Below, piece by piece: positions 1 through 64,000 of a stretch of 64,000 nucleotides of DNA; the first letter of the stretch is position 1, and each line of letters begins with the position of its first letter. The stretch is taken from contig CAYXHC010000001.1 in assembly GCA_964464905.1 (NCBI GenBank), positions 1,097 to 65,096 of the forward strand. Reading direction: 5' to 3'. A model generated the notes under the pieces. The model was not told the origin of the DNA, did no database searches, and saw only the letters and a list, made by a program, of their open reading frames with translations. The DNA comes from an uncultured Lachnospiraceae bacterium. Its GTDB lineage: Bacteria; Bacillota; Clostridia; Oscillospirales; CAG-272. A program made the translations under genes and the position numbers.

Positions 1-86
1 GCGGTCTTGCCGAGGGGCTTGCCTGCTGCATCGAGAACGTACCACTTGCGTTCAACCGTCTCTTTTTTTGCCATGTAGGTCGACAT
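1..86 (-). CDS. rplM: 50S ribosomal protein L13, first 28 codons only (gene continues past the left edge)
   Basis: Minus-strand reading from 86 gives ATG TCG ACC TAC ATG GCA AAA AAA GAG ACG GTT GAA CGC AAG TGG TAC GTT CTC GAT GCA GCA GGC AAG = MSTYMAKKETVERKWYVLDAAGKPLGKT. This contains the conserved L13 N-terminal ERKWYV.DA.G..LG pattern. GGAGGA lies 6 nt upstream of the ATG. The fragment is too short for the ORF track. Confidence 0.8.
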   Translation of the reverse strand, partial: MSTYMAKKETVERKWYVLDAAGKPLGKT

Positions 87-174
87 TGTGATTCCTCCGA
101 TGAATATCTGATTTAATAAAAAACTGTTTTGTTGCACGGAAAAGAGAGCGTACCTCTCCGGCCGCGCGAGTGAA

Positions 175-203
175 ATTATAACACGGGGTATCAGGCTTGT
201 CAA
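175..203 (-). promoter_or_regulatory. SigA-type promoter upstream of rplM
   Basis: On the minus strand: TTGACA (203..198), 17 nt spacer, TATAAT (180..175). Both hexamers are consensus. It lies about 90 nt upstream of the rplM start. Confidence 0.7.
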
Positions 204-345
204 TACACTTTTCAAAAAAATATTATAAAATTTTAATTTACACCCGACTTTTCTCGCAAAATCTCTTGATATCTCCGCTTTTTGCCCGTTTTTGGCCTGC
301 TGATTGCATGCAAACAATGCTTGCAGTGCTATGCGACATACATTA

Positions 346-379
346 TAAAAGAAAAAACGGCGGTGTGGTCACCGCCGTT
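346..379 (-). terminator. Rho-independent terminator after solute-binding protein gene 1
   Basis: Stem AACGGCGGTG (356-365) / CACCGCCGTT (370-379) with loop TGGT. On the minus strand it is followed by a T-run (plus-strand A-run 346-357). It lies 17 nt beyond the stop at 396. Confidence 0.75.
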
Positions 380-395
380 TCGTTTTATTAGATCA

Positions 396-1835
396 TCAGC
401 CGAAAATATCGAGCTTTTCCATGCTCTTTTCAATCGCCTTGTTTATAGACTTCTGAAGCTTGGCATAGAGGGTGGCGGGACTCGCATTTACGTCCTGAAG
501 GGTGGTGTATGCGGAACCCCAGTTGAAGAATACGCCAAGGTCGTAGCTTCTCTGCTCAAATATGATATCAAGCATTGCGCCGGATTCCTCGTCACGGGAG
601 TAGCGGGACTTGAGCTGACCCTCGTAGTAGGCGGGAATGAGATAGTCGGATCCCTTTGCAGCCATGGCTTCAACGATGATGCTGGTGGTGTAGGGATCTT
701 CGCAGTTAAGACCAACGGTCATAACGCAGGAGGAAACGGCTATGTAGGAATAGTAACGCTTCTGATCGGAGTTCTGCTTGGGGAAGGGGACGATGCCGAA
801 ATCTTCTTCGTTTTCGCGGAAGCCGCGGGCGTGAGCGATGACCTCGGTCGCAAAGAGGGTTCTTGCTTCCTGGAAAATGAGACGCGCCTGATTGGAGTTA
901 TCGTAGCATTCGGTGTCACCCATTATGAGAACGAGCTTTTCAAAGGCGTTTACGAAAGCCTCGGAACCCCAGGCAATGGCGGGAACGCCGTCTTTGTCGA
1001 TCTCAACTAACTTGAGACCTGCAGACTGCCAGAATGCGGGATAGTTTTCGCTGTGACCTGCAATGCCGAAAATATCGGTGCCGCTGTCGGCAACTCCGTT
1101 TGCGTTAACGTCTTCTTTGACTATGTTGCCCATTTCGTACATCTTATCCCAGGTCCACTCGTTGTTGTTGACGAGGTCGTAGGGACTTTCGAGACCTGCA
1201 TTTTCGATCATAGACTTGGTGAAGTATACGCACCAGATACATTCCTTGTCGGAAAGGGCGATATCGCCGGAAATCATATAGTGTAATCCGCCGAGAGCGA
1301 GCTGATCGGTGCAGTCGCTGTTCCACCAGGCTTTGTCGAGGTTGATATAGTCGAATTCTTCGATGGGATAGCAGTATCCGGAACCTACCGCTGTTGCGGA
1401 GTAGCTCATATTGTTAAAGCAGATGTTGTAGTCCTGAGTGTTTGCATCAACGTCGGTCTTGAAAAGATTGTAAACAGACTCGCCCATTGACGCGGTGGCT
1501 TCGCTGATCTCGATGCCGAGGAGATCTTCAACCGCACGGTTGCGCTCGTAGACTGCCTGTTCGTAAGCATCGTCTGAGGGCTCGTCAAAGTCGCAGAGAG
1601 TGTAATTGTATGTAAGTATGTCGGGGGTGAGTATGGTGAATGCCATACCGTCAAACTTTTCGTTGGGGATCTCAAGAACGTCCTTTTGAGTATCGGCGTT
1701 TTCAGTCTCCGTGCTGCCGGTACCGGTGTCTGCAACGTCGCCCGTGCCCTCGCCGCCGTCAGCGGGATCGGAGCAGGCTGCCAGCGGAACCGTGATCATA
1801 AGAAGCACGAGCAGTAAACTTAATAATTTTCGCAT
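396..1835 (-). CDS. Extracellular solute-binding lipoprotein, LplA/LipO-like (SBP paralog 1)
   Basis: ORF track gives 396..1847. I moved the start to ATG 1835 (MRKLLSLLLVLLMITVPLAAC) because GGAGG sits 5 nt upstream. The lipobox is L-A-A-C, followed by a Gly/Thr/Asp-rich linker. The protein is about 60-65% identical by eye to the next two paralogs, e.g. WWNSDCT.QLALGG.HYM.SGDIALSDKECIW and YYEGQLKSRYSRDEESG.MLDIIF. Confidence 0.85.
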   Translation of the reverse strand: MRKLLSLLLVLLMITVPLAACSDPADGGEGTGDVADTGTGSTETENADTQKDVLEIPNEKFDGMAFTILTPDILTYNYTLCDFDEPSDDAYEQAVYERNRAVEDLLGIEISEATASMGESVYNLFKTDVDANTQDYNICFNNMSYSATAVGSGYCYPIEEFDYINLDKAWWNSDCTDQLALGGLHYMISGDIALSDKECIWCVYFTKSMIENAGLESPYDLVNNNEWTWDKMYEMGNIVKEDVNANGVADSGTDIFGIAGHSENYPAFWQSAGLKLVEIDKDGVPAIAWGSEAFVNAFEKLVLIMGDTECYDNSNQARLIFQEARTLFATEVIAHARGFRENEEDFGIVPFPKQNSDQKRYYSYIAVSSCVMTVGLNCEDPYTTSIIVEAMAAKGSDYLIPAYYEGQLKSRYSRDEESGAMLDIIFEQRSYDLGVFFNWGSAYTTLQDVNASPATLYAKLQKSINKAIEKSMEKLDIFG

Positions 1836-1873
1836 AATTACCTCCAATGTTTTTGTTATAACTGTACAATTTA

Positions 1874-1879
1874 ATGATA
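1874..1879 (-). promoter_or_regulatory. Probable -10 box (TATCAT) of the SBP1 promoter, inside a 15-nt block shared with the SBP2 promoter
   Basis: Plus-strand TTAATGATACAGCAT (1871-1885) is identical to 3575-3589 upstream of SBP2. On the gene strand it reads ATGCTGTATCATTAA. No good -35 hexamer is present. TGTGAA repeats lie just upstream (see findings). Confidence 0.5.
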
Positions 1880-2040
1880 CAGCATCACAGGCGGCAATAT
1901 GTGAACGAAAATAAAACTAATCATCAATATTGTGAAAATAATATTTCAAATATGTGAATAGAATTTCAAAAAGATTGAAAATCAGCGGAAGGAAGCCTTT
2001 GTCGCGTTTTGACGATCGGGAGGGGGATGACTTTTTGGGA

Positions 2041-2069
2041 AAACAAAAACCGGCAGAGAGATCTGCCGG
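2041..2069 (-). terminator. Rho-independent terminator after SBP paralog 2
   Basis: Stem CCGGCAGA (2050-2057) / TCTGCCGG (2062-2069) with loop GAGA. On the minus strand it is followed by TTTTTGTTT (plus-strand A-run 2041-2049). Confidence 0.8.
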
Positions 2070-2081
2070 TTTTATTATGTT

Positions 2082-3560
2082 GATCTTAGAGACCGAGCTT
2101 TTCGAACGCCTTTTCGATCTGCTTGTTGGTCTGCTTTTCTACCTTAGCGTAGAGGGAAGCGGGGTTAACGTCTACGCTCTTGAGGGAGGAGTACGCGGAG
2201 CCCCAGTTGAAGAATACGCCGAGGTCGTAGCAACGGTTAGCAAAGATGATGTCGAGCATTTCGCCGGACTCTTCGTCACGGGAGTAGCGGGACTTGAGCT
2301 GACCTTCGTAGTAAGCGGGCATAAGGATCTCGGAACCCTTGGCAGCCATAGCTTCGAGAATGATGCTGGTCTGGTAGGGGCTTGCGCAGTCCTTACCAAC
2401 GGTCATAACGCAGGAGTTAACTGCGATATAGGAGTAGTAGGTGTCAATGTCAGAGCTGTACTTGGGATAAGGAAGGATACCGAAGTCGTATTCGTTTTCA
2501 CGGTAGTCGCGAACGAAAGCGATAACCTCGGTTCCGAAGAGGCACTTACCTTCCTTAAGGCAGGTGGTGATGTGCGCAACAGCGTCGGAAACGGTGGAGG
2601 TGGTGGTCCAGTTTACGTTTTCGGTGTCGCCCATGAGCTCAACGATATCTTCGAATACGTTAACGAACTGTTCGGAGTTCCAGTTGATCTTGGGTGTGCC
2701 TGCTTCGTCAAGGGAAGCGAGGGTGAGACCTGCGGATTCCCAGCTTGCAGGGAAGTTTTCGCCGTGTGTAACGAAACCGTAGATGTCGCCGGAGTCGAGA
2801 GCGCCGGAGCCGTTTTCGTCAGAGGTAGCGGTCATAGCCATTTCGTGCATCTTGTCCCAGGTCCATTCGTTGTTCTTAACGAGCTGGTAGGGATCTTCGA
2901 GGCCCTTGTACTTTTCAATGAGTTCCTTGATGAAGTAAACAGCCCAGATACATTCCTTGTCGGAAAGGGCGATGTCGCCGGAGAGCATGTAGTGCATGCC
3001 GCCGAGAGCGAGCTGCTCGGTGCAGTCGCTGTTCCACCAGGACTTGTCGAGATCGATGTAATCGAACAGGTCAAGCTCGTAGCAGAGGCCGGCGCCGGTA
3101 GCGGTGCAGGAGTACTCCATCTGGTTGAAGGTTACGCCGTAGTCGCCGGTGTTAGCTTCAACGGCAGTCTTGAAGAGGGTGTAAACTTCGGAGCCGATGC
3201 CGGAGGAAACCTCGGTGATGGTGATGTTGAGGAGGTTCTCGACAGCGTCGTTACGCAGATAAAGAGCGTTTTCGTACATGTCTTCGGAAGGCTCGTCAAA
3301 ATCGGTTGCGGTGTAGTTATACGTAACTACGGTAGGAGTGAGAACTACGAATTCATAGCCGTCGAAGTCCTCTGCGGGGATCTCGAGAACGTCAGAAACG
3401 TCACCCGTGCCGGAAGTTTCAGTGCCGGTACCGGTGTTTGCAGCGTCTCCCGTGCCCTCGCCGTCATCAGCGGGATCGGAGCAGGATGCAAGCGGTACTG
3501 CGAGCATGAGAACTACAAGCAGTAAGCTTAAGAATTTTTTCATAAATACCTCCAAGTATT
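2082..3560. repeat. Direct repeat copy 1 (1479 bp) of a tandem duplication with period 1695 bp
   Basis: 2082..3560 matches 3777..5255. The translated ORFs in several frames on both strands are letter-identical in the ORF track: 485 aa, 75 aa and 80 aa on the minus strand, and 72 aa plus the 317-aa tail on the plus strand. The boundary bases differ (2081 t vs 3776 c; 3561 c vs 5256 t). Confidence 0.9.
2086..3543 (-). CDS. Extracellular solute-binding lipoprotein, LplA/LipO-like (SBP paralog 2, duplicate copy 1)
   Basis: ORF track gives 2086..3720. I placed the start at ATG 3543 (MKKFLSLLLVVLMLAVPLASC) with GGAGG 5 nt upstream. The lipobox is L-A-S-C. The 485-aa product is identical to that of 3781..5238. 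Confidence 0.85.
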   Translation of the reverse strand: MKKFLSLLLVVLMLAVPLASCSDPADDGEGTGDAANTGTGTETSGTGDVSDVLEIPAEDFDGYEFVVLTPTVVTYNYTATDFDEPSEDMYENALYLRNDAVENLLNITITEVSSGIGSEVYTLFKTAVEANTGDYGVTFNQMEYSCTATGAGLCYELDLFDYIDLDKSWWNSDCTEQLALGGMHYMLSGDIALSDKECIWAVYFIKELIEKYKGLEDPYQLVKNNEWTWDKMHEMAMTATSDENGSGALDSGDIYGFVTHGENFPASWESAGLTLASLDEAGTPKINWNSEQFVNVFEDIVELMGDTENVNWTTTSTVSDAVAHITTCLKEGKCLFGTEVIAFVRDYRENEYDFGILPYPKYSSDIDTYYSYIAVNSCVMTVGKDCASPYQTSIILEAMAAKGSEILMPAYYEGQLKSRYSRDEESGEMLDIIFANRCYDLGVFFNWGSAYSSLKSVDVNPASLYAKVEKQTNKQIEKAFEKLGL

Positions 3561-3577
3561 CTATGTTACTACTGTTA

Positions 3578-3583
3578 ATGATA
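3578..3583 (-). promoter_or_regulatory. Probable -10 box (TATCAT) of the SBP2 promoter
   Basis: Same 15-nt block as at 1871-1885. It lies about 35 nt upstream of ATG 3543. Three TGAA-type repeats with an 11-bp period start 23 nt further upstream, at 3606, 3617 and 3628. Confidence 0.5.
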
Positions 3584-3702
3584 CAGCATATTGCGTCTGT
3601 AATGATGAATAATGTGTGAACGTCGTGTGAATTCATGACGAAGGGGGCGGGAGGTAGTCTTTTTTTGCGATGAAGTGCCTGAATGTATTTTCGCAATAGA
3701 AA

Positions 3703-3742
3703 CAAAAAAAGGAAATACACACGCCGATGCGTGTGTATTTCC
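3703..3742 (-). terminator. Rho-independent terminator after SBP paralog 3
   Basis: 14-bp stem GGAAATACACACGC (3711-3724) / GCGTGTGTATTTCC (3729-3742) with loop CGAT. On the minus strand it is followed by TTTTTTTGTTT. Confidence 0.85.
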
Positions 3743-3776
3743 CTTTATCGGAATAAAAATCTAAACCGTTAGAATC

Positions 3777-5255
3777 GATCTTAGAGACCGAGCTTTTCGA
3801 ACGCCTTTTCGATCTGCTTGTTGGTCTGCTTTTCTACCTTAGCGTAGAGGGAAGCGGGGTTAACGTCTACGCTCTTGAGGGAGGAGTACGCGGAGCCCCA
3901 GTTGAAGAATACGCCGAGGTCGTAGCAACGGTTAGCAAAGATGATGTCGAGCATTTCGCCGGACTCTTCGTCACGGGAGTAGCGGGACTTGAGCTGACCT
4001 TCGTAGTAAGCGGGCATAAGGATCTCGGAACCCTTGGCAGCCATAGCTTCGAGAATGATGCTGGTCTGGTAGGGGCTTGCGCAGTCCTTACCAACGGTCA
4101 TAACGCAGGAGTTAACTGCGATATAGGAGTAGTAGGTGTCAATGTCAGAGCTGTACTTGGGATAAGGAAGGATACCGAAGTCGTATTCGTTTTCACGGTA
4201 GTCGCGAACGAAAGCGATAACCTCGGTTCCGAAGAGGCACTTACCTTCCTTAAGGCAGGTGGTGATGTGCGCAACAGCGTCGGAAACGGTGGAGGTGGTG
4301 GTCCAGTTTACGTTTTCGGTGTCGCCCATGAGCTCAACGATATCTTCGAATACGTTAACGAACTGTTCGGAGTTCCAGTTGATCTTGGGTGTGCCTGCTT
4401 CGTCAAGGGAAGCGAGGGTGAGACCTGCGGATTCCCAGCTTGCAGGGAAGTTTTCGCCGTGTGTAACGAAACCGTAGATGTCGCCGGAGTCGAGAGCGCC
4501 GGAGCCGTTTTCGTCAGAGGTAGCGGTCATAGCCATTTCGTGCATCTTGTCCCAGGTCCATTCGTTGTTCTTAACGAGCTGGTAGGGATCTTCGAGGCCC
4601 TTGTACTTTTCAATGAGTTCCTTGATGAAGTAAACAGCCCAGATACATTCCTTGTCGGAAAGGGCGATGTCGCCGGAGAGCATGTAGTGCATGCCGCCGA
4701 GAGCGAGCTGCTCGGTGCAGTCGCTGTTCCACCAGGACTTGTCGAGATCGATGTAATCGAACAGGTCAAGCTCGTAGCAGAGGCCGGCGCCGGTAGCGGT
4801 GCAGGAGTACTCCATCTGGTTGAAGGTTACGCCGTAGTCGCCGGTGTTAGCTTCAACGGCAGTCTTGAAGAGGGTGTAAACTTCGGAGCCGATGCCGGAG
4901 GAAACCTCGGTGATGGTGATGTTGAGGAGGTTCTCGACAGCGTCGTTACGCAGATAAAGAGCGTTTTCGTACATGTCTTCGGAAGGCTCGTCAAAATCGG
5001 TTGCGGTGTAGTTATACGTAACTACGGTAGGAGTGAGAACTACGAATTCATAGCCGTCGAAGTCCTCTGCGGGGATCTCGAGAACGTCAGAAACGTCACC
5101 CGTGCCGGAAGTTTCAGTGCCGGTACCGGTGTTTGCAGCGTCTCCCGTGCCCTCGCCGTCATCAGCGGGATCGGAGCAGGATGCAAGCGGTACTGCGAGC
5201 ATGAGAACTACAAGCAGTAAGCTTAAGAATTTTTTCATAAATACCTCCAAGTATT
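3777..5255. repeat. Direct repeat copy 2 (1479 bp)
   Basis: See copy 1. The repeat covers the stop codon, the whole CDS, the RBS and 17 nt of 5' UTR. It does not include the promoter or the terminator. Confidence 0.9.
3781..5238 (-). CDS. Extracellular solute-binding lipoprotein, LplA/LipO-like (SBP paralog 3, duplicate copy 2)
   Basis: ORF track gives 3781..5274. I placed the start at ATG 5238 with the same GGAGGTATTT-ATG context as copy 1. The protein is identical to 2086..3543. Confidence 0.85.
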   Translation of the reverse strand: MKKFLSLLLVVLMLAVPLASCSDPADDGEGTGDAANTGTGTETSGTGDVSDVLEIPAEDFDGYEFVVLTPTVVTYNYTATDFDEPSEDMYENALYLRNDAVENLLNITITEVSSGIGSEVYTLFKTAVEANTGDYGVTFNQMEYSCTATGAGLCYELDLFDYIDLDKSWWNSDCTEQLALGGMHYMLSGDIALSDKECIWAVYFIKELIEKYKGLEDPYQLVKNNEWTWDKMHEMAMTATSDENGSGALDSGDIYGFVTHGENFPASWESAGLTLASLDEAGTPKINWNSEQFVNVFEDIVELMGDTENVNWTTTSTVSDAVAHITTCLKEGKCLFGTEVIAFVRDYRENEYDFGILPYPKYSSDIDTYYSYIAVNSCVMTVGKDCASPYQTSIILEAMAAKGSEILMPAYYEGQLKSRYSRDEESGEMLDIIFANRCYDLGVFFNWGSAYSSLKSVDVNPASLYAKVEKQTNKQIEKAFEKLGL

Positions 5256-5496
5256 TATCGTGATAGATGTACAAAATAATTTTACAACTAAACCGTTTAC
5301 AAAAGGTTAATAAATTGTGAACGAAAGATTAACATAGTGAGATAATGAATAAAAAAACAAACTAATTGAGAAAAAATCCTCTGCCAATGGTATAACTTGA
5401 CGATTATCTTAAACAAATCTTAAGGTTTTGGGTTATTTTATCTTAATAATGTTTGTGGTACAATTGAAGCGTGAAATGAAAAAGGAGACGATATCT

Positions 5497-6201
5497 ATGT
5501 ACAACATACTCGTTTGCGATGACGAAAAGGATATAGTGTCGGCGCTTGAAATATATCTTTCGGCTGAGGGATACCGCGTTTATAAGGCGTATGACGGCGA
5601 GGAGGCGATAAGCACCGTGAGAACGGAAGAGATACATCTCGTGCTTCTGGACGTTATGATGCCGATGACGGACGGGCTCCGCGCTATGAGGCGCCTGCGT
5701 GAGTTTTCAAACGTGCCCGTTTTGCTGCTGACGGCGAAAAGCGAGGAAACGGACAAAATAGCGGGACTGAACCTGGGCGCCGACGATTACATAACGAAGC
5801 CTTTCAATCCGGTTGAGGTTGCGGCGCGGGTGAAGGCGAATCTGCGTCGTTATATGCAGCTTGGCGGCGGTGACGTGAAGGCTCTTGAAAGCGTTTACAG
5901 CGTTTCCGGCATCGTGATGGACGATAAAGCTCACACCGTTACGAGAGACGGCGAGCCTATATCGCTGACTCCCACCGAATACGATATACTGAAACTGTTT
6001 CTGATGCATCCCGACGAGCTGATGACGCCGAAGCGCATTTACGGCGCGGTCTGGGGCGGCAATTTCATCGGTGGCGAGGGGACCGTTGCCGTTCACATAC
6101 GTCATCTTCGCGAAAAACTTGAATACGATCCGTCCTCACCGAGATATCTTCGCGTTGTGTGGGGGCAGGGGTATAAGCTGTCAAGCATCGTTGGTGTTTG
6201 A
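5497..6201 (+). CDS. OmpR/PhoB-family response regulator (receiver plus winged-helix domain)
   Basis: ORF track gives 5428..6201. I placed the start at ATG 5497 (MYNILVCDDEKDIV) with AAGGAG 9 nt upstream. Receiver motifs are DD, LLDVMMP.DG and LLLTAK. The C-terminal end reads ...HIRHLREKLE...VWGQGYKL, typical of OmpR-type DNA-binding domains. Confidence 0.9.
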   Translation: MYNILVCDDEKDIVSALEIYLSAEGYRVYKAYDGEEAISTVRTEEIHLVLLDVMMPMTDGLRAMRRLREFSNVPVLLLTAKSEETDKIAGLNLGADDYITKPFNPVEVAARVKANLRRYMQLGGGDVKALESVYSVSGIVMDDKAHTVTRDGEPISLTPTEYDILKLFLMHPDELMTPKRIYGAVWGGNFIGGEGTVAVHIRHLREKLEYDPSSPRYLRVVWGQGYKLSSIVGV

Positions 6202-6233
6202 TATAAAAACATAAATATTAAGGAAAGGAACCG

Positions 6234-8156
6234 ATGAAAATGAAAAAACTTCAATGCTACAGATGGGCGCGAGTTGCGGCAGTGCTGCTGGCGGCTGTGA
6301 CGCTTACTGTTTTCTTTGGATCTGTCTTGGGGATCGTCGCTGCAGCAGATCTGGGACTCTATACACAAAGCTATGACAACGCAAAGGAAATGGCAGTGAC
6401 GGACGTGCTCTACGGCAATGCCTACCTTATAGTGAACGCCTACCGTGACAGCTATGTGCTTGGGTATTACTCACATTCACAGGCAAAAGCGCAGATGCAG
6501 GAAGCCGTGTTCCGCAAAAATCTTGATTTTGAGCTTTGGCGCGGGGAAGATATGCTCTATTCGTCTTATTCCGGTGTCGTTCCCGAGTCTGACGCTGTGT
6601 ATGAGCTTGGCGTGGCAGAGTACGGCGAGGGTGAATACAGCGTGCGTTTTTATCTTCTCAAAAACACGAAATGTTACGACGAGATCTATTTTATGGAGCA
6701 TTGGCTCGACAAGCTTTACGAAATGCGGTTCGCGCTCATCGTGATCTGCGTTTTGTCGTTGATCCTGTCGTTTTTGACGTGGCTTTTCGCCGTTTCTGCG
6801 GCGGGCAAGCGCCTCACCCTTGACGGATACGCAAGCGGCGTGCTGACGATGCTTGACCGCGTCCCTCTTGATCTGCTGCTGGCTTTTGCTGCAGCGGCTG
6901 TGTTTGTCGAGGCTCTCATATACGACTTCAACCACGACATAGGAGACATATTTACCGCCGTGCTTCTCGGCGTGTACGTTTTCGTTGATTCCGTATTCGT
7001 CACTCTTTTGTCGATGACCGTGAAGGTGCGTGTCGTAACGAAGACGGCACTTGATAACAATATCACGGCGATGCTTCTCAGACTGGGGTATAAGCTTGTA
7101 GTCCGGATATGGGAATGTATAAAGTCGGGAGCGAGGCTGATGGTGAAAATCGTTCGGTGCGTTCCCATGTTCTGGCGGACGCTGACTGCAACGATCGCCA
7201 TGACGGTGATAAGCTTCGTTATTACGTGTCTGGCTGCCGGAAACAGCGACGCGGCAATATTCCTTTTCGTGCTGTTTTGGCTTGCGGTAACGGTGTGGCT
7301 CTGCTTCTCCGCCTGGAATATGACGATACTCCGTCGGGGCGCCAAGCGTATCGCCGAAGGTGACCTTTCCTATCGCATCGACACGAAATATCTTCTTTTT
7401 GATTTTAAGCGTCACGCCGATGACCTTAACAGTATCAAAAACGGTATGGCAACGGCGGTGGAGGAACGGATGCGCGGCGAGATGTTCAAAACCGAGCTTA
7501 TCACCAACGTGTCCCACGATATAAAGACGCCTCTGACTTCAATAATAAATTACGTGGATCTTTTGAAAAAATGCGGAGTGGAAAATGAAGAAGCAAGAGG
7601 GTATATCGAGGTGCTCGACCGCCAATCCGCGAGACTCAAAAAGCTGACGGAGGATCTTGTAACTGCCTCGAAGGCGTCGTCGGGCGTCGTTAAAGCGGAG
7701 CTTAAGCCCTGCGATCTCGGGATCTTCGTTGAACAGACGGCGGGCGAATATGAAGAAAAGCTTGCGAAGGCGGATCTTAAGCTCGTGGTGTCAACGCCCG
7801 ACTATCCCGTTACCGTGGAGGCTGACGGCAAGCTTCTCTGGCGCATCTTCGATAACCTTATGAACAACGCTTTGAAATATTCGCTTCCGGGGTCGCGGGT
7901 GTACCTGTCTCTTAAAGAAAATGAAAGAGAAGGAACGGTGACGGTGACGAATGTGTCCCGCGAGCCGATAACGCGCGACGGGGGAGAGCTTACGGAAAGG
8001 TTCGTTCGCGGCGACGATTCCCGACATACGGAAGGCTCGGGACTCGGACTCTCTATCGCCAAAAGCTTCACGGAGCTTCAGAGAGGTACTTTTGACGTAA
8101 CGGCGGACTATGATCTGTTCCGCGTGACGGTGAAGTTTCCTTTGCCGGAGGAGTGA
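6234..8156 (+). CDS. Multi-pass membrane sensor histidine kinase (HisKA plus HATPase_c)
   Basis: The H-box is ELITNVSHDIKTPLTSI. The N box is NLMNNALKYS and the G boxes are GSGLGLSIAKS. TM1 is followed by an extracytoplasmic stretch of about 130 aa. Several further hydrophobic helices precede a HAMP-like linker. The gene starts 33 nt downstream of the response regulator stop. Confidence 0.9.
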   Translation: MKMKKLQCYRWARVAAVLLAAVTLTVFFGSVLGIVAAADLGLYTQSYDNAKEMAVTDVLYGNAYLIVNAYRDSYVLGYYSHSQAKAQMQEAVFRKNLDFELWRGEDMLYSSYSGVVPESDAVYELGVAEYGEGEYSVRFYLLKNTKCYDEIYFMEHWLDKLYEMRFALIVICVLSLILSFLTWLFAVSAAGKRLTLDGYASGVLTMLDRVPLDLLLAFAAAAVFVEALIYDFNHDIGDIFTAVLLGVYVFVDSVFVTLLSMTVKVRVVTKTALDNNITAMLLRLGYKLVVRIWECIKSGARLMVKIVRCVPMFWRTLTATIAMTVISFVITCLAAGNSDAAIFLFVLFWLAVTVWLCFSAWNMTILRRGAKRIAEGDLSYRIDTKYLLFDFKRHADDLNSIKNGMATAVEERMRGEMFKTELITNVSHDIKTPLTSIINYVDLLKKCGVENEEARGYIEVLDRQSARLKKLTEDLVTASKASSGVVKAELKPCDLGIFVEQTAGEYEEKLAKADLKLVVSTPDYPVTVEADGKLLWRIFDNLMNNALKYSLPGSRVYLSLKENEREGTVTVTNVSREPITRDGGELTERFVRGDDSRHTEGSGLGLSIAKSFTELQRGTFDVTADYDLFRVTVKFPLPEE

Positions 8157-8231
8157 AACAACGAGAAAGGGGAAATTTGCCGACTAATTCCAAAATCGCG
8201 GTCAAAATGTTACAATATTATTGATTTTTTA

Positions 8232-8261
8232 TTGACACAATGCAATTATATGTGTTATCAT
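8232..8261 (+). promoter_or_regulatory. SigA-type promoter for the first surface-protein gene
   Basis: TTGACA (8232-8237), 18 nt spacer, TATCAT (8256-8261), with TGTG immediately upstream of the -10. The conserved leader element starts about 7 nt after the -10 box. Confidence 0.65.
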
Positions 8262-8267
8262 ATAGAC

Positions 8268-8329
8268 AATAGTAGCCGGAGGGCGCCCTCCGTTATGATA
8301 GGTTCGCAGAACCTATCATAATAAACCTT
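8268..8329 (+). promoter_or_regulatory. Conserved 62-nt two-hairpin leader element, copy A
   Basis: 58 of 62 nt are identical to 12123-12184. It contains a 16-nt perfect palindrome, CGGAGGGCGCCCTCCG (8277-8292). It also contains a 13-bp perfect-stem hairpin, TTATGATAGGTTC-GCA-GAACCTATCATAA (8293-8321). No U-tract follows the hairpin. Confidence 0.8.
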
Positions 8330-8379
8330 TATGGCGGGAAGTTCCGACGGCACGAAAATTTATTTTGGAGGAACTTTTC

Positions 8380-9237
8380 ATGAAAAAGATTCTTGCTCTC
8401 GTAATGGTAGTTGCAATGCTCGCATGCTTCGCTACCGCTACATCCGCTGCAGAAATGAAGTTTGTTGAAGAAGCAAGCTTTGATTTCAGCACCACCGAAG
8501 GCCTCAAGGGCTATACCGCAAGCTGGCCCGGTAACGACCTCATGTGCAACGCTGCTGCTGCAGAGGTTGCTGAAGGCGTTATCGTTGACGGCGCATTCGT
8601 TGCAGGCACCATGGGCTTCGTTGTAGACGAAGTATTTGATGCTACCAACGGTATCAAGATCAAGATGGACATTACCATCGACAAGACCAAGGTTGGCGGT
8701 TCTCCCTGGTTCCAGGGCGTTGCTTCCTTCTTTAATGCAGACGGCAAGTCCGCTGAATTCCTCGCTCTCGCTGGCGAAGAGTTCGAGCACTCCTACGATG
8801 CATACTACCTCAACTACAAGGGTTCCGGTACTCACTTCCAGGCACATACCGGTGACCTCGGCGAAGGCGCTACCGGCAACAATGTTGTTTGGGGCGGCGA
8901 CGTTGCTGAAGACCTCGTTACCGACGATGCTCCCACCTGGAGCGGCACTGTAGAATTCATCGTTGTTCCCGCTGAAACCGGCGCTACCGTTACCATCCTT
9001 GTTGACGGCGTTGACATCGGTCTCCCCAACAACCCCGAATTCGCAAACTTCCTCTCTGACGAAATGCTCGTTACCATCGGTGCTACTCACTACGGCGACT
9101 ATGCACTCGCTTCCACCATTGATAACGTTGTTATCTACACCATGCAGGAAGAAGCTACTCAGACCGGTTTCGCTACTGTTGCTCTCGCAATCGTTGCAAT
9201 CGGTTCCGGCGCTTACATCGTATCCAAGAAGCACTAA
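8380..9237 (+). CDS. Secreted ConA/LamG-like (DUF1080-like) beta-sandwich protein with a C-terminal QTG-TM-KKH anchor
   Basis: ORF track gives 8365..9237. I placed the start at ATG 8380 with GGAGGA 8 nt upstream. The signal peptide is MKKILALVMVVAMLACFATATSA/AE. The C-terminus is EEATQTGFATVALAIVAIGSGAYIVSKKH (motif, hydrophobic helix, basic tail). The fold call is by eye from the beta-rich pattern ending ...STIDNVVIY. Confidence 0.7.
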   Translation: MKKILALVMVVAMLACFATATSAAEMKFVEEASFDFSTTEGLKGYTASWPGNDLMCNAAAAEVAEGVIVDGAFVAGTMGFVVDEVFDATNGIKIKMDITIDKTKVGGSPWFQGVASFFNADGKSAEFLALAGEEFEHSYDAYYLNYKGSGTHFQAHTGDLGEGATGNNVVWGGDVAEDLVTDDAPTWSGTVEFIVVPAETGATVTILVDGVDIGLPNNPEFANFLSDEMLVTIGATHYGDYALASTIDNVVIYTMQEEATQTGFATVALAIVAIGSGAYIVSKKH

Positions 9238-9253
9238 TTATTGGATCAAAAAA

Positions 9254-9278
9254 GGCTCCCTAAAGGGGGCCTTTTTTT
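9254..9278 (+). terminator. Rho-independent terminator
   Basis: Stem GGCTCCC (9254-9260), loop TAAA, stem GGGGGCC (9265-9271), followed by TTTTTTT (9272-9278). It is nearly the same hairpin as at 10190-10213. Confidence 0.85.
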
Positions 9279-9307
9279 AGATGGGCATCAAAATTGTAAA
9301 TAAAGTG

Positions 9308-9336
9308 TTGACAAAGTTTTTATGCGGTGTTATTAT
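9308..9336 (+). promoter_or_regulatory. SigA-type promoter for the second surface-protein gene
   Basis: TTGACA (9308-9313), 17 nt spacer, TATTAT (9331-9336). Confidence 0.7.
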
Positions 9337-9390
9337 GAGATATAAAGTTTTGATGCTTCATCAAAAACAAAAAAACATGGAGGAACTTTT

Positions 9391-10170
9391 ATGAAAAAGA
9401 TTCTTGCTCTCGTAATGGTAGTTGCTATGCTCGCATGCTTCGCTACCGTTGCAAACGCTGCTGCTCCCGAAGGACAGATTGCGTACTACACCTTTGACGC
9501 TGCTGACGAAGCAGGCCTCACCGTAAACGGCGACAACGCTACCTACGCTGACGGCGCTGTTACTCTCGGCGACGCTACTTACCTCACTGCGGACATCGAT
9601 CTTTCCGGTGTTACCGCTATGACCGTTGCTCTCAAGGTTAAGATCACCGATACTGATGCTAACTGGGGCTTTGAGATCACCTCTGAAGAGGCTCACTCCT
9701 GGCCGGCTGAGCATTACATCGGCTGCCTCCTCAACGGCAGTGCTGTGATCGAACGCTACAACAACACCGACGGTCGTCCCAATTCCGCTTCCGCTACTAT
9801 CGCGGTTGACGAATGGGTTGAGCTCGTAGTTGTTCTTCCTGAAGACGGCTCCATCGTTCTTTATGCTGACGGCGCAGAAGTTGCTAACGTTCCTCAGACC
9901 GAAGGCTTCGACCTCGCTATCGCAAACTGCATCGGCGAAACTCCCGTATTCCAGATTGGTAAGGCTAACTGGGGCGAAGGCGAATACGCTGCAGGCACCT
10001 CCATCGACACTTTTGCAGTTTACAACACTGCTCTCTCTGCTGACGAAGTAGCTACCGCTCTCGAAGCTCCCGCAGCAGACGAAGAAGCTGCTCAGACCGG
10101 TTTCGCTACCGTTGCTCTCGCAATCGTTGCAATCGGCTCCGGCGCTTACATCGTGTCTAAGAAGCACTAA
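9391..10170 (+). CDS. Secreted LamG-domain protein with a C-terminal QTG-TM-KKH anchor
   Basis: GGAGGA lies 7 nt upstream of the start. The signal peptide is MKKILALVMVVAMLACFATVANA/AA. The LamG-like hallmark is ...IGKANWGEGEYAAGTSIDTFAVYNTALSADEV, resembling the common ...D.V.IYNRALSA.EI ending. The C-terminus is EEAAQTGFATVALAIVAIGSGAYIVSKKH. Confidence 0.75.
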   Translation: MKKILALVMVVAMLACFATVANAAAPEGQIAYYTFDAADEAGLTVNGDNATYADGAVTLGDATYLTADIDLSGVTAMTVALKVKITDTDANWGFEITSEEAHSWPAEHYIGCLLNGSAVIERYNNTDGRPNSASATIAVDEWVELVVVLPEDGSIVLYADGAEVANVPQTEGFDLAIANCIGETPVFQIGKANWGEGEYAAGTSIDTFAVYNTALSADEVATALEAPAADEEAAQTGFATVALAIVAIGSGAYIVSKKH

Positions 10171-10189
10171 TTCCTGAATGAGCGAAAAA

Positions 10190-10213
10190 GGCTCCCGAAA
10201 GGGAGCCTTTTTT
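10190..10213 (+). terminator. Rho-independent terminator
   Basis: Stem GGCTCCC (10190-10196), loop GAAA, stem GGGAGCC (10201-10207), followed by TTTTTT. Confidence 0.85.
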
Positions 10214-10257
10214 GCGTTAAAATGCTGCGTTTGATTCAGTTAATGTTAATAAACGTA

Positions 10258-10286
10258 TTGCACCGGAGCGGGTTATATGGTATAAT
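10258..10286 (+). promoter_or_regulatory. SigA-type promoter for the lectin-like lipoprotein gene
   Basis: TTGCAC (10258-10263), 17 nt spacer, TATAAT (10281-10286). Confidence 0.7.
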
Positions 10287-10325
10287 AATCTTGCAATATC
10301 CTATATAATATAAGGAGAATTATTC

Positions 10326-11675
10326 ATGAAAAAGATACTTGCTCTTTTACTTGCCGTTATGATGCTGGCAGCTCTCGTTGCCTGCGACGATGGCAGTCTG
10401 CCTCCCGTTGACGGAGAAAGCGATAGCGAAGGCACGGGAACGGGCGAAGGCACCGAAACTGAGGCAGAATCCGAAACCGAAGAAGAAGACGAGGACTATG
10501 TCCCTGACTTTGAAGCGAAATACGGCGGCTGCGTCGGTGTGGGCGTTGAGTCCGGCTCCGCTTACTTCGATAACCTTAAGGTTGTGTCTAAGCAGACCGA
10601 TAAGAAGGAGCTCTACTACGATGAGCTCGAGGGCGAGCTTCCCGTTCTCACTTACGTTACGGGTGCTGAAGCCGATTGGGCTGTTGCTGTTGACCCCACC
10701 GAGGATGAAGATGAGGATGATCCCAACCACGCTCTCGGATACACGGGCTCTTCCGCTTCTATGGTGACCTTCGGTTCCTCCAACTGGAATTACTATCAGT
10801 ATTCCATGAAGGTGTATCCCGTTGACGACACCACAGTTATCGATCTTTATTTCTGCGTTACCGATGCTGATAACTATTTCGTCGTTTCCGTTGGCGGAAA
10901 CGATGGCGATTCCCTTTGCTATCAGGTAGTCGGCGGCGAGAAGACGGCTGTTGCGCCCAGTGTTTACGCTCCCGTTGAGATCGGTGAATGGACCTCCGTC
11001 GGCATTACCGTTGAACGTGAGACCATCGATATCTACATCGGCGGCACCAAGCGCTTCTCTCTCTTTAATGATGAATTCGAATACAGCATGACCATCGCAA
11101 ACAGAGCTACCGTTAACGCTCCTTACTGCGCTTCCTGGGAAACTCCCGGCTCCATTAACGACGGTATGTATCCTGACGCTACCTACGCTTCCGTTTCCAA
11201 CGGTACCGCTTACGGCTCCTGGAGCATGGCAGATATATCCGAGACCATTTCTTACGAATGGGACGAGGCTGTGACTGTTGACGGTATCGGTCTCTTCTTC
11301 TGGCAGGACAAGGAAACCCGTGAATACTGGCTCGAAAACGGCGGTATCCACTCTGCTTCCTACTATACCATCCAGTATCTCGATGAAAACGGCGACTACG
11401 TAGACGTTGAAAATGCTGTTGGTCTTGAGGTTCTCGATGACGTTATGAACCAGACCTTCTTCGATGCTGTTACCACCACGTCAATTCAGGTAACTCTCTA
11501 TAAGTTCACCGAAGAGGAGGATGCTACCTACAGATTCTCCGAATATAAGGAGTATGAAGCAAACGGCGGCGATGTCGATGCTGAAGATGCACCTACGGAT
11601 CCTTCCATCCGCGGACTCGGACTCTTTGAGTTTGAAGTGTACGCAGCAGGCACAGTTGAAAGACCCGAGGAATGA
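10326..11675 (+). CDS. Lipoprotein with an acidic linker, a ConA/LamG-like domain and a C-terminal discoidin/galactose-binding-like domain
   Basis: The signal and lipobox are MKKILALLLAVMMLAALVAC. A Glu/Asp/Thr-rich linker follows. FDNLKV and ...IDIYIGG... strands resemble DUF1080/LamG. The C-terminal half (ASWETPGSINDG...GSWS...ISYEWDEAVTVDGIGLFFWQD...) looks like an F5/8-type-C carbohydrate-binding module. Domain calls are by eye. Confidence 0.6.
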   Translation: MKKILALLLAVMMLAALVACDDGSLPPVDGESDSEGTGTGEGTETEAESETEEEDEDYVPDFEAKYGGCVGVGVESGSAYFDNLKVVSKQTDKKELYYDELEGELPVLTYVTGAEADWAVAVDPTEDEDEDDPNHALGYTGSSASMVTFGSSNWNYYQYSMKVYPVDDTTVIDLYFCVTDADNYFVVSVGGNDGDSLCYQVVGGEKTAVAPSVYAPVEIGEWTSVGITVERETIDIYIGGTKRFSLFNDEFEYSMTIANRATVNAPYCASWETPGSINDGMYPDATYASVSNGTAYGSWSMADISETISYEWDEAVTVDGIGLFFWQDKETREYWLENGGIHSASYYTIQYLDENGDYVDVENAVGLEVLDDVMNQTFFDAVTTTSIQVTLYKFTEEEDATYRFSEYKEYEANGGDVDAEDAPTDPSIRGLGLFEFEVYAAGTVERPEE

Positions 11676-11711
11676 GTTTTTCGGCAATGACGCCTACATA
11701 AAACAATAACG

Positions 11712-11743
11712 GCTGACGCGGTTTTTCCGCGTCAGCTTTTTTT
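11712..11743 (+). terminator. Rho-independent terminator
   Basis: Stem GCTGACGCGG (11712-11721), loop TTTTT, stem CCGCGTCAGC (11727-11736), followed by TTTTTTT. Confidence 0.9.
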
Positions 11744-11768
11744 GTTTGTCGGCGCGAAACTGAGGATG

Positions 11769-11828
11769 TGTGAATAAAACTGTGAATATCGTTGAATATT
11801 TTTTTGAGGGGAAATTTTGTGTTAAAAT
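11769..11828 (+). promoter_or_regulatory. Candidate activator-dependent promoter: three TG(T)GAAT direct repeats plus an extended -10
   Basis: The repeats are TGTGAAT (11769), TGTGAAT (11781) and GTTGAAT (11791), spaced 12 and 10 bp apart. TG-T-TAAAAT follows at 11820-11828, and there is no recognisable -35. A transcript from here would carry a leader of about 450 nt into the importer operon. Confidence 0.4.
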
Positions 11829-12122
11829 ATTGTTCGATAAAATGAACAAAGTATGGCGAAAAAGTCCGACTTGTGTTATGAAATATGGTGAAAAAGATGA
11901 AAAAGTGCTGTGGGGACTTGAAATATTACACCGATGTATGATAAAATAAACAAACATTAAAAATCAAAATGTATAGGTGTTTGTATTTTGTTTTTTATTG
12001 GGAAGCGATTCCTTGACGACGACGGCGTTGCCGCGTCGTTCAATGGCGCATTGTGATGCCCGGTCAGTGTATGCCGGACCGGTGCGCAACTGTCTTTCCT
12101 TGTGTATGCGTTATTATATAAA

Positions 12123-12184
12123 AATAGCAGCCGGAGGGCGCCCTCCGTTATGATAGGTTCTGCGAACCTATCATAATAAACCTT
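12123..12184 (+). promoter_or_regulatory. Conserved 62-nt two-hairpin leader element, copy B
   Basis: It has the same palindrome (12132-12147) and the same 13-bp stem (12148-12160 / 12164-12176) as copy A. The 3-nt loop is TGC here, the reverse complement of GCA in copy A. One further substitution is at 12128. Confidence 0.8.
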
Positions 12185-12222
12185 ATCATTAAGCCGGAAC
12201 GGGGGAAGGGCAGATCATTTCG

Positions 12223-12270
12223 TTAACGGAGAGCTAAGCTCTGTTAAATTATATTTTTTTATATTTTTTT
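12223..12270 (+). terminator. Terminator-like hairpin plus T-rich tract inside the importer leader (possible attenuator)
   Basis: TTAAC-GG-AGAGC (12223-12234), loop TAA, GCTCT-GTTAA (12238-12247), then ATTATATTTTTTTATATTTTTTT. It lies immediately before the RBS GGGAGGA (12271-12277). The stem is short and imperfect. Confidence 0.4.
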
Positions 12271-12285
12271 GGGAGGAACAAAAAA

Positions 12286-14748
12286 ATGACAACTTTCAAG
12301 AGACTTATGAGCGTGCTGCTTGTTCTCTGTATGTTGTCCGTAGCTTTCGTTTCCTGCTCTAACAAGGGCGGCGACGCGAAGGTCGGTAACTATACATATA
12401 ACAGCTACGCAAGCAGTCTCGGAACCAACTGGAACCCCCACACGTGGGAAGTAAGTTCCGATGACGCTATCCTCGGCTACGTAAGCTCCCCCTTCTGCAC
12501 GATGCAGGTTTCCGATTCCGAAAACGGCGTCTACCAGTGGGTGTATGAGATGGCTACCTCTATCGAGGACGTAACCAAGGATCACCAGGACGATCTCACC
12601 AAGTATGCTGTAACACTTCCCGAAGGCCAGTCGGCTTCCGAGACCACCGAAGGTTACGTTTACGAGATCAAGCTCAATGAAGATGCTAAGTGGGAAAACG
12701 GCACTCCTATCAATGCTGACACCTACATCTACTCCATGAAGGCTCTTCTTGACCCCGCTATGAAGAACTACCGCGCTAACCTCTACTATGCAGGCGAATC
12801 TGCAGTAGCAGGCGGTAATGCTTACTACTATAGCGGAGACATTGCATGGGATACCGATCTCATGGGTGCTGAAACCCTCGAAACCATCGTTAAGGGCGAA
12901 GACGGCACTTACACCACCTCTGATGGCAAGCCCATCGCTGTAGCTCTCACCTCCGCGCTTGATTGGCTCAGCGGATACGCTCTTTCCGACTACGTTGACG
13001 CTTACGGCGAAGCATACTTCGGCGTTGCAGATTACGAAACCCTTTCTGCTATGGCAGTTGGCGGCTTTGTACCCGTAACCGACGAAGTTATCGACCTTAT
13101 GGAAGGCGTTATCACCGCTGTTGAAGCTTGGGGCGAAACCAGAGCTGACGTAGCTCAGTACTTCTACTCCGGTACTCAGATGCCTGAGGCTACCTACGAC
13201 GTTGTAGGCTGCTACAAGGTTGACGATTACACCATTCGTTATGTATGCCAGACATACCTCGACAAAAACTACTTCCTCACCTCCTGCACCTCTACCTGGC
13301 TCGTATATGAAGATCTCTACGAAGCAGGAAAGGACACCACCGGTACTCTCGTAACCACTAACTACAACTCTTCTCCTGAAACCACCATGTCCTACGGTCC
13401 TTACAGAATCGAGTCCATGCAGAACGACAAGCAGATCGTTTACGTTCAGAATGAGAACTGGTACGGCTACGAAAAGGAAGGCGACTACCTCGTATCCTAC
13501 ACTCCTTACCTCGTTGACGGTAAGAACGTACAGCGCTACATGACCACCAAGATCGTTATCAACGTTATGGATAACGACGCTGCAAAGCTCGCGTTCCTTA
13601 AGGGTGACCTTGACGACTGGGCTCCCAGTGCAGACGACCTCGTTAACTACGCTATGAGCGAACAGCTCTACAAGGTTGACGAAACCTACACCATGTCCTT
13701 CTTCTTCAACACAGACGTTTCTATGCTCCAGGAGATGGATAACTCCAAGGGTAACATCAACTCCGTTGTTCTTTCAAACTACAACTTCCGTAAGGCATTC
13801 TCCCTTGCAGTTGACCGTACTGAGTTTGTAACCGCTACCGAAGGCTACAAGCCCGCTTACGCACTTATGAACAACCTCTACTTCTACGACGTATACAACG
13901 ATCCTAACTCCTCCTACAGAGGCTCTGATGAGGCTATGCAGGCAGTCTGCGATCTTTACGGCGTAAAGTACGGTGAAGGTACTCCTTATGCAACTCTCAA
14001 GGAAGCATACGACTCCATCACCGGTTACAACCTTACTGAAGCTAAGGCTCTCATGGCAACCGCTTGCCAGGAGCTCGTAGATGCAGGCCTCTACACCGCA
14101 GGTGAAGACATCACCATCCGTATCGGCTGGTCCAAGTCTGCTCTCACTTCTGCTGATAACAATCAGATCGCTCTTATGAACAAGTACATCAACGCTGCTG
14201 TTGAAGGATCCGGCTTCGGCAAGATCACTCTCGAAGGCGTTGGCTCCGTTGAAGACCGTTACGGCGACGTTCCCGCAGGTAACTTCGCAATCGGTTACGG
14301 CGCATGGGGCGGTGCTGCGTTCTATCCTTTCCGTAACTTCCAGGTTTACTGCGACACCGAGCAGTATGCAGGCCAGATCAATGAAATGGCATGCTGGGAT
14401 CCTTCCGTTGAAGAGCTCACTCTCACGGTAGACGGCAAGGAAGTAACTATGACATGGCAGGAATGGTCTCGTTCCATGACCGGTACCGGCCAGTTCGCAA
14501 CTGCAGACTTCTCCGTTAAGCTCGCTATCACGGCTCAGATGGAAAAGCTCTTCCTTGAAAAGTACTACAGAATCCCCTTCTGCGGAACTACTATATGCTC
14601 TATGCTCTCCTACAAGTGCAACTACTACACCGATGAATACAACATCATGTACGGTTTCGGCGGACTTGAGCTTATGACCTACAACTACACCGATGAAGAA
14701 TGGGCAGAATTCTGCGCTGAACAGAATGGCGATATTAAGTACGAATAA
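12286..14748 (+). CDS. ABC transporter substrate-binding lipoprotein, family 5 (Opp/Dpp-type), unusually long at 820 aa
   Basis: The signal and lipobox are MTTFKRLMSVLLVLCMLSVAFVSC. By eye the layout is family-5: ...YVYEIKLNEDAKWENGTPINADTYIYSMKALLDP..., then ...YGPYRIES...VYVQNENWYG... It is followed by Opp-type permeases and ATPases. Confidence 0.8.
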   Translation: MTTFKRLMSVLLVLCMLSVAFVSCSNKGGDAKVGNYTYNSYASSLGTNWNPHTWEVSSDDAILGYVSSPFCTMQVSDSENGVYQWVYEMATSIEDVTKDHQDDLTKYAVTLPEGQSASETTEGYVYEIKLNEDAKWENGTPINADTYIYSMKALLDPAMKNYRANLYYAGESAVAGGNAYYYSGDIAWDTDLMGAETLETIVKGEDGTYTTSDGKPIAVALTSALDWLSGYALSDYVDAYGEAYFGVADYETLSAMAVGGFVPVTDEVIDLMEGVITAVEAWGETRADVAQYFYSGTQMPEATYDVVGCYKVDDYTIRYVCQTYLDKNYFLTSCTSTWLVYEDLYEAGKDTTGTLVTTNYNSSPETTMSYGPYRIESMQNDKQIVYVQNENWYGYEKEGDYLVSYTPYLVDGKNVQRYMTTKIVINVMDNDAAKLAFLKGDLDDWAPSADDLVNYAMSEQLYKVDETYTMSFFFNTDVSMLQEMDNSKGNINSVVLSNYNFRKAFSLAVDRTEFVTATEGYKPAYALMNNLYFYDVYNDPNSSYRGSDEAMQAVCDLYGVKYGEGTPYATLKEAYDSITGYNLTEAKALMATACQELVDAGLYTAGEDITIRIGWSKSALTSADNNQIALMNKYINAAVEGSGFGKITLEGVGSVEDRYGDVPAGNFAIGYGAWGGAAFYPFRNFQVYCDTEQYAGQINEMACWDPSVEELTLTVDGKEVTMTWQEWSRSMTGTGQFATADFSVKLAITAQMEKLFLEKYYRIPFCGTTICSMLSYKCNYYTDEYNIMYGFGGLELMTYNYTDEEWAEFCAEQNGDIKYE

Positions 14749-14794
14749 TTCTGATAACTGAAATAATCATACTGAATACACCATAAAAAAGGCG

Positions 14795-14926
14795 GCAGGG
14801 GGGAATTTGATCCCCCCTGCTAACCTTGATTTTTCGGGTTGATGAAAATTGTTCCTTTTTTCGTTCGAGATCGTTCACTCCGACGTCCCGTTGGACGGGC
14901 ATTCCGAGCGGATCATCTCGAGCGAA
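14795..14926 (+). promoter_or_regulatory. Structured spacer between the SBP and permease genes (two hairpins)
   Basis: Hairpin 1 is GCAGGGGGGA (14795-14804) / TCCCCCCTGC (14811-14820). Hairpin 2 has outer stem TTCGTTCGAGAT (14860-14871) / ATCTCGAGCGAA (14915-14926, one G-U pair) and inner stem CCCGT-TGG-ACGGG. No clean U-tract follows either hairpin. Confidence 0.55.
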
Positions 14927-14984
14927 GAATCAACTATTTTTCACTCTATAATCTACCATCCCTTAAGCTAAGGAGAATAACGTT

Positions 14985-15950
14985 ATGACGAAATACGTTA
15001 TAAAAAGAATCCTTTTGATGTTCTTCACGCTGTTCGTTATTGTTACGATCGCGTTTACGCTTATAAGACTGCTCCCTCAGCAGCCGCCGGACGGACTCGA
15101 CGCGAACCAGCGAAAAGCAGTTCTTGATCGTTGGAGAGCTCTTGGTTATGAAGAGCCCATTCCTACGCAGTTTGCGATCTACCTGAAGAATATCTTCACA
15201 AACGGAGACTTCGGCACGTCCTGGTCTATTGACTACCGTGAGCCTGCCCTTGATCTTCTTTTGTCCAGACTTCTTCCCACCGTTATCGTAAACCTTTATT
15301 CACTGCTGTTCTCCATCCCGATAGGTATCGGCCTCGGCATTTATGCAGCAGTCAAGAAAAATAAATGGCAGGACTCCTTCATAAGCACTATCGTTATGGT
15401 GTTTATTTCCGTGCCCTCCTACGTTTATGCCTTCCTCGTTCAGTATTTCTTCTATTATAAGTGGAACCTTCTGCCTCAGCTCGTTTCGTCTCTTGCGGAT
15501 GCGGGCGGTTCCTGGTTCTCCTGGAAGATGTTCGTAAGTATGATCTCCCCCGTGCTTGCGCTCTCCTTCGGTGAGATCGCAGGTCTTTGCCGTTTCACAA
15601 GAGCAGAGCTTACGGAGACCCTTACCTCCGACTATATGCTGCTCGCACGCACGAAGGGACTTACCCGCGCGCAGGCAACCACCCGTCACGCACTTAAAAA
15701 TGCAATGGTGCCGATCCTCCCCATGATCATTTCCAGCTTCGTTGGCATCCTCGGCGGTTCTATGATCATCGAACAGATCTTCTCCGTTCCCGGCGTTGGT
15801 CAGCTCTATATGCGTTCCATCAATCTGCTTGACTACGACGTATTTATGGTCGATACTGTATTCTACACGTTTATCGGACTTCTTGCCGGCATCGTCGTTG
15901 ATATAAGCTACGGCTTCATCGATCCGAGAATCAGAATGGGAGAAAAATAA
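14985..15950 (+). CDS. ABC transporter permease, OppB/DppB-like
   Basis: 321 aa, six predicted TM segments. The EAA-type loop reads LARTKGLTRAQATTRHALKNAMVPILP. AAGGAG lies 9 nt upstream of the ATG. Confidence 0.9.
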   Translation: MTKYVIKRILLMFFTLFVIVTIAFTLIRLLPQQPPDGLDANQRKAVLDRWRALGYEEPIPTQFAIYLKNIFTNGDFGTSWSIDYREPALDLLLSRLLPTVIVNLYSLLFSIPIGIGLGIYAAVKKNKWQDSFISTIVMVFISVPSYVYAFLVQYFFYYKWNLLPQLVSSLADAGGSWFSWKMFVSMISPVLALSFGEIAGLCRFTRAELTETLTSDYMLLARTKGLTRAQATTRHALKNAMVPILPMIISSFVGILGGSMIIEQIFSVPGVGQLYMRSINLLDYDVFMVDTVFYTFIGLLAGIVVDISYGFIDPRIRMGEK

Positions 15951-15951
15951 T

Positions 15952-17604
15952 ATGGCAGAAAAAACCTTTGATATTAACAGTATCCCGCGTGAGAAATTTG
16001 AATTTGCCCACGAAGGCGAACGCCTTATGGACAAAAAGTTCGATGATAAGCCGATAAGCTATTTCCGCGATGCATGGATCCGCTTCCGCAAGAATAAAGC
16101 GTCCGTTGCCGCGCTTGCTATCATCGTTATTATTGCTCTTTTCTCGTTCCTTTGCCCCGTTATCTCCGGATTCAGATCTACGGAAAAGACGACGTTTGAT
16201 AAAACGTTTATGGACGTTTATTATGCAAAGAAGGGACCGAGAAACGAGTTCCTTGCCAATATCGGCATTGCCGACGGTACCGTTGAGCGCTCTTATTCCG
16301 AGAAATCTCTCGTTTACACCGTTGGTATAGGCGTTGGTGCTGCAGACGGCGATGCTCACGGTGCGACCTTTGAGGAGGGGCTTGCAAGCAAGTATCAGCC
16401 TCTCATAAGAGGCTACAGTGATCCCGTGCTTCAGCAGAATGCAAAGAAGCAGATGGTTGAATATTATTATGCCGATTCCGACGTTTATCTTGAGGTTGGC
16501 TTTATCGAAAAGTCTATCGAGCAGTCCGAATACGCAGCGCTCAAGGCGTGGGAAGAGGAGACCGGTCTTCAGGTCCTCTATCCTCTTGTTGCGAAGAACG
16601 AATTCAATGCAGACCCTGCAAACGCAAACAACTGGTATAAGACTCAGAAGAACAATCCCGTTTCCGTTGATGAAGACGGTAACGTGACAAAGATCAAGCT
16701 TGCCGATCTCCAAAGCGGTAAGGCAGTGCTCGAGGATAATTACGAGCGCGACGCTGAGGGTAATGTTCTTTATTACAAGTACTCCGGAAGCAGCGACTTT
16801 GATACTGCTATGTTCAGAGTCCGTCTCCTTTACTATAACTACTATATGTTCAACAATGGCTTCGCACCCGAATATATTTTCGGTACCGACAGCCAGGGCT
16901 ACGACCTTGCTATACGTATGGCAGATGGTATCAGACTCTCTCTGCTCGTTGCCGTTTTCGTTTCCGTTATCAATTTCGTTCTCGGCGCTATGTACGGTGC
17001 CATTGAAGGATACTACGGCGGAACCATTGATATCATTCTTGAGCGTGTGTCCGATATCCTTGCAGGTATCCCCTTCGTCGTCGTTGCGACATTGTTCCAA
17101 CTCCACCTGAAGGACCCGATGGACCTTTTCTTCAGAAATGAATTCGGTCTTAAGTCTGCAGGTCCTATCGTATGTCTTCTCTTTGCATACGTCGTAACCG
17201 GATGGATCGGCACTGCGTCCAGAGTCAGAACGCAGTTCTACCGCTTCAAGTCTCAGGAATACGTTATGGCAGCAAGAACCCTCGGCGCGAGCGACCGCCG
17301 TATCATTTGGAAGCACATTTTCCCGAACACACTCGGTACTATCATCACATCATCCGCACTCGTTATCCCCGGAGTTATCAACTCAGAAAGTATGCTCAGC
17401 TATTTGGGTATCGTTAAGCTCGGTACAGCGGAAGCAACCTCTCTCGGTACGCTTCTCTCCGATGCAAGCAGCATCTGGACGAACTACCCGCACCTTCTCA
17501 TTTTCCCCGCTCTCATACTCTCTCTCCTTATGATATGCTTCAACCTATTCGGTAACGGTCTGCGCGATGCATTTAACCCGTCCCTTCGCGGTGTGGAGGA
17601 CTAA
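15952..17604 (+). CDS. ABC transporter permease, OppC/DppC-like, with an insertion of about 240 aa between TM1 and the GTD motif
   Basis: 550 aa. TM1 spans about aa 51-72. The canonical FGTDSQGYDLAIRMADGIRLSL motif appears only at aa 310. The EAA loop is ARTLGASDRRIIWKHIFPNTLG. The start lies 1 nt after the previous stop. Confidence 0.9.
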   Translation: MAEKTFDINSIPREKFEFAHEGERLMDKKFDDKPISYFRDAWIRFRKNKASVAALAIIVIIALFSFLCPVISGFRSTEKTTFDKTFMDVYYAKKGPRNEFLANIGIADGTVERSYSEKSLVYTVGIGVGAADGDAHGATFEEGLASKYQPLIRGYSDPVLQQNAKKQMVEYYYADSDVYLEVGFIEKSIEQSEYAALKAWEEETGLQVLYPLVAKNEFNADPANANNWYKTQKNNPVSVDEDGNVTKIKLADLQSGKAVLEDNYERDAEGNVLYYKYSGSSDFDTAMFRVRLLYYNYYMFNNGFAPEYIFGTDSQGYDLAIRMADGIRLSLLVAVFVSVINFVLGAMYGAIEGYYGGTIDIILERVSDILAGIPFVVVATLFQLHLKDPMDLFFRNEFGLKSAGPIVCLLFAYVVTGWIGTASRVRTQFYRFKSQEYVMAARTLGASDRRIIWKHIFPNTLGTIITSSALVIPGVINSESMLSYLGIVKLGTAEATSLGTLLSDASSIWTNYPHLLIFPALILSLLMICFNLFGNGLRDAFNPSLRGVED

Positions 17605-17607
17605 GTC

Positions 17608-19767
17608 ATGGATAAGATTCTTGAAGTTAAAGGACTTAAAATATCGTTCCGTACAAGCAGCGGAACGCTCAAGGCGGTTCGTGATATCTCCTTCGACCTT
17701 GAGCGCGGTAAGACTCTTGCCATAGTCGGTGAATCCGGCTCCGGCAAGTCTGTTACATCAAAAGCAATTCTCGGTATTCTTGCCGGCAACTCTATTATTG
17801 AGGGTGGCGAGATACTTTACGACGGTAAGGATCTTCTTAAGATCACCGAGGATGACATGTATAAGATCCGCGGAGATAAGATCTCTATGATCTTCCAGGA
17901 TCCGCTTTCGTCTCTGAATCCCATCGTTAAGATCGGTAAACAGATCACGGAAGCAATGCTCCTTAAAAATAAGGCAAACCGCAAGGAAGCGAGAGCTGAA
18001 TTTAACAGCATCCTCGCTCTCCTTCGCGAGAATATGATTGCAGCGTCCGGTGCTGAAAATGCGTCGAAGATCGAGGAGATGATCTCAACCTTCGACAAGT
18101 TCTGCATTGAGGCGACCAAGATCGAAACTGAATATAACGAAGCTTCTTCCGTTGCAGAAGAGCTTATCTCCAACATTGAAGACTTCGTCTTTATGATGGA
18201 AAAGAAGCAGAAGCTCGACGTTAAGGCGTCTCTCAAGGAATATGCAGAAAAGCTCGCAAGAGTTAAGAATCAGTTCCTTACAGTTGATCGCGACGAGGAG
18301 CTCACACGTCTCGCGGATGAAATGCTCGCTTTCAGAGCAGAGTATAAGAAGGACGCAAACGCTGAGGGCATGACTGAAAAGGTCATTTCCGTTCTTCGTG
18401 AAGTGCAGGCGGTCCTCCGGCAGGTGCTTGCAACCGAGCGTCCCAACTTCTTCCGCATCGGCTACTATAAGTACTGCGGAAACGACATTTCTCTTAACGG
18501 TAGGACCGTAGAAGAGCTCAACGAGATCACGCTTTCGTATCTCGACGAGAATTATATGAGAGAGTTCATCTCCGTTGAGACTAAGGGCGTTGAACATTCG
18601 TATAATGTTGCCCTCGAAAAGAAGAAGGAGGTTCTCGGAAAGCTTTCTGAAGCAAAGGAATTCTATCGCGGTGATTTCAAACAGAAGGCGGCAGAAGCTC
18701 TCTGCAAGACTCTTTCCGCTGAAGTTGAAGCTTCCATTGACAAGCTGGAGCTGCTCAAGGATAGTACTGCATACACGTTCAGAAGCAGTCTCTCCGGCGC
18801 CGTTGCGCAGTACTTCCGTTTCAAGAAGCAGAATCCTCGCGAGGAAGCACGCTTCGAACGTCAGACTAAAAAGCGCGATGCTCTTATCGCTCGCGGCAAG
18901 ACTGTTGACTGGAAGGTAGTGCCCAAGGTCGTCTACGATCTTGACGAGCTCAAGGCGAACATCGTTTCCATCATTGAGCATCTTGAAGAGCGCTACAATG
19001 CATACATTGCAGGTGCCGATTCTATAGATTTCAAGACACGCAGCTCCGATATCGTAGATCACCTTAAGGAAAAGGCTTCTCAGGTGGTTTACCGTGTAAC
19101 TGCAAGTATGGCAAAGGAACAGGCTATCAAGCTTATGGACGAGGTTGGTATCCACGAGCCCCGTACCCGTTACTATCAGTATCCCTTCGAGTTTTCCGGC
19201 GGTATGCGTCAGAGAATCGTTATCGCTATTGCACTTGCGGCAAACCCCGACATTCTCATCTGCGATGAACCTACCACTGCTCTCGACGTTACCATTCAGG
19301 CACAGATACTTGAGCTTATCAATAAGCTCAAGAGAGAAAGAAACCTTTCCGTTATCTTCATCACACACGACCTTGGTGTCGTTGCGAACATGGCTGACGA
19401 CATCGCAGTTATGTACGCAGGTAAGATCGTTGAATACGGTACGGCTGACGATATTTTCTATGATCCTCGTCATCCTTACACCTGGGCGCTCCTTTCTTCT
19501 ATGCCCGATCTCGATACCAATGAAAAACTCGACGCTATCCCCGGCACACCTCCCAATATGATCTATCCCCCTGTGGGCGATGCTTTTGCAGACCGTAACA
19601 AGTACGCGCTTAAGATAGATTTCGAGGCTCAGCCTCCTATGTTTGAGGTGTCTCCCACTCATAAGGCTGCTACCTGGCTCCTGCATCCCGATGCACCAAA
19701 GGTTGAGGTGCCGAAGATCATTACGAGCCGCATCGAAAGAATGAAAAAGGCAGGAGGTAATAACTGA
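17608..19767 (+). CDS. ABC transporter ATP-binding protein, OppD-like, 719 aa with an insertion of about 360 aa in the helical subdomain
   Basis: Walker A is GESGSGKS (aa 41-48). The Q-loop is MIFQDP (aa 94-99). The signature FSGGMRQR appears only at aa 529-536. Walker B is ILICDEPTTALD. The C-terminal Opp-type extension reads PRHPYTWALLSSMP. Confidence 0.9.
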   Translation: MDKILEVKGLKISFRTSSGTLKAVRDISFDLERGKTLAIVGESGSGKSVTSKAILGILAGNSIIEGGEILYDGKDLLKITEDDMYKIRGDKISMIFQDPLSSLNPIVKIGKQITEAMLLKNKANRKEARAEFNSILALLRENMIAASGAENASKIEEMISTFDKFCIEATKIETEYNEASSVAEELISNIEDFVFMMEKKQKLDVKASLKEYAEKLARVKNQFLTVDRDEELTRLADEMLAFRAEYKKDANAEGMTEKVISVLREVQAVLRQVLATERPNFFRIGYYKYCGNDISLNGRTVEELNEITLSYLDENYMREFISVETKGVEHSYNVALEKKKEVLGKLSEAKEFYRGDFKQKAAEALCKTLSAEVEASIDKLELLKDSTAYTFRSSLSGAVAQYFRFKKQNPREEARFERQTKKRDALIARGKTVDWKVVPKVVYDLDELKANIVSIIEHLEERYNAYIAGADSIDFKTRSSDIVDHLKEKASQVVYRVTASMAKEQAIKLMDEVGIHEPRTRYYQYPFEFSGGMRQRIVIAIALAANPDILICDEPTTALDVTIQAQILELINKLKRERNLSVIFITHDLGVVANMADDIAVMYAGKIVEYGTADDIFYDPRHPYTWALLSSMPDLDTNEKLDAIPGTPPNMIYPPVGDAFADRNKYALKIDFEAQPPMFEVSPTHKAATWLLHPDAPKVEVPKIITSRIERMKKAGGNN

Positions 19768-21023
19768 TGGAAGAAATCAAAAACGGTGAAGTTCTTCTCA
19801 AAGTTGAGAACCTGTGCCAGTATTTCAAAACGAATAAGGCTGTTGACGACGTAAGTTTCGAGATCAAGAAGGGCGAGGTTTTCGGACTCGTTGGAGAATC
19901 CGGTTGCGGTAAAACGACTACCGGCCGTTCCATCATCAAGATCTACGATATCACGTCAGGCAGCATCTATTTTAAGGGGCAGCGCATCTGTGCAGGTGTT
20001 CGTTCATATCTGAACGCTATCTCCGAAGCGAGAAAGTCCACTGCAGAAAAGATCAAGTCTCTTAAGGATGAGATCAAAGCTGATCCCGCAAAGGCAGATA
20101 CGAACAAGGCACTTATCGCTGAAGCGGAAGCAGAACTCAAAAAGATCGTGGCGGAAAACCGCGCCAATATTAAGTCTGCCAATTTCGATCATAGGTATTC
20201 CGACAGAGAATACTCAAAAACGTTGGTTGAAAGGATCAAGACAGAATATAAGGAACAGCTTAAGGCGGCAGAAGGCGATGCTAAGAAGACGGCAGAGCTG
20301 AAGCGCAAATATAAGAACGATCTCCGTGTTGCAAAGAACACGAAGCTCGTTACTAAGATACAGATGATTTTCCAGGATCCCATCGCGTCTCTCAATCCCC
20401 GTATGACGGTACGAGAGATCATCGCGGAAGGTCTCGTTATCAACGGTATCAAGGACAAGGAATATATTGACGAGAAGGTATACGAGATCCTTGAGCTCGT
20501 TGGTCTCGTTCGTGAACACGCAGGTCGTTATCCTCATGAGTTCTCAGGCGGTCAGCGTCAGAGAATCGGTATCGCCCGTTCCGTTATTATGCGTCCCGAT
20601 CTTCTTATCGCAGACGAGCCTATCTCCGCTCTTGACGTTTCCATTCAGGCTCAGATCATCAACCTTTTGAATGATCTTCGTCAGCAGCTCAGTCTTACCA
20701 TTCTCTTCATCGCACACGATCTTTCAGTCGTTAAGTATTTCTCCGATAGGATCGGTGTTATGTACTACGGTAAGATGGTAGAGCTTGCAACCTCCGATGA
20801 GCTTTTCGCGCATCCGTTGCATCCTTATACTCGTTCGCTTCTTTCTGCTATTCCGCTTCCGGATCCCCATTCGGAAAAGAACCGCACGAGGATCGTATAT
20901 AATTCTCTCGCGGAACACGATTACAGTGTTGATAAGCCCTCTATGAGAGAGATCACTCCCGGTCACTTCGTTTACTGTAACGATGCTGAGGAAACACGTT
21001 ACAAGAAGGAGCTTGGTCTGTGA
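19767..21023 (+). CDS. ABC transporter ATP-binding protein, OppF-like, 418 aa with an insertion of about 110 aa between Walker A and the Q-loop
   Basis: Walker A is GESGCGKT (aa 43-50). The Q-loop QMIFQDP appears only at aa 199-205. The signature is FSGGQRQR and Walker B is LLIADEPISALD. The ATG overlaps the upstream TGA by 1 nt. Confidence 0.9.
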   Translation: MEEIKNGEVLLKVENLCQYFKTNKAVDDVSFEIKKGEVFGLVGESGCGKTTTGRSIIKIYDITSGSIYFKGQRICAGVRSYLNAISEARKSTAEKIKSLKDEIKADPAKADTNKALIAEAEAELKKIVAENRANIKSANFDHRYSDREYSKTLVERIKTEYKEQLKAAEGDAKKTAELKRKYKNDLRVAKNTKLVTKIQMIFQDPIASLNPRMTVREIIAEGLVINGIKDKEYIDEKVYEILELVGLVREHAGRYPHEFSGGQRQRIGIARSVIMRPDLLIADEPISALDVSIQAQIINLLNDLRQQLSLTILFIAHDLSVVKYFSDRIGVMYYGKMVELATSDELFAHPLHPYTRSLLSAIPLPDPHSEKNRTRIVYNSLAEHDYSVDKPSMREITPGHFVYCNDAEETRYKKELGL

Positions 21024-21436
21024 AAAAGTATGCTCCGACAATTTTCAAATACGCCGTTACAATCGTGTTTGGCGCTATAATGTCGTGTTTGATATTTGAA
21101 AATTACGAATATGCCTCGGTTACCGATCTTGCTCAGAAGTATAAGATACTTTGCGATGCTTTTTCGGTGCCCGGTATCCTTCTGATAATGCTCGGATGCC
21201 TTGTGTATCTATCGAACGAAGGTGCTCTTGACGGCGTTTCGTTTTTGGTTGGCGGTGTTTTCAAGCGTCTGTTTCCGTTCGGGCAATGGCGCGAGGAAAG
21301 ATACGAGAAATATTCCGAATACGTAGAGCGCAAGCGCTCAAAAAAAGTAAAGGGATATGGCTTCGTTTTCATCGTCGGTGCAGGCTTCTTTGCTGTCTCA
21401 CTCATATTCTATTACCTGTTTTACAGCGTATATTGA
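21020..21436 (+). CDS. Small membrane protein (DUF3899-like), translationally coupled to the importer
   Basis: The GTG start overlaps the upstream stop (GTGA, 21020-21023). It is 138 aa with three or four hydrophobic segments and a central basic loop (ERKRSKKVKG). The DUF3899 assignment is by eye and tentative. Confidence 0.55.
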   Translation: MKKYAPTIFKYAVTIVFGAIMSCLIFENYEYASVTDLAQKYKILCDAFSVPGILLIMLGCLVYLSNEGALDGVSFLVGGVFKRLFPFGQWREERYEKYSEYVERKRSKKVKGYGFVFIVGAGFFAVSLIFYYLFYSVY

Positions 21437-21448
21437 CAAAGAAAAGAT

Positions 21449-21490
21449 CCGATTTCAAGAGTATGTGCCCTTGAAATCGGATTTTTTGTT
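21449..21490 (+). terminator. Rho-independent terminator ending the importer operon
   Basis: 13-bp stem ATCCGATTTCAAG (21449-21461) / CTTGAAATCGGAT (21472-21484), followed by TTTTTT. Confidence 0.85.
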
Positions 21491-21525
21491 CGTTTTGGAT
21501 AATGTTCGGGAATGGAACCGTTATT

Positions 21526-21555
21526 CGTTGACATCCGTAGTGCGGCGGTGATATA
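21526..21555 (+). promoter_or_regulatory. SigA-type promoter for the GH43 gene
   Basis: TTGACA (21526-21531), 18 nt spacer, TATACT (21550-21555). Confidence 0.6.
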
Positions 21556-21591
21556 CTGAAAACAGAGAAAAACTCTGCTGAGGTGTTGGCT

Positions 21592-23013
21592 ATGAAGACG
21601 AAAGAATACATAAAGGGCGCAAATCCATACATGCCCCTCTGGGAACACGTTCCGGACGGTGAGCCCCGTGTGTTTAACAATAACGGTGAGGAGAGACTTT
21701 ACGTTTACGGCTCCCACGATACGCTGAAAACGGAGTACTGCGGCACGGATTATGTTGTGTGGAGCGCGCCTACGGATGACCTTACCGACTGGAAATGTCA
21801 CGGTATATGCTACCGTTCGTCGGATGGCAGTCCGCTTTACGCGCCCGACGTGGTGGAGAAGGACGGAATATACTATCTGTATGCGGCGGAGGGCAGAGGC
21901 TCGCGTATCTTTGTGGCAAAGAGTGAAACACCGTGGGGACCTTTTACGGATCCCGTAAAAACGGAGCTTGGATTTGATCCCGGCGTGTTTGTTGACGATG
22001 ACGGTAGGGTGTATGCATTCTGGGGATTCTGCGCCGCATACGCAGCGGAGCTCTGTGACGATATGGCAACCATAAAGACCGGAACATTCCGCGCACAACC
22101 TATCGGCTGCTGCGACGCGCCCTGGCGAAACGGAAACTTGCCATATGATCCCGTTGATTCGTTTTTTGAAGCGTCCTCTCCTAGAAAGGTGGGGGATAAA
22201 TACATTTACATCTATTCAAAGCGTTATGAGGGGTATTTGCCCGAGTTTGGAATAAACGGTCCCTGCAGCGGATTTCTTTCCTATCAGTACAGCGACTCGC
22301 CCCTGGACGGATACGTGTGGGGCGGCGACATAAGTCTTAACGCAGGCGAGATTCTGGAGAAGAAGGAGGGCAAGGAACACACCTTCCGTTGGGGAAACAA
22401 TCACGGAAGCATCGTTTGCGTGAAGGGAAAGTGGTACGTGTTCTACCATAGACAGACCGGTCGCGACGAATACTCCCGTCAGGCGATGCTGGAGCCTATC
22501 GAGGTGGCGTTTGGCAAGGACGGGAAGCCTTATATAGGCAAGGTGATATACGAAAACGGGGAACCCATAGCTTCCGTGCCTGTTGAAATGACCTCTCAAG
22601 GAGCGCATACGGACGGTATTGATGCGTATAAGATCATATCCGCAGGCTATGCCTGTCATATTTCCAGAGCAAAGGGGGCGTATATCGTTGCCGTTTACGA
22701 CGAGATTGAATCGGTGACGGCTCCGGTGGCTGATATACCGAACGGAGGTGTAGTTGGCTTCAGATATTTGAATTTTGGTGACGTTTCGCCAAAGACGGTG
22801 ACTTTGGAAGCAGAATCCGAGGCGAATCTTACGGTAAACGTACGTATTAACAGCCGCGACGGTGAGATCATTGCAACCGTGGTGATCGAAAAAGGCAAGA
22901 CGGAGGCTGATGCTGACGTAAAAGCAAACGTCACGGGCAACAAGGCGGTGTATTTTGAGTTTGTCACCGACGGCAGCCTTGCGAGATTCGACAGATTCAC
23001 CTTCGACCGATAA
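21592..23013 (+). CDS. Glycoside hydrolase family 43 (beta-xylosidase / alpha-L-arabinofuranosidase-like) with a C-terminal beta-sandwich
   Basis: ORF track gives 21583..23013. I placed the start at ATG 21592 with GAGGTG 6 nt upstream. The N-terminus, NPYMPLWEHVPDGEPRVF...LYVYGSHD, is typical of cytoplasmic GH43 enzymes. No signal peptide is present. Confidence 0.8.
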   Translation: MKTKEYIKGANPYMPLWEHVPDGEPRVFNNNGEERLYVYGSHDTLKTEYCGTDYVVWSAPTDDLTDWKCHGICYRSSDGSPLYAPDVVEKDGIYYLYAAEGRGSRIFVAKSETPWGPFTDPVKTELGFDPGVFVDDDGRVYAFWGFCAAYAAELCDDMATIKTGTFRAQPIGCCDAPWRNGNLPYDPVDSFFEASSPRKVGDKYIYIYSKRYEGYLPEFGINGPCSGFLSYQYSDSPLDGYVWGGDISLNAGEILEKKEGKEHTFRWGNNHGSIVCVKGKWYVFYHRQTGRDEYSRQAMLEPIEVAFGKDGKPYIGKVIYENGEPIASVPVEMTSQGAHTDGIDAYKIISAGYACHISRAKGAYIVAVYDEIESVTAPVADIPNGGVVGFRYLNFGDVSPKTVTLEAESEANLTVNVRINSRDGEIIATVVIEKGKTEADADVKANVTGNKAVYFEFVTDGSLARFDRFTFDR

Positions 23014-23090
23014 GAGAGTTTAATGAAAGTAAAAATGATGCCATTGGCGGATGCTTATTAAACATTTTCTGAACATATAGAGGTGAAAAG

Positions 23091-23678
23091 ATGAAAGACT
23101 TTATATTTATTACCGGAGCAAGCGGTATAGGAAAAACAACCTTGAGTAACGGTTTACTCGCACACTATAAAACAACGTGTGTAGAGCAGCATATGATACC
23201 TGAGTTCATCTCACGAGACGGCGCCGAGGCGATGACGGGAGAACTTGAAGAGCTTACTTGTTGGGAAAATCAAGTGGCAATGCTTATGTGTTTTCATGGG
23301 TTAGGTTATAAAAATATAATTGCTTCTGATATTGACGATTTAAGAACGGCAGATATTCCTATTGTTTTCAAGGGCACTGATTTCATCACAATAAAACTTA
23401 TATGCAGCGATTTAGATCAGATTCAGGAGCAGATGAAAAATCGACCTAACAACGGACTTATAGATTACGAGTTGCAAAAAAAGATGAATGAGAAAAATAT
23501 TAAGCGAAAGCCTCTTGTCAATGAAGTGGAAATTGATGTTGCTGGTAAATCAATTGAAGAGGTGCTTGAACAAGCCATAAATATTATTGACACCACGACC
23601 TCTCTGTTTGACTATGAATACACAAAACCACCAAAAGAGATGTTTTATTCATGGGTTTTTGCGAATGGATTAAGATAA
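23091..23678 (+). CDS. P-loop NTPase / small kinase-like protein, compositionally foreign
   Basis: Walker A is ITGASGIGKTTLS at aa 7-19. GAGGTG lies upstream of the start. The first 100 nt contain 39 G+C, against 50 of 100 for the start of the neighbouring GH43 gene (hand counts). The gene uses TTA five times, TCA three times and many ATA codons, which neighbouring genes avoid. Confidence 0.65.
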   Translation: MKDFIFITGASGIGKTTLSNGLLAHYKTTCVEQHMIPEFISRDGAEAMTGELEELTCWENQVAMLMCFHGLGYKNIIASDIDDLRTADIPIVFKGTDFITIKLICSDLDQIQEQMKNRPNNGLIDYELQKKMNEKNIKRKPLVNEVEIDVAGKSIEEVLEQAINIIDTTTSLFDYEYTKPPKEMFYSWVFANGLR

Positions 23679-23900
23679 AACTTGAATTTGTCCGCTCTTG
23701 AAAAAACTTTGGGAACTAAAGGGCGAATTTCTATACACTCCGGTTAGGCGTATCGTGCATCCGCGGAGCTTCGTTCGCCATCAGCAGAAGAAAATTCATA
23801 GCCAAGAACGTTACGTTGCTATTTTCCGTCAAGGTGAGCCCGCTTTTTTTGCGCTGCAAAAGCGGCTATCCACTGCGGACGGTAAGTTTGATGAATATCC

Positions 23901-23938
23901 GAAAAGGTCCTCCGTATGATCTCAGTCATACGGAGGAC
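23901..23938 (-). terminator. Hairpin downstream of the PNPOx-like gene (probable terminator, weak U-tract)
   Basis: 13-bp stem GTCCTCCGTATGA (23907-23919) / TCATACGGAGGAC (23926-23938). On the minus strand it is followed by CTTTTC. Confidence 0.55.
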
Positions 23939-23979
23939 TAACTGTTTTATGAGCGTCCGCCATTGGCGCGGTTTATTAT

Positions 23980-24405
23980 CTAAAATTCGATCTCATATCG
24001 TGTTCCGTGCGAAAAAAGAATGCCACGGGTAAGCTTTATCTCAAGAATCACGATGTTCGGATCTGATTCATCCGTATGTCCGTTATTATACCATTCCGCG
24101 AAAACAGCGCGAAGCTTCGAGGCAATCTCCGCGTTTTTATCGGCGAGTATGTGTCCTCTGCTTTCACCGACGCCGTGGGCGGTGAACCAGTCACCACAGA
24201 TCGAGACATGCGGATTTTCTTCTATTTGAAGCATTTTGTTTGACTTTGCGTGGGTGATAACGTAAAAGCTGCCGTTTTCATAGTAAGCGTTCACAGCGCG
24301 CACATAAGGCGTGTTTTTACTGATCGTTGCAAGTGCGATAAGGTTATCGTGACCGAATCTCTCGTTCATAATCGTCAGCGCTTCGTTTTCATTGCATTTT
24401 GTCAT
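23980..24405 (-). CDS. Pyridoxamine 5'-phosphate oxidase-family (FMN-binding split-barrel) protein
   Basis: 141 aa. By eye the pattern ...LIALATISKNTPYVRAVNAYYENGSFYVITHAKSNKMLQIEENPHVSICG... matches the general-stress-protein-26 / PNPOx-like fold. Confidence 0.65.
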   Translation of the reverse strand: MTKCNENEALTIMNERFGHDNLIALATISKNTPYVRAVNAYYENGSFYVITHAKSNKMLQIEENPHVSICGDWFTAHGVGESRGHILADKNAEIASKLRAVFAEWYNNGHTDESDPNIVILEIKLTRGILFSHGTRYEIEF

Positions 24406-24421
24406 ATCAACACCTCTGTTT

Positions 24422-25612
24422 TTATTTTCCTTTCATTCCTATGCGTTCGTCGGTGAGCCGGTCGAAATATATCGCCCACTTTACGGTGTGGCGCGGGTCG
24501 GGGCGGAGTGAGAAATTGTAAATCCGCTTTTCGTGATAAACGTCGAAGCGGTCTGCAACCGTGATGGGCACAGCGGGGATGTTTTCTGTGGGTACGTTGA
24601 AGGAAAGTGGCTTTCCGAAAAGCTCGCCATCAAAGGAGAAGCTGTCACGGTCAAGACGGCACCTGCCATAGCCTGCGCCCTTTACCATTATACCGTCATT
24701 GTCTGTGGAGGAAAGGGAGGCTTCACTTTCAAGGGGAATGCTCGTATCAAGCTCGCTGTATTGCCACTCATACCACTCGTTGACGGTGGATAAAGGCGCT
24801 CCCGTGAAAACGCAATCGTCGTGGAGAGTGGCGTTAAGACCGCAGGTACAGCGGATGCTTGATTTCTCGGCGGTAAGAGTCCATTCTTTTTTGCAGGAAG
24901 GGCATTTATAGAGTATACCGTCGAGTCCTTCCGCTGTGGCGCAGGTTTTGAATCTTATGCCACGGCATGCGGTCTCGTCGTCGTGACGGAAGGCATCTGC
25001 CATGCGGGAAAAGATCTCTTCCTTTGTGAGCTCAGGTATTTCATCTGCAGAGAAAAGAAGACTACCCGTGATGGTGATCTTTCCGCGGCGAGGCTTTTTC
25101 GCCCACTTGGGGAAAGTGAGTGCGGCACCGTTTGGGATAAGGTGATATACGTTCACCTTAAGCTTTTGTATAAGTGAGACGGTACCCTCTGTGATACGCA
25201 TAGAGTGAGCATACCAGGTGAGTCTGCCCTCGGGAAAAAGAACGATAACATTCCCCGATCTTGCGGCACGCATAATATTCAACACAGCACCCGTATCTGC
25301 GTCAAACATACGCTTTGTGATTGCGTTCATAAGCTTCAGAACGGGGCGAAGAAAGCGATTCATCATAAAGTGTGCGGAAAGCACATATGTGGGACGGTTT
25401 GGCGCGAGAGCAAGGGCTGTAAGAAAATGGTCCTTGTCGGAAAGATGGTTTGACAAAACGAGTGCGGGCCCCTTTATTTTGGGCATATTCTTGTCGATCC
25501 TTACGTTGTAGCGGAGCTTATAATAGATAGATACGATAAAGAGCGCCGGATAAAAAAGCCACGCCGCGGGGCGCTTGAACTTTTTCGCGGCGCGGGCTTT
25601 ATTCTTTTTCAC
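24422..25612 (-). CDS. Lysophospholipid (1-acyl-sn-glycerol-3-phosphate) acyltransferase-family protein with a C-terminal Cys-rich extension
   Basis: The H(X)4D motif is NHLSDKD and the FPEGR motif is LFPEGRLT. The C-terminal part contains CPSCKKEW...CTCG. The GTG start at 25612 lies 1 nt after the cysS stop. Confidence 0.75.
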   Translation of the reverse strand: MKKNKARAAKKFKRPAAWLFYPALFIVSIYYKLRYNVRIDKNMPKIKGPALVLSNHLSDKDHFLTALALAPNRPTYVLSAHFMMNRFLRPVLKLMNAITKRMFDADTGAVLNIMRAARSGNVIVLFPEGRLTWYAHSMRITEGTVSLIQKLKVNVYHLIPNGAALTFPKWAKKPRRGKITITGSLLFSADEIPELTKEEIFSRMADAFRHDDETACRGIRFKTCATAEGLDGILYKCPSCKKEWTLTAEKSSIRCTCGLNATLHDDCVFTGAPLSTVNEWYEWQYSELDTSIPLESEASLSSTDNDGIMVKGAGYGRCRLDRDSFSFDGELFGKPLSFNVPTENIPAVPITVADRFDVYHEKRIYNFSLRPDPRHTVKWAIYFDRLTDERIGMKGK

Positions 25613-25613
25613 G

Positions 25614-27035
25614 TCAGTTGATCTTGTAGGTGGTGCCGTTGGGGGTGTCGATCAGGGTGATACCGCGTTCTGCAAGCTCGGCGCGGATCCTGTCGGCTTC
25701 GGCATAATCCTTGTTTGCTTTCGCCTTTGCTCTTGCGGCGATGGCGTCGAGGATCTCGGGATCGCCGTTTTCAGCCTGACGCGCAGCCTCGTCGCGCTGG
25801 CGCTGTGCTTCTGCGTTTTCAAGAAGATCGAGAGAAAGCACGCGATCGAAATCTGCAAGGAGGGAAAGCTTCGTTGCGTCGGAGATGGGTGCCTTCAGCA
25901 CGTCGTAAAGGGCGGTGACTGCAAGGGAGGTGTTGATGTCGTTGTCGAGCGCTTCGATGAAACGAGCCTTGTATTCATCGAATGCGGCGTTGTCAACGTC
26001 GCCGCCCTCCTTGAGGGATGCGATTTTTGCGATAAGCTTGTTATAAGCTCCGGCAGCGTTGTCAAGGCCTTCCCAGGAGAACACGAGGGACTTGCGGTAA
26101 TGAGATTGCAGGCAGAAGAAGCGGTATGCGACAGGGGCGTATCCCTTTTCCTCAAGGAGCGAAACTGTGAGGAATTCGCCAGTGGATTTGCTCATCTTTC
26201 CGCCGGAGGTGTTCAGGTGAAGCACGTGGACCCAATAGTTGCACCATTTGTGTCCGAGGTAGGCTTCGGACTGCGCGATCTCGTTTGTGTGGTGAGGAAA
26301 TGCGTTATCGATACCGCCGCAGTGGATGTCCAGATGCTCACCGAGATGCTTGATGCTGATGGCGGAGCATTCGATGTGCCAGCCGGGGTAGCCTAGTCCC
26401 CATGGACTGTTCCATTTAAGCTCCTGATCTTCGAATTTGCTTTTCGTGAACCAGAGAACGAAGTCGCACTTGTTGCGTTTTGCTTTGTCCTCCTCAACGC
26501 CCTCGCGAACGCCAACGGCAAGGTCTTCCTCATTCTGCTTGTTGAAAACGTAATATTCAGGGAGCTTAGAGGTGTCAAAATAAACGTTACCGTCGGAGAT
26601 GTAGGCGTATTCCTTTTCGATGAGCTTTCTGATCATCTTGATATAGTCTCCGATGCAGCGTGTTGCAGGCTCGGTGATGTCAGGCCAACGGATATTGAGT
26701 TTTTTTGCATCTGCGCGGAAAGCATCGGTATAGAATTTGGCGATCTCAAGCACCGTCTTGTTTTCGCGGCGAGCACCTTTAAGCATCTTGTCCTCGCCTT
26801 CGTCGGCATCGCTGGAAAGATGTCCGACATCGGTGATGTTCATAACGCGCTTAACGTCGTAACCGGAATAGCGGAGGTACTTATCAAGCACATCCTCCAT
26901 TATATAGGTGCGGAGATTTCCGATATGCGCGAAGTGATAGACGGTGGGGCCACAGGTGTACATGCTGACCTTTCCGGGGGTGTAAGGTGTGAAAAGCTCT
27001 TTTTCGTGAGTTGCGGAATTGTAAAGATAAAGCAT
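25614..27035 (-). CDS. cysS: Cysteine--tRNA ligase
   Basis: The HIGH motif lies in [17 protein letters not shown] and the KMSKS motif in [11 protein letters not shown]. The 473-aa length and overall pattern are typical of CysRS. Confidence 0.95.
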
Positions 27036-27041
27036 AGCGGG

Positions 27042-28226
27042 TTAGATTCCTTTTTCTGATTCTTTTGTTTTGTCCTTTGCGCCATCCTTGATGATAATGA
27101 ATGCGCACGCCGCAAATACTAAAAGCGACACAGCAACGACGGCGAGTACCTCGCCGTTCGTTGAGTTTTCGTTCAGTATAGGCAGGTAGTTGGTGGCGTT
27201 GAATGCCGCGTGGAAGAGTATCGGAACGGTAACGGAGTCGTACTTTTCATAAAGATAAGCAAGGGCGAGGCCAAGGATGAAGGCATAGGAAATGGCGATG
27301 ATGTGCCCGTGAGCTATGCCGAAAATGAAGGAGGAGAAGATGGCGGCGGGTACGGCGGACATTCCTCTTTTAAGGCGCGACTGGATACAGCCGCGGAATA
27401 TAAGCTCCTCCACCAAAGGTGCACCGATGACGACGGAGATTATCTCGATCAAAAATGGACTTTCACCGATGAAGGAATAAAGCTCCTCGTAACCCTTGAG
27501 CGTTTCCTCGGAAAATGGGATGATGTTGAGGATGAATATAACGATAAACTGGAGCGCGATCGCCGCAGGGATAACGGCGTATACGGCAGGTCTTGACAGA
27601 GGCTTCAGCCTGAAGCCTGTGTGCTCGGCAAATGTGCGGTGCTTTAGCTTTGCGATAATCATAAGCACGATAACGGTGACGGCAGATGCAATGGCGCTTA
27701 GAAGGTTATAGTCGATATCCTCGATAGACTCCATCATTATGACGTTCAGCTCTTCCGTAAGCTTATTCATCATCGCCTCGTATTCTTCATCCGTAAGGTC
27801 GTCAACGTCAATGCTTTCTTTGAGGTAATAATCCGTTAAATAATCGGCGGTCGTGTCTACTGCCAAAACTGTTGCGAATACGGTGGCAACGGCGTTCTGC
27901 ACCAAAAGGAAGAGTGTGAAATAGAGCAGTGCATGCCAGATGCCGTGGATGAGCTTTTTTGCAGGAGATGCTTCGGCGGCAGGGGGTGGAACTTCTCGTG
28001 GCGGAATGAATGGGGGAGGCATCGTGGGGTTTTTCATCAGGTCCTCAAGAGGCATACCTTTCACGATATCGTCGGTTATAACGACGTCTTCTTTTTCATT
28101 TTTGTCGCTGTCTTTGGCTTCGTCGGACTTCACCTCGATCTCGCTGTCGTCGGTGAAGGATTTTCCGCAATAGGGGCAATATGTCTCACCATCGTCGGAT
28201 AAACGGAAGCATCGCTTGCAGATCAT
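27042..28226 (-). CDS. Zinc-ribbon plus CPBP-family (CAAX/Abi) intramembrane glutamic endopeptidase
   Basis: The N-terminal zinc ribbon is CKRCFRL...CPYCGK. The CPBP motifs are EELIFRG, FGIAHG and HAAFN, within a multi-TM C-terminal half. Confidence 0.8.
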   Translation of the reverse strand: MICKRCFRLSDDGETYCPYCGKSFTDDSEIEVKSDEAKDSDKNEKEDVVITDDIVKGMPLEDLMKNPTMPPPFIPPREVPPPAAEASPAKKLIHGIWHALLYFTLFLLVQNAVATVFATVLAVDTTADYLTDYYLKESIDVDDLTDEEYEAMMNKLTEELNVIMMESIEDIDYNLLSAIASAVTVIVLMIIAKLKHRTFAEHTGFRLKPLSRPAVYAVIPAAIALQFIVIFILNIIPFSEETLKGYEELYSFIGESPFLIEIISVVIGAPLVEELIFRGCIQSRLKRGMSAVPAAIFSSFIFGIAHGHIIAISYAFILGLALAYLYEKYDSVTVPILFHAAFNATNYLPILNENSTNGEVLAVVAVSLLVFAACAFIIIKDGAKDKTKESEKGI

Positions 28227-28249
28227 TCTTATAATAGTCCTTTCTTTGC

Positions 28250-28966
28250 TTATTCGTTGCTGTTTTTATTATTTTCAAGCGCTTCAAGCCTGATGTTGAT
28301 GCGGCACAGCTCCTGAGCCACGGGGTCTGGAATGTGTACCTGATCGAGATTGTCTATACGGGTGCCGTTCTTCTTTACGATGCGGGCAGGAATGCCAACG
28401 GCGGTGCTGTTTTCCGGAACGGGACCGAGCACGACGGCGTTTGCGGCGATCTTGGTGTTGTCGCCGATGGAAAATCCGCCCAGAACCTTGGCGCCTGCGC
28501 CTATCATAACACCGTTGCCGAGGGTGGGGTGTCGCTTGCCCGTTTCTTTGCCGGTACCGCCCAGAGTTACCCCCTGATAGATGGTGCAGTTGTCTCCGAT
28601 CTCGGCGGTCTCTCCGATCACGACGGCTGAGCCGTGGTCGATGAAAAGACCGTGACCGATTGTGGCGCCGGGATGTATCTCAATGCCCGTTATCAACTTT
28701 GCCGCCTGACTGATCGCGCGCGCTGACGTGAAGCGGTTTTTTTTATATAACGCGTGGGAGATGCGGTGCGCCCAGATGGCGTGTATGCCGGGGTAGAGAA
28801 GCGCCACTTCAAGGTCGCTCTTTGCGGCCGGGTCGCGTTCACGAACCGATTTGATATCGTTTGACATTTCATTTTTTATATTAGTTAATGTGTCGGTGGC
28901 TTTGATGACAGCTCTGCCTGCGTCATGGGCAAGGCAAGCAGCGATTGATATTTGTATCTTACTCAT
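28250..28966 (-). CDS. cysE: Serine O-acetyltransferase
   Basis: It carries RDPAAKSDLEVALLYPGIHAIWAHRISHALYK and hexapeptide repeats (GIEIHPGATIG..., GDNCTIYQGVTLGG...). The start at 28966 is the first ATG after the T-box terminator. An internal ATG at 28867 (MSNDIKSVRERDPAA) is an alternative start. Confidence 0.9.
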   Translation of the reverse strand: MSKIQISIAACLAHDAGRAVIKATDTLTNIKNEMSNDIKSVRERDPAAKSDLEVALLYPGIHAIWAHRISHALYKKNRFTSARAISQAAKLITGIEIHPGATIGHGLFIDHGSAVVIGETAEIGDNCTIYQGVTLGGTGKETGKRHPTLGNGVMIGAGAKVLGGFSIGDNTKIAANAVVLGPVPENSTAVGIPARIVKKNGTRIDNLDQVHIPDPVAQELCRINIRLEALENNKNSNE

Positions 28967-28981
28967 TGATTTGATGACCTT

Positions 28982-29222
28982 TCAAAAAAATAAGCCTCCC
29001 GTGAAATTTTTCACGGGAGGCGGTATGACCGCGGTTCCACTCCGGTTTGTCGCTTTACTCCGCGTAACGTGCGGGGACGTGAGCGCTACTGAAATTTCAC
29101 GCGCAAGACTCACGGACGCACATACGGCACCTCTTTCCGTCCGTTTCAGCCATAGGGACGGTCTCTGAAAAAGCGGCGGGATCCGTTTTCTTTCCGATCA
29201 CAGTCGTAATATTATTTATCTT
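28982..29222 (-). promoter_or_regulatory. T-box leader (tRNA-sensing riboswitch), probably Cys-specific
   Basis: The minus strand carries the T-box sequence AAACCGGAGUGGAACCGCGG (plus 29029-29048). A 13-bp terminator stem follows directly, GCCUCCCGUGAAA / UUUCACGGGAGGC (28993-29020), then UUAUUUUUUU. An AGAGA motif lies in the stem I region. UGC triplets occur in the stem I 3' side (GAGG-UGC-C and UAUG-UGC-G). The exact specifier position is not resolved. Confidence 0.85.
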
Positions 29223-29228
29223 CAATAT

Positions 29229-29257
29229 ATTATATACAAATGAGGCGGATTTGTAAA
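29229..29257 (-). promoter_or_regulatory. SigA-type promoter driving the T-box/cysE operon
   Basis: On the minus strand: TTTACA (29257..29252), 17 nt spacer, TATAAT (29234..29229). Confidence 0.7.
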
Positions 29258-29329
29258 CCCCGAAAAGTTAAATTTAACAGATCCGTTACGAGATAATACT
29301 CTGCTAAATGTAAATACTTATATTTTGTG

Positions 29330-29358
29330 TTGAAGTGTTCGGTATCAGGTGATAAAAT
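29330..29358 (+). promoter_or_regulatory. SigA-type promoter for the 29391 operon
   Basis: TTGAAG (29330-29335), 17 nt spacer, TAAAAT (29353-29358). Confidence 0.6.
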
Positions 29359-29390
29359 ATATCATATAAGAACAGAAAGGATGTTTGCTT

Positions 29391-30434
29391 ATGAACGGGA
29401 AAATACGGTATATCATCACCGCCGTGGCCTGCGATCTGCTTGCTCTTGCGGTGCTGCTGTTTTCGTTTGTGTGGCATCATCACGTCAAGCGCCTTTCCGA
29501 CTCATCCGGTAAAAGTGACGATGCCATCGGTATTATCGGCAGGGATGAGGTCAAAGAGGAAACTGACGGGGAGGACGATGCGGAGGCTGATACAGATCAC
29601 GAAAGCACTGTCGATAAGGGCGATTTCGGAGACACACTCCCAGATGTTTTCGCAGAGAAGGGGGTTGTTGACGAAGGAGACGGCTACTACCGCAGTCACG
29701 ATATATATATGACAGTTACGGAGGTGACAGTCCCCGTTGACGATTATGCGGCGAAATATATCGTTTACGACGTTTATGTTCGTAACATTGAAAACTTGTT
29801 CACAGTGGCAAGTGATTCTCGGCACCCGTTTACGGAGCTGGTCGATGCAGCTGATCCGATCGGAGCCATAAGCGGCGACTTTTGGGGCAACAGCGCTGCC
29901 GTTGCAATAAGAAACGGTACGGTGCTTACGATAAGCGATAACATAGAAAACGACATTTGCGTGCTGTACCGTGACGGAACTATGGAGATCGTGTCTCCCA
30001 ATGAATATTCCGAGGATTATTTCGACGGCAAGGACGTTTATCAGGTGTGGGATTTTGGGCCGTCGCTTCTTAATGTGAAAGGAGAGGCTTACGCTTCCTT
30101 TAGCGACTACAGTGACATAACGTCACGCAATCCGCGTTCTTCTATTGGCTACTACGAGCCGGGACATTACGTTTTCATCGTCGTAGAGGGAAGATTAGAT
30201 CTTATGTATGAGGGCGAACTGACGTATTTCAAGGGAATGAGACTTCCCGACCTTGCGCAGGTATACGAGGAGCTTGGTGTGACCCTTGCGTATAATCTTG
30301 ACGGAGGCGACTCCGCTTTCGCGTACTACGACGGCGAGGTTATACGTCAGGATTATGAAAGAGCAACAGAGTCTGACAAGGAGCCGCGTGAAATATACGA
30401 CATAATTGCCGTTGGCGAGGTGGCGTATGAATAA
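29391..30434 (+). CDS. Membrane-anchored phosphodiester glycosidase-family (DUF2233/NAGPA-like) protein
   Basis: ORF track gives 29385..30434; I used ATG 29391. An N-terminal TM helix is followed by an acidic linker. ...SGDFWGN... and ...LAYNLDGGDSAFAYYDGEVI... resemble the phosphodiester glycosidase family. Confidence 0.65.
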   Translation: MNGKIRYIITAVACDLLALAVLLFSFVWHHHVKRLSDSSGKSDDAIGIIGRDEVKEETDGEDDAEADTDHESTVDKGDFGDTLPDVFAEKGVVDEGDGYYRSHDIYMTVTEVTVPVDDYAAKYIVYDVYVRNIENLFTVASDSRHPFTELVDAADPIGAISGDFWGNSAAVAIRNGTVLTISDNIENDICVLYRDGTMEIVSPNEYSEDYFDGKDVYQVWDFGPSLLNVKGEAYASFSDYSDITSRNPRSSIGYYEPGHYVFIVVEGRLDLMYEGELTYFKGMRLPDLAQVYEELGVTLAYNLDGGDSAFAYYDGEVIRQDYERATESDKEPREIYDIIAVGEVAYE

Positions 30435-30849
30435 GACAAAACGCATTTTTTATAATATTGTCGCACACGGCGCGTTGATCTTATCGGTGGTGGTGATGCT
30501 TTTGCTTTTTGCTGATGCGGCGTATCCTGCCCGTCTTTACGTTAATTCGACGGATACGGGGACGATACTGATCGTGTATTGCGTTTTCGCTTTTGCGGCG
30601 GCGATACTGCGTATACTTTATTCATTTCGCGGCGCGAGAGGCGGGATATTGTCCGTCATCATACCGCACGGTGTAATAGTGATGACTCTCATGACGTTGA
30701 CTCTTGCGATCACGAATATATTTAACCGGTCGATGGGATTTGTAACAAGTGACATTTCTAAGCTCATTTTCGGTTGTCTTGCGGTTTTTGGACTGTTATT
30801 GTCTCTGGGACTCATTGAATGCATTATGAAAGAGGTTGGCAAAGAATGA
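30427..30849 (+). CDS. Hypothetical four-TM membrane protein
   Basis: The internal ATG at 30427 (MNKTKRIFYNIVAHGALILSVVVMLLL) overlaps the upstream stop by 8 nt. Four hydrophobic segments are present. No family was recognised. Confidence 0.55.
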   Translation: MNKTKRIFYNIVAHGALILSVVVMLLLFADAAYPARLYVNSTDTGTILIVYCVFAFAAAILRILYSFRGARGGILSVIIPHGVIVMTLMTLTLAITNIFNRSMGFVTSDISKLIFGCLAVFGLLLSLGLIECIMKEVGKE

Positions 30850-31496
30850 AGGCAGTAATATTTGATATGGACGGTCTAATGCTGGATACGGAGTATCTTT
30901 CCGTTCTTGCATTTGACTATGCCGGAGAAAAGATCGGTATCGGGCCCGCCGGCTATATGAACGACCGAATGATAGGACTCACTTGGGCGGCAACTCAGCC
31001 GATCTGGGTGGCACAGTTCGGTGACAGATACAAAGCCGATGAATTCAAGCAGTATAGAAACGAATTCTTCGCCCGTTATTTTGAAGAAAAAGGCGTTCCG
31101 GTGAAGCCGGGACTTCGTGAGCTTCTGGACTATCTGAAGGAGAGTGGATATAAGCTTGCTGTTGCATCTTCTTCGAGCACGAAAAGCGTAACGTCGCAGC
31201 TTGCCGCTATCGACGTTTTGAAGTATTTCGACGCCGTTATCACGGGGGATATGGTGGAAAGGTCGAAGCCTGCCCCCGATATTTACAGACTTGCCTGCGC
31301 GTCAATAGGCGAGGATCCTATAGACTGCATTGCCCTTGAGGACGGTAAAAACGGAATTTTGTCTGCCCACGGAGCCGGCTGCGGAGTTATTATGGTGCCT
31401 GATATGTGGCAGCCCGACGAGGAAGTGAAGGGAATCGTTCTTTCGATAGAAGAAAGCCTTTTCGGCGTGATGGAACATATAAAAGAACATATATAA
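30846..31496 (+). CDS. HAD-superfamily hydrolase, subfamily IA (beta-phosphoglucomutase-like)
   Basis: The start at 30846 (MKAVIFDMDGLMLDTE) overlaps the upstream stop (ATGA). Motif I is DMDG, motif II is VASSS and motif IV is EDG.NG. The layout is typical of HAD-IA. Confidence 0.8.
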   Translation: MKAVIFDMDGLMLDTEYLSVLAFDYAGEKIGIGPAGYMNDRMIGLTWAATQPIWVAQFGDRYKADEFKQYRNEFFARYFEEKGVPVKPGLRELLDYLKESGYKLAVASSSSTKSVTSQLAAIDVLKYFDAVITGDMVERSKPAPDIYRLACASIGEDPIDCIALEDGKNGILSAHGAGCGVIMVPDMWQPDEEVKGIVLSIEESLFGVMEHIKEHI

Positions 31497-31500
31497 AAGA

Positions 31501-31530
31501 AAAGCTCCCGACGGCAACGTCGGGAGCTTT
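31501..31530. terminator. Bidirectional terminator between convergent genes
   Basis: 13-bp stem AAAGCTCCCGACG (31501-31513) / CGTCGGGAGCTTT (31518-31530) with loop GCAA. It is flanked by A-rich sequence on the left and T-rich sequence on the right. Confidence 0.8.
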
Positions 31531-31537
31531 GATATTT

Positions 31538-32623
31538 TTATATTTTACGTCCTGTGACCTCGGTTGCCTGAAGCTGTGCGCGGACACAAAGTTCTGCCGC
31601 CAGAAGCGCGTGCTCCTGAGTCATTGCGCTTTCGGTGCGGTTGATGCAGTCAAGTATAAGCCTTCCAAAATAGGGGAAGCCGACGGTTCCGTGGGCGTTA
31701 ATGTAATGCTCACCTTTTTTATCGACAAAATAAAGGTTGCTTCCGCCGCCGGATCTTGCAACATCGATATATTTGCGAAGCTCAATATAGCCGTCGGTGC
31801 CGAGAATGAAGGTTCTTCCGTCGCCCCAGGTGCCGAGACCGTCGGGGGTGAACCAGTCAACGCGGAAATATCCCGTGGCACCGCCGTCGCCGATGAGGGT
31901 GGCGTCACCGAAGTCGTCGAGCTCAGGGTACTCGGGGTGGTTATAGTTGCCGATTTTTGCGTTTACGATAGTGGCAGACTTTGAGCCGGTGTAGAAAAGA
32001 AACTGCTCTATCTGATGGCTTCCGATGTCGCAAAGGATGCCGCCGTATTTTTCCTTGATGAAGAACCAGTCGGGGCGGGAGGGGGCGTTGAGTCTGTGGG
32101 GACCCATACCGAGAACCTGCACCACCTTGCCGATGGCGCCGGCTTCTATGAGATTGCCTGCGTATATGGCGGCTTCGTTCTGAAGACGCTCGCTATAGCA
32201 AACGGCGTATTTGCGTCCCGTTTCGATAACGGTGCGGCGCACCTCTTCAAGCTGTGAAAGAGTCGTCAGGGGGGCTTTATCAACGAAGTAGTCCTTGCCT
32301 GCGCGCATCACGCGGATGCCGAGTGCAGCGCGCTCCGACGTGACGCAGGCGGCGGCTACGAGCTTCACTTCATCGTCTGAAAGAATCTCATCCTCTGAAC
32401 GGGCAGCTTTCGCCTGAGGGTAGCGGTGAAGGAAAGCTTCTAACTTTTTGGGATCCGGATCGTATGCCCATTTAATGGTGGCGCCTGCGTCAAGTAGACT
32501 GCCGACCATTCCGTATATGTGTCCGTGGTCCATGCCGATAGCAGCGATGATGAATTCACCCGGCTTTACGACAGGCTGAGGGAAGCCTTCGGGTACATAG
32601 TTCATTCCGTCCATGTGTGCCAT
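31538..32623 (-). CDS. Gfo/Idh/MocA-family NAD(P)-dependent oxidoreductase
   Basis: 361 aa. A Rossmann-type N-terminus (FIIAAIGMDHGHIYGMV) is followed by the alpha/beta C-terminal domain typical of this family. Confidence 0.75.
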   Translation of the reverse strand: MAHMDGMNYVPEGFPQPVVKPGEFIIAAIGMDHGHIYGMVGSLLDAGATIKWAYDPDPKKLEAFLHRYPQAKAARSEDEILSDDEVKLVAAACVTSERAALGIRVMRAGKDYFVDKAPLTTLSQLEEVRRTVIETGRKYAVCYSERLQNEAAIYAGNLIEAGAIGKVVQVLGMGPHRLNAPSRPDWFFIKEKYGGILCDIGSHQIEQFLFYTGSKSATIVNAKIGNYNHPEYPELDDFGDATLIGDGGATGYFRVDWFTPDGLGTWGDGRTFILGTDGYIELRKYIDVARSGGGSNLYFVDKKGEHYINAHGTVGFPYFGRLILDCINRTESAMTQEHALLAAELCVRAQLQATEVTGRKI

Positions 32624-32636
32624 AATGAGTCCTGCC

Positions 32637-33797
32637 TTATTTTTTATAGTTTCCGAGGGTTATATCTCCGTTTGTGAAGTTTTCAACGGAGGCGGATTTT
32701 TCGTAGAAGTGAGGGGCGTTTGCAAGAAGTCCTTCGAAGCGGTAGAATTCATCGTCCTTTTCGATGGGGAGCATCACCGTCCGCTTCAGGGAGCCGGACT
32801 TGTATATGGCGGTGATAAGTTCAACGGTGCGTCTGCCATCCACGCCCGTGATCATGGGGCGGGTGCCCTTTTCAAGTGCCGTCATAAAGTTGTCGATCTC
32901 GCCTGTGTGACCTTCGTAGGGCAGGTGCGGTATCGCGTCGTAATCGGCGCGAAGCTGTGCCTCCAGCTCATCGTCGCGGCGGGGGAATCCGTTTGAAAGG
33001 GACGCGGACGCGTATACGTCCCAGGGGGTCTCAAGCTTGGCGCGCTCGCACTGGAAAACGAGTCCCTGCTCCTCGCCGTGATGAACGACGGAGGCGGTGA
33101 TATCTGCCATAAAGCCGTCACGGTAGCGAAGGACGGAGAAGGAAAGGTCCTCTATCTCGGCGTTGTCGTGAGCTACGTTTGAGAGAACGGAGGTGACCTC
33201 AAGGGGAAGCTCTCCGCGGAACCAATTTATCATATCGATATGGTGAACGGCGTGATTGAGAGTGCATCCGCCGCCTTCCTTTTCCCAAAGGCCGCGCCAC
33301 CAGAGATCGTAGTAGCAATGGCCGCGCCACCAAAGAGAATTAACGTGAGCCATAAGGGGCTTGCCCGCCTTGCCGCTGTCGATCACGGTCTTCAGCTTGC
33401 TTATGGGATCGCGGAAGCGGTTTTGTGCGATGCAGCACATGGTGACGGAGTTTTCCGCTTCGGCTGCAAGCATCAGGTCGCATTCTTCAAGGCAGGTAGC
33501 CATAGGCTTTTCGACTACGACGTTTTTCTTCGCCTTCATAGAATTGATGGCGATCTCGGCGTGAGTGTAGGGCGGCGTGCAAACGTGCACCACGTCTATT
33601 TTTACGTCGGAAGCGAGCATTTTTTCGTGATCGTCGAAAACGAGACAATCAAGCCCGAAGCGTTCCTTCATTGCGTAAGCTTTTTCGGGATATATGTCGC
33701 AAAGAGCGACGATCTTGCATCTTTCGGGAAACGTGAGAAGCGCACCGATATGAGCAGGCGCTATATTACCCGTACCTACAACGGCAACGTTAAGCAT
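32637..33797 (-). CDS. Gfo/Idh/MocA-family NAD(P)-dependent oxidoreductase
   Basis: ORF track gives 32637..33815. I placed the start at ATG 33797 (MLNVAVVGTGNIAPAH) with AAGGAGG 6 nt upstream. It has a GxGxxA Rossmann motif and a ...VVEKPMA... active-site region. Confidence 0.8.
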   Translation of the reverse strand: MLNVAVVGTGNIAPAHIGALLTFPERCKIVALCDIYPEKAYAMKERFGLDCLVFDDHEKMLASDVKIDVVHVCTPPYTHAEIAINSMKAKKNVVVEKPMATCLEECDLMLAAEAENSVTMCCIAQNRFRDPISKLKTVIDSGKAGKPLMAHVNSLWWRGHCYYDLWWRGLWEKEGGGCTLNHAVHHIDMINWFRGELPLEVTSVLSNVAHDNAEIEDLSFSVLRYRDGFMADITASVVHHGEEQGLVFQCERAKLETPWDVYASASLSNGFPRRDDELEAQLRADYDAIPHLPYEGHTGEIDNFMTALEKGTRPMITGVDGRRTVELITAIYKSGSLKRTVMLPIEKDDEFYRFEGLLANAPHFYEKSASVENFTNGDITLGNYKK

Positions 33798-33880
33798 GTG
33801 AAGCCTCCTTGGCACTTTTTATAAGTCAATTATATATCAACGGTATCGGAACAGTAAAGACGGTTATACGATTTTTTAAT

Positions 33881-33912
33881 AAAAATATCCCGTCCGCTTT
33901 CGAGGACGGGAT
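33881..33912 (-). terminator. Rho-independent terminator after SBP paralog 4
   Basis: Stem ATCCCGTCC (33887-33895) / GGACGGGAT (33904-33912). On the minus strand it is followed by ATTTTTATTAAAAAA. Confidence 0.75.
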
Positions 33913-33924
33913 ACAAAGCGTCGG

Positions 33925-35427
33925 TTATTCAACGGCGGTCAGGTTCGTGTAGAGCTTTTCAAGAGCCTTGTTGATCTGCTTTTCGTATGCCTTGAGAGCC
34001 GTGGTGAAGGATGAGGGGCCATTTGTGAGAACATTCTGGTATGCGGTGCGGAGGTTACTTGCCCAGGAAAGGTCGCCTGCCCAGTCGTATACCTTGGAGT
34101 CAAGAATATACGTGAGCATCTCCTTTGATTCCTCGTCTCTGATATATTTGGACTCAAGGAGCTGATCGTAAAGCGCGGGCGTTACGAGGTCCTTTGATGC
34201 GGCGGACATACATTCAAGAATGGCGCCGATCTCGGAAGCCTCGGTGTAATCAAAATAACGGGGGATAGCGATAACGGTAGTCCAGCCGTTTGAAACGTAT
34301 GCGCGGTATTTCTCCATAGAAGCGTCACCCTTGGGCATGGGGAGGATGCCGAAGTCGGTCTCCATATCACGGAAGCTGGGGATAGCACCGAGCATTTCGC
34401 CGTAGAAGAGACATTTATCCTGCATAAAGTGGGATGCGGTCACAGAGGTGGACACAACGGTGGTGTCGCTGAACATGGTGTAGATCTTATCGAGGACGGC
34501 GGTGTTGGTGTCGTTGGGCATAACTACCTTAGGAACGCCGTGCTCGTTGTTCTCGCTCATTTTCAGATCGTAGCAGAAGATGTAGTGAGGAACTGCGTCG
34601 TAGTTGTCGGCGATGCCGCAAACGTCAACGCCGGGGTCGAGGGTGTCGTTGCCGTTTTCATCGTATGCAGCCTTCTTTGCCATCTCATACATAAGATCGA
34701 TGGTCCATCCACCGTCTCTTACCTTCTGATAGGGATTATCGTAGCCGATGTTTTCGCAGATGTCCTTGTTGAAGAACATGACCTGAACGGCGTAGTCGTC
34801 GAAATAGTTCAGGTCGCCGGAGAGGGTGTAGAGAGTGTCACCGTCAATGGTGAAGGTGTTGATGATCTCTTTATCCCACCAGCCGTTTTCAAGATTCATG
34901 GTGTCGATATCGTAGAAGTTAAGGAGCATTCCGTTGGTGGCGAAGTTGATCGCGTAGTCAAGACGGGTGAGAATAACGTCGTAGTATTCCTTGTCGCCTG
35001 CGGAATCGTTCAGGGTGACGATCGTGTTGATGTCACCCGTGTCTCCAACGAATATCGGTTCGATCTCAACGCCAATGGCATCGGCGAGCCTGAGATTACG
35101 GTTATATACCGCGTTGGGGAGAGCCTCGGACGAGGGCTCATCATAGAAGATCTCGTTTTCGGTGGCAGAGCTCCAGTTGTAGAAGTGCTTGCCTGGGCTG
35201 GGGGAGAGGATCTTGAGCGTTTCCTTCTCAAAATCTACGCCTGAGCAGTTTTCAAGAGCGATCTCAAGATTCGTCTTTCCGGCGTTAAGGCCCATCGTTT
35301 CGGTTCCCGTTCCGGAATCAACCGGTCCCTTAGTTCCATCGTCGTTGTCGTCGCCGGAAGTGCCGCAGGCGATCATCGAAAGCAAAAGAATTAAAACGAG
35401 TAGAAGCGCGATGAGTTTGTTTTTCAT
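33925..35427 (-). CDS. Extracellular solute-binding lipoprotein, LplA/LipO-like (SBP paralog 4, more divergent)
   Basis: The signal and lipobox are MKNKLIALLLVLILLLSMIAC. It shares family blocks with paralogs 1-3: FGILPMPKGD, YDQLLESKYIRDEESKEMLTYIL and WW-type motifs. It is monocistronic, with no adjacent permease. Confidence 0.8.
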   Translation of the reverse strand: MKNKLIALLLVLILLLSMIACGTSGDDNDDGTKGPVDSGTGTETMGLNAGKTNLEIALENCSGVDFEKETLKILSPSPGKHFYNWSSATENEIFYDEPSSEALPNAVYNRNLRLADAIGVEIEPIFVGDTGDINTIVTLNDSAGDKEYYDVILTRLDYAINFATNGMLLNFYDIDTMNLENGWWDKEIINTFTIDGDTLYTLSGDLNYFDDYAVQVMFFNKDICENIGYDNPYQKVRDGGWTIDLMYEMAKKAAYDENGNDTLDPGVDVCGIADNYDAVPHYIFCYDLKMSENNEHGVPKVVMPNDTNTAVLDKIYTMFSDTTVVSTSVTASHFMQDKCLFYGEMLGAIPSFRDMETDFGILPMPKGDASMEKYRAYVSNGWTTVIAIPRYFDYTEASEIGAILECMSAASKDLVTPALYDQLLESKYIRDEESKEMLTYILDSKVYDWAGDLSWASNLRTAYQNVLTNGPSSFTTALKAYEKQINKALEKLYTNLTAVE

Positions 35428-35511
35428 GATGTTTCTCCTTATAAAAATATTTATTGGGTAAATATTGATTCTCTGATTTCACTGGTGTACAATGTTATCG
35501 AGGTGATGTAA

Positions 35512-36366
35512 ATGCCAAGAAGAAGCAGCGGCGTTGAGCTTGTGAAAACGCCCACGAAAAACGACAGATCCAATGCCTACGTTACCGTTGAAAATGCCGG
35601 CTTCGGTAATTTTTACAATAGTAATATCCATTACCACAGCTTTTGCGAGCTTGAGTTTATTATCGATGGCAAGGGCCTATACGAGATAAATAACGTTTCG
35701 CACAAGGCTTGCCGCGGCACGCTCTTTCTCACGACGCCTGCTGACTATCACACCTATTCCTTGAAGGAAGACGAGTATCTTGATTTTTATAACGCTCAGT
35801 TCTTTCTCTCGTACATAAACGATGAGGTGGCGTCGCTTCTGTATTCTTATTCGGTGCCTATTGCGATCCAATATACCGATGAGGACTGCGACGATATGAT
35901 ACGGAAATTCGAGGAGCTGCGCCTTGCCTTTGAAAAGAAGGGAGCGATGTATGAGATCGAGGTGAGAAACCGTCTTGAAAATCTTTGCATTTCCATTATC
36001 CGTGACATGGAAAAGATAAGCCTTCCTGCGGTGGATCACCCTATGATCAAATCTGCCATCATATACGTTAAGGAGCATTATCGCGAGGATATAAGCCTTG
36101 ATGAGATGGCGAAGCATGTGGGACTTTCAAGCGCGTATTTTTCACACAAATTCACCGAGGTGGTAGGCATGGGATTCTCCGCTTATCTTCGCCAGATGAG
36201 GCTTTCGGCAGCGGCAAATCTTATGAAATCAACGGAGCTTTCAGTGAAGGAGATCTGCTATCAAACGGGATTTTCCGATCCTAATTATTTTTCAAATGCT
36301 TTTCGCGCTCAGTTTGGCTCGTCCCCCCGTAAGTATCGCGAGGAATATAAGCCAAAACACGGATGA
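35512..36366 (+). CDS. AraC/XylS-family transcriptional regulator (cupin sensor plus two HTH motifs)
   Basis: The C-terminal region, ISLDEMAKHVGLSSAYFSHKFTEVVGMGFSAYLRQMRL...ICYQTGFSDPNYFSNAFRAQFGSSPRKYR, is a canonical AraC HTH domain. The gene is divergent from SBP paralog 4. Confidence 0.9.
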   Translation: MPRRSSGVELVKTPTKNDRSNAYVTVENAGFGNFYNSNIHYHSFCELEFIIDGKGLYEINNVSHKACRGTLFLTTPADYHTYSLKEDEYLDFYNAQFFLSYINDEVASLLYSYSVPIAIQYTDEDCDDMIRKFEELRLAFEKKGAMYEIEVRNRLENLCISIIRDMEKISLPAVDHPMIKSAIIYVKEHYREDISLDEMAKHVGLSSAYFSHKFTEVVGMGFSAYLRQMRLSAAANLMKSTELSVKEICYQTGFSDPNYFSNAFRAQFGSSPRKYREEYKPKHG

Positions 36367-36475
36367 CATTATCCTACACTTATTATAACCTTGGGGGGAA
36401 AGTGCTTTCAACAGCCATAGGTTTTCATATATTTTGAATACCTTTGTTATTTTTAGATTGTACGTTTGTGCCTAT

Positions 36476-36510
36476 AAAAAATCACGCGGGGGTGACACCG
36501 CGTGATTTTT
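36476..36510. terminator. Bidirectional terminator between araC-like and GH29 genes
   Basis: Stem ATCACGCGG (36481-36489) / CCGCGTGAT (36498-36506). An A-run lies on the left and a T-run on the right. Confidence 0.8.
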
Positions 36511-36511
36511 T

Positions 36512-37993
36512 TTATTCTGTTTCGATCTTGAAAACGACGGGAGCATTGCTCTTGACATTTGCCGTTTTGATGCGGAGAGCATCTCCGTCGCGGCTCCAGA
36601 CGGGGCGTTCATCAAACCCCAAAACGGTCACGTTTTTGATGATGCCGTGGAAGTGAGGCTTGGAGGATGCGTCGCGGTCCGCAAGGGACTTGAGCGCCAC
36701 TCCGCCCGATTCGGGATAATTCAGCACGAAGGCGTAGATGGAGTTGCCGCGGCAGGTGTAGCGGATATCCTCGGAGGTGAAGTTTTTGTTTCTTCCGTCA
36801 GTGAACTGACCTTCTGGGATCTCGGTGGGGCCTTCGGCGGAAACGCGCCATGGAAGGGAGCCATATACTGCCTCACCGTTTGCCTTCAGCCAACGGCCGA
36901 TGGTGAGAAGTATGTTCTTATCCTCGTCTGTGATCGTTCCGTCTGCACGGGGACCTACGTTAAGGAGAAGTCCGCCGTTTTTGCTGATGATGTCAACGAA
37001 ATCACGGATGATGGAGATGGGATCCTTGAAATGATTGTTTTCGGTGTAGCACCAGGAGTTGTGAGCGCAGGCTGTGTCGGTCTGCCAGTAATAGGGCTTG
37101 CAGTCTGCAAACTGACCGCGTTCGATATCAACGGTTGCAGTGCCAAACGCGAAGGCGTCGTGCTTATAGTTGATAACGGGCTTATATCCCATTTCCTCGG
37201 CGCGGTTATAGTAGTAGGCGGCGAATTTCTGCAGATAGGGCCTTGCGGCGCTGTGCTGTATCCACCAGTCAAAGTACACGAGCTTTGGGGCGTAGCGATC
37301 GACGATCTCGCAGCACCGGAGGAGCCAGTCTTCAAGATATTCTTGGCTTGGTGTGGGCTCGGAGAAAAGATCCTGATGGTGTGGTTCGGGCATGGCGGGC
37401 CAATAAAAGTCACCGCATTTGAGTGGTTCTTTTATATCAGAATCGAATTCCTTGCCGTGCCCCATAAAGAACCAATGCTCGATTCTGTGGGTGGAGGCGC
37501 AGATGTTGAGTCCTCTTTCTTCAACGGCAGTTTTCAGCTCGCCGAGAACGTCGCGACAGGGACCTTTTTCCGCAGCATTCCATTCGGAAAGATCGCTCTT
37601 GTACATCTGGAAGCCGTCGTGGTGCTCTGCCACGGGAACGACGTATTTTGCGCCTGCATCGGCAAATAACTGTGCCCACTCGTCTGCGTTGTATTTCTCT
37701 GCCTTGAACATGGGGATGAAGTCCTTGTAGCCGAAATCCTTCTGCGGGCCGTAGGTCTTCACGTGATGCTCGAATTCACGTGTGCCCTGTATGTACATGC
37801 TTCTCGAATACCATTCGGAACCGAATGCGGGTACGCTGTATACGCCCCAATGAATGAAGATGCCGAACTTCGCATCTCTGTACCACTTGGGCGTTTCGTA
37901 TTGAGCGAGGGATTCCCAATTATCCTTGAAGCGACCGTTTTTTATGGTGTTTTCGATCTTTTCAAGATACGCTTTGCGATCCATTATGTTCAT
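36512..37993 (-). CDS. Alpha-L-fucosidase, glycoside hydrolase family 29
   Basis: It carries FGIFIHWGVYSVPAFGSEWY, followed by ...AKYVVPVAEHHDGFQMY.... This is the typical GH29 catalytic domain. A C-terminal beta-sandwich follows. No signal peptide is present. Confidence 0.85.
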   Translation of the reverse strand: MNIMDRKAYLEKIENTIKNGRFKDNWESLAQYETPKWYRDAKFGIFIHWGVYSVPAFGSEWYSRSMYIQGTREFEHHVKTYGPQKDFGYKDFIPMFKAEKYNADEWAQLFADAGAKYVVPVAEHHDGFQMYKSDLSEWNAAEKGPCRDVLGELKTAVEERGLNICASTHRIEHWFFMGHGKEFDSDIKEPLKCGDFYWPAMPEPHHQDLFSEPTPSQEYLEDWLLRCCEIVDRYAPKLVYFDWWIQHSAARPYLQKFAAYYYNRAEEMGYKPVINYKHDAFAFGTATVDIERGQFADCKPYYWQTDTACAHNSWCYTENNHFKDPISIIRDFVDIISKNGGLLLNVGPRADGTITDEDKNILLTIGRWLKANGEAVYGSLPWRVSAEGPTEIPEGQFTDGRNKNFTSEDIRYTCRGNSIYAFVLNYPESGGVALKSLADRDASSKPHFHGIIKNVTVLGFDERPVWSRDGDALRIKTANVKSNAPVVFKIETE

Positions 37994-38214
37994 AAAAACT
38001 TTCCTTTCCGAATAAAAGTGGGCGGCTCTGCCCCGTGTAAGTTTATTATATCATTATCGGTGCTTCTGTGCTCTAATATTTATATCGATTTTTTTAGAAT
38101 ATCACAGTTATTTTTTATTGACGCGGCGCCACTTGGAAAAACGGCTGAAAATACGTCGCGAACACGTTAGGTGCGTCACACCTTATTCTTATGCGGAATC
38201 CCTCTTGTAAAAGC

Positions 38215-38243
38215 AACGTTTTTGTGATACAATTTACAGTAGA
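38215..38243 (+). promoter_or_regulatory. SigA-type promoter for rimM-trmD
   Basis: TTGTAA (38215-38220), 17 nt spacer, TACAAT (38238-38243), with TGTGA immediately upstream of the -10. Confidence 0.6.
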
Positions 38244-38276
38244 TAAGTATATGTTCAAAAGGAAATCATACGCTTG

Positions 38277-38786
38277 ATGAAAAAGTCTTTATACCTCCCC
38301 TGCGGAGAAATAATAAATACACACGGTGTGCGCGGTGTCGTCAAGGCGAGATCCGACTGCGACAGCCCCGAAATACTTGCCTCCCTCCCTACGGTCTATG
38401 GGGATCCCGAGGGAAAGCGCGCCTTTGATATCAAGGCGGCATCCCTTCAGAAGGGCTTCGTTCTGCTCACTCTTGAAGGCGTTGACACCGTTGAAGCCGC
38501 TATCGCGCTGAAGGGCACACCTCTTTATGCGGCACGTGAGGAGCTCCAAAAATTCCTTATGGAGGGTGACAGATTTATCGCCGACCTGCTCGGTCTGCCC
38601 ATAATACACGCTGATTCCAAGGAAAATATCGGCACCCTCAAAAACGTTATTAACTGCGGCGCTTCCGATATATACGTTATCGACACTGCCGACGGCGAGC
38701 GTATGATGCCCGCTGTGCCTGAGTTCGTTATCGAAATGACGGAGGACGCCATATACGTTCGTCCCATCCCGGGAATGTTTGACTGA
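38277..38786 (+). CDS. rimM: Ribosome maturation factor RimM
   Basis: GEIINTHGVRGVVKA (RimM N-terminal beta-barrel) plus a PRC-barrel C-terminus. The gene sits immediately upstream of trmD. The start is ATG 38277; TTG 38274 is also possible. Confidence 0.85.
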   Translation: MKKSLYLPCGEIINTHGVRGVVKARSDCDSPEILASLPTVYGDPEGKRAFDIKAASLQKGFVLLTLEGVDTVEAAIALKGTPLYAAREELQKFLMEGDRFIADLLGLPIIHADSKENIGTLKNVINCGASDIYVIDTADGERMMPAVPEFVIEMTEDAIYVRPIPGMFD

Positions 38787-38787
38787 T

Positions 38788-39480
38788 ATGAGATTTGATA
38801 TAATGACCCTGTTCCCCGAAATGGTCCGTTCGGTGCTTGACGCCAGCATAACGGGCAGAGCGCAGACGGCGGGACACATTGAGGTGAACACGTATAATAT
38901 AAGGGATTACACGGCCGACAAGCATCGCCGCGTTGACGATACTCCCTACGGCGGCGGCAAGGGAATGCTTATGATGCCCCAGCCGGTCTGTGACTGCCAC
39001 GAGGCAGTGCTAAGTACCTTGCCTGAAGGCGCGAAGGTGCGTACTCTTTATATGTCGCCAAAGGGTACGGTGTTTACGCAGGAAAAGGCACGCGAGCTTC
39101 TCGGATACGATGCCGTAGTGATCCTGTGCGGTCACTACGAAGGCATCGATCAGCGCGCGCTTGACCTTGTCGTTGACGAGTACGTTTCCGTAGGCGACTA
39201 CGTTCTCACGGGAGGTGAAATACCTGCCTGCATCGTTGTGGATGCCGTTTCAAGGCTTGTGGACGGTGTGCTTGCGGCACCCGAATGCTATGAATCGGAA
39301 AGCCTTGAAAACGGACTTTTGGAATATCCTCAGTATACACGTCCGCCCGTTTACAAGGGCGTCGCCGTGCCGGAGGTCCTTCTTTCGGGTCATCACGGCA
39401 ACATTGATAAATGGCGAAGGGAGAGAGCTTTTGCCGAAACGGAGAAGCGTCGCCCCGATCTGCTTATCAACAACAAATGA
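38788..39480 (+). CDS. trmD: tRNA (guanine37-N1)-methyltransferase
   Basis: MRFDIMTLFPEM..., then ...DDTPYGGGKGMLM... and GHYEGIDQR are the canonical TrmD motifs. ATG 38788 lies 1 nt after the rimM stop. Confidence 0.95.
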   Translation: MRFDIMTLFPEMVRSVLDASITGRAQTAGHIEVNTYNIRDYTADKHRRVDDTPYGGGKGMLMMPQPVCDCHEAVLSTLPEGAKVRTLYMSPKGTVFTQEKARELLGYDAVVILCGHYEGIDQRALDLVVDEYVSVGDYVLTGGEIPACIVVDAVSRLVDGVLAAPECYESESLENGLLEYPQYTRPPVYKGVAVPEVLLSGHHGNIDKWRRERAFAETEKRRPDLLINNK

Positions 39481-39507
39481 TCATATTTTGCGTAAGGAGG
39501 TGGGATA

Positions 39508-41409
39508 ATGAACGGATCTTTGAAAGGGAGCGCATCGAAACATGATGCGGTGCAAAAAACGGGAATCTTTGAATATATTTTCACTTCCTACGAGGCACTT
39601 TCGCGCAATTGGGAAAAGAGCGGCGTGGCTGCCATCTTTTCGCGCGTGCAATATTCTAAAGCTGTTGCTTTCGTAAGACGTACCGTTTCACGTTCCGCCG
39701 AACGCAGCGTTCTTCTTCGTCTTCTTAACAGATTCGTAAGCGCTTTGCCGGGAGTGACCCTTAAAGCGTACGGCACCTTTCTTTTCTCTCTGGGATTTTA
39801 TTCAGTGCTCGCTTTTGTTATCAAGGCGGTATCATCTACCCTTGTTGCAGATATAGACGCGCTTATCACGGCGGTAGTTATCATGCTCGTTGCCTTCCCG
39901 CTTCTGCTGTCTAAAAAGACACTTGCAGAAGGCGTGCTGGAAAGTTGGGTGGGGTCGTTTATCGCATTTGACGTTTTAGGATTCAGACGAGAGGCAGCTG
40001 CGTTGAAGCGCGCCGTTTATCGCAAAAGCGAAGCGGCGATGCTTTCGGGAATGATATTAGGGTTATTATCCTTTTACGTTGATATAAGGCATATCGTAGC
40101 AGCGGTGGTTTGTATCATTTCGGGATACCTTCTGATGACGAGAACGGAGGGCGGAGTTATCGTGCTTTTCGTGCTTGCCCCATTTATGTCATACGATGCT
40201 ATGACGGTGTATATAGCGTTTCTGGCGCTGGGATACATATTTAAGCTCGTAACGGGACGCAGAACCTTCAAACTTGATGTCGTCGATACCGTTATGCTCA
40301 TTTATGCATTTGTCGTTATTTTCGGTGGGATCGTTCATTATGGGAACGGATCGGGTATCGGTGACGCCGTCTCTGTTCATTACATCCTCGTTTATTTCGT
40401 TATAACCAACGTTATCAAGAACGACGATTGGCGGGAAAAGTGCCGTCGTTCTGTCACCGTGGGCGGTGGTTTTCTAGCGTTCGTATTCCTGATCTCTCGC
40501 TTGTTTGATATGGAAGTGATGCTTTCATGCGATTTTGCATCTTCTGCACTTCAGCGCATGGCGGATCGCGCCATCACGCTTTTTGCAGAGTCTGCCGATA
40601 TGACTCCTTTTCTCGTTATGCTTTTGCCTATGATGATCACACGTGCCGTCGTCAGAAAAGAAGGCGGTGTGTCTGTATCGGCGGTCTTCGCCGTGGTTAT
40701 CACCGTTGCAGCCGTCGTATACACCGAGTCGCGGAGCCTGTGGCTTGGTGCTTTGGCGGGCATTATCATTATTTTGGCGACACGAAACATTAATTTTCTT
40801 TGGCTTCCTATGGCTGCGGCGGTCGCGGCGCCCTTCGTTTTATACGTGGCGCCTCCCACACTTGAACGTTTTATTATGCGCATACTCGATCTTTCGGGAG
40901 CCGATACGGTCGCGCGTGTCCGTGTGAGAGCCAATTCGGCGCGTATATTCCTTGATAATGTGATTGGCGGTATAGGCGCATCCGACGACGTATTTTCGTC
41001 TCTTTACGCATCCTACGACCGATTCGGCGAGCTTGCCTCCAACAGTCAGTGTCTCCCTCTCGGCATTGCGGTGCGCTATGGAGTCACGGGTGTTCTTATA
41101 TTTATGCTTTGGATCATTCTTCTTATCATAAAAGCCGTTACTGCATCAAAAAACAGCGGATCTCGTGAAAGCTCGGCGGTAGCAGCGTCGTCCGTTATCG
41201 GAATGATTGCGCTTTTGATAAGTTCCTTTACGATGGATGTATTATCTGATCAAAGGCTCTTCATCTTGTTTTTTATGTTTGCTGCATTTGTTTCGGCGTA
41301 TACGTCACCGAAGCCGAGGGAGAGTTGCACGAGCGACGACCGCGTGAGTGGCGGTAACATCGCTTTGAGCGACGCAAAAACGGCTGCCGTTGACGTTGAT
41401 TACAGATAA
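39508..41409 (+). CDS. O-antigen ligase/polymerase-family (Wzy_C-like) polytopic membrane protein
   Basis: 633 aa with at least 12 hydrophobic segments. The loop ...VYTESRSLWLGALAGIIII... resembles the Wzy_C/O-antigen ligase signature. AAGGAGG lies 7 nt upstream of the ATG. The family call is by eye. Confidence 0.6.
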   Translation: MNGSLKGSASKHDAVQKTGIFEYIFTSYEALSRNWEKSGVAAIFSRVQYSKAVAFVRRTVSRSAERSVLLRLLNRFVSALPGVTLKAYGTFLFSLGFYSVLAFVIKAVSSTLVADIDALITAVVIMLVAFPLLLSKKTLAEGVLESWVGSFIAFDVLGFRREAAALKRAVYRKSEAAMLSGMILGLLSFYVDIRHIVAAVVCIISGYLLMTRTEGGVIVLFVLAPFMSYDAMTVYIAFLALGYIFKLVTGRRTFKLDVVDTVMLIYAFVVIFGGIVHYGNGSGIGDAVSVHYILVYFVITNVIKNDDWREKCRRSVTVGGGFLAFVFLISRLFDMEVMLSCDFASSALQRMADRAITLFAESADMTPFLVMLLPMMITRAVVRKEGGVSVSAVFAVVITVAAVVYTESRSLWLGALAGIIIILATRNINFLWLPMAAAVAAPFVLYVAPPTLERFIMRILDLSGADTVARVRVRANSARIFLDNVIGGIGASDDVFSSLYASYDRFGELASNSQCLPLGIAVRYGVTGVLIFMLWIILLIIKAVTASKNSGSRESSAVAASSVIGMIALLISSFTMDVLSDQRLFILFFMFAAFVSAYTSPKPRESCTSDDRVSGGNIALSDAKTAAVDVDYR

Positions 41410-41428
41410 TTTGCCGGCGGAGGTATAT

Positions 41429-41890
41429 ATGAATAACGGAATCAAAGAGAGCGGTTCCGGAAAAAAGCGTATCGGAATCACGCTTTTCGACGTGCTGCTT
41501 GCGATCATAATAATTGCCGTTGGCGTACTTGTTTACGAGTTTGTGCTGACGGATTCCACGCTTGACGACACCTATTCCGTCAGCTATGTTATCAGAGCTG
41601 CCGAGGTGAGAGACGAGCTCACCGACCGTGTGACCGTGGGAGACGAGGTCTTCGCCACGGACGGTACGTTTATGGGAAATGTCAAAGCTTACGAGGTTAC
41701 CGCGTCACGCTCTGCTCTCACGGGACAGCTCATACCGGGACGATACGATCTATATATAACGATCTCGGCAGAATCATCGTCTCCCGATGAAGTTATCGTA
41801 TCGGGATACGAGGTGCTTGTTGAAAGTAAGTATTCCCTGCGGACGGATAATTTTTCATTCAGCGGCGTTTGCATCAGCGTGGGCAAATAA
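41429..41890 (+). CDS. Small N-terminally anchored protein (DUF4330-like), paralog 1
   Basis: ORF track gives 41390..41890. I placed the start at ATG 41429 with GGAGGT 6 nt upstream. A single TM helix (ITLFDVLLAIIIIAVGVLVY) is followed by a beta-rich domain of about 110 aa. The DUF4330 label is tentative. Confidence 0.55.
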   Translation: MNNGIKESGSGKKRIGITLFDVLLAIIIIAVGVLVYEFVLTDSTLDDTYSVSYVIRAAEVRDELTDRVTVGDEVFATDGTFMGNVKAYEVTASRSALTGQLIPGRYDLYITISAESSSPDEVIVSGYEVLVESKYSLRTDNFSFSGVCISVGK

Positions 41891-41916
41891 ACGCCCGATC
41901 TATGTAGGAGGACGAT

Positions 41917-42411
41917 ATGCAAAACAGAAAGATAACCTTCGGTGTGCTTGATCTGTTTTTACTCGTACTGATACTCGTTATGGTAACGGGTGTAGCGGCG
42001 AGATATATTCTCACTGAAAAAAACGGCATCCTTGCGGTGACCCCCGAATTTACGGGTGCAGCGGTGTCTGTTCTTATCACTGATATCGAAGGAACGTCGT
42101 CGGTGCATTTTGTTGAGGGGGAAAGCTTCACCCTGAACGACACAGCGACGGGTGCTGTGTTATCTGACTTTACCGTAACGCCTGCCCAGTATTACACGGA
42201 GAATGAGGACGGAGAGCTTGTGATCGCTTATCACGACGAGGAAAGCGGCAGGATAGATTGCCGCGGAGCCTTCTCCGTTTCGGGTTATTATTCCGAGGGG
42301 GTATACCTTCTTAACGGAGTGCTGCCGATAACGGCGGGTATGGAGATCGATCTCTTTAATGGAGAGATAAAGGTCACAGCGTTGGTTATTGACGTTTCAC
42401 CGCTGTCCTGA
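41917..42411 (+). CDS. Small N-terminally anchored protein (DUF4330-like), paralog 2
   Basis: AGGAGG lies 5 nt upstream of the start. It has the same architecture as paralog 1: KITFGVLDLFLLVLILVMVTGV, then a beta-rich domain. The endings ...VTALVIDVS here and ...FSGVCISVG in paralog 1 are similar. Confidence 0.55.
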   Translation: MQNRKITFGVLDLFLLVLILVMVTGVAARYILTEKNGILAVTPEFTGAAVSVLITDIEGTSSVHFVEGESFTLNDTATGAVLSDFTVTPAQYYTENEDGELVIAYHDEESGRIDCRGAFSVSGYYSEGVYLLNGVLPITAGMEIDLFNGEIKVTALVIDVSPLS

Positions 42412-42591
42412 ACGGCGACGTTGTTGAGGCAATAGTAAAAATGCCATAAAAGAATGTGCGTCAAACTGATAAAATATATTATTATGTACATTGATTTTGA
42501 CGTCGGCATTTGTTATAATTATTCAAATCAAGATGATATAACTGAGAAGAGTCGTTTGCACTCGAGTGTATTCGATTTTTTTGGAGGAAAT

Positions 42592-42855
42592 ATGATATCC
42601 AAAAGCGTCACGATAAAGAATAATGTGGGACTTCACGCGAGACCTGCTACATATTTTATACAGAAAACGAACAGCTACGCAAGCTCCATTTGGATCGAAT
42701 GTGAAGGCGGTAAGGTCAACGCAAAGAGCCTCCTCGGAGTTCTTTCGCTTGGTGTTAATCAGGGAGCAGTCATCAGTCTGATCGCTGACGGAGAAGACGA
42801 GAACGAAGCTATCGCAGGACTTACTGCGCTTATCGAAACCGGTTTTTCCGAATAA
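42592..42855 (+). CDS. ptsH: Phosphocarrier protein HPr
   Basis: The internal ATG at 42592 has GGAGGA 6 nt upstream. His15 lies in the context NNVGLHARPA. The Ser46 region is KVNAKSLLGVLSLG. The product is 87 aa. Confidence 0.9.
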   Translation: MISKSVTIKNNVGLHARPATYFIQKTNSYASSIWIECEGGKVNAKSLLGVLSLGVNQGAVISLIADGEDENEAIAGLTALIETGFSE

Positions 42856-42879
42856 AACTAATGGATTCTATTAAGAAAA

Positions 42880-42904
42880 GCGGACGTGACCACGTCCGCT
42901 TTTT
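42880..42904 (+). terminator. Rho-independent terminator after ptsH
   Basis: Stem GCGGACGTG (42880-42888) / CACGTCCGC (42891-42899), followed by TTTTT. Confidence 0.8.
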
Positions 42905-42964
42905 CATGTTCCTGCGACAAATCACCCTTGCATTGAGGACATCTTTTGTTTATAATAAAAAGCG

Positions 42965-44851
42965 ATGAAAAGAATTGATATCAGCAAAGAAAAAAGCGAT
43001 AAACTGAATAGCCTTTACCGCGAAGCTATGGAGCTGCCGTCTACGTTCGGTGTTTATATAATGCGTGATAAAAACGACAGCATTATATATGTGGGAAAAT
43101 CCAAGGCGTTGAGAAGCCGTGTTTCTCAGTATTTTGCAGATACCGCACACGCCGTCAAAACTGAGCGTATGGTATCGTCGGTGGACCGTTTTGAAACTAT
43201 CGTCTGCGAAACCGAGATGGAGGCGCTGACTCTTGAGGCGTCGCTGATAAAGAGGCATGAGCCGAGATACAATATAAAGCTTAAGGATGCGAAGGCGTAT
43301 CCGTATATAAAGGTGGATATGAGGGTGGATTTTCCGCGGCTGACTATGACGAGAAAGCGCGGCGCTGAAAGATCCACGGAGGCGCTATATTTTGGCCCGT
43401 ATTCGTCTGCGGCGGCTGTGAGAGATATACTGACTTCGATGGAGCGTATATTCTCGCTTCCTACCTGCAAGTATGAGTTTCCCCGCGATATCGGTAAGGT
43501 GGGTTCATGCGTTTACGATCAGATGGGACGATGCTCCGGTGTTTGCCGCGGCAGGATATCGTCCCGTGAATATAAGGAACACCTCAAGGAAGCGATTTCC
43601 GTGCTGCGCGGAGATATACGCGGAGCTGCCACCGCTCTTCATGAGCGTATGATGGAATATGCTGAAGCGGAAAATTACGAAGCGGCGGCAAGATGCCGTG
43701 ACAGTATCGCCTCTCTTGAACGGCTGAAGGAAAGGCAGAACGTGGTGGCATCTCCCGAAACGGAAAGGGACGTTATCGCGTACCACGAGGACGAGGACGG
43801 CATTTGTTCATCTGCGGCGCTTCTCGTTATACGCGGCGGCGCCGTCGCCGACAAGCAAAGCTTCGACTTCGGTGCGGACAGGCTTTTGGGAGCCGACTCG
43901 ATATCGGAGGAGGACGGCATGGTGGAATTCCTTACGGTGCTTTATTCGTCGAGAGAGTATATTCCAAACGAGGTGCTTGTGTCGTTCGATCTGAGCAATG
44001 AAAACAGAGCTCTCATCGGTGAATATCTCACCGAAAGATCAGGCCATAAAGTGACGGTGCGCACTCCCGAAAGAGGAGAGGGCCGCAGACTCGTTCATCT
44101 TGCTCTTGAAAATGCGCGTCATTCTGCGGAGCTTTATAAGTCCCGTGCAAAAAGTGATCTCGATGTTCTCGTTAAGCTTGCGACGATGCTTTGTCTTGAA
44201 ACTGTGCCGGAGCGTATCGAATGCTACGATATATCGAATCTTGGGGCCGAGCATATAACGGCAGGTATGATCGTTGTTGAAAATGGCAAATTCAAAAAAA
44301 AGGCGTACAGGCTTTTCTCGATAGAGGGTAAAAATGCGCCTGACGATTACGCAGCGATGTCGGAGGCATTGCGCCGCAGGGCGGCACACACCGAATGGGG
44401 GGATATGCCCGATCTGATTCTTCTTGACGGCGGTAAGGGGCATGTGGGCGTTGCAAGAGCGCTTTTCCGTGAGCTTGGCATTGATATACCCGTGTTCGGT
44501 ATGGTCAAGGATGAGCATCATAAGAGCCGCGCCATTGCGGGAGATCGCGAGGAGATAAGTATCGCCCGTGAGCAGGCGGTATTTCAGTTTATATATAGAT
44601 TGAGTGAAGAGGTACACAGATTTACAGTGTCGAGCATGAAGCGCGCAAAAGCAAAGACTCTCTCCCGTTCATCGCTGACGGCGGTGGAGGGAATAGGCCC
44701 TGCGAAAGCAAAGGCGCTCCTGTCGCATTTCGGCACTGTGACGGCGCTCCGCGCCGCGTCTCTGAACGAGATCGGAACGGTGGGTGGTATCAGCGAAAAG
44801 AACGCTGCCGCCGTTTACGAATTCCTCCACAAAAACGATGAAAGGAAGTAA
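42965..44851 (+). CDS. uvrC: Excinuclease ABC subunit C
   Basis: It has a GIY-YIG N-terminus (GVYIMRDKNDSIIYVGKSKALRSRVSQY), a UVR domain, an endonuclease V-like domain and a C-terminal (HhH)2 region. The product is 628 aa. Confidence 0.95.
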   Translation: MKRIDISKEKSDKLNSLYREAMELPSTFGVYIMRDKNDSIIYVGKSKALRSRVSQYFADTAHAVKTERMVSSVDRFETIVCETEMEALTLEASLIKRHEPRYNIKLKDAKAYPYIKVDMRVDFPRLTMTRKRGAERSTEALYFGPYSSAAAVRDILTSMERIFSLPTCKYEFPRDIGKVGSCVYDQMGRCSGVCRGRISSREYKEHLKEAISVLRGDIRGAATALHERMMEYAEAENYEAAARCRDSIASLERLKERQNVVASPETERDVIAYHEDEDGICSSAALLVIRGGAVADKQSFDFGADRLLGADSISEEDGMVEFLTVLYSSREYIPNEVLVSFDLSNENRALIGEYLTERSGHKVTVRTPERGEGRRLVHLALENARHSAELYKSRAKSDLDVLVKLATMLCLETVPERIECYDISNLGAEHITAGMIVVENGKFKKKAYRLFSIEGKNAPDDYAAMSEALRRRAAHTEWGDMPDLILLDGGKGHVGVARALFRELGIDIPVFGMVKDEHHKSRAIAGDREEISIAREQAVFQFIYRLSEEVHRFTVSSMKRAKAKTLSRSSLTAVEGIGPAKAKALLSHFGTVTALRAASLNEIGTVGGISEKNAAAVYEFLHKNDERK

Positions 44852-44856
44852 CTAAA

Positions 44857-45423
44857 GTGAGGATCATAACAGGAGAAGCAAGAGGCAAGAAACTTATCAC
44901 TCTGGAGGGCGAGGCGACCCGTCCCACCGGTGAAAGAGTGAAGGAAGCGCTGTTTTCAATGATACAGTTTGACCTTGAGGGCAGGAAGGTTCTCGATCTT
45001 TTCGGCGGCTCGGGTCAGCTTGGCCTTGAGGCGATATCGAGAGGTGCCGCGTCAGCAGTGATACTTGACGCATCGTTGGATGCGGTGAACGTTATCAAGA
45101 CGAATGCGAAAACAACGGGACTTTTTGACAGATGTAGAATATCTGTGATGGAGTATGAAGCGTTTTTGAAGCGCGCTGCGGGCAAGGAGAGTTTTGATAT
45201 AATTTTCCTTGATCCGCCATATAAAAGTGACTACATGAAGCGATCCCTTGAACTTATCGTTAGAGGTTCGATAGCGAATAAAAATGCCATTATCGTTTGC
45301 GAGAGCGAGAATGGGGATGTCTTTGACGGTGATGGCGTGCTGGAGGAAAAATACAAAGTTATGCGTTCGTCTAACTATGGCAAGGCTTGGATCACGTTGC
45401 TCACGCCTTCGGCGGACGAGTGA
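44857..45423 (+). CDS. rsmD: 16S rRNA (guanine966-N2)-methyltransferase RsmD
   Basis: GTG start. It carries MRIITGEARGKKL..., ...LDLFGGSGQLGLEA... and the DPPY motif (IIFLDPPY). Confidence 0.85.
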   Translation: MRIITGEARGKKLITLEGEATRPTGERVKEALFSMIQFDLEGRKVLDLFGGSGQLGLEAISRGAASAVILDASLDAVNVIKTNAKTTGLFDRCRISVMEYEAFLKRAAGKESFDIIFLDPPYKSDYMKRSLELIVRGSIANKNAIIVCESENGDVFDGDGVLEEKYKVMRSSNYGKAWITLLTPSADE

Positions 45424-45450
45424 GATCTGATGTTGGAAAGAGGATGAGAT

Positions 45451-45933
45451 ATGAAAAAAGCGGTTTTTTCGGGAAGCTTTGACCCGATAACGAAAGGACA
45501 TCTTGACGTTATAACACGTGCGGCAAAGATATTTGACGAGCTCTACGTTGCGGTGTGCTACAACACGCAAAAGGGGGGCGGAATGTTCACTCCCGAAGAA
45601 AGGCTCACGCTTATAAACGCCGCTCTCGGAGAGCTTGAATTTGAAGGCACCGTCAAGGCGGAGATATGTGAGGGCCTTCTTGCAGAGTACGCAGCGGCGC
45701 GCGGCATCGATACCATCGTGCGCGGCGTTCGCTCAGCATCGGAATATGAATGGGAGACTGCTATGGCTGAGATGAACCGTGACCTTGGTTCTCTTGAAAC
45801 GGTGGTGTTCCCCACACGTCCCGAGCTTGCTCATCACAGCTCCACCTACTGCCGTGATATGATCATTTACGGACGCGAGGATATGGTGCTTCCGTCTGCG
45901 GTGGCAGAGGCGCTGAAGACGCTGAAAAAATAA
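45451..45933 (+). CDS. coaD: Phosphopantetheine adenylyltransferase
   Basis: AVFSGSFDPITKGHLDVI carries the (T/H)xGH motif. The 160-aa length and the position after rsmD match the usual Firmicutes arrangement. Confidence 0.95.
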   Translation: MKKAVFSGSFDPITKGHLDVITRAAKIFDELYVAVCYNTQKGGGMFTPEERLTLINAALGELEFEGTVKAEICEGLLAEYAAARGIDTIVRGVRSASEYEWETAMAEMNRDLGSLETVVFPTRPELAHHSSTYCRDMIIYGREDMVLPSAVAEALKTLKK

Positions 45934-45950
45934 AATGAACGCGAGTTTTG

Positions 45951-45987
45951 CAGGGTGTGCCCGAGTGTTGGAGCACCCTGTTTTTTT
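45951..45987 (+). terminator. Rho-independent terminator after coaD
   Basis: Stem CAGGGTG (45951-45957) / CACCCTG (45974-45980), followed by TTTTTTT. Confidence 0.7.
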
Positions 45988-46191
45988 ATGCTTTTGTGGG
46001 GGATTTATCCGTGAATAATCATACACCTGTCAGGCTCGTATATGCTGCGTAAAACTATGATTTTGACGCTTTTTGACGAACGGTGTATAAGCCTGCGGCG
46101 ATATAAATCGAAAACCTGAAAAAAGTGACGGGAAGGCTGATGCTTTGGACTAAAAAATCGGAAAATAGTTCTTATTTTTTTGTTTATTATA

Positions 46192-46220
46192 TTGACTTGT
46201 CAACGTAATCGCCGTATAAT
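46192..46220 (+). promoter_or_regulatory. SigA-type promoter of the dcw cluster (P-mraZ)
   Basis: TTGACT (46192-46197), 17 nt spacer, TATAAT (46215-46220). Confidence 0.8.
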
Positions 46221-46225
46221 AACAC

Positions 46226-46251
46226 TGTGGTGGCGTGAAATGGAGTGAAAA
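46226..46251 (+). promoter_or_regulatory. Candidate MraZ operator: GTG-rich direct repeats just downstream of the -10
   Basis: GTGAAA occurs at 46235 and 46245, an exact 10-bp period (GTGAAATGGA GTGAAAATCA). It is preceded by TGTGGTGG (46226-46233). Confidence 0.45.
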
Positions 46252-46298
46252 TCAACGATTTCACACCGAGAAAACAGCCTGAAAGGAGGAAAGATACC

Positions 46299-46724
46299 GT
46301 GAATCGATTCGTTGGCGAATACGCTCAGGGCATAGACAGCAAAAACAGAGTGTTCATTCCCGCAAAGTTTCGCGAGATGCTTGGTGAAAAAATATTCATC
46401 ACCCGTAATTTTGAGGGTTGTCTTTCCGTTTATTCCGAGGCAGGCTGGGACGAATATGCAGACAAGCTTCTGTCTTTGCCGACGACGGAAGGCAGCGGTC
46501 TTATGAGATTCATATTCTCCTCCACCATAGACGTTAAGCTTGATTCTCAGGGGCGTGTCGTTCTTTCTTCTTCCCTTAAGGAATATGCAGGTCTCAACAA
46601 GGACATATATATCATCGGCATGGGCGACCATCTGGAGATCTGGGACAAGGATAGATTCGAGGGCGAAAACACCGTTGAAAAGATCTCGGGATATATAGAC
46701 GTGCTCAAGAAGAACAGCTTTTGA
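46299..46724 (+). CDS. mraZ: Transcriptional regulator MraZ
   Basis: ORF track gives 46245..46724. I placed the start at GTG 46299 with AGGAGG 9 nt upstream. There are two SpoVT/AbrB-like repeats with DxxxR-type motifs (GIDSKNRVFIPAKFR and KLDSQGRVVLSSSLK). Confidence 0.9.
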   Translation: MNRFVGEYAQGIDSKNRVFIPAKFREMLGEKIFITRNFEGCLSVYSEAGWDEYADKLLSLPTTEGSGLMRFIFSSTIDVKLDSQGRVVLSSSLKEYAGLNKDIYIIGMGDHLEIWDKDRFEGENTVEKISGYIDVLKKNSF

Positions 46725-46732
46725 CGCAAAAG

Positions 46733-47752
46733 ATGAAGAGCAAGAAACATAATAAGCATAAGGCTCCCGAGAGTGTGAAAGCAGCTCCCGTCCGCGGCGG
46801 CGGAGAGGCGTCCGGAACTTTCTCCCACGTGTCGGTTATGCTGTGGGAATGCATCGAGGGACTAGATATAAAACCCGATGGCGTGTACGTTGACGGTACG
46901 GCGGGCGGAGGCGGTCACTCCTTTGAGATTGCGTCTCGGCTTGATGGCGGCAGATTGATCTCGATCGACCGTGATTCCGATGCCATCGCCGCGTGCGGCA
47001 AACGGCTTTCTGCTTTCGGTGACAGCGTTACGCTTGTACACGATAATTACAGAAATCTCGAGGCTGTTCTTCAAGGTCTCGGTATAGATAAGATTGACGG
47101 TATGCTTCTGGATCTGGGTGTCAGCTCGCATCAGATAGACACCGTTGAAAGAGGGTTTTCATATAGCGCATCCGAGTCGGCGCCTCTCGATATGAGGATG
47201 TCGCGCGACGACAAACTGACGGCGTACGAGGTCGTTAATGAGTATAGCGAGGCTGAGCTTCGTAGGATCCTTTTTGATTACGGTGAGGAAAAATTCGCCG
47301 CCCGTATAGCACAGAGGATCGTGGAGGCGAGAGAGGTCTCGCCGATAGAAACGACGAAGGAGCTTTCCGATCTCGTTAAGTCTGCGGTGCCCGCCGCATC
47401 CGTTGAGCGTGGCTCGCACCCTGCAAAGCGAACCTTTCAGGCTGTAAGGATCGAGGTGAACGGTGAACTTGACGGAATAGAGCCTGCACTCAAGGCGGCT
47501 ATAGCGGCACTGAAACCCGGCGGCCGTCTTGCCGTGATAACGTTCCACTCCCTTGAAGACAGAATAGTGAAGCGTGTCTTTGCCGAGGCGGCAAAGGGAT
47601 GCGACTGTCCCCCGGATTTTCCCGTTTGTGTGTGCGGTAAAAAGCCGATACTCAGGCAGGTGAACAAAAAGCCTATCACGGCAAATGCCGATGAGCTTTC
47701 CGGAAACACAAGATCAAAAAGCGCGAAGCTGAGAGTGGCGGAACGCTTATAA
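46733..47752 (+). CDS. rsmH: 16S rRNA (cytosine1402-N4)-methyltransferase RsmH
   Basis: It carries HVSVMLWECIEGL..., YVDGTAGGGGHS, ...ITFHSLEDRIVK... and a Cys-rich CDCPPDFPVCVCG segment. The start is ATG 46733, or TTG 46721 overlapping the mraZ stop. The N-terminus has an unusual basic extension of about 30 aa. Confidence 0.9.
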   Translation: MKSKKHNKHKAPESVKAAPVRGGGEASGTFSHVSVMLWECIEGLDIKPDGVYVDGTAGGGGHSFEIASRLDGGRLISIDRDSDAIAACGKRLSAFGDSVTLVHDNYRNLEAVLQGLGIDKIDGMLLDLGVSSHQIDTVERGFSYSASESAPLDMRMSRDDKLTAYEVVNEYSEAELRRILFDYGEEKFAARIAQRIVEAREVSPIETTKELSDLVKSAVPAASVERGSHPAKRTFQAVRIEVNGELDGIEPALKAAIAALKPGGRLAVITFHSLEDRIVKRVFAEAAKGCDCPPDFPVCVCGKKPILRQVNKKPITANADELSGNTRSKSAKLRVAERL

Positions 47753-47780
47753 CATAAAAATTACGAAAGGAAAAGATACC

Positions 47781-48752
47781 GTGACAGAGCGTATGATCGG
47801 CGGCTACGACCCCGCAACGACAGGATACAGAAAACCGAATACGAAATCTGCGGCACCTGCCAGAGTGCGCGTGTACCCCGATGCTGATTATGCTTCATCT
47901 CAGCTCGTTACAAAGCTCCGCGCAAGAAAGCCTGTCTCGGGTGAAAATCTTAATCGTGCAAGATCCGAGGATCTGATGCAGAACGCATATAAGACTATGC
48001 CGACGAAGAATGCTGCACGCCGTGCGCAGGCAGCCAATGTCAGTGAGGTCGCTCCTCGTTTCAATAATAACTATAGTGCATATTCCAGCGTGAACAAAGC
48101 TGCGGCTGAGGAGGCAAGAAAACGCGAGGCAGAAGCGAGAGCAAGGTCTGCTCACGCGGCTCATCCCGTTGCATCTGCAGGATCTGCAGCGGCAAATACA
48201 AGACCTGCACAGTCTGCGGTAAGTAAGGCTCCCGTGGCTGCACGTCCTATGGCGAAGCCGGCTCCCGTGAAAAAGGCTCCGGTTGCCGCTTCCGCTATGG
48301 TAAAGGAAGTGAAATTCCGTAATTCCGGCGTATCCGAGCAGCTTGCAGAATCCGGCCCCCGCGAGGTTTTATATAAGCGCGTACCGTTCCCCAGATTCGC
48401 CGTAATGATCCTTCTTATCGCTGTGATTTTCTTCCTTATGGTTCAGAGTATAATGAAGAATTTCGAGTATAAGCAGGAGATATCACGTCTTGAAAGTCAG
48501 CTTTCCGATCTTAATGACCGCGCCGAGGAATTAAGACTCGAACTCGAGGAACGTGACGATCTTGCAGAACTTGAGCGTCTTGCTGAGGAGATCGGTATGA
48601 TCAAGGATGCAAGTGTTGACGAAAAATACATAAGCCTTGAAAACAGTGACGTTATCGAAAACTTCACTAAAGACAAGGAGGATCTTGGTCCCGTCACGAC
48701 GATGCTCAGCGCCGTTAACCGTCAGTTGTCCCGTTTTCTCGGCGGCGAATGA
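47781..48752 (+). CDS. ftsL: Cell division protein FtsL-like (single TM plus coiled coil) with an N-terminal low-complexity extension of about 205 aa
   Basis: The GTG start has GAAAGGAAAAG upstream. The TM segment FAVMILLIAVIFFLMVQSIM lies at about aa 206-224. The coiled coil EISRLESQLSDLNDRAEELRLELEE follows. The position between rsmH and the PBP gene is the usual FtsL slot. Confidence 0.75.
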   Translation: MTERMIGGYDPATTGYRKPNTKSAAPARVRVYPDADYASSQLVTKLRARKPVSGENLNRARSEDLMQNAYKTMPTKNAARRAQAANVSEVAPRFNNNYSAYSSVNKAAAEEARKREAEARARSAHAAHPVASAGSAAANTRPAQSAVSKAPVAARPMAKPAPVKKAPVAASAMVKEVKFRNSGVSEQLAESGPREVLYKRVPFPRFAVMILLIAVIFFLMVQSIMKNFEYKQEISRLESQLSDLNDRAEELRLELEERDDLAELERLAEEIGMIKDASVDEKYISLENSDVIENFTKDKEDLGPVTTMLSAVNRQLSRFLGGE

Positions 48753-48892
48753 ATCCCGTCATAAAAAGGGAACGCTCTAAATACAAATATAAAGAACACA
48801 AAAGAGTAAGGAGACTTAAGTTATTAAAGCTCGTTACTCTTTTTAAGTAATGGAAAAAGATGCGGTATGCTGCATCGGAAAGGAGGTCTTAC

Positions 48893-51277
48893 GTGAAAAT
48901 CAACGAACGAATAACGAAAAGGGGCATAGTGGTGCTTGTGGCATTCATACTCTTGTGGCTGCTTATGTGCGGAGTGCTTTTCGATATACAGATACTGTCC
49001 TACGACTATTATCAGAAAAAGGTGATAAATCAGATAACGAAGGAGACCTCCGTTACTGCTGAGCGAGGCGATATCTACGACGCTAACATGAATCTTCTCG
49101 CCGGAAATAAAACGGTATGGCTCGTGTTTATCTCACCTCAGGATATAATCAACGCTATGGGGAATGAGTTTTCTATATACGCTCTTGCTACCGAAGATGA
49201 TAAGGTGAGGGTAGGTACTCTCGGTAAGCTGGGTGACCTTCACGAAGCGTCGGAGCTTTATATCTACACTGATGCCGAGGGGAATTCATCGTCGTACACG
49301 ATGGATAAACTCGTGGCCAAGGGACTTTCCGAGATACTTGGCGTTGATTATAACAATGTTCTTGAGCTTACGAAGAAAAAGAACCGCTATTACGAGGTTA
49401 TAAAGAAAAACGTTGAAAAATCGGAGGCGGATATCCTTAGGGAATTTATCGATGAATACGGTCTTGAGGAACAGATACATCTGACTGCATCCACGAAACG
49501 TTATTATCCCAACAATACCCTTGCCTGCCACGTGATCGGTTTCGTTAATTCCGATGGCGACGGTGTTTACGGTATTGAATCCTACTACAACGACATACTT
49601 AAGGGTACGTCGGGAAGCTACATCACGTCGCAGGGCGGGTGGGGCAATGATATGCCCGATTCTTATGAAAATTATCTTTCCGATGAGGACGGACTCAGCG
49701 TTATCACCACGATAGATTCCTATATACAGTATGAGCTTGAATCTGTGCTTGAGGAGACACTTGCGGTGAATAAAGCGGGCAACCGCGCCTCGGGCATCGT
49801 TATGGACGTTAACACCGGCGGCATACTTGCTATGGCAACGGTGGGCGGATATGACCTTAACGAACCCTATACGTTAACGGAGTATTATCAGACAGCACTC
49901 GATGCCGCCGGCCTGACTGAGGGAACGACTGAATATAAGACGGAATTCTACAACCAGCTTTATACTATGTGGAATAACAAGGCGGTAACGGAGCTTTACG
50001 AGCCCGGCTCCACCTTCAAGATAATCACAAGTGCCATGGCGCTGGAGCTTGGCGTTGTGACTACGTCCGATAATTTTACCTGCTCGGGAAGCATAAGTAT
50101 TGAGGGATATTCGAGTCCCATCTCCTGCCACAAGCGCACGGGACACGGAAAGCTTAATTTTGCGAGCGCTCTCCAACAGTCGTGCAATCCCGCTTTCGTT
50201 AATATGGGATTCCGTATAGGACGTGATAATTTTTATAACTATTTCAAAATGTTTGGTTATGGATCAAGGTCGGGGATCGACCTTCCCGGCGAAGCTTTGA
50301 CCATCTATCACAGCTATCAGGATTTCAGCAACGTTTCTCTTGCGGTGTGTTCGTTCGGACAGACGTTTAAGGTAACACCCATACAGCACCTTTCCGCTAT
50401 CGCTGCCGTTGCAAACGGTGGGTATCTTGTAACGCCTCACGTTATGAAGAGCGTTGTTGACGATGACGGAAACATTATCGACACTTATACGAATGAAACA
50501 AAGCGTCAGGTCCTCAGCCAAGAAACTTGCAGCATCCTCGCGTCCGTGCTTGAAGAGGGTGTTTCCGGAAACGGTGGTGCCAAGAACGCTTACGTTGCCG
50601 GTTACGCTGTTGCTGCAAAAACGGGGACGTCCCAGAAGCGCGACAAGCTTGATGAAAACGGAGAGGACACACTCCGAGTCGGATCCTGCGTCGCTTTCGC
50701 GCCTGCAGACGATCCTCAGGTGGCGGTCCTTATCCTCGTTGACGAACCCTCCGGCGACAGTGTATACGGTTCCGTTGTTGCGGCGCCCTACGTCTCCAAG
50801 CTTCTTTCCTTCGTGCTACCGTATCTGGGATTCGAACCTCAGTATTCAGAGGAAGAAATTGCAGCAAAGGAATCCGTCGTGAGCAAATACGAGGGACTTA
50901 CCGTTACTACGGCGGTGTCGCTTCTTGAAAAGAACGGATTTGAATATCGCATCGTTGGCGATGGTGACACTGTTACGGCTCAGTCTCCTGCTTCGGGAAC
51001 GATTGTTTCTGAAATAACCAAAACTATCGTTATCTACACGGATGGTGAAGAGCCGAAGAACACCGTTGAAGTCCCCGCCGTTGTGGGTAAAACTGCAGAG
51101 GCTGCAAACAGACTTATCATAAACGCGGATCTCAATATCCGCATAAACGGTGCCGCAAACTTTACAAGCGGCTCCGGTGCTACCGTTATCTCTCAGTATC
51201 CCGAAGCAGGCACGAAGGTGCCGGAGGGAACCGTTATTACGCTTGAATTTATGCATTTGTCGGATATAACCGACTAA
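48893..51277 (+). CDS. Class B penicillin-binding protein (FtsI/PBP2B-type transpeptidase) with two C-terminal PASTA domains
   Basis: ORF track gives 48860..51277. I placed the start at GTG 48893 with AAGGAGG 6 nt upstream. Catalytic motifs are STFK, SCN and KTGT. Two PASTA repeats occupy the last 130 aa or so. Confidence 0.9.
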   Translation: MKINERITKRGIVVLVAFILLWLLMCGVLFDIQILSYDYYQKKVINQITKETSVTAERGDIYDANMNLLAGNKTVWLVFISPQDIINAMGNEFSIYALATEDDKVRVGTLGKLGDLHEASELYIYTDAEGNSSSYTMDKLVAKGLSEILGVDYNNVLELTKKKNRYYEVIKKNVEKSEADILREFIDEYGLEEQIHLTASTKRYYPNNTLACHVIGFVNSDGDGVYGIESYYNDILKGTSGSYITSQGGWGNDMPDSYENYLSDEDGLSVITTIDSYIQYELESVLEETLAVNKAGNRASGIVMDVNTGGILAMATVGGYDLNEPYTLTEYYQTALDAAGLTEGTTEYKTEFYNQLYTMWNNKAVTELYEPGSTFKIITSAMALELGVVTTSDNFTCSGSISIEGYSSPISCHKRTGHGKLNFASALQQSCNPAFVNMGFRIGRDNFYNYFKMFGYGSRSGIDLPGEALTIYHSYQDFSNVSLAVCSFGQTFKVTPIQHLSAIAAVANGGYLVTPHVMKSVVDDDGNIIDTYTNETKRQVLSQETCSILASVLEEGVSGNGGAKNAYVAGYAVAAKTGTSQKRDKLDENGEDTLRVGSCVAFAPADDPQVAVLILVDEPSGDSVYGSVVAAPYVSKLLSFVLPYLGFEPQYSEEEIAAKESVVSKYEGLTVTTAVSLLEKNGFEYRIVGDGDTVTAQSPASGTIVSEITKTIVIYTDGEEPKNTVEVPAVVGKTAEAANRLIINADLNIRINGAANFTSGSGATVISQYPEAGTKVPEGTVITLEFMHLSDITD

Positions 51278-51313
51278 AAGAAAGGAAAGAAAGGCATCAA
51301 ACTTCACAAGCTT

Positions 51314-52780
51314 TTGAGGGTGCTTGACTGCGAGTATCCCTCGGAGGACGTTGAAATCACGGACGTGACCGCTGACAGCAGAAAGGCGGGCAAGGGGACT
51401 CTTTTCGTTTCAATACGGGGGCAAACCTCAAACGGGAGTGATTTTATTGAGGATGCCGTAAGGCGGGGCGCCGCTGCCGTTTTGACTGACAGCGTGCCCC
51501 AAAGAGACGTGGCGGTGCCGTACATACTAGCAGACGATACGAGACGCGCTCTTTCGCTTTTGTGCGCCAGGTTCTATGGGATCGAAAGGGCAGACGGGAA
51601 AACTGGCATCGTTGCCGTTACCGGAACCAATGGCAAAACTACGACCGCACACATGATAGCACACCTTCTTTCGTCGTCGGGATATAAGGTCGGTATTATC
51701 GGTACTGTGGGAAGTGGGTTTTATTCGGGTTATCGTCGAGCGCCCAACGGAATGACGACGCCTGAACCAGAAGACCTTTACCGCGAAATAGGAAATTTGA
51801 AAAGAGACGGTGCAGATTATATCGTCATTGAGGCAAGTTCGCACGGTATCCATCAAAAGCGGCTGGCGGGTCTATATCTTACGGAATGCGAGCTGTCCGC
51901 GGCGGTGTTTACGAATCTTTCGCCGGAACATATGGATCTTCATCCCACGATGGAGGATTATTATCTGACGAAAATGAAGCTATTTACCGATTACGGTTTT
52001 GCACGCAGAATAATAAACGCAGACGACGAATACGGTCAGCGGTTGTGCTATACCTACGGTGGCATAAGCGTTGGTGAGGGCGATGACGCTCTTTGCCGCG
52101 CAAAGAACATAACGTTTCTCGGTGAGGACGGTGTTTGCTACGTTTATTCGTCGCCAATGGCAACGCTGAACGTTAAGTGCCCTATGCCGGGGACATATAC
52201 AGTATCAAATTCGATGCTTGCTGTGACGACAGCGCTATCTCTTGGCGCCGATGCTATGACGGTGGCTGAGGCCATGCAGAGCTTTTCCGGTGTGAAGGGG
52301 AGGATGGAGCGCATTGAGGTTGATGAAGACTGCTTCGTTCCGCCTGTGTTCATTGATTTTGCCCATACACCGGCGGCGCTTGAAGCGTTGATACGCTCCG
52401 TTAAAACGGTGTTCCCCGAAAAGAGGATCGTTGTCCTTTTCGGCTGCGGCGGCGACAGAGACAGAACGAAACGCGCCGTTATGGGGCGCATCGCCACCAG
52501 AGACGCCGATCTTACCGTGATCACCTCGGACAACAGCCGAACCGAACGAAGCGACGATATAATCAGTGATATAATGATGGGAGTGCTGCCGTCGTCGGCA
52601 TATTCCGTCATAAAGGACAGGAAAAAAGCGATAGAATATGTTATAATGAACGCGGACGACGACGACGTTATCGTTCTTGCGGGCAAAGGTCACGAGGACT
52701 TCGAGGACGTAAACGGCGAAAAACGCTTTTTTGACGAGCGAAGGATAGTGCTCGATGCTATTAAAAAAAGAAACGGATAG
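51314..52780 (+). CDS. murE: UDP-N-acetylmuramoyl-L-alanyl-D-glutamate--2,6-diaminopimelate ligase
   Basis: It has the Mur ligase P-loop VTGTNGKTTT, the DNPR-like motif DNSRTE (meso-DAP type) and GKGHE. The start is uncertain: TTG 51314, or in-frame ATC 51296 giving IKLHKLLRVLD (see finding). Confidence 0.9.
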   Translation: MRVLDCEYPSEDVEITDVTADSRKAGKGTLFVSIRGQTSNGSDFIEDAVRRGAAAVLTDSVPQRDVAVPYILADDTRRALSLLCARFYGIERADGKTGIVAVTGTNGKTTTAHMIAHLLSSSGYKVGIIGTVGSGFYSGYRRAPNGMTTPEPEDLYREIGNLKRDGADYIVIEASSHGIHQKRLAGLYLTECELSAAVFTNLSPEHMDLHPTMEDYYLTKMKLFTDYGFARRIINADDEYGQRLCYTYGGISVGEGDDALCRAKNITFLGEDGVCYVYSSPMATLNVKCPMPGTYTVSNSMLAVTTALSLGADAMTVAEAMQSFSGVKGRMERIEVDEDCFVPPVFIDFAHTPAALEALIRSVKTVFPEKRIVVLFGCGGDRDRTKRAVMGRIATRDADLTVITSDNSRTERSDDIISDIMMGVLPSSAYSVIKDRKKAIEYVIMNADDDDVIVLAGKGHEDFEDVNGEKRFFDERRIVLDAIKKRNG

Positions 52781-52807
52781 ATATATATCAGCGAAAGGAC
52801 GGCGGCT

Positions 52808-54274
52808 TTGCCGCATACGGAAATGACAGAGAACTCGGTTAAACTGACCCTGATGCCTATGGATGCGGAAATGATAAGCAGAGTGACGGCGGGTAAGCTC
52901 GTCACCCTGAACGGAGGATATGGCGGTAGAATAGAATACGTTACGACGGATTCCCGTATTCCCTTGGAATCGGGTATGTTTGCCGCTATTTCCGGTGAAA
53001 GATTCGACGGACACAACTATATTGCCGACGCTATCGGCAAGGGGGAGCGTCTTATTCTTTGCGAGCGAGTTCCTGAGATCGGTGAAGATATTCCCGGATG
53101 TGATCTTGTTTTGGTTGAGAATACGGTTATGGCGCTTGGAAAGCTTGCGGCTCACTACATTTACGAGAGTCGTGTGAGGACTGTTGCCGTTACGGGTTCC
53201 GTTGGAAAGACCACGACGAAGGAACTTGTTTCGTCGGTGCTTTCGCGTAAATACTGTACTCATAAGACGGAAGGAAACAAGAATAACGAGATCGGCTTGC
53301 CGCTGACGGCATTCGCCATCGCGCCTGATACGGAATACGCCGTTTTTGAGTGCGGTATGTGCGGCCTCGGTGAGATAGAGTATCTTTCCGATATCGTTCA
53401 TCCGGATATTGCCGTTATAACGAATGTCGGATCCTCGCATCTTGAAAAGCTCGGCACGAGAGAGAATATTGCGAAAGCGAAGCTTGAGATCGTTCACGGT
53501 ATGGATAAAAGCGGAGTTCTTATAATTAACGGCGACGAGCCTCTTCTCACCTGTTCGGATGCCGTGAAATCGAGAGAGCGCGTGATAACGGCGGCTCTTC
53601 ATAACAGAAACGCTGATTACAGAGCGCTCAATATACGCAGCATGGGCGATAAAACGCTTTTCGATCTTATATATAATAATAAAGTTGCCGCAAACGTGGA
53701 GATCCCGCTTCTCGGTACGCATAATGTTTACGACGCTCTTTATGCATTTGCCGTGGGAATTGAAGCGGGGATGACGGAGGAGGCTATAAGGATAGGACTT
53801 TCTATGTATCGCGGCGTAGCTATGAGACAGCGGGTATACGATATCGGAGGATTTACCGTTATTGAGGACTGTTACAACGCAAGTCCTGAGTCTATGCGTG
53901 CCGGTATAGACGTTCTTATGATGATGGCAAATGCAAAGGGCAGGCGGCCGGCGGCGCTTCTCGGTGATATGAAGGAGCTTGGTGACGGTACACATCTTCT
54001 GCACGATCAGATTGGCGTGTACGCTGCAAAAGCAGGCGTTAAGCTTCTTTATACATACGGGCCGTTGGCGGAGGGAATAGCAAAAGCGGCTATATCAAAC
54101 GGTATACGAGCAGAAAACGTGTACGTAAACGTGGATAGCGGAGATCCTGCGTCAACGGGGGATATGATACTTTCCTCCATTGAAAAGGGTGACATCCTTC
54201 TCGTTAAGGCGAGCCGTTCCATCGCCGCCGAGCGCGTTATCGAATATGTAAAAAATAAGGAATTGAAAGGATAA
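52808..54274 (+). CDS. murF: UDP-N-acetylmuramoyl-tripeptide--D-alanyl-D-alanine ligase
   Basis: It has the P-loop VTGSVGKTTTKE and a C-terminal domain with ...LGDMKELG.... Its position after murE fits. The start is TTG 52808 (GAAAGGA 7 nt upstream) or ATG 52823. Confidence 0.9.
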   Translation: MPHTEMTENSVKLTLMPMDAEMISRVTAGKLVTLNGGYGGRIEYVTTDSRIPLESGMFAAISGERFDGHNYIADAIGKGERLILCERVPEIGEDIPGCDLVLVENTVMALGKLAAHYIYESRVRTVAVTGSVGKTTTKELVSSVLSRKYCTHKTEGNKNNEIGLPLTAFAIAPDTEYAVFECGMCGLGEIEYLSDIVHPDIAVITNVGSSHLEKLGTRENIAKAKLEIVHGMDKSGVLIINGDEPLLTCSDAVKSRERVITAALHNRNADYRALNIRSMGDKTLFDLIYNNKVAANVEIPLLGTHNVYDALYAFAVGIEAGMTEEAIRIGLSMYRGVAMRQRVYDIGGFTVIEDCYNASPESMRAGIDVLMMMANAKGRRPAALLGDMKELGDGTHLLHDQIGVYAAKAGVKLLYTYGPLAEGIAKAAISNGIRAENVYVNVDSGDPASTGDMILSSIEKGDILLVKASRSIAAERVIEYVKNKELKG

Positions 54275-54291
54275 ACGGAAGCTTTATCATT

Positions 54292-55326
54292 ATGGAAAAT
54301 ATGACCTATATACTGACGGCGGTATCCGCTGTTGCCGCGTTTATACTGACCGTGATCTTCTCCCGTATTATCATTCCCATTCTGAAAAGCCGTAAGATGG
54401 GACAAAAGATACTTGAGATAGGCCCTCGCTGGCACAAGTCCAAGGAGGGAACCCCCACTATGGGCGGCATCACCTTTATTTTTGCTATGACGGCAGTGAT
54501 GATAGCGGCAATAATCGTTATGGCGCTACGCACGGGTACCGTTCCGGTTGCAATGACGGCAACCTTCGTTTATGCGCTTTTCTGCGGATTTATCGGCTGT
54601 ATCGACGACTCTGCGAAACTGCGTAAAAAACAGAACGAGGGTCTTACGGCTCTCCAGAAACTTATACTTCAGATAGTGGCGGCGGGAACGTATACGGCGG
54701 CTCTCGTGTATTTTGGCTGTATCGGAGATTCACTTTATATTCCGTACTTTGATATATGGATAAACGATCTCGGTATCGTTTATTATCTCTTCATCGTCTT
54801 TATGCTCGTTGGTATCGATAACGCCGTGAACCTCACGGATGGTATTGACGGTCTTGCGTCGTCTCAGGTGCTGGCGGTGGCTGCTTTCTTCGTCGTCATA
54901 GCGTTCACGAAGCTTGGCGCGGGCAGCATGGAGGGCGCAGAGCTTGCCGTTCTCGGCGCTTCTATGGCAGGCGGAGCTTTAGGATTTTTGATGTATAATT
55001 TCCACCCCGCCCGCGTATTTATGGGCGACACGGGCTCTCTATTCTTCGGCGCTCTCGTTATGGGCGGCGCTGTGATGCTGGATAACCCGCTGATCGTTTT
55101 GGTGTTTGGTCTTATGTTCATCATTGAAACCGCATCGGTTATGATACAGGTGCTTTATTTCAAGGTGACTCACGGAAAAAGGTTTTTCCGTATGGCTCCC
55201 ATCCACCACCACTTTGAAAAGTGCGGCTGGGGCGAGATAAAGATAGTCGCCGTATTCACGGCAATAACCGTTCTTATGTGTCTGCTTGCTTATTTTGGAA
55301 TTGCTGAAGCAAGCAGTCTTACCTAA
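54292..55326 (+). CDS. mraY: Phospho-N-acetylmuramoyl-pentapeptide-transferase
   Basis: It carries KEGTPTMGG, NAVNLTDGIDGLA and the HHHFE motif (APIHHHFEKCGW). Ten TM segments are predicted. Confidence 0.95.
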   Translation: MENMTYILTAVSAVAAFILTVIFSRIIIPILKSRKMGQKILEIGPRWHKSKEGTPTMGGITFIFAMTAVMIAAIIVMALRTGTVPVAMTATFVYALFCGFIGCIDDSAKLRKKQNEGLTALQKLILQIVAAGTYTAALVYFGCIGDSLYIPYFDIWINDLGIVYYLFIVFMLVGIDNAVNLTDGIDGLASSQVLAVAAFFVVIAFTKLGAGSMEGAELAVLGASMAGGALGFLMYNFHPARVFMGDTGSLFFGALVMGGAVMLDNPLIVLVFGLMFIIETASVMIQVLYFKVTHGKRFFRMAPIHHHFEKCGWGEIKIVAVFTAITVLMCLLAYFGIAEASSLT

Positions 55327-55375
55327 GCTTTTATTAACACATATAACGTAAAGTTTGCGAAAGGAGGGCGAAGAT

Positions 55376-56644
55376 TTGAAGAGACAGCAGTCCAGATCGA
55401 AAGGCGCAGATCATATCAACGAAGCGACACCTAAAACTGATGTCACCGTGCGCGAAGCGGAGCTTCCGGCCCTTCCCGTTGAACCTCGCGGCAGACGGAA
55501 GGAGCCTGAATATATACGCATAAAAACGTCGCCCGACCGTATTCTTATGGTGCTTATGCTCGTGCTTATATGCATCGGCTCCATAATGGTGTTCAGCGCA
55601 AGCTATCCTTACGCCATAAGTCAGGGACTTGACAGCTACTATTACGTTAAGCGTCAGATATTCTTCGTTGCAGTGGGACTTTTCGGAATGACCATTGCAA
55701 TGCGTGTGCCGTATCATTATTACAGAAAGCTTGCCCCCTGGATATTCGCATTCGCTTGCTTTCTTTTGGTGCTGGTGCTTTTTATCGGCGTCAGCGAAGG
55801 AGAGGCTCAGCGGTGGATATATATACCCGGAATAGGAATATCCGTGCAGCCGTCGGAGATAATGAAGGTGGCGCTTATTATCATTTTGGCAAGCTATGTT
55901 GGTAAGTATTCGGAACGTATGTCGGTGGGGGCGCCGCTGAAGCTTCGCTTTCTTTACGGCGTTTTCTATCCGTCAGGTATACTCATTACCGCTTGCGGTC
56001 TCGTGCTTCTTGAAAAGCATCTTTCGGGCACCGTTATAATCTTTGCTATCGGTTGTATCGTTTTGTATATAGGCGGCGCAAGTGTCGGACTTATGGCGGC
56101 TACGTATCTGCCGCTGGGAATTGTCGGCGGGGCTGTCTATCTTATGAAAAATCCTTACGCGCTTCAGCGCATCACGACGTTTTTTGACGAAAACGCAGAT
56201 GCTCTTGCAGAGGACTGGCAAACGACTCAGGGACTACTCGCCATCGGTTCGGGCGGTCTTTTCGGTGTCGGTCTCGGAGAGAGCAGACAAAAATACGGTT
56301 ACGTTTCACAGCCACAGAATGACTTTATTTTCACTATCCTTTGCGAAGAACTTGGATATATAGGCGCGGTTGCCGTTATTCTTCTGTTCGTTGCTCTTTT
56401 ATGGCGCGGCTTTACGGTGGCAAGGCGTGCTCCTGACGTTTTTTCATCTCTTGTTGCTTACGGTATAATGAGCCACATCTCGCTTCAGGCGATATTGAAT
56501 ATAATGGTCGTTACCGATTCCATCTTCAACACGGGCGTTTCGCTTCCGTTTTTCTCATACGGCGGCTCGTCGCTTATCGTGCTTATGGCGGAGATGGGAG
56601 TAATACTGTCGATCTCAAGACATTCAAGACAGAGAAAGATATGA
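55376..56644 (+). CDS. ftsW: SEDS-family peptidoglycan glycosyltransferase FtsW/SpoVE
   Basis: ORF track gives 55355..56644. I placed the start at TTG 55376 with AGGAGGG 7 nt upstream. SEDS blocks are present: ...QPSEIMKVALII..., ...DFIFTILCEELGYIG... and ...LPFFSYGGSS.... Confidence 0.9.
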   Translation: MKRQQSRSKGADHINEATPKTDVTVREAELPALPVEPRGRRKEPEYIRIKTSPDRILMVLMLVLICIGSIMVFSASYPYAISQGLDSYYYVKRQIFFVAVGLFGMTIAMRVPYHYYRKLAPWIFAFACFLLVLVLFIGVSEGEAQRWIYIPGIGISVQPSEIMKVALIIILASYVGKYSERMSVGAPLKLRFLYGVFYPSGILITACGLVLLEKHLSGTVIIFAIGCIVLYIGGASVGLMAATYLPLGIVGGAVYLMKNPYALQRITTFFDENADALAEDWQTTQGLLAIGSGGLFGVGLGESRQKYGYVSQPQNDFIFTILCEELGYIGAVAVILLFVALLWRGFTVARRAPDVFSSLVAYGIMSHISLQAILNIMVVTDSIFNTGVSLPFFSYGGSSLIVLMAEMGVILSISRHSRQRKI

Positions 56645-56677
56645 TTTTGGTCCAACCTATCCTATGAGGAGGAATTT

Positions 56678-57796
56678 ATGCGAGTATTAATGACGGGAGG
56701 TGGCACAAGCGGTCACGTTAATCCCGCAATTGCTATTGCTGAATCTATAAAAAAGAATTTTCCCGGCTCGGAGATCGCCTTTGTCGGTACTCCCAGAGGA
56801 ATCGAAAACAAGCTGGTGCCTGCTGCAGGATATAAGCTTTATCACGTTGATGTGAGAGGGATCAGACGATCATTGTCGCCTGCCAATCTCCGCGCAGCAT
56901 ATCTTGCTCTGACGTCGCCCTACAAGGCTAAAAAACTCATAAAGGAGTTCAAGCCCGACATCGTTATCGGAACCGGAGGGTATGTTTCCTGGCCCGTTAT
57001 CAAGGCAGCGTCAATGATGGGAGTGCCTTCGATGCTTCACGAGTCCAACGCATATCCCGGCGTTGCAGTAAAGATGCTGTCGGGTGTCGTTGACAAGATA
57101 CTTCTAAATTTTGATAAAACGGCCGAATACCTTAAGTGTCCGAAGGAGAAGCTCGTTACCGTCGGTAATCCTTTGCGTTCAGGTTTTGTTCCTGCTTCCG
57201 ACAAGAAGACTGCCAAGGTTGCTGTGGGGGCAGATAAATATGAAAAAATGATACTCTCCTATGGCGGAAGCATGGGTGCTCAGTACGTGAACGAGGCTGT
57301 GCTTGCTATGATGAGAGATTACACGAAGCATCATCCCGAGATACTGCACGTTCACGCCGTTGGCTCCATTGAGCTTGCTGATGCAACGAAAATGTATTCG
57401 GATTACGGTCTCGACGGCACACCGAACATAAAAATGCTTGAATACATATACGATATGCCGGCGCAGATGGCGGCAGCAGACCTTCTTATTTGCCGTGCGG
57501 GTGCGATGACGATATCCGAGGTGGCCATGATGCGCAAGCCGACTGTGTTTATTCCGTCGCCCAACGTAACGGAAAATCATCAATATAAAAACGCCCGTAT
57601 GCTCGAAGAGGCGGGCGCAGCTGTAATAATCGAAGAGAAGGATCTTGATGGCGGTAAACGTCTTGTGGCGGAGGTTGAGGCTATCCTCAAAGATGACGAC
57701 AGACGCATTGCTATGGGCGAATGTGCGGGAGATTTTGCCGTTGCCGATGCAAACCGTTTGATCATAGAGGAAATCAGAAAACTGTTAGGAAAATAA
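56678..57796 (+). CDS. murG: Undecaprenyldiphospho-muramoylpentapeptide beta-N-acetylglucosaminyltransferase
   Basis: The MRVLMTGGGTSGHVNPAIAIAE N-terminus and the ...LICRAGAMTISE... C-terminal domain are present. Confidence 0.95.
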   Translation: MRVLMTGGGTSGHVNPAIAIAESIKKNFPGSEIAFVGTPRGIENKLVPAAGYKLYHVDVRGIRRSLSPANLRAAYLALTSPYKAKKLIKEFKPDIVIGTGGYVSWPVIKAASMMGVPSMLHESNAYPGVAVKMLSGVVDKILLNFDKTAEYLKCPKEKLVTVGNPLRSGFVPASDKKTAKVAVGADKYEKMILSYGGSMGAQYVNEAVLAMMRDYTKHHPEILHVHAVGSIELADATKMYSDYGLDGTPNIKMLEYIYDMPAQMAAADLLICRAGAMTISEVAMMRKPTVFIPSPNVTENHQYKNARMLEEAGAAVIIEEKDLDGGKRLVAEVEAILKDDDRRIAMGECAGDFAVADANRLIIEEIRKLLGK

Positions 57797-57798
57797 AT

Positions 57799-58782
57799 AT
57801 GGACGGTGAAAACCGAAATAGGTCGCAAGGGAAACTGCTCACCCGCTCCGAGCGTTTGGCGCTTAAGCGTATGCAGCGTGAGCTTGGTTATCATAAAAAG
57901 AAAGCGGAAAAACAAAAAAAGCTTATGCCAAAGCTCGTGCAGATGGCGAAAGCGGGGAACGAAAGGATTGAGAGCGAGCGCGCTTTTGAACATAATCTTG
58001 CCGTTGCCTCAAAGCACGAGAGACGTGTAAACGTCAAGCGGCGCTGGCGGATATATACCTTCGCGGTGACGGCGGCATTCGTGTTGCTTTTGGTTGGATA
58101 CGTGCTGTATTCGTATATATTCGTGATCAACTCCGTTACGGTCTCGGGAAGTGCCAGATATACGCAGGAGGAGATCCTTGCCGTTGCAAAGGTTGCGGTG
58201 GGCGATAAGCTTTTTTCTGCCAATATAGATGAAGAAGATGTCAATGCGGCGGTGGTGAAGTATTTTCCGTATATCAAAAGCGTGAAGCTTTATAGAACGG
58301 TGCCCGATAAGCTCACTCTTGAACTTATCGAGGAGGATCCGGTGTTTCTGTCGGAGATATACGGTCAATACGCGCTTTTATCGGAGGAGCTTCGCGTGCT
58401 TGAACTTCGCGACACGGAGCCTCTCGGCGATTATATAATCCTCCGCTTGCCGGAGGTGAAAAGTGCCGTTGCCGGACAGGTGCTCGTGTTCAGAGACGAC
58501 GTTTTGAGTGTGGCTCTGCGTGCGGCAGAAGCAGTGGCGTCTCCCGCCATGCGTGAGGGCACGTCGCTGCTCGATGTCTCTGACAGATTCAGCATATATG
58601 TGTCCTACAGTGGAAAATACAAGCTTATGATAGGCGATATAAACGACATCGATCTGAAGCTTGCGATAGCTTTTGAGATAATGAAGGATGAAGTGTTTGC
58701 AGCGGGAAACAAGGGGACGATTTATCTTGAAAACATTAACAGTCCCAGTGTGATCATAGATAACGAGATAGATCTCGACTGA
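57799..58782 (+). CDS. ftsQ: Cell division protein FtsQ/DivIB (POTRA domain)
   Basis: ORF track gives 57721..58782. I used ATG 57799, 2 nt after the murG stop. A basic cytoplasmic N-terminus is followed by a TM segment (IYTFAVTAAFVLLLVGYVLY). A POTRA-like region follows (INSVTVSGSARYTQEEILAVAKV). Confidence 0.8.
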   Translation: MDGENRNRSQGKLLTRSERLALKRMQRELGYHKKKAEKQKKLMPKLVQMAKAGNERIESERAFEHNLAVASKHERRVNVKRRWRIYTFAVTAAFVLLLVGYVLYSYIFVINSVTVSGSARYTQEEILAVAKVAVGDKLFSANIDEEDVNAAVVKYFPYIKSVKLYRTVPDKLTLELIEEDPVFLSEIYGQYALLSEELRVLELRDTEPLGDYIILRLPEVKSAVAGQVLVFRDDVLSVALRAAEAVASPAMREGTSLLDVSDRFSIYVSYSGKYKLMIGDINDIDLKLAIAFEIMKDEVFAAGNKGTIYLENINSPSVIIDNEIDLD

Positions 58783-58863
58783 TGCCTAAAATGGAAAAAC
58801 AGCGATAATGGGCGAAAAAACGAAAAAATCCTTGAATTATCTTATAAAAATACAAAAAAAGTA

Positions 58864-58892
58864 TTGCAAAACAAGAGAAAATCCTATATTAT
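58864..58892 (+). promoter_or_regulatory. SigA-type promoter upstream of ftsZ
   Basis: TTGCAA (58864-58869), 17 nt spacer, TATTAT (58887-58892). Confidence 0.65.
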
Positions 58893-59001
58893 ATAAGTAA
58901 TAATGCAAGACAATGATAGGCGTGTGCCTTTATTAGACAAGCGCAAATAATCAGCTTTGAGTGCCTCTGCGAAGTGTTGCCGAGGCGGAAAGGAATAAAA
59001 A

Positions 59002-60264
59002 ATGGCATTTGAACTCGACGATAACTTCGAAAGTGGCGTAAATATTAAAGTTGTAGGTGTAGGCGGCGGCGGCGGAAACGCTGTGAACAGAATGATCTCC
59101 TCCATCAGAGGAGTTGAATTTATCTGTGTTAACACGGACAAGCAGGCGCTTCTTCATTCCAGCGCAACGAATAAGATCCCGATAGGTGAAAAGATCACAA
59201 AGGGTCACGGCGCAGGTGCTAATCCCGAGATTGGCGCACGTGCGGCAGAAGAAAGCCTTGAAGAGATCAAGAACGCTATCAACGGCGCAGATATGGTGTT
59301 CATCACCGCCGGTATGGGCGGCGGTACCGGTACCGGTGCGGCTCCCGTAGTTGCTCGTGCAGCTAAGGAAATGGGTATCCTCACGGTCGGCGTTGTAAGT
59401 AAACCCTTCGCGTTTGAAGGCAGACGCAGAATGACTCAGGCTGAAGGTGGTATCGAAAACCTCAGCACTTACGTTGATTCTCTCGTAGTTATCCCCAACG
59501 AGAGACTTGCTCAGGTATCTGATGCAAGGATCACTCTTATCAACGCATTTGAGATCGCAGACGATATGCTCCGTCACGGCGTGCAGAGCATCTACGAGCT
59601 TATAAACGTACCCGGACTTATCAATCTCGACTTTGCTGACGTTTCCTCCATTATGATGGATGCAGGTCTCGCTCACATGGGAGTTGGTGAAGGTACAGGC
59701 AAGGACAGAGCAGAGATCGCAGCAAAGGCGGCTATTTCCTCTCCGCTGCTTGAGACCTCCATCTCCGGCGCTACCGGTATTCTCGTTTCCATCTCCGGCT
59801 CTCCCGATATGGGACTTGACGAAGTCATTCAGGCATCCACGATGGTATCCGCAGAGGCTCATCCCGATGCAAATATCATTTGGGGTGCAAACATCGATCC
59901 TAATCTTGAAGATAAGATGAAGGTCACCATCATTGCTACCGGATTTGCAAAGAAGGATGCAGACCCCCGCGTACAGCGTCACGTTGCTCCCGCTCCTGCG
60001 ATCACGGTTAAGCCTGCAATAAAGGTGGAACCCAAGCCCCAGCCCGTACAGAAGCCTGCGGCTGAGGAAGAAGACATCTTCGCAGCAGATGATATTTATA
60101 ACGAGCAGACTTCCTGGAAGCCTATCGCAAATGAAGAGCCTGCTGTGGAAGAGCAGAACTATGAAGTTGGCGAAGCTGACGATACCCTCTCCGATGACGA
60201 TTTCGACGATCTTATGAGCATTCTCAAGAAGACGAGAAACAACAATAACGGCAGACGCTTCTGA
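59002..60264 (+). CDS. ftsZ: Cell division GTPase FtsZ
   Basis: The tubulin signature [10 protein letters not shown] and the [17 protein letters not shown] motif are present. A disordered linker precedes the conserved C-terminal peptide [12 protein letters not shown]. Confidence 0.97.
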
Positions 60265-60276
60265 TCAATTATAAAT

Positions 60277-60310
60277 CGAGCCGCCGCAGGTGTTCCTGCG
60301 GCGGCTCTTT
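60277..60310. terminator. Rho-independent terminator after ftsZ, shared with the convergent GNAT gene
   Basis: 13-bp stem GAGCCGCCGCAGG (60277-60289) / CCTGCGGCGGCTC (60294-60306), followed by TTTT. Confidence 0.85.
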
Positions 60311-60316
60311 TGCGCT

Positions 60317-60871
60317 TTATTTCCCCCACTCGTTTTTCAGTATCGAATAAAAGGCAATGTCGAAAAATTCGCCCGTCTTTGATCTGAAAAAGCCGCGCTT
60401 AGTACCCTCGTATGAAAGGCCGCATTTCTGAGCGACTTTTCCCGAGGCAGGGTTCGAGGTTACGTGGGAGATCTCGATGCGGTTTACACCGACTTTATCG
60501 AAAAGATATCCGATAACGGCCTTTGCGGCTTCCGTGGTGAGTCCGAGTCCCCACCAGGGCTTCCCGATACAGTAACCGATACAGGCGTATTCGTGTTTAT
60601 CGCTGACGAGGACGGCGGAGATGTTACCGATGGGGGTGCCGTCATACTCAATGAGCCAGTTATATTTGTTTGGCTGTTCATATTCGGCACACCAAAGGGT
60701 GAGAAGCTGTTTCGTCACCTCGACGGTGGCGTGAGGCTGCCAGGTGAGATAGCGGCAAACGTCCTCGTCGTTTGCCCAATTATGAAACATTGCCTCAGCA
60801 TCGTCGGGAGTGAATGGGCGGAGCGTGAGACGGAGAGTTTTGATCGTTTGTGTTCCGATGTGATCGAGCAT
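60317..60871 (-). CDS. GNAT-family N-acetyltransferase (RimJ/RimL-like)
   Basis: ORF track gives 60317..60979. I placed the start at ATG 60871 (MLDHIGTQTIKTLRLTLRPFTPDDAEAMF) with GAAAGGA 7 nt upstream. It shows the typical Acetyltransf_3 pattern (...WGLGLTTEAAKAVI...). Confidence 0.8.
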   Translation of the reverse strand: MLDHIGTQTIKTLRLTLRPFTPDDAEAMFHNWANDEDVCRYLTWQPHATVEVTKQLLTLWCAEYEQPNKYNWLIEYDGTPIGNISAVLVSDKHEYACIGYCIGKPWWGLGLTTEAAKAVIGYLFDKVGVNRIEISHVTSNPASGKVAQKCGLSYEGTKRGFFRSKTGEFFDIAFYSILKNEWGK

Positions 60872-60875
60872 GGGA

Positions 60876-61667
60876 TTAGTCCTTTCTGAATATATCCAAC
60901 ATATGGTGTGTGGCGCCGACCATGTCGGGGCGCTCGCAAATGAAGAAGTGATAGCGAATGTAGGCTTCAAAAAGCTCATCGCTCATTGCATCCACGATGT
61001 CGGGCATAAAGTGCGTTGCCATATCTGTGCCAACATAGTGAAGCCGCGATGTGGGAAAGGCGGACATAAGTGCGTCCACGTCTTCCTTGCGGTAGAGCTG
61101 GAACAGCTCTCTGGGGGTTGAGGATGCCTTGAAGGTCTCGTGGTCGATCATTTTCTGATAGTGTTCTTCCAGAAGCTTGCCTTTGCCGAAGCAGAATTCT
61201 ATCATCGTTGCATCGTTATTGCAGTATGCGGCGAATATAACGCCGCCCTTTTTTGTGACGCGGATCGCCTCGGAAAGCGCCTTTAGCTGATCCTCCACAG
61301 TGTACAAATGGTACATAGGGCCAAGAAGAAGTGTGAGGTCATAGGTTTCATCGGAGAAATCTGCGAGGTCAAGGGCGTTGCCTTTGGTTATGGACACAGG
61401 TTCATCGGGTGTGATGTGACTTTTGAAGATCTCGATATTGTGGTCTAAAAGCTCAACCGCATCGACCCGGCATCCGCGGTGAGCGAGCGCGTGGCTATAT
61501 CGACCCGTTCCGGCTCCGATCTCAATGATATATGCGCCCGAGGTGAGATATTTTTCGATATAACGCATAGTGGTGAGGTACTCAACGGAGCCGTGACGGG
61601 AAGTGAGGCGTGCGTCTTCGTCACATTTGTTTTCATAAAATTCGATGAGATAGTCAAGGGTGTGCAT
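60876..61667 (-). CDS. Class I SAM-dependent methyltransferase
   Basis: ORF track gives 60876..61736. I placed the start at ATG 61667 with GGAGGA 6 nt upstream. Motif I is IIEIGAGTGRYS and the post-I motif is VDAVEL. Confidence 0.8.
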   Translation of the reverse strand: MHTLDYLIEFYENKCDEDARLTSRHGSVEYLTTMRYIEKYLTSGAYIIEIGAGTGRYSHALAHRGCRVDAVELLDHNIEIFKSHITPDEPVSITKGNALDLADFSDETYDLTLLLGPMYHLYTVEDQLKALSEAIRVTKKGGVIFAAYCNNDATMIEFCFGKGKLLEEHYQKMIDHETFKASSTPRELFQLYRKEDVDALMSAFPTSRLHYVGTDMATHFMPDIVDAMSDELFEAYIRYHFFICERPDMVGATHHMLDIFRKD

Positions 61668-61690
61668 AAGATTCCTCCAAAATAACGATA

Positions 61691-61740
61691 AAATAAAAAG
61701 ACAGTGCAGGCAAAACGGATACGTTTTGGCTTGCACTGTC
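61691..61740 (-). terminator. Rho-independent terminator downstream of the MFS gene region
   Basis: Long imperfect stem GACAGTGCAGGCAAAACG (61700-61717) / CGTTTTGGCTTGCACTGTC (61722-61740). On the minus strand it is followed by TTTTTATTT. Confidence 0.75.
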
Positions 61741-61905
61741 GTTTTTGTGAATATAAATATCTCTAATCAATTTATATTTGGGTATGACAATGTAAGCCCG
61801 TTGCTATAAGGCATAGCGAAGACGGACCAGACGACGTTATTATAACGTGCGGTGAGGTTAAACATTGTCATTTTCCTTTTGATCGGTTAGTTTTTATTGA
61901 TTATA

Positions 61906-63123
61906 CTACGTTTTGTTTGCAGTGTCAAGGGCATCTTTGGCGTTCTTTTTTCGGGCGGAGGTCTCAATGAAAAGACAGACGAGGAGAGTGACGGGGAAGA
62001 TGACGGCGGCAAGTATGCCCAGTTTCAGGTCGTCGCCGAAGGCGTCGGACACGGTTCCCACGAGAGTTGGACCCAATGAACATCCAAGGTCGCCTGCAAG
62101 GGCGAGAAACGCAAACATTGCGGTGCCGCCGAGTCTCATTGCTGCGGAGGCTTTGGAAAAGCATCCCGGCCACATTATGCCGACAGAAAGACCGCAGAGG
62201 GCACATCCTATGAGAGACATGACCGGAGAACGGGAAAGGGAAGCAAGAAGATATGCAAAGACCGAAAGGGCGGTGCTTGCCTTCATAAACCGATCAAGGT
62301 CGATCCTTTCGCCGAATTTGCCGTAGAATACACGGGAAAGTCCCATAAGCGTTGCGAATGTGAGCGGGCCTGCAAGGTCACCGGCTGTTTTCGTTATGCC
62401 GAGCCCCAGCTCGGCAAATGCGGACGCCCATTGGGAAACTGCCTGTTCGCTTGAGCCTGCGGCAAACATCATCACCGTGAAAAGCCAGAAGAGAGGCTTT
62501 TTGAAAAGCTCCGAAACCGACATCCCTTTTTCGTCGTCTTGTATGAGGTGTGCGATGGGGGTCACGGAAAAGAGAAAAACGTTGAACAGCGGAACGAGTG
62601 CCCACACGTATGCGAGCATTTTCCAGTTTTCAATGCCGACAGTGGCAAAGAATAGAGTGGAGATGAGCACAACGCCAACGTGTCCCCAGCAGTAAAAGGA
62701 GTGGAGCAGACTCATCGCCTTTTCCTTGTTATCGGTGGGGCAGCTTTCGACGATAGGACTGACGAGGACCTCGAGAAGTCCTCCGCCAACGGCGTAGACG
62801 GCAACGGAGATAAGTATACCCGAAAAGGGGGTGGGCGTCACGTTTGGCAGAACCGTCAGGGAGAAGATGCCCGCCGCGGCGAAGACGTGAGCGATGATGG
62901 CGGAGGCTCTGTATCCGATCTTGTCGATGAAAGCGATGGAGAGAAGATCGACTCCAAGCTGGATCAGAAAATTTATGGTGACGAGCATGGAGATCTGTGA
63001 CAGTGGAATGCCGTACGACGTGTGGAAGGTGATGAAAAGAAGCGGGATAAAATTGTTTATGATCGCTTGGACGATGTAGGCGATAAAGCAAGCGTAAACG
63101 GTGGTTTTGTATGTGAATCTCAT
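61906..63123 (-). CDS. MFS transporter (12 TM)
   Basis: 405 aa with twelve hydrophobic segments in a 6+6 arrangement around a central basic loop. The substrate cannot be inferred. Confidence 0.8.
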   Translation of the reverse strand: MRFTYKTTVYACFIAYIVQAIINNFIPLLFITFHTSYGIPLSQISMLVTINFLIQLGVDLLSIAFIDKIGYRASAIIAHVFAAAGIFSLTVLPNVTPTPFSGILISVAVYAVGGGLLEVLVSPIVESCPTDNKEKAMSLLHSFYCWGHVGVVLISTLFFATVGIENWKMLAYVWALVPLFNVFLFSVTPIAHLIQDDEKGMSVSELFKKPLFWLFTVMMFAAGSSEQAVSQWASAFAELGLGITKTAGDLAGPLTFATLMGLSRVFYGKFGERIDLDRFMKASTALSVFAYLLASLSRSPVMSLIGCALCGLSVGIMWPGCFSKASAAMRLGGTAMFAFLALAGDLGCSLGPTLVGTVSDAFGDDLKLGILAAVIFPVTLLVCLFIETSARKKNAKDALDTANKT

Positions 63124-63164
63124 TTTGGCTGCCGGAGTATCTTCCTTTTATACTATATGGTGAT

Positions 63165-64000
63165 TCAGAGAGGTAAAACGGTGCCGAAGGCGATGCCGTT
63201 TTTAACAGCATCGAAGCGGACGCGGCGGATCTCACCGGAGGATATGCCTGCGGGCGGAACTCTTACTTCAATGAAGTTTGCGGTGTGGCCTGCGTGGAGT
63301 CCTGCAACGTCGGATTCGAAAAGCACATCTGCTTCGGGGTTGCGTGCGATATAATCGGTTACAACGTCGTTTGCGATCTTTTCGCCGAGGGCAATGAGAC
63401 GCGCTGAGCGTTCGTGCTTTATCATCTCGGGGATCTGATCCTTCATTTCTGATGCCGGTGTGCCGCGGCGTTTTGAATACTGGAAAACGTGCATTGAAAG
63501 AAAACGTGCTTTTTTTACAAATTCAAGCGTTTCTTCAAAGTCTTCATCGGTCTCGCCGGGGAAACCCACGATAATATCAGTGGTGAACATAACGTCGGGG
63601 ATCGCGGCACGGAGGGCATCGAGCTTTTCCATTGCTGTTTTCGCGTTGTATTTGCGCCGCATGGCGGCAAGCGTGCGTGAGCATCCGCTCTGGAGGGAAA
63701 GGTGGAAATGGGGTACCACGTGGGGGATTGAGGAAACTGCCTCAATAAAGGCGGGACGCATAACGGTAGGCTCAAGAGAACCCATTCTGATGCGCTCCAG
63801 TCCTTCCGTTTTCGACAGGGCGCGGAGAAGCACCTCAAGCGGTTCCTTTGTGTCGTGACCGTATGAGGCGGTCTCGATTCCCGTGAGCACTACCTCGGCG
63901 CATCCGCTCTTAACGAGGGCGGAAACCTCGTCGCATATTTCGGATATAGGACGGGAGCGCACGGCGCCTCTTACGGAGGGGATGATGCAGTATGAGCATT
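63165..64000 (-). CDS. Radical-SAM methylthiotransferase of the MiaB/MtaB family, C-terminal part (gene continues past the right edge)
   Basis: The reading frame stays open to the window edge, where it reads ...CSYCIIPSVRGAVRSRPISEI, the end of the CxxxCxxC radical-SAM motif. A C-terminal TRAM-like domain follows (GHTANFIEVRV...). It resembles MtaB more than MiaB by eye. Confidence 0.75.
   Translation of the reverse strand, partial: CSYCIIPSVRGAVRSRPISEICDEVSALVKSGCAEVVLTGIETASYGHDTKEPLEVLLRALSKTEGLERIRMGSLEPTVMRPAFIEAVSSIPHVVPHFHLSLQSGCSRTLAAMRRKYNAKTAMEKLDALRAAIPDVMFTTDIIVGFPGETDEDFEETLEFVKKARFLSMHVFQYSKRRGTPASEMKDQIPEMIKHERSARLIALGEKIANDVVTDYIARNPEADVLFESDVAGLHAGHTANFIEVRVPPAGISSGEIRRVRFDAVKNGIAFGTVLPL

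Follow-up and report, generated by a model that had tools for sequence, protein, structure and literature searches.

A Pro-less C-terminal tail on two secreted LamG-like proteins of an uncultured Clostridia bacterium resembles clostridial sortase sorting signals

Introduction

Two neighboring genes in the 64,000-nucleotide stretch of Clostridia DNA analyzed here (the window) encode secreted lectin-like proteins that end almost identically, in a short Q-T-G motif, a hydrophobic segment, and a basic tail. Does this ending direct the proteins to a sorting enzyme, and to which kind, or does it simply hold them in the membrane? The original prediction likened the architecture to sortase or exosortase sorting signals and allowed either a plain C-terminal membrane anchor or the signal for a noncanonical sorting enzyme. 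We compared the two tails with those of related genomes and with curated models of sorting signals, and we lean, with modest confidence, toward reading it as a clostridial (S/P)PXTG-type sortase cell wall sorting signal in a Pro-less form particular to this lineage.

Results

Two dissimilar proteins share their ends

Both tails occupy, to the base, the ranges originally predicted: positions 9148 to 9237 translate as EEATQTGFATVALAIVAIGSGAYIVSKKH and positions 10081 to 10170 as EEAAQTGFATVALAIVAIGSGAYIVSKKH, each with the stop codon included (Table 1). In each protein the motif (EEATQTG in gene 1, EEAAQTG in gene 2) is followed by FATVALAIVAIGSGAYIV and then by SKKH, so the proposed tripartite architecture can be read directly in both; the hydrophobic segment is present as predicted, but it spans 18 residues (F...V) rather than about 19. 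Both copies, ATQTG and AAQTG, indeed lack Leu-Pro. The linkers ahead of the motif measure only about 5 and about 12 residues, and a six-frame scan of the window for a TG motif followed by a transmembrane (TM) segment and a basic tail found no open reading frame (ORF) beyond these two.

At the other end, both proteins carry an N-terminal signal peptide of the form MKKILALVMVVAMLACFAT(A/V)..A-A, with cleavage predicted between the last two Ala residues; the most probable start codon of gene 1 is the ATG at 8380 rather than the TTG at 8365. A reading of these N termini as lipoprotein signals, based on L-A-C in the signal peptide, was rejected, as the Cys is replaced by A, T, or L in many orthologues and the h-region runs on to the AxA site.

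The two window tails agree at 28/29 residues, with 94% DNA identity, but across the gene bodies no DNA similarity is detectable. Identity between the genes is confined to the 5' 85 nt (ribosome-binding site plus signal peptide; 93%) and the 3' 133 nt, terminator included (89.5%). Near-identical tails on dissimilar gene bodies, together with recurrence of the tail on more than 30 proteins of other genomes, indicate that the shared tail is not due to chance.

Table 1. Positions of the two genes, their tails, and neighboring features in the window
Feature	Positions	Strand	Basis or remark
Sigma-70-like promoter of gene 1, TTGACA-18-TATCAT, extended -10 TG	8232..8261	+	11/12 matches, consensus only
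Gene 1, secreted LamG-like protein with C-terminal tail	8380..9237	+	285 aa, P0029
Gene 1 signal peptide MKKILALVMVVAMLACFATATSA	8380..8448	+	Cleavage site judged by inspection
Gene 1 pentapeptide A-T-Q-T-G, where LPXTG would sit	9154..9168	+	Sequence
Gene 1 hydrophobic segment FATVALAIVAIGSGAYIV, 18 aa	9169..9222	+	Mean Kyte-Doolittle 2.28
Gene 1 basic tail SKKH and stop codon	9223..9237	+	Sequence
Intrinsic-terminator-like hairpin and T-run behind gene 1	9257..9279	+	Sequence scan
Sigma-70-like promoter of gene 2, TTGACA-17-TATTAT	9308..9336	+	11/12 matches
Gene 2, secreted LamG/CBM40-like protein with C-terminal tail	9391..10170	+	259 aa, P0001
Gene 2 pentapeptide A-A-Q-T-G	10087..10101	+	Sequence
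Gene 2 hydrophobic segment FATVALAIVAIGSGAYIV	10102..10155	+	Sequence, AF2 model
Gene 2 basic tail SKKH and stop codon	10156..10170	+	Sequence
Terminator-like hairpin ggctccc-gaaa-gggagcc, then T-run, behind gene 2	10190..10213	+	Direct reading; terminator scan missed the hairpin
Response regulator and sensor histidine kinase, immediately upstream	5428..8156	+	Response_reg/Trans_reg_C and HisKA/HATPase_c Pfam of syntenic L022
Third LamG-like protein, lipoprotein (lipobox LVAC), without C-terminal tail	10326..11675	+	Syntenic in L022
Opp-type ABC transporter: SBP_bac_5 lipoprotein, two permeases, two ATPases	12286..21023	+	Syntenic L022 annotation

Both proteins are predicted to be LamG/ConA-like. 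Protein 2 matched Pfam Laminin_G_3 with 53.6 bits (gathering score, 27.6; E value, 3.7e-14), and its AF2 model (pLDDT, 86) has a beta-sandwich at residues 29 to 211 and, among PDB structures, matches CBM40 and sialidase lectin domains best (CBM40 5fra at an E value of 7e-9). In this model the domain ends near residue 222, and disordered residues 231 to 238 lie directly ahead of a helix at 236 to 249. The match of protein 1 to Laminin_G_3 was weak and under the gathering score (19.9 bits; E value, 8.4e-4). Family F1, made up of lipoproteins of about 490 amino acids that resemble solute-binding proteins and recur near tail genes, was considered as a candidate sorting factor and set aside, because its members are solute-binding lipoproteins.

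The tail belongs to a family in which Pro is usual

The tail recurs in 15 Clostridia MAG assemblies and some metagenome contigs, with the family consensus A-P-x-T-G-[FV]-A-T-(10 aa)-S-G-A-Y-[IV]-V-S-K-K. Besides the MAG of the window, its carriers include GCA_045588245.1, JAZMZX01, JAZNXW01, the CANxxx01 "Lapin" bins, JAAYLD01, LFTK01, and UPSA01. Among 33 distinct tails, picked by a pattern that fixes T-G-x-A-T...G-A-Y-x-V-x-K-K, position -3 is Ala in 29/33; position -2 is Pro in 22/33, otherwise Ala (7), Ser (3), or Thr (1); and position -1 is variable (Q/A/V). More divergent members have S, E, or T at position -1 and always keep the Pro (APSTG, APETG, SPTTG). In an alignment recruited by whole-protein similarity, without a motif filter, the T, the G, and the next A-T are invariant, and the TM sequence is strongly conserved, far beyond what is seen in generic LPXTG proteins. 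A metagenome scan for the tail found six loci, all of the digester lineage already sampled, and a search with the 50-aa tail alignment against a set of 5.8 billion proteins returned no match at an E value of ≤10.

The original view of the motif as intrinsically (A/T)QTG, and thus non-LPXTG, does not hold at the level of the family, since the relatives have [AS]-P-x-T-G with a variable x (APQTG, APATG, APVTG, APSTG, APETG, SPTTG). This reads as an ordinary LPXTG-like pentapeptide pattern, and the consensus appears closest to clostridial class-B style (S/P)PXTG and NPXTG signals. The SPTTGF form sits on the same TM tail in a paralogous LamG-family gene (L015, 5784 to 7481, P0089), and paralogous LamG-family genes of two other related loci have PPQTGD (L019) and PGKTGD (L021). 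In at least four related assemblies (CANQMJ, CANPXS, CANRKP, and CANQYV), all sampled QTG tails are Pro-less, as in the window, and still keep TG..AT..SGAY..SKK. The window copies are derived Pro-to-Ala/Thr variants. Many relatives also have long, low-complexity linkers rich in G, S, T, P, and D ahead of the motif, resembling wall-spanning regions.

Between genomes, the tails had a pS of 0.52 and a pN of 0.11 (pN/pS, ∼0.22), and within genomes a pS of 0.28 (up to 0.7) and a pN of 0.04, with pN biased downward in both comparisons by the pattern used to pick the tails. The between-genome ratio suggests that the amino acid sequence of the tail itself is under selection, and the tail appears to be under purifying selection. 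These values also bear on a different origin of the shared ends, in which the signal-peptide region and the tail-plus-terminator region would serve as homology arms for cassette-like exchange between paralogues. We consider it very improbable that such concerted evolution is the main source of the shared ends and that the tail, beyond its hydrophobicity, carries no specific sorting information. The restriction of DNA similarity to the two ends of the window genes is consistent with this origin, as are tails that are more alike within a genome than between genomes (pS, 0.28 versus 0.52). However, synonymous divergence is substantial even within genomes, where pN in the pattern-picked set stays near 0.04, and the between-genome ratio points to selection on the amino acid sequence. 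Gene conversion would explain the joint loss of Pro from both window copies but not the conservation of the peptide.

Sortase-signal profiles are the only curated models matched

We ran the NCBIfam sorting-signal models on four representative tails (E value, ≤10), and sortase-signal profiles were the only curated sorting-signal models that the QTG tails matched, with the window tails under the curated cutoff in every case. Against NF033846 Rumino_NPXTG (cutoff, 23.5 bits), the window tails scored 15.0 to 15.5 bits and the relatives about 19 to 22.3, the latter aligning to model positions 2 to 30 of 30. Scrambling the pentapeptide abolished this match, and an artificial NPQTG variant reached 22.6 bits, still under the cutoff. 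Against TIGR01167 LPXTG_anchor (cutoff, 15.9 bits), the window tails were not reported and the relatives scored 13.9 to 14.1 bits; replacing ATQTG by an artificial LPQTG raised the score to 16.6 bits, over the cutoff, and the natural PGKTGD tail of L021 passed it with 17.6 bits. The matches to TIGR03065 (QVPTGV; cutoff, 21.35 bits) of 13 to 19 bits covered only the TM part (model positions 14 to 31) and were the same after scrambling of the motif.

The suggestion of an exosortase-like signal found no counterpart in these comparisons: the PEP-CTERM/exosortase, GlyGly-CTERM/rhombosortase, and PGF-CTERM/archaeosortase models gave no match to the four tails at an E value of ≤10, and the PEP, GG, and PGF motifs are absent from the sequence. 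The resemblance of TGF to PGF has no profile support and was dropped. The MYXO-CTERM, JDVT-, Synerg-, and CGP-CTERM models likewise gave no match to the four tails at this threshold.

Sortase signal or plain membrane anchor

A fixed P..TG with a free x inside it marks LPXTG motifs, which is one point in favor of a sortase-type reading. The original prediction placed no sortase gene in the window, and a search for TLxTC-type ORFs together with a Pfam scan of ten otherwise unassigned ORFs among the ∼55 genes of the window bore this out as far as it reached. About 38 related loci likewise yielded no sortase-like ORF, and the Sortase Pfam family is absent from all annotated neighborhoods.

The sortase reading is weakened by the loss of Pro from the window copies, given that C. 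difficile SrtB leaves a Pro-less NVQTG peptide uncleaved in vitro (PMC4155245) and that SPSTG and SPQTG proteins of C. difficile remained unprocessed in vivo (PMC5569036). It is further weakened by the lack of a sortase-like ORF in the window and the related loci, by window-tail scores under the curated cutoffs, by the conservation of the TM helix beyond that of generic LPXTG proteins, and by the very short linkers of the window proteins. It is possible, though unlikely, that the tail is a permanent type I membrane anchor, left uncleaved after Sec export with KKH inside, either throughout the family or in the Pro-less copies only; in the latter case these copies would be decayed sortase signals. 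A conserved small-residue face (A..A..A..GSGA) would then pack the helix against a membrane partner.

An anchor would account for the loss of Pro in both window copies and in 11/33 of the pattern-picked tails, and it fits the strongly conserved TM sequence, the lack of cleavage of NVQTG, and the sampled loci, none of which holds a sortase; short linkers would hold the lectin domain at the membrane, beside the lipoprotein and the ABC transporter. In C. difficile, proteins with the motif deleted or with an unused SPSTG or SPQTG stay anchored in the membrane by the hydrophobic segment and charged tail (PMC5569036). Yet T-G and its flanks are invariant despite the loss of Pro while x is free, as expected where an enzyme recognizes the site and not for a helix cap. 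The long low-complexity linkers of the relatives are typical of wall-spanning segments, and the similarity to the NPXTG-anchor profile depends on the motif; both also argue against a plain anchor. If the family is sortase dependent, the Pro-less copies are probably still processed.

An Lgt-CPBP gene pair beside some tail arrays

A further candidate enzyme came from the gene neighborhoods. The tail could be the substrate of an Lgt-linked, CPBP/Rce1-like glutamic intramembrane protease, a Gram-positive counterpart of myxosortase, that cuts off the helix and releases or reanchors the protein; we think this improbable. In several loci the order on one strand is Lgt, CPBP, and then 1 to 5 tail genes (L005, L006/L023/L030, L010/L025, and L015), and CPBP and tail genes also adjoin in L013 and L021, two loci that end within the CPBP gene, short of the position of Lgt. 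The CPBPs beside tail arrays, from six related genomes, are 40 to 82% identical and retain the EExxxR, FxxxH, and HxxxN/D motifs; their best NCBIfam matches are the myxosortase-family models MrtJ and Mrt_core, all under the cutoff. An intramembrane enzyme would be expected to read just such a conserved TM helix, and in L034, L035, and L038 proteins whose tripartite C-terminal signals contain Cys flank an orthologous pair. These flanked pairs fit the published model in which Lgt acts before myxosortase (PMC11980579).

Several findings run counter to this substrate assignment. The QTG tails lack Cys, an invariant feature of all known CPBP-processed signals, and the window's own subclade (window, L017/L022, and L020) has no adjacent pair; the sole CPBP of the window (27042 to 28226, minus strand) lies 18 kb from the tail genes and is only distantly paralogous. 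Moreover, in L031, L032, and L037 the pair lies among housekeeping genes without tail genes (the L037 contig ends just after CPBP and shows only its upstream side), which suggests that the conserved link is between Lgt and CPBP rather than between CPBP and the tail. These contexts weaken the case for CPBP as a tail-specific neighbor. We give little credence to the idea that the QTG tails are Cys-less substrates of a myxosortase-like Lgt-CPBP system in Gram-positive bacteria, with a protease that would read the A..A..GSGAY helix and cut near T-G.

As a separate observation, G-C-[GA]-[SG] tripartite C-terminal signals flank an Lgt-CPBP operon in three other Clostridia genomes.

Discussion

A candidate route to the cell wall

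The tripartite architecture, the family in which it recurs, its conservation, and its similarity to sortase-signal profiles are direct observations. Under the sortase reading that we favor, the N-terminal signal peptide would carry the LamG/CBM40-like domain across the membrane, and the 18-residue helix and KKH tail would keep the precursor there with x-x-Q-T-G exposed at the outer face. For the cleavage and the enzyme we infer a sortase, encoded elsewhere in the genome, that would cut between Thr and Gly and join the Thr to a peptidoglycan precursor. Two glycan-binding modules might thus come to lie beside the paralogous lipoprotein and the Opp-type ABC importer, under the adjacent two-component system.

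The tail departs only modestly from what is already known: it is a Pro-less offshoot of a small, clade-specific family of sortase-like signals. Because it is not recognized by NCBIfam 20.0 or Pfam, annotation of the lectin-like proteins currently stops at "LamG domain-containing" or hypothetical and misses their localization; a dedicated A-P-x-T-G...SGAY[IV]VSKK profile would flag surface glycan-binding proteins of uncultured rabbit-gut, livestock, and digester Clostridia. Lineages that have lost the Pro, in which the rest of the signal appears to be under purifying selection, offer a natural test of how far clostridial sortases tolerate this loss or, alternatively, of the way in which a sortase signal degenerates to a plain membrane anchor. 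The potential payoff is larger for the side lead: if true, an Lgt-CPBP operon with Cys-containing signals in monoderm Clostridia would extend the myxosortase pathway to Gram-positive bacteria and would name Lgt as its lipidating enzyme there.

Comparison with known sorting signals

The MYXO-CTERM/CPBP myxosortase system (bioRxiv 10.1101/2023.06.07.544157; PMC11980579) shares with the QTG tail a tripartite layout and a conserved TM helix. A CPBP gene, with Lgt, adjoins tail arrays in six related genomes, and the pair also occurs without tail genes. It differs in that MYXO-CTERM and related signals have an invariant Cys, absent from the QTG tail, and CPBP adjacency is missing in the window subclade, with the CPBPs far under every Mrt model cutoff.

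With the LPXTG anchor (TIGR01167/Gram_pos_anchor), the window tails share the T-G core, the hydrophobic segment, the C-terminal basic tail, and the N-terminal signal peptide; unlike it, they have neither Leu nor Pro, and the natural tails score under the cutoff or are not reported. The LAXTG motif belongs to class E sortases. It is an actinobacterial motif with Ala at the Pro position, as in AAQTG, and is among the recognized motifs in PMC13251363, so sortases can specialize for a Pro-less pentapeptide. The likeness is one of motif only, in another phylum and with Leu at the first position.

The closest parallels are clostridial. NF033846 Rumino_NPXTG likewise describes a clostridial C-terminal domain with a tripartite layout and a length of about 30 residues, and the match to it depends on x-P-x-T-G; in contrast, the first motif position of our family is Ala or Ser rather than Asn, the window copies are Pro-less, and no family member reaches the curated cutoff. 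C. difficile CbpA (CD3145) is a clostridial surface protein with a Pro-less x-x-Q-T-G motif (NVQTG), a TM segment, and a charged tail, and it is considered probably no true sortase substrate (PMC4155245, PMC5569036); the Pro-less forms described here, in contrast, sit in a family with a Pro majority. The (S/P)PXTG signals of C. difficile SrtB (PMC4155245, PMC5569036) have a small residue or Pro where LPXTG has Leu, then P-x-T-G, and after it a TM segment and a basic tail. SPQTG is a C. difficile motif, and one family member (L015/P0089) has SPTTG on the same TM tail. They differ in the charged residue that follows TG, where our family has hydrophobic F/V-A-T, in the conserved TM sequence found here, and in the A/T that replaces Pro in the window copies. 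A (S/P)PXTG located 17 to 45 residues from the C terminus is absent from the window proteins, present in the SPTTG member, and nearly matched by the APxTG tails (22/33 of the pattern-picked set).

Two window proteins with a shared C-terminal tail

Gene 1 and gene 2, each with its own promoter and terminator, encode surface proteins that open with the same signal peptide (MKKILALVMVVAMLACFAT...) and end in EEATQTG-FATVALAIVAIGSGAYIV-SKKH and EEAAQTG-FATVALAIVAIGSGAYIV-SKKH, respectively. Read from the sequence, the tails occupy exactly the predicted positions 9148-9237 and 10081-10170, stop codons included, and a six-frame scan of the 64-kb window found no third ORF with such a tail. The passenger domains of both proteins are predicted to be lectin-like: protein 2 matched Pfam Laminin_G_3 (3.7e-14), as did protein 1 weakly (8.4e-4, under the gathering score). 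The AlphaFold2 model of protein 2 (pLDDT 86) has a beta-sandwich at residues 29-211, with AAQTG within a disordered stretch (231-238) and a helix after it (236-249); its top PDB matches were CBM40 sialic-acid-binding modules, pneumococcal sialidase lectin domains, and domain 4 of arabinanase AbnA. Cys16 of both signal peptides (8422-8427 and 9433-9438) lies inside a lipobox-like M-L-A-C, and [LIV]-[AS]-C is kept at this site in about half of the orthologues, with A, T, or L in the others. Cleavage by SPase I appears more likely than lipidation because the hydrophobic region runs on to an AxA site.

A two-component system, a LamG-like lipoprotein, and an ABC importer are encoded alongside the two genes; L022, a related locus, keeps the order of two-component system, tail genes, lipoprotein, and transporter. 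Under either mode of anchoring, the tail proteins would hold a pair of glycan-binding modules on the cell surface, and their sharing of a locus with these genes points to a role in substrate capture. Elsewhere in the window are paralogous solute-binding-type lipoprotein genes, two of which repeat with a 1,695-nt period, through a duplication that is very recent or through an error of assembly.

Coordinates of features in the window and in related loci (L numbers)
Feature	Sequence	Position	Strand	Remarks
Gene 1	window	8380-9237	+	285 aa; from first in-frame ATG, identical to database protein P0029
Gene 2	window	9391-10170	+	259 aa; database protein P0001
RBS and signal peptide segment	window	8345-8430 vs 9378-9460	+	85 nt, 93% identical
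Tail and terminator segment	window	9148-9277 vs 10081-10213	+	133 nt, 89.5% identical
LamG-like lipoprotein	window	10326-11675		downstream of tail genes; C-terminal region matches beta-L-arabinobiosidase HypBA2 (1.9e-8)
Opp-type ABC transporter	window	12286-21023		downstream of tail genes; unusually large 820-aa SBP_bac_5 lipoprotein
Solute-binding-type lipoproteins	window	2082-5274 (also 398-1847)		three tandem paralogues
Repeated copies of these	window	2086-3720, 3781-5274		100% identical across compared stretch
Fourth paralogue	window	33925-35427	-
Sole window CPBP	window	27042-28226	-	distant paralogue, 18 kb from tail genes
Gene with PPQTGD signal	L019	624-2693		larger surface-protein paralogue
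Genes with PGKTGD signal	L021	2663-4726, 5071-7068
Gene with SPTTGF signal	L015	5784-7481		on the family's own TM tail
Lgt-CPBP pair	L023	6955-8612
Lgt-CPBP pair	L005	5329-6937
Lgt-CPBP pair	L015	1-1750
Lgt-CPBP pair	L031	7078-8846
Lgt-CPBP pair	L032	7160-8795
Lgt-CPBP pair	L034	7174-8816
Lgt-CPBP pair	L035	6140-7656
Lgt-CPBP pair	L037	7223-8801
Lgt-CPBP pair	L038	3158-4908
Cys-tail gene	L034	5491-6975
Cys-tail genes	L035	4557-6131, 7875-9434
Cys-tail gene	L038	1466-2980
Cys-tail gene	L008	1356-2447

The tail family and its proline

We lean slightly toward placing the window tail, which lacks Pro, in a small clade-specific family, as yet uncurated, of sortase-type signals for cell-wall sorting. 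A whole-protein homology search returned 35 relatives, 33 of which end in the same tail, nearly all as A-P-Q-T-G-[FV]-A-T...S-G-A-Y-I-V-S-K-K. In a species-representative genome set, a DNA pattern for the tail matched 20 stretches, with one to three tail genes each (mostly in tandem), in 15 MAG assemblies: rabbit-gut 'Lapin' Clostridia, 'Eubacteriales' MAGs, two Lachnospiraceae-labelled MAGs, and anaerobic-digester Clostridiales. The digester lineage was the sole addition from a metagenome scan. Among 33 distinct tails, Ala precedes the Pro position in 29, the Pro position itself holds P (22), A (7), S (3), or T (1), and x is Q, A, or V. An exhaustive profile search added more divergent members, all with Pro and with a still wider x (APSTG, APETG, SPTTG), among them a 1350-aa protein with APQTG.

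The family motif is thus best described as an LPXTG-like pentapeptide, [AS]-P-x-T-G, of which ATQTG and AAQTG are derived forms. The non-LPXTG (A/T)QTG motif of the original prediction describes the two window copies but not the family. The tail is conserved among other proteins: the invariant residues of an alignment recruited without a motif filter are T, G, A, T and, further on, A, A, S, G, A, Y, V, K, K. The JAZMZX01 orthologue pair, 84% identical, carries APQTG on one protein and AAQTG on the other; three APQTG tails occur in JAZNDW01, the next relative. Because all sampled tails of at least four other assemblies and the window are Pro-less (AAQTG, ASQTG, or ATQTG) with the remainder unchanged, whatever reads the tail would not strictly need Pro.

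DNA likeness between the two window genes is confined to two end segments, and their bodies have no detectable similarity. The gene ends thus appear to have evolved in concert, and the cassette-like layout suggests gene conversion between paralogues, which would offer a simple route to Pro loss in both copies. That concerted evolution is the whole source of the shared ends is nevertheless very improbable. Across the 24 tail codons, mean pS was 0.52 and pN 0.11 between genomes, and 0.28 and 0.04 within genomes (pN is biased low, as the tails were gathered by a pattern fixing ten positions). Since pS is well above pN in both comparisons, conversion alone would not explain the conserved peptide.

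Comparison with sorting-signal models

Against NCBIfam 20.0, the only sorting-signal models that the tails matched were sortase signals, all slightly below cut-off: NF033846 Rumino_NPXTG (15 to 22.3 bits; cut-off, 23.5) over nearly the full length, TIGR01167 LPXTG_anchor (about 14 bits; cut-off, 15.9), and the TIGR03065 QVPTGV class B signal (13 to 19 bits; cut-off, 21.35) over the TM part. No exosortase, rhombosortase, archaeosortase, or Cys-type model matched, which leaves the exosortase-type signal also proposed originally unsupported. When edited tails were scored, the NPXTG match was lost once the pentapeptide was scrambled; putting Pro back added 3 bits, an NPQTG version reached 22.6 bits, and an LPQTG version exceeded the TIGR01167 cut-off (16.6 bits). 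The TIGR03065 match was unaffected by motif edits and so reflects TM composition only. Larger paralogues (565 to 689 aa) in L019, L021, and L015 have more canonical sortase-type signals, and because PGKTGD of L021 passes TIGR01167 (17.6 bits), the lineage holds bona fide sortase-type substrates by a curated criterion.

The tail family as a whole is probably sortase dependent and, if so, its Pro-less copies are somewhat likely to be still processed. The main rival, that the window pair is simply type I membrane anchored, fits the very short linkers of the two proteins and their genomic neighbours, a lipoprotein paralogue and an Opp-type importer; set beside the motif-dependent NPXTG match, we consider it rather unlikely.

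Search for the enzyme

In line with the first report, no sortase gene turned up in the window: we found no ORF with a TLxTC-type active site, and a Pfam scan of ten otherwise unassigned ORFs was negative. Such ORFs were likewise absent from all of the ∼38 sampled related loci, as was a Sortase domain from all annotated neighbourhoods of related loci. This is weak evidence, since housekeeping sortases are often encoded away from their substrates.

Processing of the tail by a CPBP (Rce1-like) intramembrane protease was the other candidate. In six related genomes (L005, L006/L023/L030, L010/L025, L013, L015, and L021), genes for the lipidating enzyme Lgt and a CPBP lie directly upstream of tail-gene arrays on the same strand (in L013 and L021, the sampled stretch stops inside the CPBP gene, with any Lgt gene beyond it). 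These CPBPs have intact EExxxR, FxxxH, and HxxxN/D motifs, and their best profile matches were myxosortase-family models, far under cut-offs. Searching from the enzyme side, we inspected eight orthologue contexts, and what is conserved is the pairing of Lgt with CPBP. The surroundings of the pair in L031, L032, and L037 are housekeeping genes, without tail genes (L037 ends just past CPBP, its downstream side unseen), and in the window's subclade the tail genes are preceded by a two-component system instead. The window CPBP (394 aa) carries a zinc-ribbon-like CxxC...CxxC at its N terminus and, C-terminally, an Rce1-like/CPBP domain (Pfam 2.2e-23) with intact EELIFR, FGIAH, and HAAFN; it is flanked by cysS and a serine acetyltransferase-like gene and has ∼27% identity to the Lgt-linked CPBPs. 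Given the housekeeping contexts, the subclade without the pair beside its tail genes, and this distant paralogue, we regard CPBP processing of the tail as improbable.

Across Clostridia, Lgt and CPBP genes (∼260 to 290 aa for CPBP) are tightly coupled and often overlap, with CPBP identity of only 36 to 50%; in L005, a second Lgt paralogue lies 4 kb away.

Comparison with known systems

In three Clostridia genomes (L034, L035, and L038), secreted proteins of ∼500 aa directly flank the Lgt-CPBP pair and end in tripartite signals that contain Cys (...DDGCASAVFSGGALLLLVAAAFVATKKH; ...EGGCGGF[IV]GGSIVVACAILGSAWVSKRR; ...DEGCASLIISSGSVLALLAAAFVVSKRK). LamG paralogues of the QTG-tail family (L008, P0058, P0134, P0137, P0139, P0141, and P0154) end in ...EGGCGSTLGAAAA..FGCA[IV][IV]KKH, and the general form is (D/E)-G-C-[GA]-[SG], a TM segment, and KK/KR. 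None of these tails passes a curated NCBIfam model, with weak matches only to the C-terminal ends of the MYXO-CTERM and Synerg-CTERM families. In the MYXO-CTERM model, Lgt-like lipidation of an invariant Cys is followed by CPBP cleavage (PMC11980579). By analogy, an undescribed counterpart of that system appears to be present in monoderm Clostridia in the form of the Lgt-CPBP operon beside Cys-tail proteins; at these loci outside the window, it may be a Gram-positive version of the myxosortase pathway in which Lgt carries out the lipidation.

For the QTG tails, precedent for Pro-less sortase sites points in both directions. LAXTG is the signal of class E sortases. This actinobacterial motif (motif list, PMC13251363) has Ala at the Pro position, like AAQTG of the window. 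The closest experimentally studied system is Clostridioides difficile SrtB with (S/P)PXTG, for which a Pro-less NVQTG peptide was uncleaved (PMC4155245); proteins with SPSTG and SPQTG showed no processing in vivo, and a protein whose motif was deleted was still membrane anchored (PMC5569036). By comparison with SrtB, Pro-less clostridial motifs may be dead as sortase sites.

Follow-up and report, generated by a model that had tools for sequence, protein, structure and literature searches.

What does the long spacer in front of the importer genes do, and at which level does it act? The window, i.e., the whole 64,000-nt stretch of DNA that was analyzed, contains a 610-base gap before an importer gene, which the first-pass annotation had read as a regulated leader acting by attenuation or processing rather than as a plain promoter–RBS arrangement. 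We conclude that the gap most likely consists of a conserved promoter followed by a ~330-base leader of separate hairpins. Of the earlier proposal, the long structured 5′ UTR is very probable, whereas attenuation by termination is unlikely. The spacer is flanked by the following features:

11711–11747, plus strand: intrinsic terminator of the upstream 449-aa gene, an 11-bp GC-rich stem with a T run
12286–14748, plus strand: gene for an 820-aa SBP_bac_5 lipoprotein, with which an Opp-type ABC importer operon begins

The 610 nt had been given as the distance from the terminator to the start codon. They in fact separate the upstream stop codon (11675) from the ATG (12286), and about 540 nt lie between the end of the terminator (about 11747) and the ATG. 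Terminators were scored with the d'Aubenton-Carafa d, which reached +48 to +68 for genuine terminators nearby. The terminator of the 449-aa gene scored +63 to +68, and its stem is also conserved in L009 (GCA_045586225.1), the closest relative, whose coding DNA is 83–90% identical to that of the window. The importer operon extends to 21023. A GH43/CBM6 gene follows at 21583–23013, which makes arabinoxylan or arabino-oligosaccharides the most evident candidate inducers. An exact-protein look-up returned no identical protein on record for the 820-aa SBP. The lineages compared were the window, L009, L001, L002/L010, and L007, with SBPs that are 69–100% identical. The loci L004, L005, and L008 (SBP identity of 66–69%) were left out of the covariation analysis because their leaders are unrelated.

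The best promoter-like site of the spacer and the block in front of it are:

11918–11947, plus strand: sigma-A-type promoter TTGAAA-N18-TGaTAAAAT, conserved in the orthologous loci
11830–11917, plus strand: conserved block 5′ of the −35, with TGAAATA, TGAAAAA, and TGAAAAA at 11879, 11889, and 11898, and containing GGCGAAAAAGTCCGA

The near-consensus promoter has 10 of 12 matches, carries the TG, and lies 340 nt 5′ of the ATG. The same element occurs in L009 (90% identity), L001, L002/L010, and L007, that is, in five lineages including the window. Transcription is predicted to start near 11954, which would result in a 5′ UTR of ~332 nt. The block upstream of the −35 is 92% identical to L009, as compared to 83–90% in the flanking coding DNA, and can in part be aligned with L001 and L002. 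Two coding candidates were rejected. A 35-codon ORF (11842–11949) that might encode a leader peptide is cut short by a stop at its fifth codon in L009 and lies in another frame in L001. For a 67-aa minus-strand ORF of L009, the window contains no full-length counterpart, the minus-strand ORF at the matching position being only 41 aa long.

Further upstream, two features had been proposed as the start of the leader:

11769–11797, plus strand: direct repeats TGTGAAT (11769), TGTGAAT (11781), and GTTGAAT (11791), 12 and 10 nt from start to start
11820–11828, plus strand: extended −10-like TGTTAAAAT with no usable −35

The three repeats, with their spacing of 12 and 10 bp, and the extended −10 lacking a −35 were both present as described. 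As the promoter of the leader, however, the extended −10 is not supported, for it is lost in L009, which reads CTTTGAAAT at this position. Since it is not kept in the closest relative, the main promoter is more likely that at 11918–11947.

When the 610-nt spacer was shuffled 5000 times at the dinucleotide level, 40 of the shuffled sequences contained a comparable repeat triple (post hoc p about 0.008). The site contains at least two direct repeats separated by roughly one turn of the helix, the pattern by which OmpR/PhoB boxes were recognized, and the repeats are probable OmpR/PhoB-type response-regulator boxes. The PhoP protein of B. subtilis binds TT(A/T/C)ACA repeats about 11 bp apart. Like the boxes of PhoP, PhoB, and OmpR, those described here are composed of TTCACA hexamers (TGTGAA on the other strand) at 10–12 bp, with three units per site and an OmpR/PhoB-family regulator in the cluster. 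Unlike them, the candidate boxes in the SBP spacer point the other way with respect to the gene and stand at a long distance from the conserved promoter. The OmpR/PhoB-type protein, encoded at 5497–6201, is the only local regulator and stays below every NCBIfam equivalog cut-off.

The description of the repeats as activator-type was borne out in part. The TGTGAA/TTCACA direct-repeat motif is enriched in the intergenic DNA of the two-component system (TCS) cluster, but the spacer repeats are degenerate in L009 (TTTGAAT, TATGAAT, third repeat lost). In the window, TGTGAA recurs in four intergenic regions of the cluster (positions 1900, 1931, 1953, 3615, 3626, 5316, 11769, and 11781). Of the 32 matches in the window, 8 fall into the 2.7 kb of cluster intergenic DNA, all of them on one strand, as compared to about 1.4 expected. 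The motif also occurs at 187–203 and 5085–5101 of L001, and the architecture TTCACA-N5-TTCACA-N5-TTnAnC-N20-(−10) is common to three promoters. The boxes at 11769–11797 are oriented opposite to those at three minus-strand SBP_bac_8-like genes, face away from the SBP gene, and lie ~170 nt 5′ of the conserved promoter.

Together with the repeats, the extended −10 is possibly a lineage-specific distal promoter. The layout parallels the lectin-gene promoter of L001 (TGTGAA-N5-TGTGAC-N18-TTGACA-N17-TAAAAT), and the 54 nt from the first box to the −10 resemble the 58 nt found there. If this response-regulator-dependent promoter were the main one driving the operon in this strain, the leader would be ~450 nt long, the importer would be controlled by the neighboring TCS, and the site at 11918–11947 would be secondary. 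The similar box-to-−10 distance, the rarity of the repeat triple in shuffled sequence, and the presence of TGTGAA at other promoters of the cluster argue for such a role. We nevertheless consider it unlikely, albeit with an appreciable chance of being correct: L009 has the −10 destroyed and the TGTGAA cores degenerate, the module is missing from the SBP spacers of L001, L002, and L007, in which no TGTGAAT boxes were found, a −35 is lacking, the block is only 54% conserved, and the boxes run opposite to those of three clear TTCACA promoters.

Downstream of the favored promoter at 11918–11947, the predicted folding of the leader is much more stable than that of shuffled sequences (z = −5.2). Ahead of the RBS region, and beyond the SBP gene, we located the following structures:

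11950–11997, plus strand: A/U-rich stem-loop(s) in the 5′-terminal part of the predicted leader; d of −9, no terminator
12015–12041, plus strand: GC-rich hairpin GACGACGACGGC-GTT-GCCGCGTCGTTC, lineage-variable
12061–12083, plus strand: hairpin CCGGTC...GACCGG; CCGGAC...GTCCGG in L009, i.e., one pair changed on both sides
12089–12214, plus strand: helix ACUGUCUUUCC / GGGAAGGGCAG, predicted by RNAfold, whose apical loop took an 84-nt insertion
14790–14826, plus strand: strong stem-loop directly 3′ of the SBP gene (dG of −25 kcal/mol, d of +8.7)

The local hairpins of the first-pass annotation, including CCGGTC...GACCGG, were thereby recovered. In the predicted folds, the hairpins start no more than 10 nt from the predicted transcription start, and the modular layout is common to the leaders of the window and L009. 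RNAfold predicted the 12089–12214 helix whether or not the insert was included, as well as for the L009 leader. Conservation in the leader is limited to the first ~50 nt, a stem-loop at 12223–12247, and the segment comprising the U run, the SD, and the A run. The 5′ stretch (11948–11998) is 88% identical to L009, as compared to only 50% for 11999–12096, and the middle of the leader is a chain of hairpins that varies between lineages. No leader hairpin reached a d above +3. A search of the window and the L001, L002, L007, and L009 loci against Rfam 15 gave no match at gathering score. For the spacer, searched down to E < 10, no family was accepted, the lowest E-value (0.047) falling on the terminator of the upstream gene; in the same search mode, a T-box elsewhere in the window was found with E = 2e-16. 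The stem-loop behind the SBP gene may, by analogy, be a weak internal terminator or a 3′ stabilizer.

The insertion in the variable middle had been described as copy B of a conserved leader element. It is composed as follows:

12097–12180, plus strand: copy B, an 84-nt lineage-specific insertion with CCTT at both junctions
12112–12117, plus strand: −10-like TATTAT of copy B
12132–12147, plus strand: 16-bp palindrome of copy B with the arms CGGAGGGC and GCCCTCCG
12148–12176, plus strand: 13-3-13 palindrome of copy B, TTATGATAGGTTC-TGC-GAACCTATCATAA
8247–8329, plus strand: copy A, the probable source of copy B; it spans the −10 of the first lectin-like gene and ~60 nt at the beginning of its 5′ UTR

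Copy B was found at its reported position and matches copy A. It is not a conserved element, however, but an insertion without counterpart in L009, L001, L002, and L007, and L009 lacks the 84-nt block at exactly the insertion point. Positions 12123–12184 are 93.5% identical to 8268–8329 over 62 nt (E = 1e-20). The −10 of copy A reads TATCAT (8256–8261), and the loop of the second palindrome, GCA in copy A, is flipped to TGC in copy B. Both palindromes occur in the window only at copies A and B, with 0.05 and 0.00 chance matches expected, and neither the paralogous promoters of the window nor those of L001 contain them. The identity of the two copies would reflect recency rather than selection. 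As the homology takes in sequence flanking the palindromes, and copy B thus carries flanks of the copy A locus, an ectopic segmental duplication describes it more aptly than a mobile repeat.

The REP/BIME, Correia, RUP, and BOX elements share with copy B an ~80-nt hairpin-forming segment in a leader, a 4-bp junction repeat (here CCTT), and a −10-like hexamer. Unlike them, copy B is known from two copies and has the locus-specific flanks of copy A. A mobile palindromic repeat of the REP or MITE type was rejected, as only two copies, rather than many dispersed ones, were found within the 64 kb searched. Among 185,579 species-representative genomes, a set that evidently does not include the source genome, the second palindrome had no true match, the sole hit being an unrelated AT-rich terminator palindrome. 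The 84-nt element had no match in viral contigs, plasmids, or metagenome collections.

The stems are identical at both sites, and both sites lie just 3′ of −10-like hexamers, which would suit operators through which a dimeric factor jointly regulates the importer and the lectin-like gene, or an internal promoter within copy B. We regard this as highly improbable. Neither palindrome occurs in relatives that possess this gene cluster, a recent segmental copy including non-palindromic flanks explains the identity, no further copy was found in the 185,579 genomes, and copy B has no −35. The sole local regulator is of the OmpR/PhoB type, a family that to our knowledge binds direct repeats, not inverted ones.

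Next to the start codon, the leader contains the following hairpins:

12223–12247, plus strand: conserved stem-loop TTAACGGAG-AGCTAAG-CTCTGTTAA with the motif GTTArCrGAGAG...CTCTGTTAAA
12262–12288, plus strand: weak A-U hairpin formed by an inverted repeat, U7 (12264–12270) pairing with A7 (12280–12286)

The short hairpin and the 23-nt T-rich tract reported near the RBS correspond to the 9-bp hairpin at 12223–12247 and a tract at 12248–12270 that abuts the SD GGGAGG (12271–12276). The hairpin is 96% and the tract with the RBS (12248–12285) 95% identical to L009. Its qualification as terminator-like holds for a loose consensus scan only; d ranges from −30 to −45 in all five orthologues.

A conditional intrinsic terminator at this site, at which a ligand, a protein, or an alternative pairing decides on read-through, as assumed in the earlier reading, is therefore very unlikely when these values are compared with the +48 to +68 of real terminators. 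The stem has only three G-C pairs. The U run begins 6 nt beyond it in the window and 11–12 nt off in L001, and no adjacent U run exists in L002 and L007, so that the gap among the orthologues ranges from 6 to >15 nt or the tract is missing. Positions 12140–12150, the 3′ arm of the first palindrome of copy B, are 91% complementary to the 5′ arm of the hairpin, which resembles an antiterminator, but this only complementary segment belongs to the 84-nt insert, for which the relatives have no counterpart; a conserved, mutually exclusive antiterminator was not found. The absence of any Rfam leader or riboswitch match likewise argues against attenuation, whereas a TCS-linked clostridial cluster in which a long 5′ UTR blocks downstream expression (PMC5815224) argues for it. 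Since the long leader of C. papyrosolvens, which forms perfect stem-loops, blocked the expression of what follows (PMC5815224), an attenuator-like effect that needs no canonical terminator may also occur here.

In the predicted fold, the SD GGGAGGAA lies in the loop of the 12262–12288 hairpin and the AUG (12286–12288) in its stem. The minimum free energy is −5.9 kcal/mol for the window; L009 (−5.9) and L001 (−5.7) adopt almost the same fold, and other folds are predicted for L002 and L007. Pairing of the second U7 with A7 would account for the T run beside the SD. A proximal promoter within the RBS-near hairpin (TTAGCA-N16-19-TGtTAAAT) was rejected as the function that is conserved there, as its spacing varies and its −10 is lost in L009 (TAAACA).

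Each of the loci (window, L009, L001, L002, L010–L012, and L007) has a single copy of the conserved stem-loop, which invariably precedes the SBP gene and lies 18–23 nt 5′ of the SD. The sequence of the stem-loop is kept down to an SBP identity of 69%, where the rest of the leader cannot be aligned. A role as stabilizer alone would not require 11 invariant nucleotides (CTCTGTTAAA plus flanks), and the conservation could equally be explained by a protein or sRNA binding site. A trans-acting factor of this kind would control translation or processing of the SBP message, and the stem-loop would be a new clade-restricted cis-regulatory motif. We give this possibility a small chance, because the 9-bp consensus shows one-sided substitutions only (six distinct sequences, no pair changed on both sides), no second target was found in the 64 kb, no candidate binding protein is encoded nearby, and scans of public collections gave no further members. 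Near matches to CTCTGTTAAAT at 29272 and 29299 were at chance level. One metagenome scan for the motif gave no matches; a second gave 16, all unrelated, most apparently in coding-like sequence and none with the GTTArC 5′ arm or the AU-rich spacer of the leader.

Stabilization by a 5′-terminal stem-loop or a strong SD occurs in several Firmicutes mRNAs (aprE leader, ermC, cryIIIA STAB-SD, hbs). The importer leader shares with them a hairpin near the predicted 5′ end, a very strong SD, and a structured 5′ UTR before the message of an abundant secreted protein or lipoprotein; stabilization is putative here.

Precedents for a long structured 5′ UTR and for stem-loops on either side of an SBP gene come from cellulolytic clostridia (PMC5815224, PMC9045158, PMC4423207). 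The whole 5′ UTR of xyl-doc of C. (Ruminiclostridium) papyrosolvens/cellulolyticum is >85% conserved among species and blocks downstream expression in reporters (PMC5815224). As in xyl-doc, a polysaccharide-utilization cluster lies beside a TCS, a predicted sigma-A promoter is located several hundred nucleotides 5′ of the first gene, and the leader contains perfect stem-loops and belongs to no known riboswitch family. Unlike xyl-doc, only the two ends of the leader are conserved while the middle is fluid; the likeness drawn here concerns the layout. Further precedents are the stem-loops by which the stoichiometry of SBP to translocator is set in clostridial ABC importer operons, and selective RNA processing and stabilization (PMC9045158, PMC4423207). 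As in these operons, the SBP gene comes first, a GC-rich stem-loop with a poor U tract follows right after it (14790–14826), and hairpins flank the cistron. The precedents concern 3′ and intergenic stem-loops, however, and the role of the 5′ hairpins is extrapolated here.

The model we favor, to which we assign an even chance, combines control at initiation with a post-transcriptional leader and does without conditional intrinsic termination. Transcription of the 449-aa gene would stop at the strong terminator (11711–11747), and the importer operon would be transcribed mainly from the sigma-A promoter, with a start near 11954. Factors bound to the conserved block (11830–11917) probably tune initiation, and the neighboring OmpR/PhoB-type regulator may in this lineage also act at the TGTGAAT boxes. 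The ~332-nt 5′ UTR would form a chain of independent stem-loops with selection only on its two ends, namely the 5′-proximal A/U hairpin and the RBS-near stem-loop with the AU-rich spacer and the weak hairpin exposing the SD in its loop. In this genome, the fluid interior gained an 84-nt copy of the hairpin pair from the promoter/5′ UTR of the first lectin-like gene, placed in the loop of a predicted older helix. The long structured leader would probably affect the stability, processing, or translation of the mRNA, control residing in initiation. Its hairpins may protect the message from 5′-end-dependent decay and/or guide endonucleolytic processing in the AU-rich tract, and may also prevent upstream structure from extending into the RBS region. 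A high SBP output would be favored by these hairpins in combination with the strong stem-loop that follows the SBP gene.

Two bolder readings are, taken together, quite unlikely. In one, GUUArCrGAGAG...CUCUGUUAAA, 18–23 nt before the SD, would be a new clade-specific cis-regulatory RNA of Oscillospiraceae oligosaccharide importers, a stem-loop recognized by some factor or ribonuclease. In the other, regulatory rewiring would be in progress: modules of the TCS regulon (the TGTGAAT boxes and the 84-nt cassette) would have been copied into the leader, bringing the importer under the TCS.

The importer spacer is thus a fairly ordinary regulatory region, yet one that can be nicely dissected. It carries two cautions: two near-identical "conserved elements" in one genome turned out to be a recent segmental copy, and a hairpin with a T run was no terminator here. 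The 84-nt copy is a clean natural case of the transfer of a promoter/UTR module between co-located genes, and its flipped hairpin loop is a mark of palindrome-driven template switching. Should the RBS-near stem-loop prove to serve factor binding or processing, it would represent a small RNA motif that is new. For an oligosaccharide importer of gut or rumen Oscillospiraceae, the analysis provides a testable control map with a probable promoter, boxes, and hairpins under selection.

The first-pass annotation had counted 610 nt between a terminator and the SBP gene. This length is correct when measured from the point where a 449-aa ORF stops (11675) to the ATG (12286) of the 820-aa SBP_bac_5 lipoprotein; from the terminator end to the ATG it is about 540 nt. 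The gene order is as follows.

Gene neighbourhood of the spacer (window positions)
First in gene order, minus strand: three paralogous SBP_bac_8-like lipoprotein genes (starts near 1835, 3543 and 5237) with near-identical RBS contexts
5497-6201: OmpR/PhoB-family response regulator
6234-8156: histidine kinase
Next: two secreted ConA-like (Laminin_G_3), here lectin-like, genes and the 449-aa gene, all three having separate promoters and terminators
12286-21023: Opp-type ABC importer operon
After the importer operon: GH43/CBM6 gene

Given this neighbourhood, the importer probably takes up an oligosaccharide rather than a peptide. By the names on the SBP homologues, the window derives from an Oscillospiraceae-like Clostridia genome. 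Syntenic or orthologous loci were obtained through protein look-ups.

Related loci, SBP identity to the window and predicted leader length (assuming a start about 7 nt past the -10; window, 332 nt)
L009, GCA_045586225.1: same 90% protein cluster, coding DNA 83-90% identical; 247 nt
L001, GCA_045588245.1: 84%; 235 nt
L002 and L010-L012, Logan assemblies: about 74%; L002, 156 nt
L007, Logan assembly: 69%; 120 nt
L004, L005 and L008: 66-69%; leaders unrelated to that of the window

The 449-aa gene (window 10326-11675; L001 6173-7522; L009 1844-3193; L010 2802-4151) always lies directly upstream of the SBP gene, even in L010-L012, which lack the two-component system and the lectin-like genes. Its product has no Pfam domain, and its sole match is a weak one to the C-terminal part of HypBA2 (beta-L-arabinobiosidase; E = 2e-8).

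A TTGAAA-N18-TG-n-TAAAAT promoter was common to all five lineages, with the variant N17-TAAGAT in L007. Its window copy (11918-11947) is the top promoter-like site within the spacer. The promoter region and both leader ends were conserved at least as well as coding DNA between the window and L009.

Identity of spacer segments to L009
11748-11829, repeats and previously proposed -10: 54%
11830-11917: 92%
11918-11947, promoter: 90%
11948-11998: 88%
11999-12096: 50%
12097-12180: absent in L009
12181-12222: 75%
12223-12247: 96%
12248-12285: 95%

All elements listed in the first-pass annotation were recovered, among them the CCGGTC...GACCGG hairpin (12061-12083), an extended -10 (TGTTAAAAT, 11820-11828) and three TGTGAAT-type repeats (TGTGAAT at 11769 and 11781, GTTGAAT at 11791). 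Of 5000 dinucleotide shuffles, 40 produced such a triple. Over the whole window, TGTGAA/TTCACA was not enriched (32 matches, close to expectation); eight of these 32 fall into four intergenic regions of the cluster (2.7 kb), each in plus-strand orientation (1900, 1931, 1953, 3615, 3626, 5316, 11769 and 11781), where about 1.4 are expected. The exact pattern TGTGAA-N5-7-[TG]GTGA[AC] occurred four times in the 163 kb of window and loci, always intergenic in the cluster or its L001 counterpart, against an expectation of about 0.2 (hand arithmetic, equal base frequencies assumed). The layout TTCACA-N5-TTCACA-N5-TTnAnC-N20-(-10) was found at two minus-strand SBP_bac_8-like genes of the window (3604-3631, 5305-5333) and at the L001 orthologue (187-203). 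The three direct repeats of each site have an 11-bp period and lie 20 nt upstream of the -10; at the remaining window gene of the three, the TGTGAA hexamers (1900-1960, upstream of 1835) are dispersed instead. Such a Pho-box-like layout is what an OmpR/PhoB-type regulator would be expected to use, and the repeats probably mark the regulon of the adjacent two-component system. In the SBP spacer, the boxes are reversed in orientation and separated by about 170 nt from the conserved promoter downstream; there they represent plausible candidate regulator sites. Together with the extended -10, they might form a lineage-specific, regulator-dependent distal promoter, which we consider unlikely: L009 has only degenerate boxes, L001, L002 and L007 have none in this spacer, and the -10 reads CTTTGAAAT in L009.

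The hairpin near the RBS (9 bp, 12223-12247) and the 23-nt T-rich tract adjoining the SD sequence GGGAGG were likewise present; the hairpin had been described as terminator-like, in a leader acting by attenuation or processing. d'Aubenton-Carafa scores were computed for all single hairpins. The three genuine terminators of neighbouring genes reached d = +48 to +68 and the top-scoring leader hairpin d = +2.5, while the RBS-near hairpin gave d = -30 to -45 in all five orthologues. Its stem has 3 G-C pairs, the gap to the U run is 6 nt in the window and 11-12 nt in L001, and L002 and L007 have no U run after the hairpin. Upstream, complementarity to its 5' arm is confined to one segment, inside an 84-nt insertion (see below). 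These data therefore lend no support to conditional intrinsic termination, and termination attenuation at this leader is unlikely. Past the SBP gene, before the first permease gene, a very stable stem-loop (GCAGGGGGGA...TCCCCCCTGC, 14790-14826; d = +8.7, -25 kcal/mol, poor U tract) fits the "internal terminator" class of clostridial ABC importers (PMC9045158).

Each related locus has a single GTTArCrGAGAG...CTCTGTTAAA motif, always 18-23 nt ahead of the SD sequence. This constancy could reflect a factor-binding site, a reading we hold to be improbable. RNAalifold yields a 9-bp consensus stem in which every change is one-sided and none of the pairs has changed on both sides; read directly from the sequences, the inner register AGAGC/GCTCT becomes AGAGT/ACTCT in L002. 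In the window, the second U7 run (12264-12270) is fully complementary to an A7 run (12280-12286) between SD and AUG. The predicted hairpin (-5.9 kcal/mol) would hold the SD in its loop and the AUG in its stem, and is common to the window, L009 and L001. In L002, a UCC-containing sequence is predicted to pair with the SD instead, and in L007 a weaker UUAUU/AAUAA stem. The U7/A7 pairing accounts for the T run beside the RBS without termination.

Copy B (12097-12180) had been regarded as a conserved leader element. The repeat itself is real (12123-12184 versus 8268-8329, 93.5% identical over 62 nt, E = 1e-20), but its conservation is not: L009 aligns throughout the leader yet lacks exactly these 84 nt (junction CTGTCTT|CCTTATC; the window has CCTT at both insertion junctions), and L001, L002 and L007 lack them as well. 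In the RNAfold prediction, the insertion occupies the apical loop of a helix (12089-12099/12203-12214) that is also predicted without it, and in L009. The homology with copy A (8247-8329) extends leftward into the promoter of the first lectin-like gene (its spacer and -10, TATGyGTTATyATATA) and rightward into ATAAACCTT. Since this homology reaches beyond the palindromes, copy B is, judged by sequence, a duplicated segment from the copy A locus, and independent insertion of a mobile unit is rejected. Two TATCATA direct repeats (8256, 8316) bracket the palindromes at copy A. The paralogous promoters in L001 and in the window lack these palindromes, and outside the two copies neither occurs in the window. 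The second, 13-3-13 palindrome (8293-8321, 12148-12176) has identical arms in both copies, but its 3-nt loop reads GCA in copy A and the reverse complement, TGC, in copy B, which points to a hairpin-mediated flip or inversion. No other copy turned up in species-representative genomes, viral contigs or plasmids. Given this absence and the segmental origin, recency rather than purifying selection explains why both copies are nearly identical.

Other leaders contain hairpins of their own. The unrelated L008 leader (SBP 69% identical) carries two adjacent perfect palindromes (2894-2937), one of 26 bp with core TGCAAAGGGCC|GGCCCTTTGCA, then TCTTGCTGT|ACAGCAAGA, and L001 another unrelated pair (7868-7915); such leaders seem to gain tandem perfect hairpins repeatedly. 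In the first lectin-like gene leader, GGGAAGUUCC (8336-8345) is predicted to pair with GGAACUUUUC (8370-8379), which would cover the 3' half of the SD and may dampen translation. A perfect hairpin, GTTTTGATG-CTT-CATCAAAAAC (9339-9361), opens the 5' UTR of the second lectin-like gene, right past the -10.

Rfam contained no family matching the spacer or the orthologous loci. This negative carries some weight because the same permissive mode recovered a T-box leader (RF00230, 74.5 bits, E = 2e-16; 29013-29210, minus strand) upstream of a serine acetyltransferase/Rce1-like/CysS gene string, which the default scan missed as it scores below the gathering score of 93 bits. In the best-supported reading, the conserved promoter would be where transcription starts, and initiation the step that is controlled. 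Both ends of the long modular leader would be under selection, the 5' hairpin and the RBS-near stem-loop with AU-rich spacer and SD-loop hairpin, acting on mRNA stability, processing and translation. The leader's interior is evolutionarily fluid, the hairpin cassette being a recent gain. The nearest functional precedents are the >400-nt structured 5' UTR of the two-component-system-linked xyl-doc cluster (PMC5815224), SBP-to-translocator stoichiometry set by stem-loops in clostridial ABC operons (PMC9045158) and selective RNA processing and stabilisation (PMC4423207). The SBP spacer would represent a fresh instance of an already known kind of regulatory region.

Follow-up and report, generated by a model that had tools for sequence, protein, structure and literature searches.

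Many Gram-positive bacteria and Mollicutes take up peptides mainly through Opp transporters. The Opp system is also included in the gene set of JCVI-syn3A, a minimal cell (PMC10127287). The current structures all come from E. coli and M. tuberculosis systems without the insert described below, namely E. coli OppBCDF (PDB ID: 8Z21), DppBCDF (PDB ID: 8Z1V) and M. tuberculosis OppABCD (PDB ID: 8J5Q). Their chains D share the fold, the ABC motifs, the oligo_HPY extension and the operon logic with the OppF-like ATPase studied here (hereafter OppF), and they match it with E values of 1e-68 to 1e-103 at the sequence level and of 1e-23 to 1e-29 in Foldseek. While these proteins possess only ~10 residues at the site discussed in this work, OppF has ~115 residues at the same place.

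The oppF-like gene and its operon

In the window, i.e. the whole 64,000-nucleotide stretch of DNA that was analysed, the oppF-like gene is the fifth in a six-gene operon on the + strand. The operon begins with the gene of a family-5 substrate-binding protein (12286-14748, +; 820 aa; SBP_bac_5), which is followed by the genes of an OppB-like permease (14985-15950, +; 321 aa; BPD_transp_1 with BPD_transp_1_N), an OppC-like permease (15952-17604, +; 550 aa; OppC_N and BPD_transp_1) and the partner ATPase, oppD-like (17608-19767, +; 719 aa; ABC_tran and oligo_HPY). The oppF-like gene itself (19767-21023, +; 418 aa) was assigned to an insert-bearing Opp/Dpp-type ABC ATPase from its ORF, Pfam matches, PDB homologs and an AlphaFold2 (AF2) model. 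The last gene (21020-21436, +) encodes a membrane protein of 138 aa, which scores 39.5 bits with the Pfam model of DUF3899 (PF13038; cut-off 23.4). The oppD stop and the oppF start overlap by 1 nt (TGATG). Since the GTG start of the DUF3899 gene overlaps the oppF stop codon (GTGA), the arrangement points to translational coupling of this gene to oppF.

The six genes are flanked by terminator-like hairpins at 11711-11737 and 21447-21482, and the GC content is ~49%. The order of the binding protein, the two permeases and the two ATPases is the same in related loci, and the nearest named homologs belong to Oscillospiraceae and Clostridiales metagenome-assembled genomes (MAGs). Promoter-like sites were found at 11918-11947 and 21528-21557. 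In addition, OppC carries ~230 extra residues between its N-terminal transmembrane (TM) helix and the permease core.

OppF matches ABC_tran (PF00005) with an E value of 1.9e-31, the match being divided into two stretches by the insert. The Walker A motif GESGCGKT (aa 43-50) is encoded at 19893..19916 (+), the strand and Q-loop IQMIFQDP (aa 198-205, with FQDP at aa 202-205) at 20358..20381 (+), and the region from the signature FSGGQ (aa 259-263) to the Walker B motif LLIADEP (aa 279-285) at 20541..20621 (+). These are followed by the D-loop SALD (aa 287-290) and the H-loop IAHD (aa 315-318). All catalytic motifs are intact and in ABC order, and the spacing after the Q-loop is normal. The protein therefore contains a complete ABC nucleotide-binding domain, as judged from PF00005 and the ordered series from Walker A to H-loop. 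A C-terminal oligo_HPY extension (PF08352; aa 338-374; 35 bits, cut-off 27.1), together with the operon containing a binding protein, permeases and a second ATPase, places OppF in the Opp/Dpp (peptide/nickel, PepT) family.

At the level of equivalogs, OppF scores 311 bits against the E. coli-type OppF model NF011659/PRK15079, under its cut-off of 540, and is a relative of that protein, not an equivalog. Its best NCBIfam model is the Mollicutes OppF equivalog NF043078/MMSYN1_0168 with 406 bits, far below the cut-off of 800; the long-insert OppF representatives described below reach 370-422 bits against the same model. Likewise, the best NCBIfam model for OppD is NF043079 (MMSYN1_0167) with 460 bits, below its cut-off. 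MMSYN1_0168 and MMSYN1_0167 are Mycoplasma mycoides syn1 equivalogs.

Position and size of the inserts

The original prediction had placed an extra segment of ~110 residues between Walker A and the Q-loop of OppF. The interval 19992-20336 corresponds in frame to aa 76-190, the motifs lie where they had been put, and solved homologs align to the flanks of the segment only. In M. tuberculosis Rv1281c, residues 375-425 align with OppF aa 24-74 and residues 430-609 with OppF aa 188-368, while the alignment of E. coli OppF (8z21_D) begins at OppF aa 196. Since the flanks alone are matched, the extra segment amounts to ~110 residues, and it is absent from every aligned PDB chain of the solved Opp/Dpp ATPases. 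With bounds taken from the AF2 secondary structure, the insert covers aa 76-192 (19992..20342, +; ~110-115 residues). It starts at the end of the β-strand 72-78 and stops a few residues ahead of the strand 198-201.

To express the size as a spacing, the distance was counted between the first Gly of Walker A and the hydrophobic residue that lies two positions ahead of the Q-loop Gln. This distance is 158 in OppF and 49-55 in ordinary Opp/Dpp/Gsi-type ATPases, single as well as double, so that the earlier figures of ~150 against 40-45 were right in substance. We defined insert-bearing OppF proteins informally by a Walker A to Q-loop spacing of at least 90 and a Q-loop-to-signature spacing of ~58; OppF shows values of 158 and 58, respectively. 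The insert is indeed charged and helical: D/E/K/R residues make up 42% of it compared with 26% of the remainder of OppF, and the AF2 prediction is all-helical with a pLDDT of 91-98. Its assignment to the β subdomain ahead of the Q-loop was also borne out, as it follows the ABC-β hairpin (strands aa 64-69 and 72-78) and precedes the strand aa 198-201.

The partner ATPase also carries an insert. OppD aligns with Rv1281c at aa 2-127 and 496-689 only (phmmer), which leaves an insert of ~370 aa (aa ~128-495; 17989..19092, +). It is situated past the Q-loop and the first helix of the helical subdomain, ahead of the signature motif, and the Q-loop-to-signature spacing is ~430 compared with ~60 in ordinary homologs. 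As had been proposed, the two inserts occupy non-equivalent sites, before the Q-loop in OppF and after it, inside the helical subdomain, in OppD. The OppD insert is conserved to the same degree as that of OppF: among 120 clusters with 68-80% identity, all OppD proteins are 712-737 aa long.

Predicted structure of the OppF insert

The AF2 model of OppF, based on an 88-sequence alignment, has a mean pLDDT of 92.3. The order of elements is two strands (aa 64-69 and 72-78), three helices (aa 79-105, 107-167 and 172-191) and a strand (aa 198-201). Helix 1 (20001..20081, +; aa 79-105) is amphipathic and runs antiparallel to the first half of helix 2 (20085..20267, +; aa 107-167), the 61-residue central helix. 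Helix 3 (20280..20339, +; aa 172-191) runs antiparallel to the second half of helix 2. When only the insert (aa 71-200, 64 sequences) was modelled, the same three helices were obtained, with the pLDDT falling to 79-86 at aa 131-150.

The pairing of these helices was compared with covariation, measured as mutual information over 119 sequences (effective number ~30). An antiparallel register at i+j=212 was detected between helix 1 and the first half of helix 2 (p_max 0.010), and another at i+j=338 between the second half of helix 2 and helix 3 (p_max 0.013). Both significant registers fall exactly on the two turns predicted by AF2. A predicted arm made of two antiparallel helical hairpins sharing the 61-residue central helix is thus well supported. 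From the helix lengths of 27, 61 and 20 residues, its shape would be that of a ~90 Å rod, attached near its middle and bearing two hairpin arms.

A four-helix bundle with helix 2 broken near aa 137 was also considered because of the four top mutual-information pairs. The covariation gave no significant register for the pairing of the two halves of helix 2 or of helices 1 and 3 (p_max 0.47 and 0.54, respectively), and therefore a compact four-helix bundle is not supported. It is also contradicted by helix 2, which is continuous in both AF2 models.

A canonical heptad coiled coil would show a sustained 3.5-residue hydrophobic periodicity along its paired helices. In the arm, hydrophobic residues recur with a period of 3.6 in helix 1 (p=0.03), are borderline in helix 3 (p=0.057) and show no periodicity in helix 2. 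Helices 1 and 3 are amphipathic, while helix 2 has no single amphipathic face. A Foldseek search with the isolated arm returned no structure at E<1 (best E 2.8, TM-score 0.42 or lower), and phmmer searches of the PDB with the arm sequence gave E values of 0.1 or worse, i.e. no similarity to a known domain. The full OppF model superposes on E. coli OppF/DppF with target-normalised TM-scores of 0.76-0.80 (0.38 for the 8J5Q chain, a double ATPase of 611 residues). The query-normalised value for the E. coli chains is only ~0.6 because the arm has no counterpart in the solved chains.

Conservation among close relatives

Close relatives were collected as 116-118 protein clusters with at least 75% overall identity. 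The insert is 47% identical to the query in this set, compared with 88% and 93% for the N- and C-terminal parts of the ATPase core, respectively. At the same time, it contains zero indels and measures 114-115 residues in 116 clusters, which indicates that it is no assembly or frame artefact. In each of the 116 clusters, the insert carries a net positive charge (+6.4 +/- 2.3, range +1 to +13); the OppF insert itself has a charge of +8 over 115 residues, 20 of which are acidic. The best-conserved block, AENRxxIxxAxFDHxxSDREYxKxL, spans aa 129-153 in helix 2, and further conserved positions are S80, Y81, A84, I85, A88, L99, P107 in the first turn, N113, Y161 and K174-K190 in helix 3. The fixed length and positive charge, combined with the low identity, indicate selection on fold, length and charge and free drift of the surface.

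Distribution of inserts at the same site

In an exhaustive search of 1.84 billion representatives, the best 150 (at 50% identity) were analysed. Among them are 47 single-ATPase proteins whose Walker A to Q-loop spacing lies between 94 and 455, and most of the 47 have a normal Q-loop-to-signature spacing (58). Across lineages, inserts at this site range from ~50 to 410 residues and show little sequence similarity between lineages. The insert was found in more than 100 Oscillospiraceae/Clostridiales-type clusters and in Bacilli MAGs, with longer forms in named Mollicutes. Searching from a long-insert representative led to Acholeplasma sp., A. vituli, A. equirhinis, Izemoplasmatales and Izimaplasma HR1; the OppF proteins of A. 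vituli, A. equirhinis and Izimaplasma HR1 have Walker A to Q-loop spacings of 335-341 and a second spacing of 58. Shorter inserts of 50-65 aa occur at the same site in a Spirochaetaceae MAG (L015), in Pseudothermotoga (L031) and in a soil contig, and the neighbouring OppD has no insert in the first two. A scan of genome contigs with the general patterns EFSGGQRQ and QMIFQDP gave about 10 insert-bearing loci out of 80 among the matches listed. A metagenome scan with an alignment of the N-terminal part plus the insert and the pattern VGESGCGK gave a handful of useful loci, again among the matches listed.

Because same-site inserts of varied length occur in many lineages, the connector is a recurrent insertion site. 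It is well supported that Opp transporters of a large Clostridia/Bacilli/Mollicutes branch are distinguished by such a variable insert. The OppF insert of this locus is typical of its clade, namely a short, fixed-length form of the variable insert. The view of the insert as a special acquisition of one transporter was therefore not upheld, since the trait belongs to a large clade of more than 100 clusters together with Bacilli and Mollicutes. The original prediction had also considered that the segment might be common to a large subfamily with a known structural role; a large subfamily does share the segment, and no known structural role was found for it.

Proposed role of the arm

The conclusion that the OppF segment is an accessory helical arm, placed in the connector from the ABC-β hairpin to the Q-loop strand with the catalytic motifs untouched, is well supported. 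Its position, helical make-up, hairpin pairing, conservation, distribution and gene linkage are observations, from which the arm would be a rigid, net-basic structural element at the outer, membrane-proximal edge of the ATPase. There it probably braces or docks the ~370-residue insert of OppD and/or the coupled DUF3899 protein, whereas a direct part of the arm in ATP hydrolysis is unlikely. How the arm is oriented towards the membrane, OppD and the DUF3899 protein, and which partner it might hold, we infer. Taken as a whole, a helical arm serving as a membrane-proximal docking or bracing element is the reading that we prefer, tentatively and with slightly less than even confidence.

Several homologs connect the insert with the membrane. 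A Gallimonas-type protein (P0122; 86-member cluster; Candidatus Gallimonas locus L009) keeps helices homologous to those of the insert. Nested at the junction that corresponds to N192/T193, a few residues ahead of the Q-loop strand, it contains a module of one TM segment, ~85 aa and a second TM segment. Another homolog (P0153) has several TM-like segments within its insert, and in a further homolog group a module of TM segment, ~300 aa and TM segment is fused to the N-terminus of OppF. As the linkers are short, the base of the insert would have to lie within reach of the membrane.

Using an HMM built from six DUF3899 neighbours, we found DUF3899 directly downstream of oppF in 11 of the 18 distinct insert-bearing loci, compared with 1 of 113 insert-less loci (Fisher p ~1e-10, uncorrected for phylogeny). 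Phylogeny is a confounder here, as the linked loci all come from a single broad clade. A related insert-less OppDF pair from an Oscillospiraceae MAG (L049) also has DUF3899 downstream, so that DUF3899 does not strictly need the arm. Conversely, seven insert-bearing loci have no DUF3899 gene, three of which (L010, L015 and L031) also have an insert-free OppD. When related loci were compared, no conserved partner gene other than DUF3899 was found beside the operon.

In favour of a docking or bracing arm, we counted the TM modules at the base of the insert in homologs, the linkage to DUF3899 and the co-occurring OppD insert, as well as the fixed length, the conserved aa 129-153 block, Pro107 and the uniform positive charge. 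Against it, the fast evolution of the surface and the length range of ~50-410 aa would also fit a loosely constrained spacer, and the phylogenetic confounding, the insert-less L049 pair and the seven loci without DUF3899 weaken the linkage argument.

The relation between the two inserts suggests another possibility. ABC dimers are arranged head to tail, whereby each ATP site is flanked by the ABC-β subdomain of one subunit and by the helical subdomain of its partner. Applied to OppD and OppF, this architecture would bring both insert-bearing subdomains to the same nucleotide site, which makes a contact between the two inserts geometrically plausible. The OppF arm and the OppD insert could then touch across the site formed by the OppF Walker A and the OppD signature, and act as a regulatory clamp that gates or times closure of the ATPase dimer and renders the two ATP sites functionally asymmetric. 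Such a clamp would agree with the conservation of each insert in more than 100 clusters and with their joint presence in every Clostridia-type locus examined and in several Bacilli loci (Oscillospiraceae-type Clostridia, Faecousia, Gallimonas and Bacilli MAGs), as well as with a natural OppD-OppF fusion (P0126) that retains both inserts. However, no clear electrostatic complementarity was seen, as the OppD insert is about charge-neutral (+1.6 +/- 3.4) next to +6.4 +/- 2.3 for OppF. Furthermore, OppF inserts occur beside insert-free OppD proteins in the Spirochaetaceae MAG, in Pseudothermotoga and in the Acholeplasma-like locus L010, where OppD is of ordinary size (350 aa). We therefore regard a clamp as possible and rather unlikely.

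A wider proposal, which we hold to be just as doubtful as the clamp, joins the OppF arm, the OppD insert and DUF3899 into an undescribed sixth-component module of a widespread peptide importer of the Clostridia/Mollicutes type. This module would form a membrane-anchored scaffold around the ATPase dimer and control its closure or link peptide uptake with a further process. The anchor may, in certain lineages, be built into OppF itself as TM segments nested inside the nucleotide-binding domain.

The broad distribution also has to be weighed against a simple tolerated expansion, i.e. a surface loop that accepts helical insertions, which are then kept by structural inertia and have no specific partner or role. 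The connector accommodates inserts of ~50 to 410 residues with little similarity across lineages, insert identity is 47% compared with ~90% for the core, canonical Opp systems such as those of the PDB structures function without it, and a related insert-less pair exists in the Oscillospiraceae MAG L049. Nevertheless, zero indels in 116 clusters that differ at half of the insert positions would be surprising for an idle loop, as would the conserved aa 129-153 block, the turn proline, the anchor residues, the uniformly positive net charge and a helix packing that is confidently predicted and backed by covariation. An expansion of this kind is thus improbable as the full explanation. Equally improbable is a basic arm that binds anionic inner-leaflet lipid head groups, nucleic acid or a soluble partner (for example a peptidase), since the consistent positive charge, the extended non-globular helical shape, which matched no compact domain in Foldseek, and the TM segments at or in the insert of some homologs are offset by a modest charge density (+8 over 115 residues with 20 acidic ones), by a helix 2 that has no single amphipathic face and by DUF3899 as the only partner gene conserved beside the operon.

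Comparison with known systems

No description or experimental report of the insert was found in the searched literature, the coverage of which is incomplete. Insert-bearing proteins are already public and annotated as OppF or as generic ABC ATPases, and an NCBI model exists for the Mollicutes form. Judged against this literature, and only as far as absence of evidence allows, the insert represents an undescribed variant of a known transporter. While the solved structures represent insert-free systems, a large, abundant branch that includes the dominant Oscillospiraceae-type bacteria of the human gut and the Mollicutes builds its ATPases differently, with predicted helical arms at two sites that are not equivalent, frequently accompanied by a dedicated small membrane protein and, in some members, with TM segments inside the ATPase domain. 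Docking of the arms to membrane or cytoplasmic partners would amount to a new mode by which a type I ABC importer is regulated or anchored, and would account for the large size long noted for mycoplasma OppF. As inert spacers, the arms would mark a permissive site of the ABC fold, possibly useful for protein engineering.

The Mollicutes-type OppF resembles the protein studied here in the place of insertion, in an insert that is lysine-rich and helical in character, and in a Q-loop-to-signature spacing of 58. Its insert is longer, with ~290 residues or more compared with ~115, and the sequences are not alignable. OppF of M. synoviae is reported to be 797 aa long (PMC5797395).

A second resemblance concerns SMC/Rad50 proteins, in which the ABC core is likewise interrupted by long antiparallel helical segments. 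Their coiled coil leaves the core after the Q-loop, extends over hundreds of residues and ends in a hinge or zinc hook. In contrast, the OppF insert precedes the Q-loop, and its 115 residues form two short hairpins. OppF has no match to SMC_N, and OppD reaches 28.5, below the threshold of 40; this weak match arises because the two halves of OppD lie far apart. An SMC-like reading of OppF was hence rejected, as the insert is on the wrong side of the Q-loop and the protein falls outside the SMC/Rad50 family.

Similarity of the arm to elements of the ABC-F, ABCE1 or CFTR type was not detected either, the isolated-arm Foldseek search returning nothing at E<1. The ABC-F arm, the ABCE1 helix-loop-helix and the regulatory insertion in CFTR NBD1 are lineage-specific docking or regulatory grafts that leave the catalytic motifs intact. 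They differ from the OppF arm in the proteins that carry them, in their insertion points and in their partners, which are the ribosome or the R domain.

Enlarged subunits and the downstream DUF3899 gene

Four of the five standard subunits of the Opp system in the window are enlarged, OppB (321 aa) being the only one of ordinary size. OppC (15952–17604, 550 aa) carries about 230 extra residues, which are situated between the OppC_N transmembrane helix (aa 36–75) and the permease core starting at aa ~300. In the binding protein (12286–14748, 820 aa), the SBP_bac_5 domain spans only aa 303–690.

The gene directly downstream of oppF on the + strand (21020–21436) codes for a membrane protein of the DUF3899 family, 138 aa in length. 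Its GTG start codon shares nucleotides with the stop codon of oppF (GTGA). Among 18 distinct loci in which OppF contains the insert between Walker A and the Q-loop, 11 have a DUF3899 homolog directly 3′ of oppF, compared with 1 of 113 insert-less loci. Nevertheless, the association of DUF3899 with the opp operon is not strictly tied to the inserts, since an insert-less OppD/OppF pair (ORFs of 361 and 332 residues, respectively) in an Oscillospiraceae MAG (locus L049, 8707–11171) is also immediately followed by a DUF3899 gene. No function of DUF3899 was described in the literature searched, where this family is scarcely mentioned.

A full Clostridia-type oppD-oppF-DUF3899 set, with 74% identity to the window OppF, was also observed on a 5.3 kb contig labelled Candidatus Treponema excrementipullorum MAG (locus L005). 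Rather than representing spirochaete genes, this set was probably misbinned or recently transferred. In a close homolog of OppF from NCBI (P0004, 486 aa), about 68 residues of the helical subdomain are tandemly duplicated (AEGLVINGITDKEYINEKVYE... repeat), which is likely an assembly artefact or a recent duplication.

Fusions and additional segments in OppF homologs

OppD and OppF are naturally joined as a single chain in P0126 (1191 aa, from the representative library). The fusion retains the large OppD-type insert, and its OppF half combines a shorter first insert (Walker A to Q-loop spacing of 113) with about 48 additional residues at the OppD-type site after the Q-loop (Q-loop to signature distance of 106). 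The same kind of second insert is present in P0148.

Another group of OppF proteins, of 787–902 aa, is extended at the N-terminus (cluster representatives P0127, P0128, P0129, P0131, P0133, P0134 and P0138; locus L036, 7738–10224). Here, an N-terminal transmembrane helix is followed by an acidic helical domain of ~300 aa, which is probably extracytoplasmic, and by a second transmembrane helix, the whole being fused directly to the insert-bearing ATPase domain. The extension of P0128, the member of this group that was scanned, gave no Pfam match.

In two further OppF homologs, P0122 and P0153, transmembrane helices are predicted within the nucleotide-binding domain itself. P0122, which represents an 86-member cluster (locus L009, 8983–10704, Candidatus Gallimonas MAG), possesses a module of two transmembrane segments flanking a beta-rich segment of ~85 aa, embedded in the equivalent insert at its C-terminal base, while approximately four transmembrane-like segments are located in the insert of P0153. 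To our knowledge, ABC ATPase domains very rarely contain segments that span the membrane.
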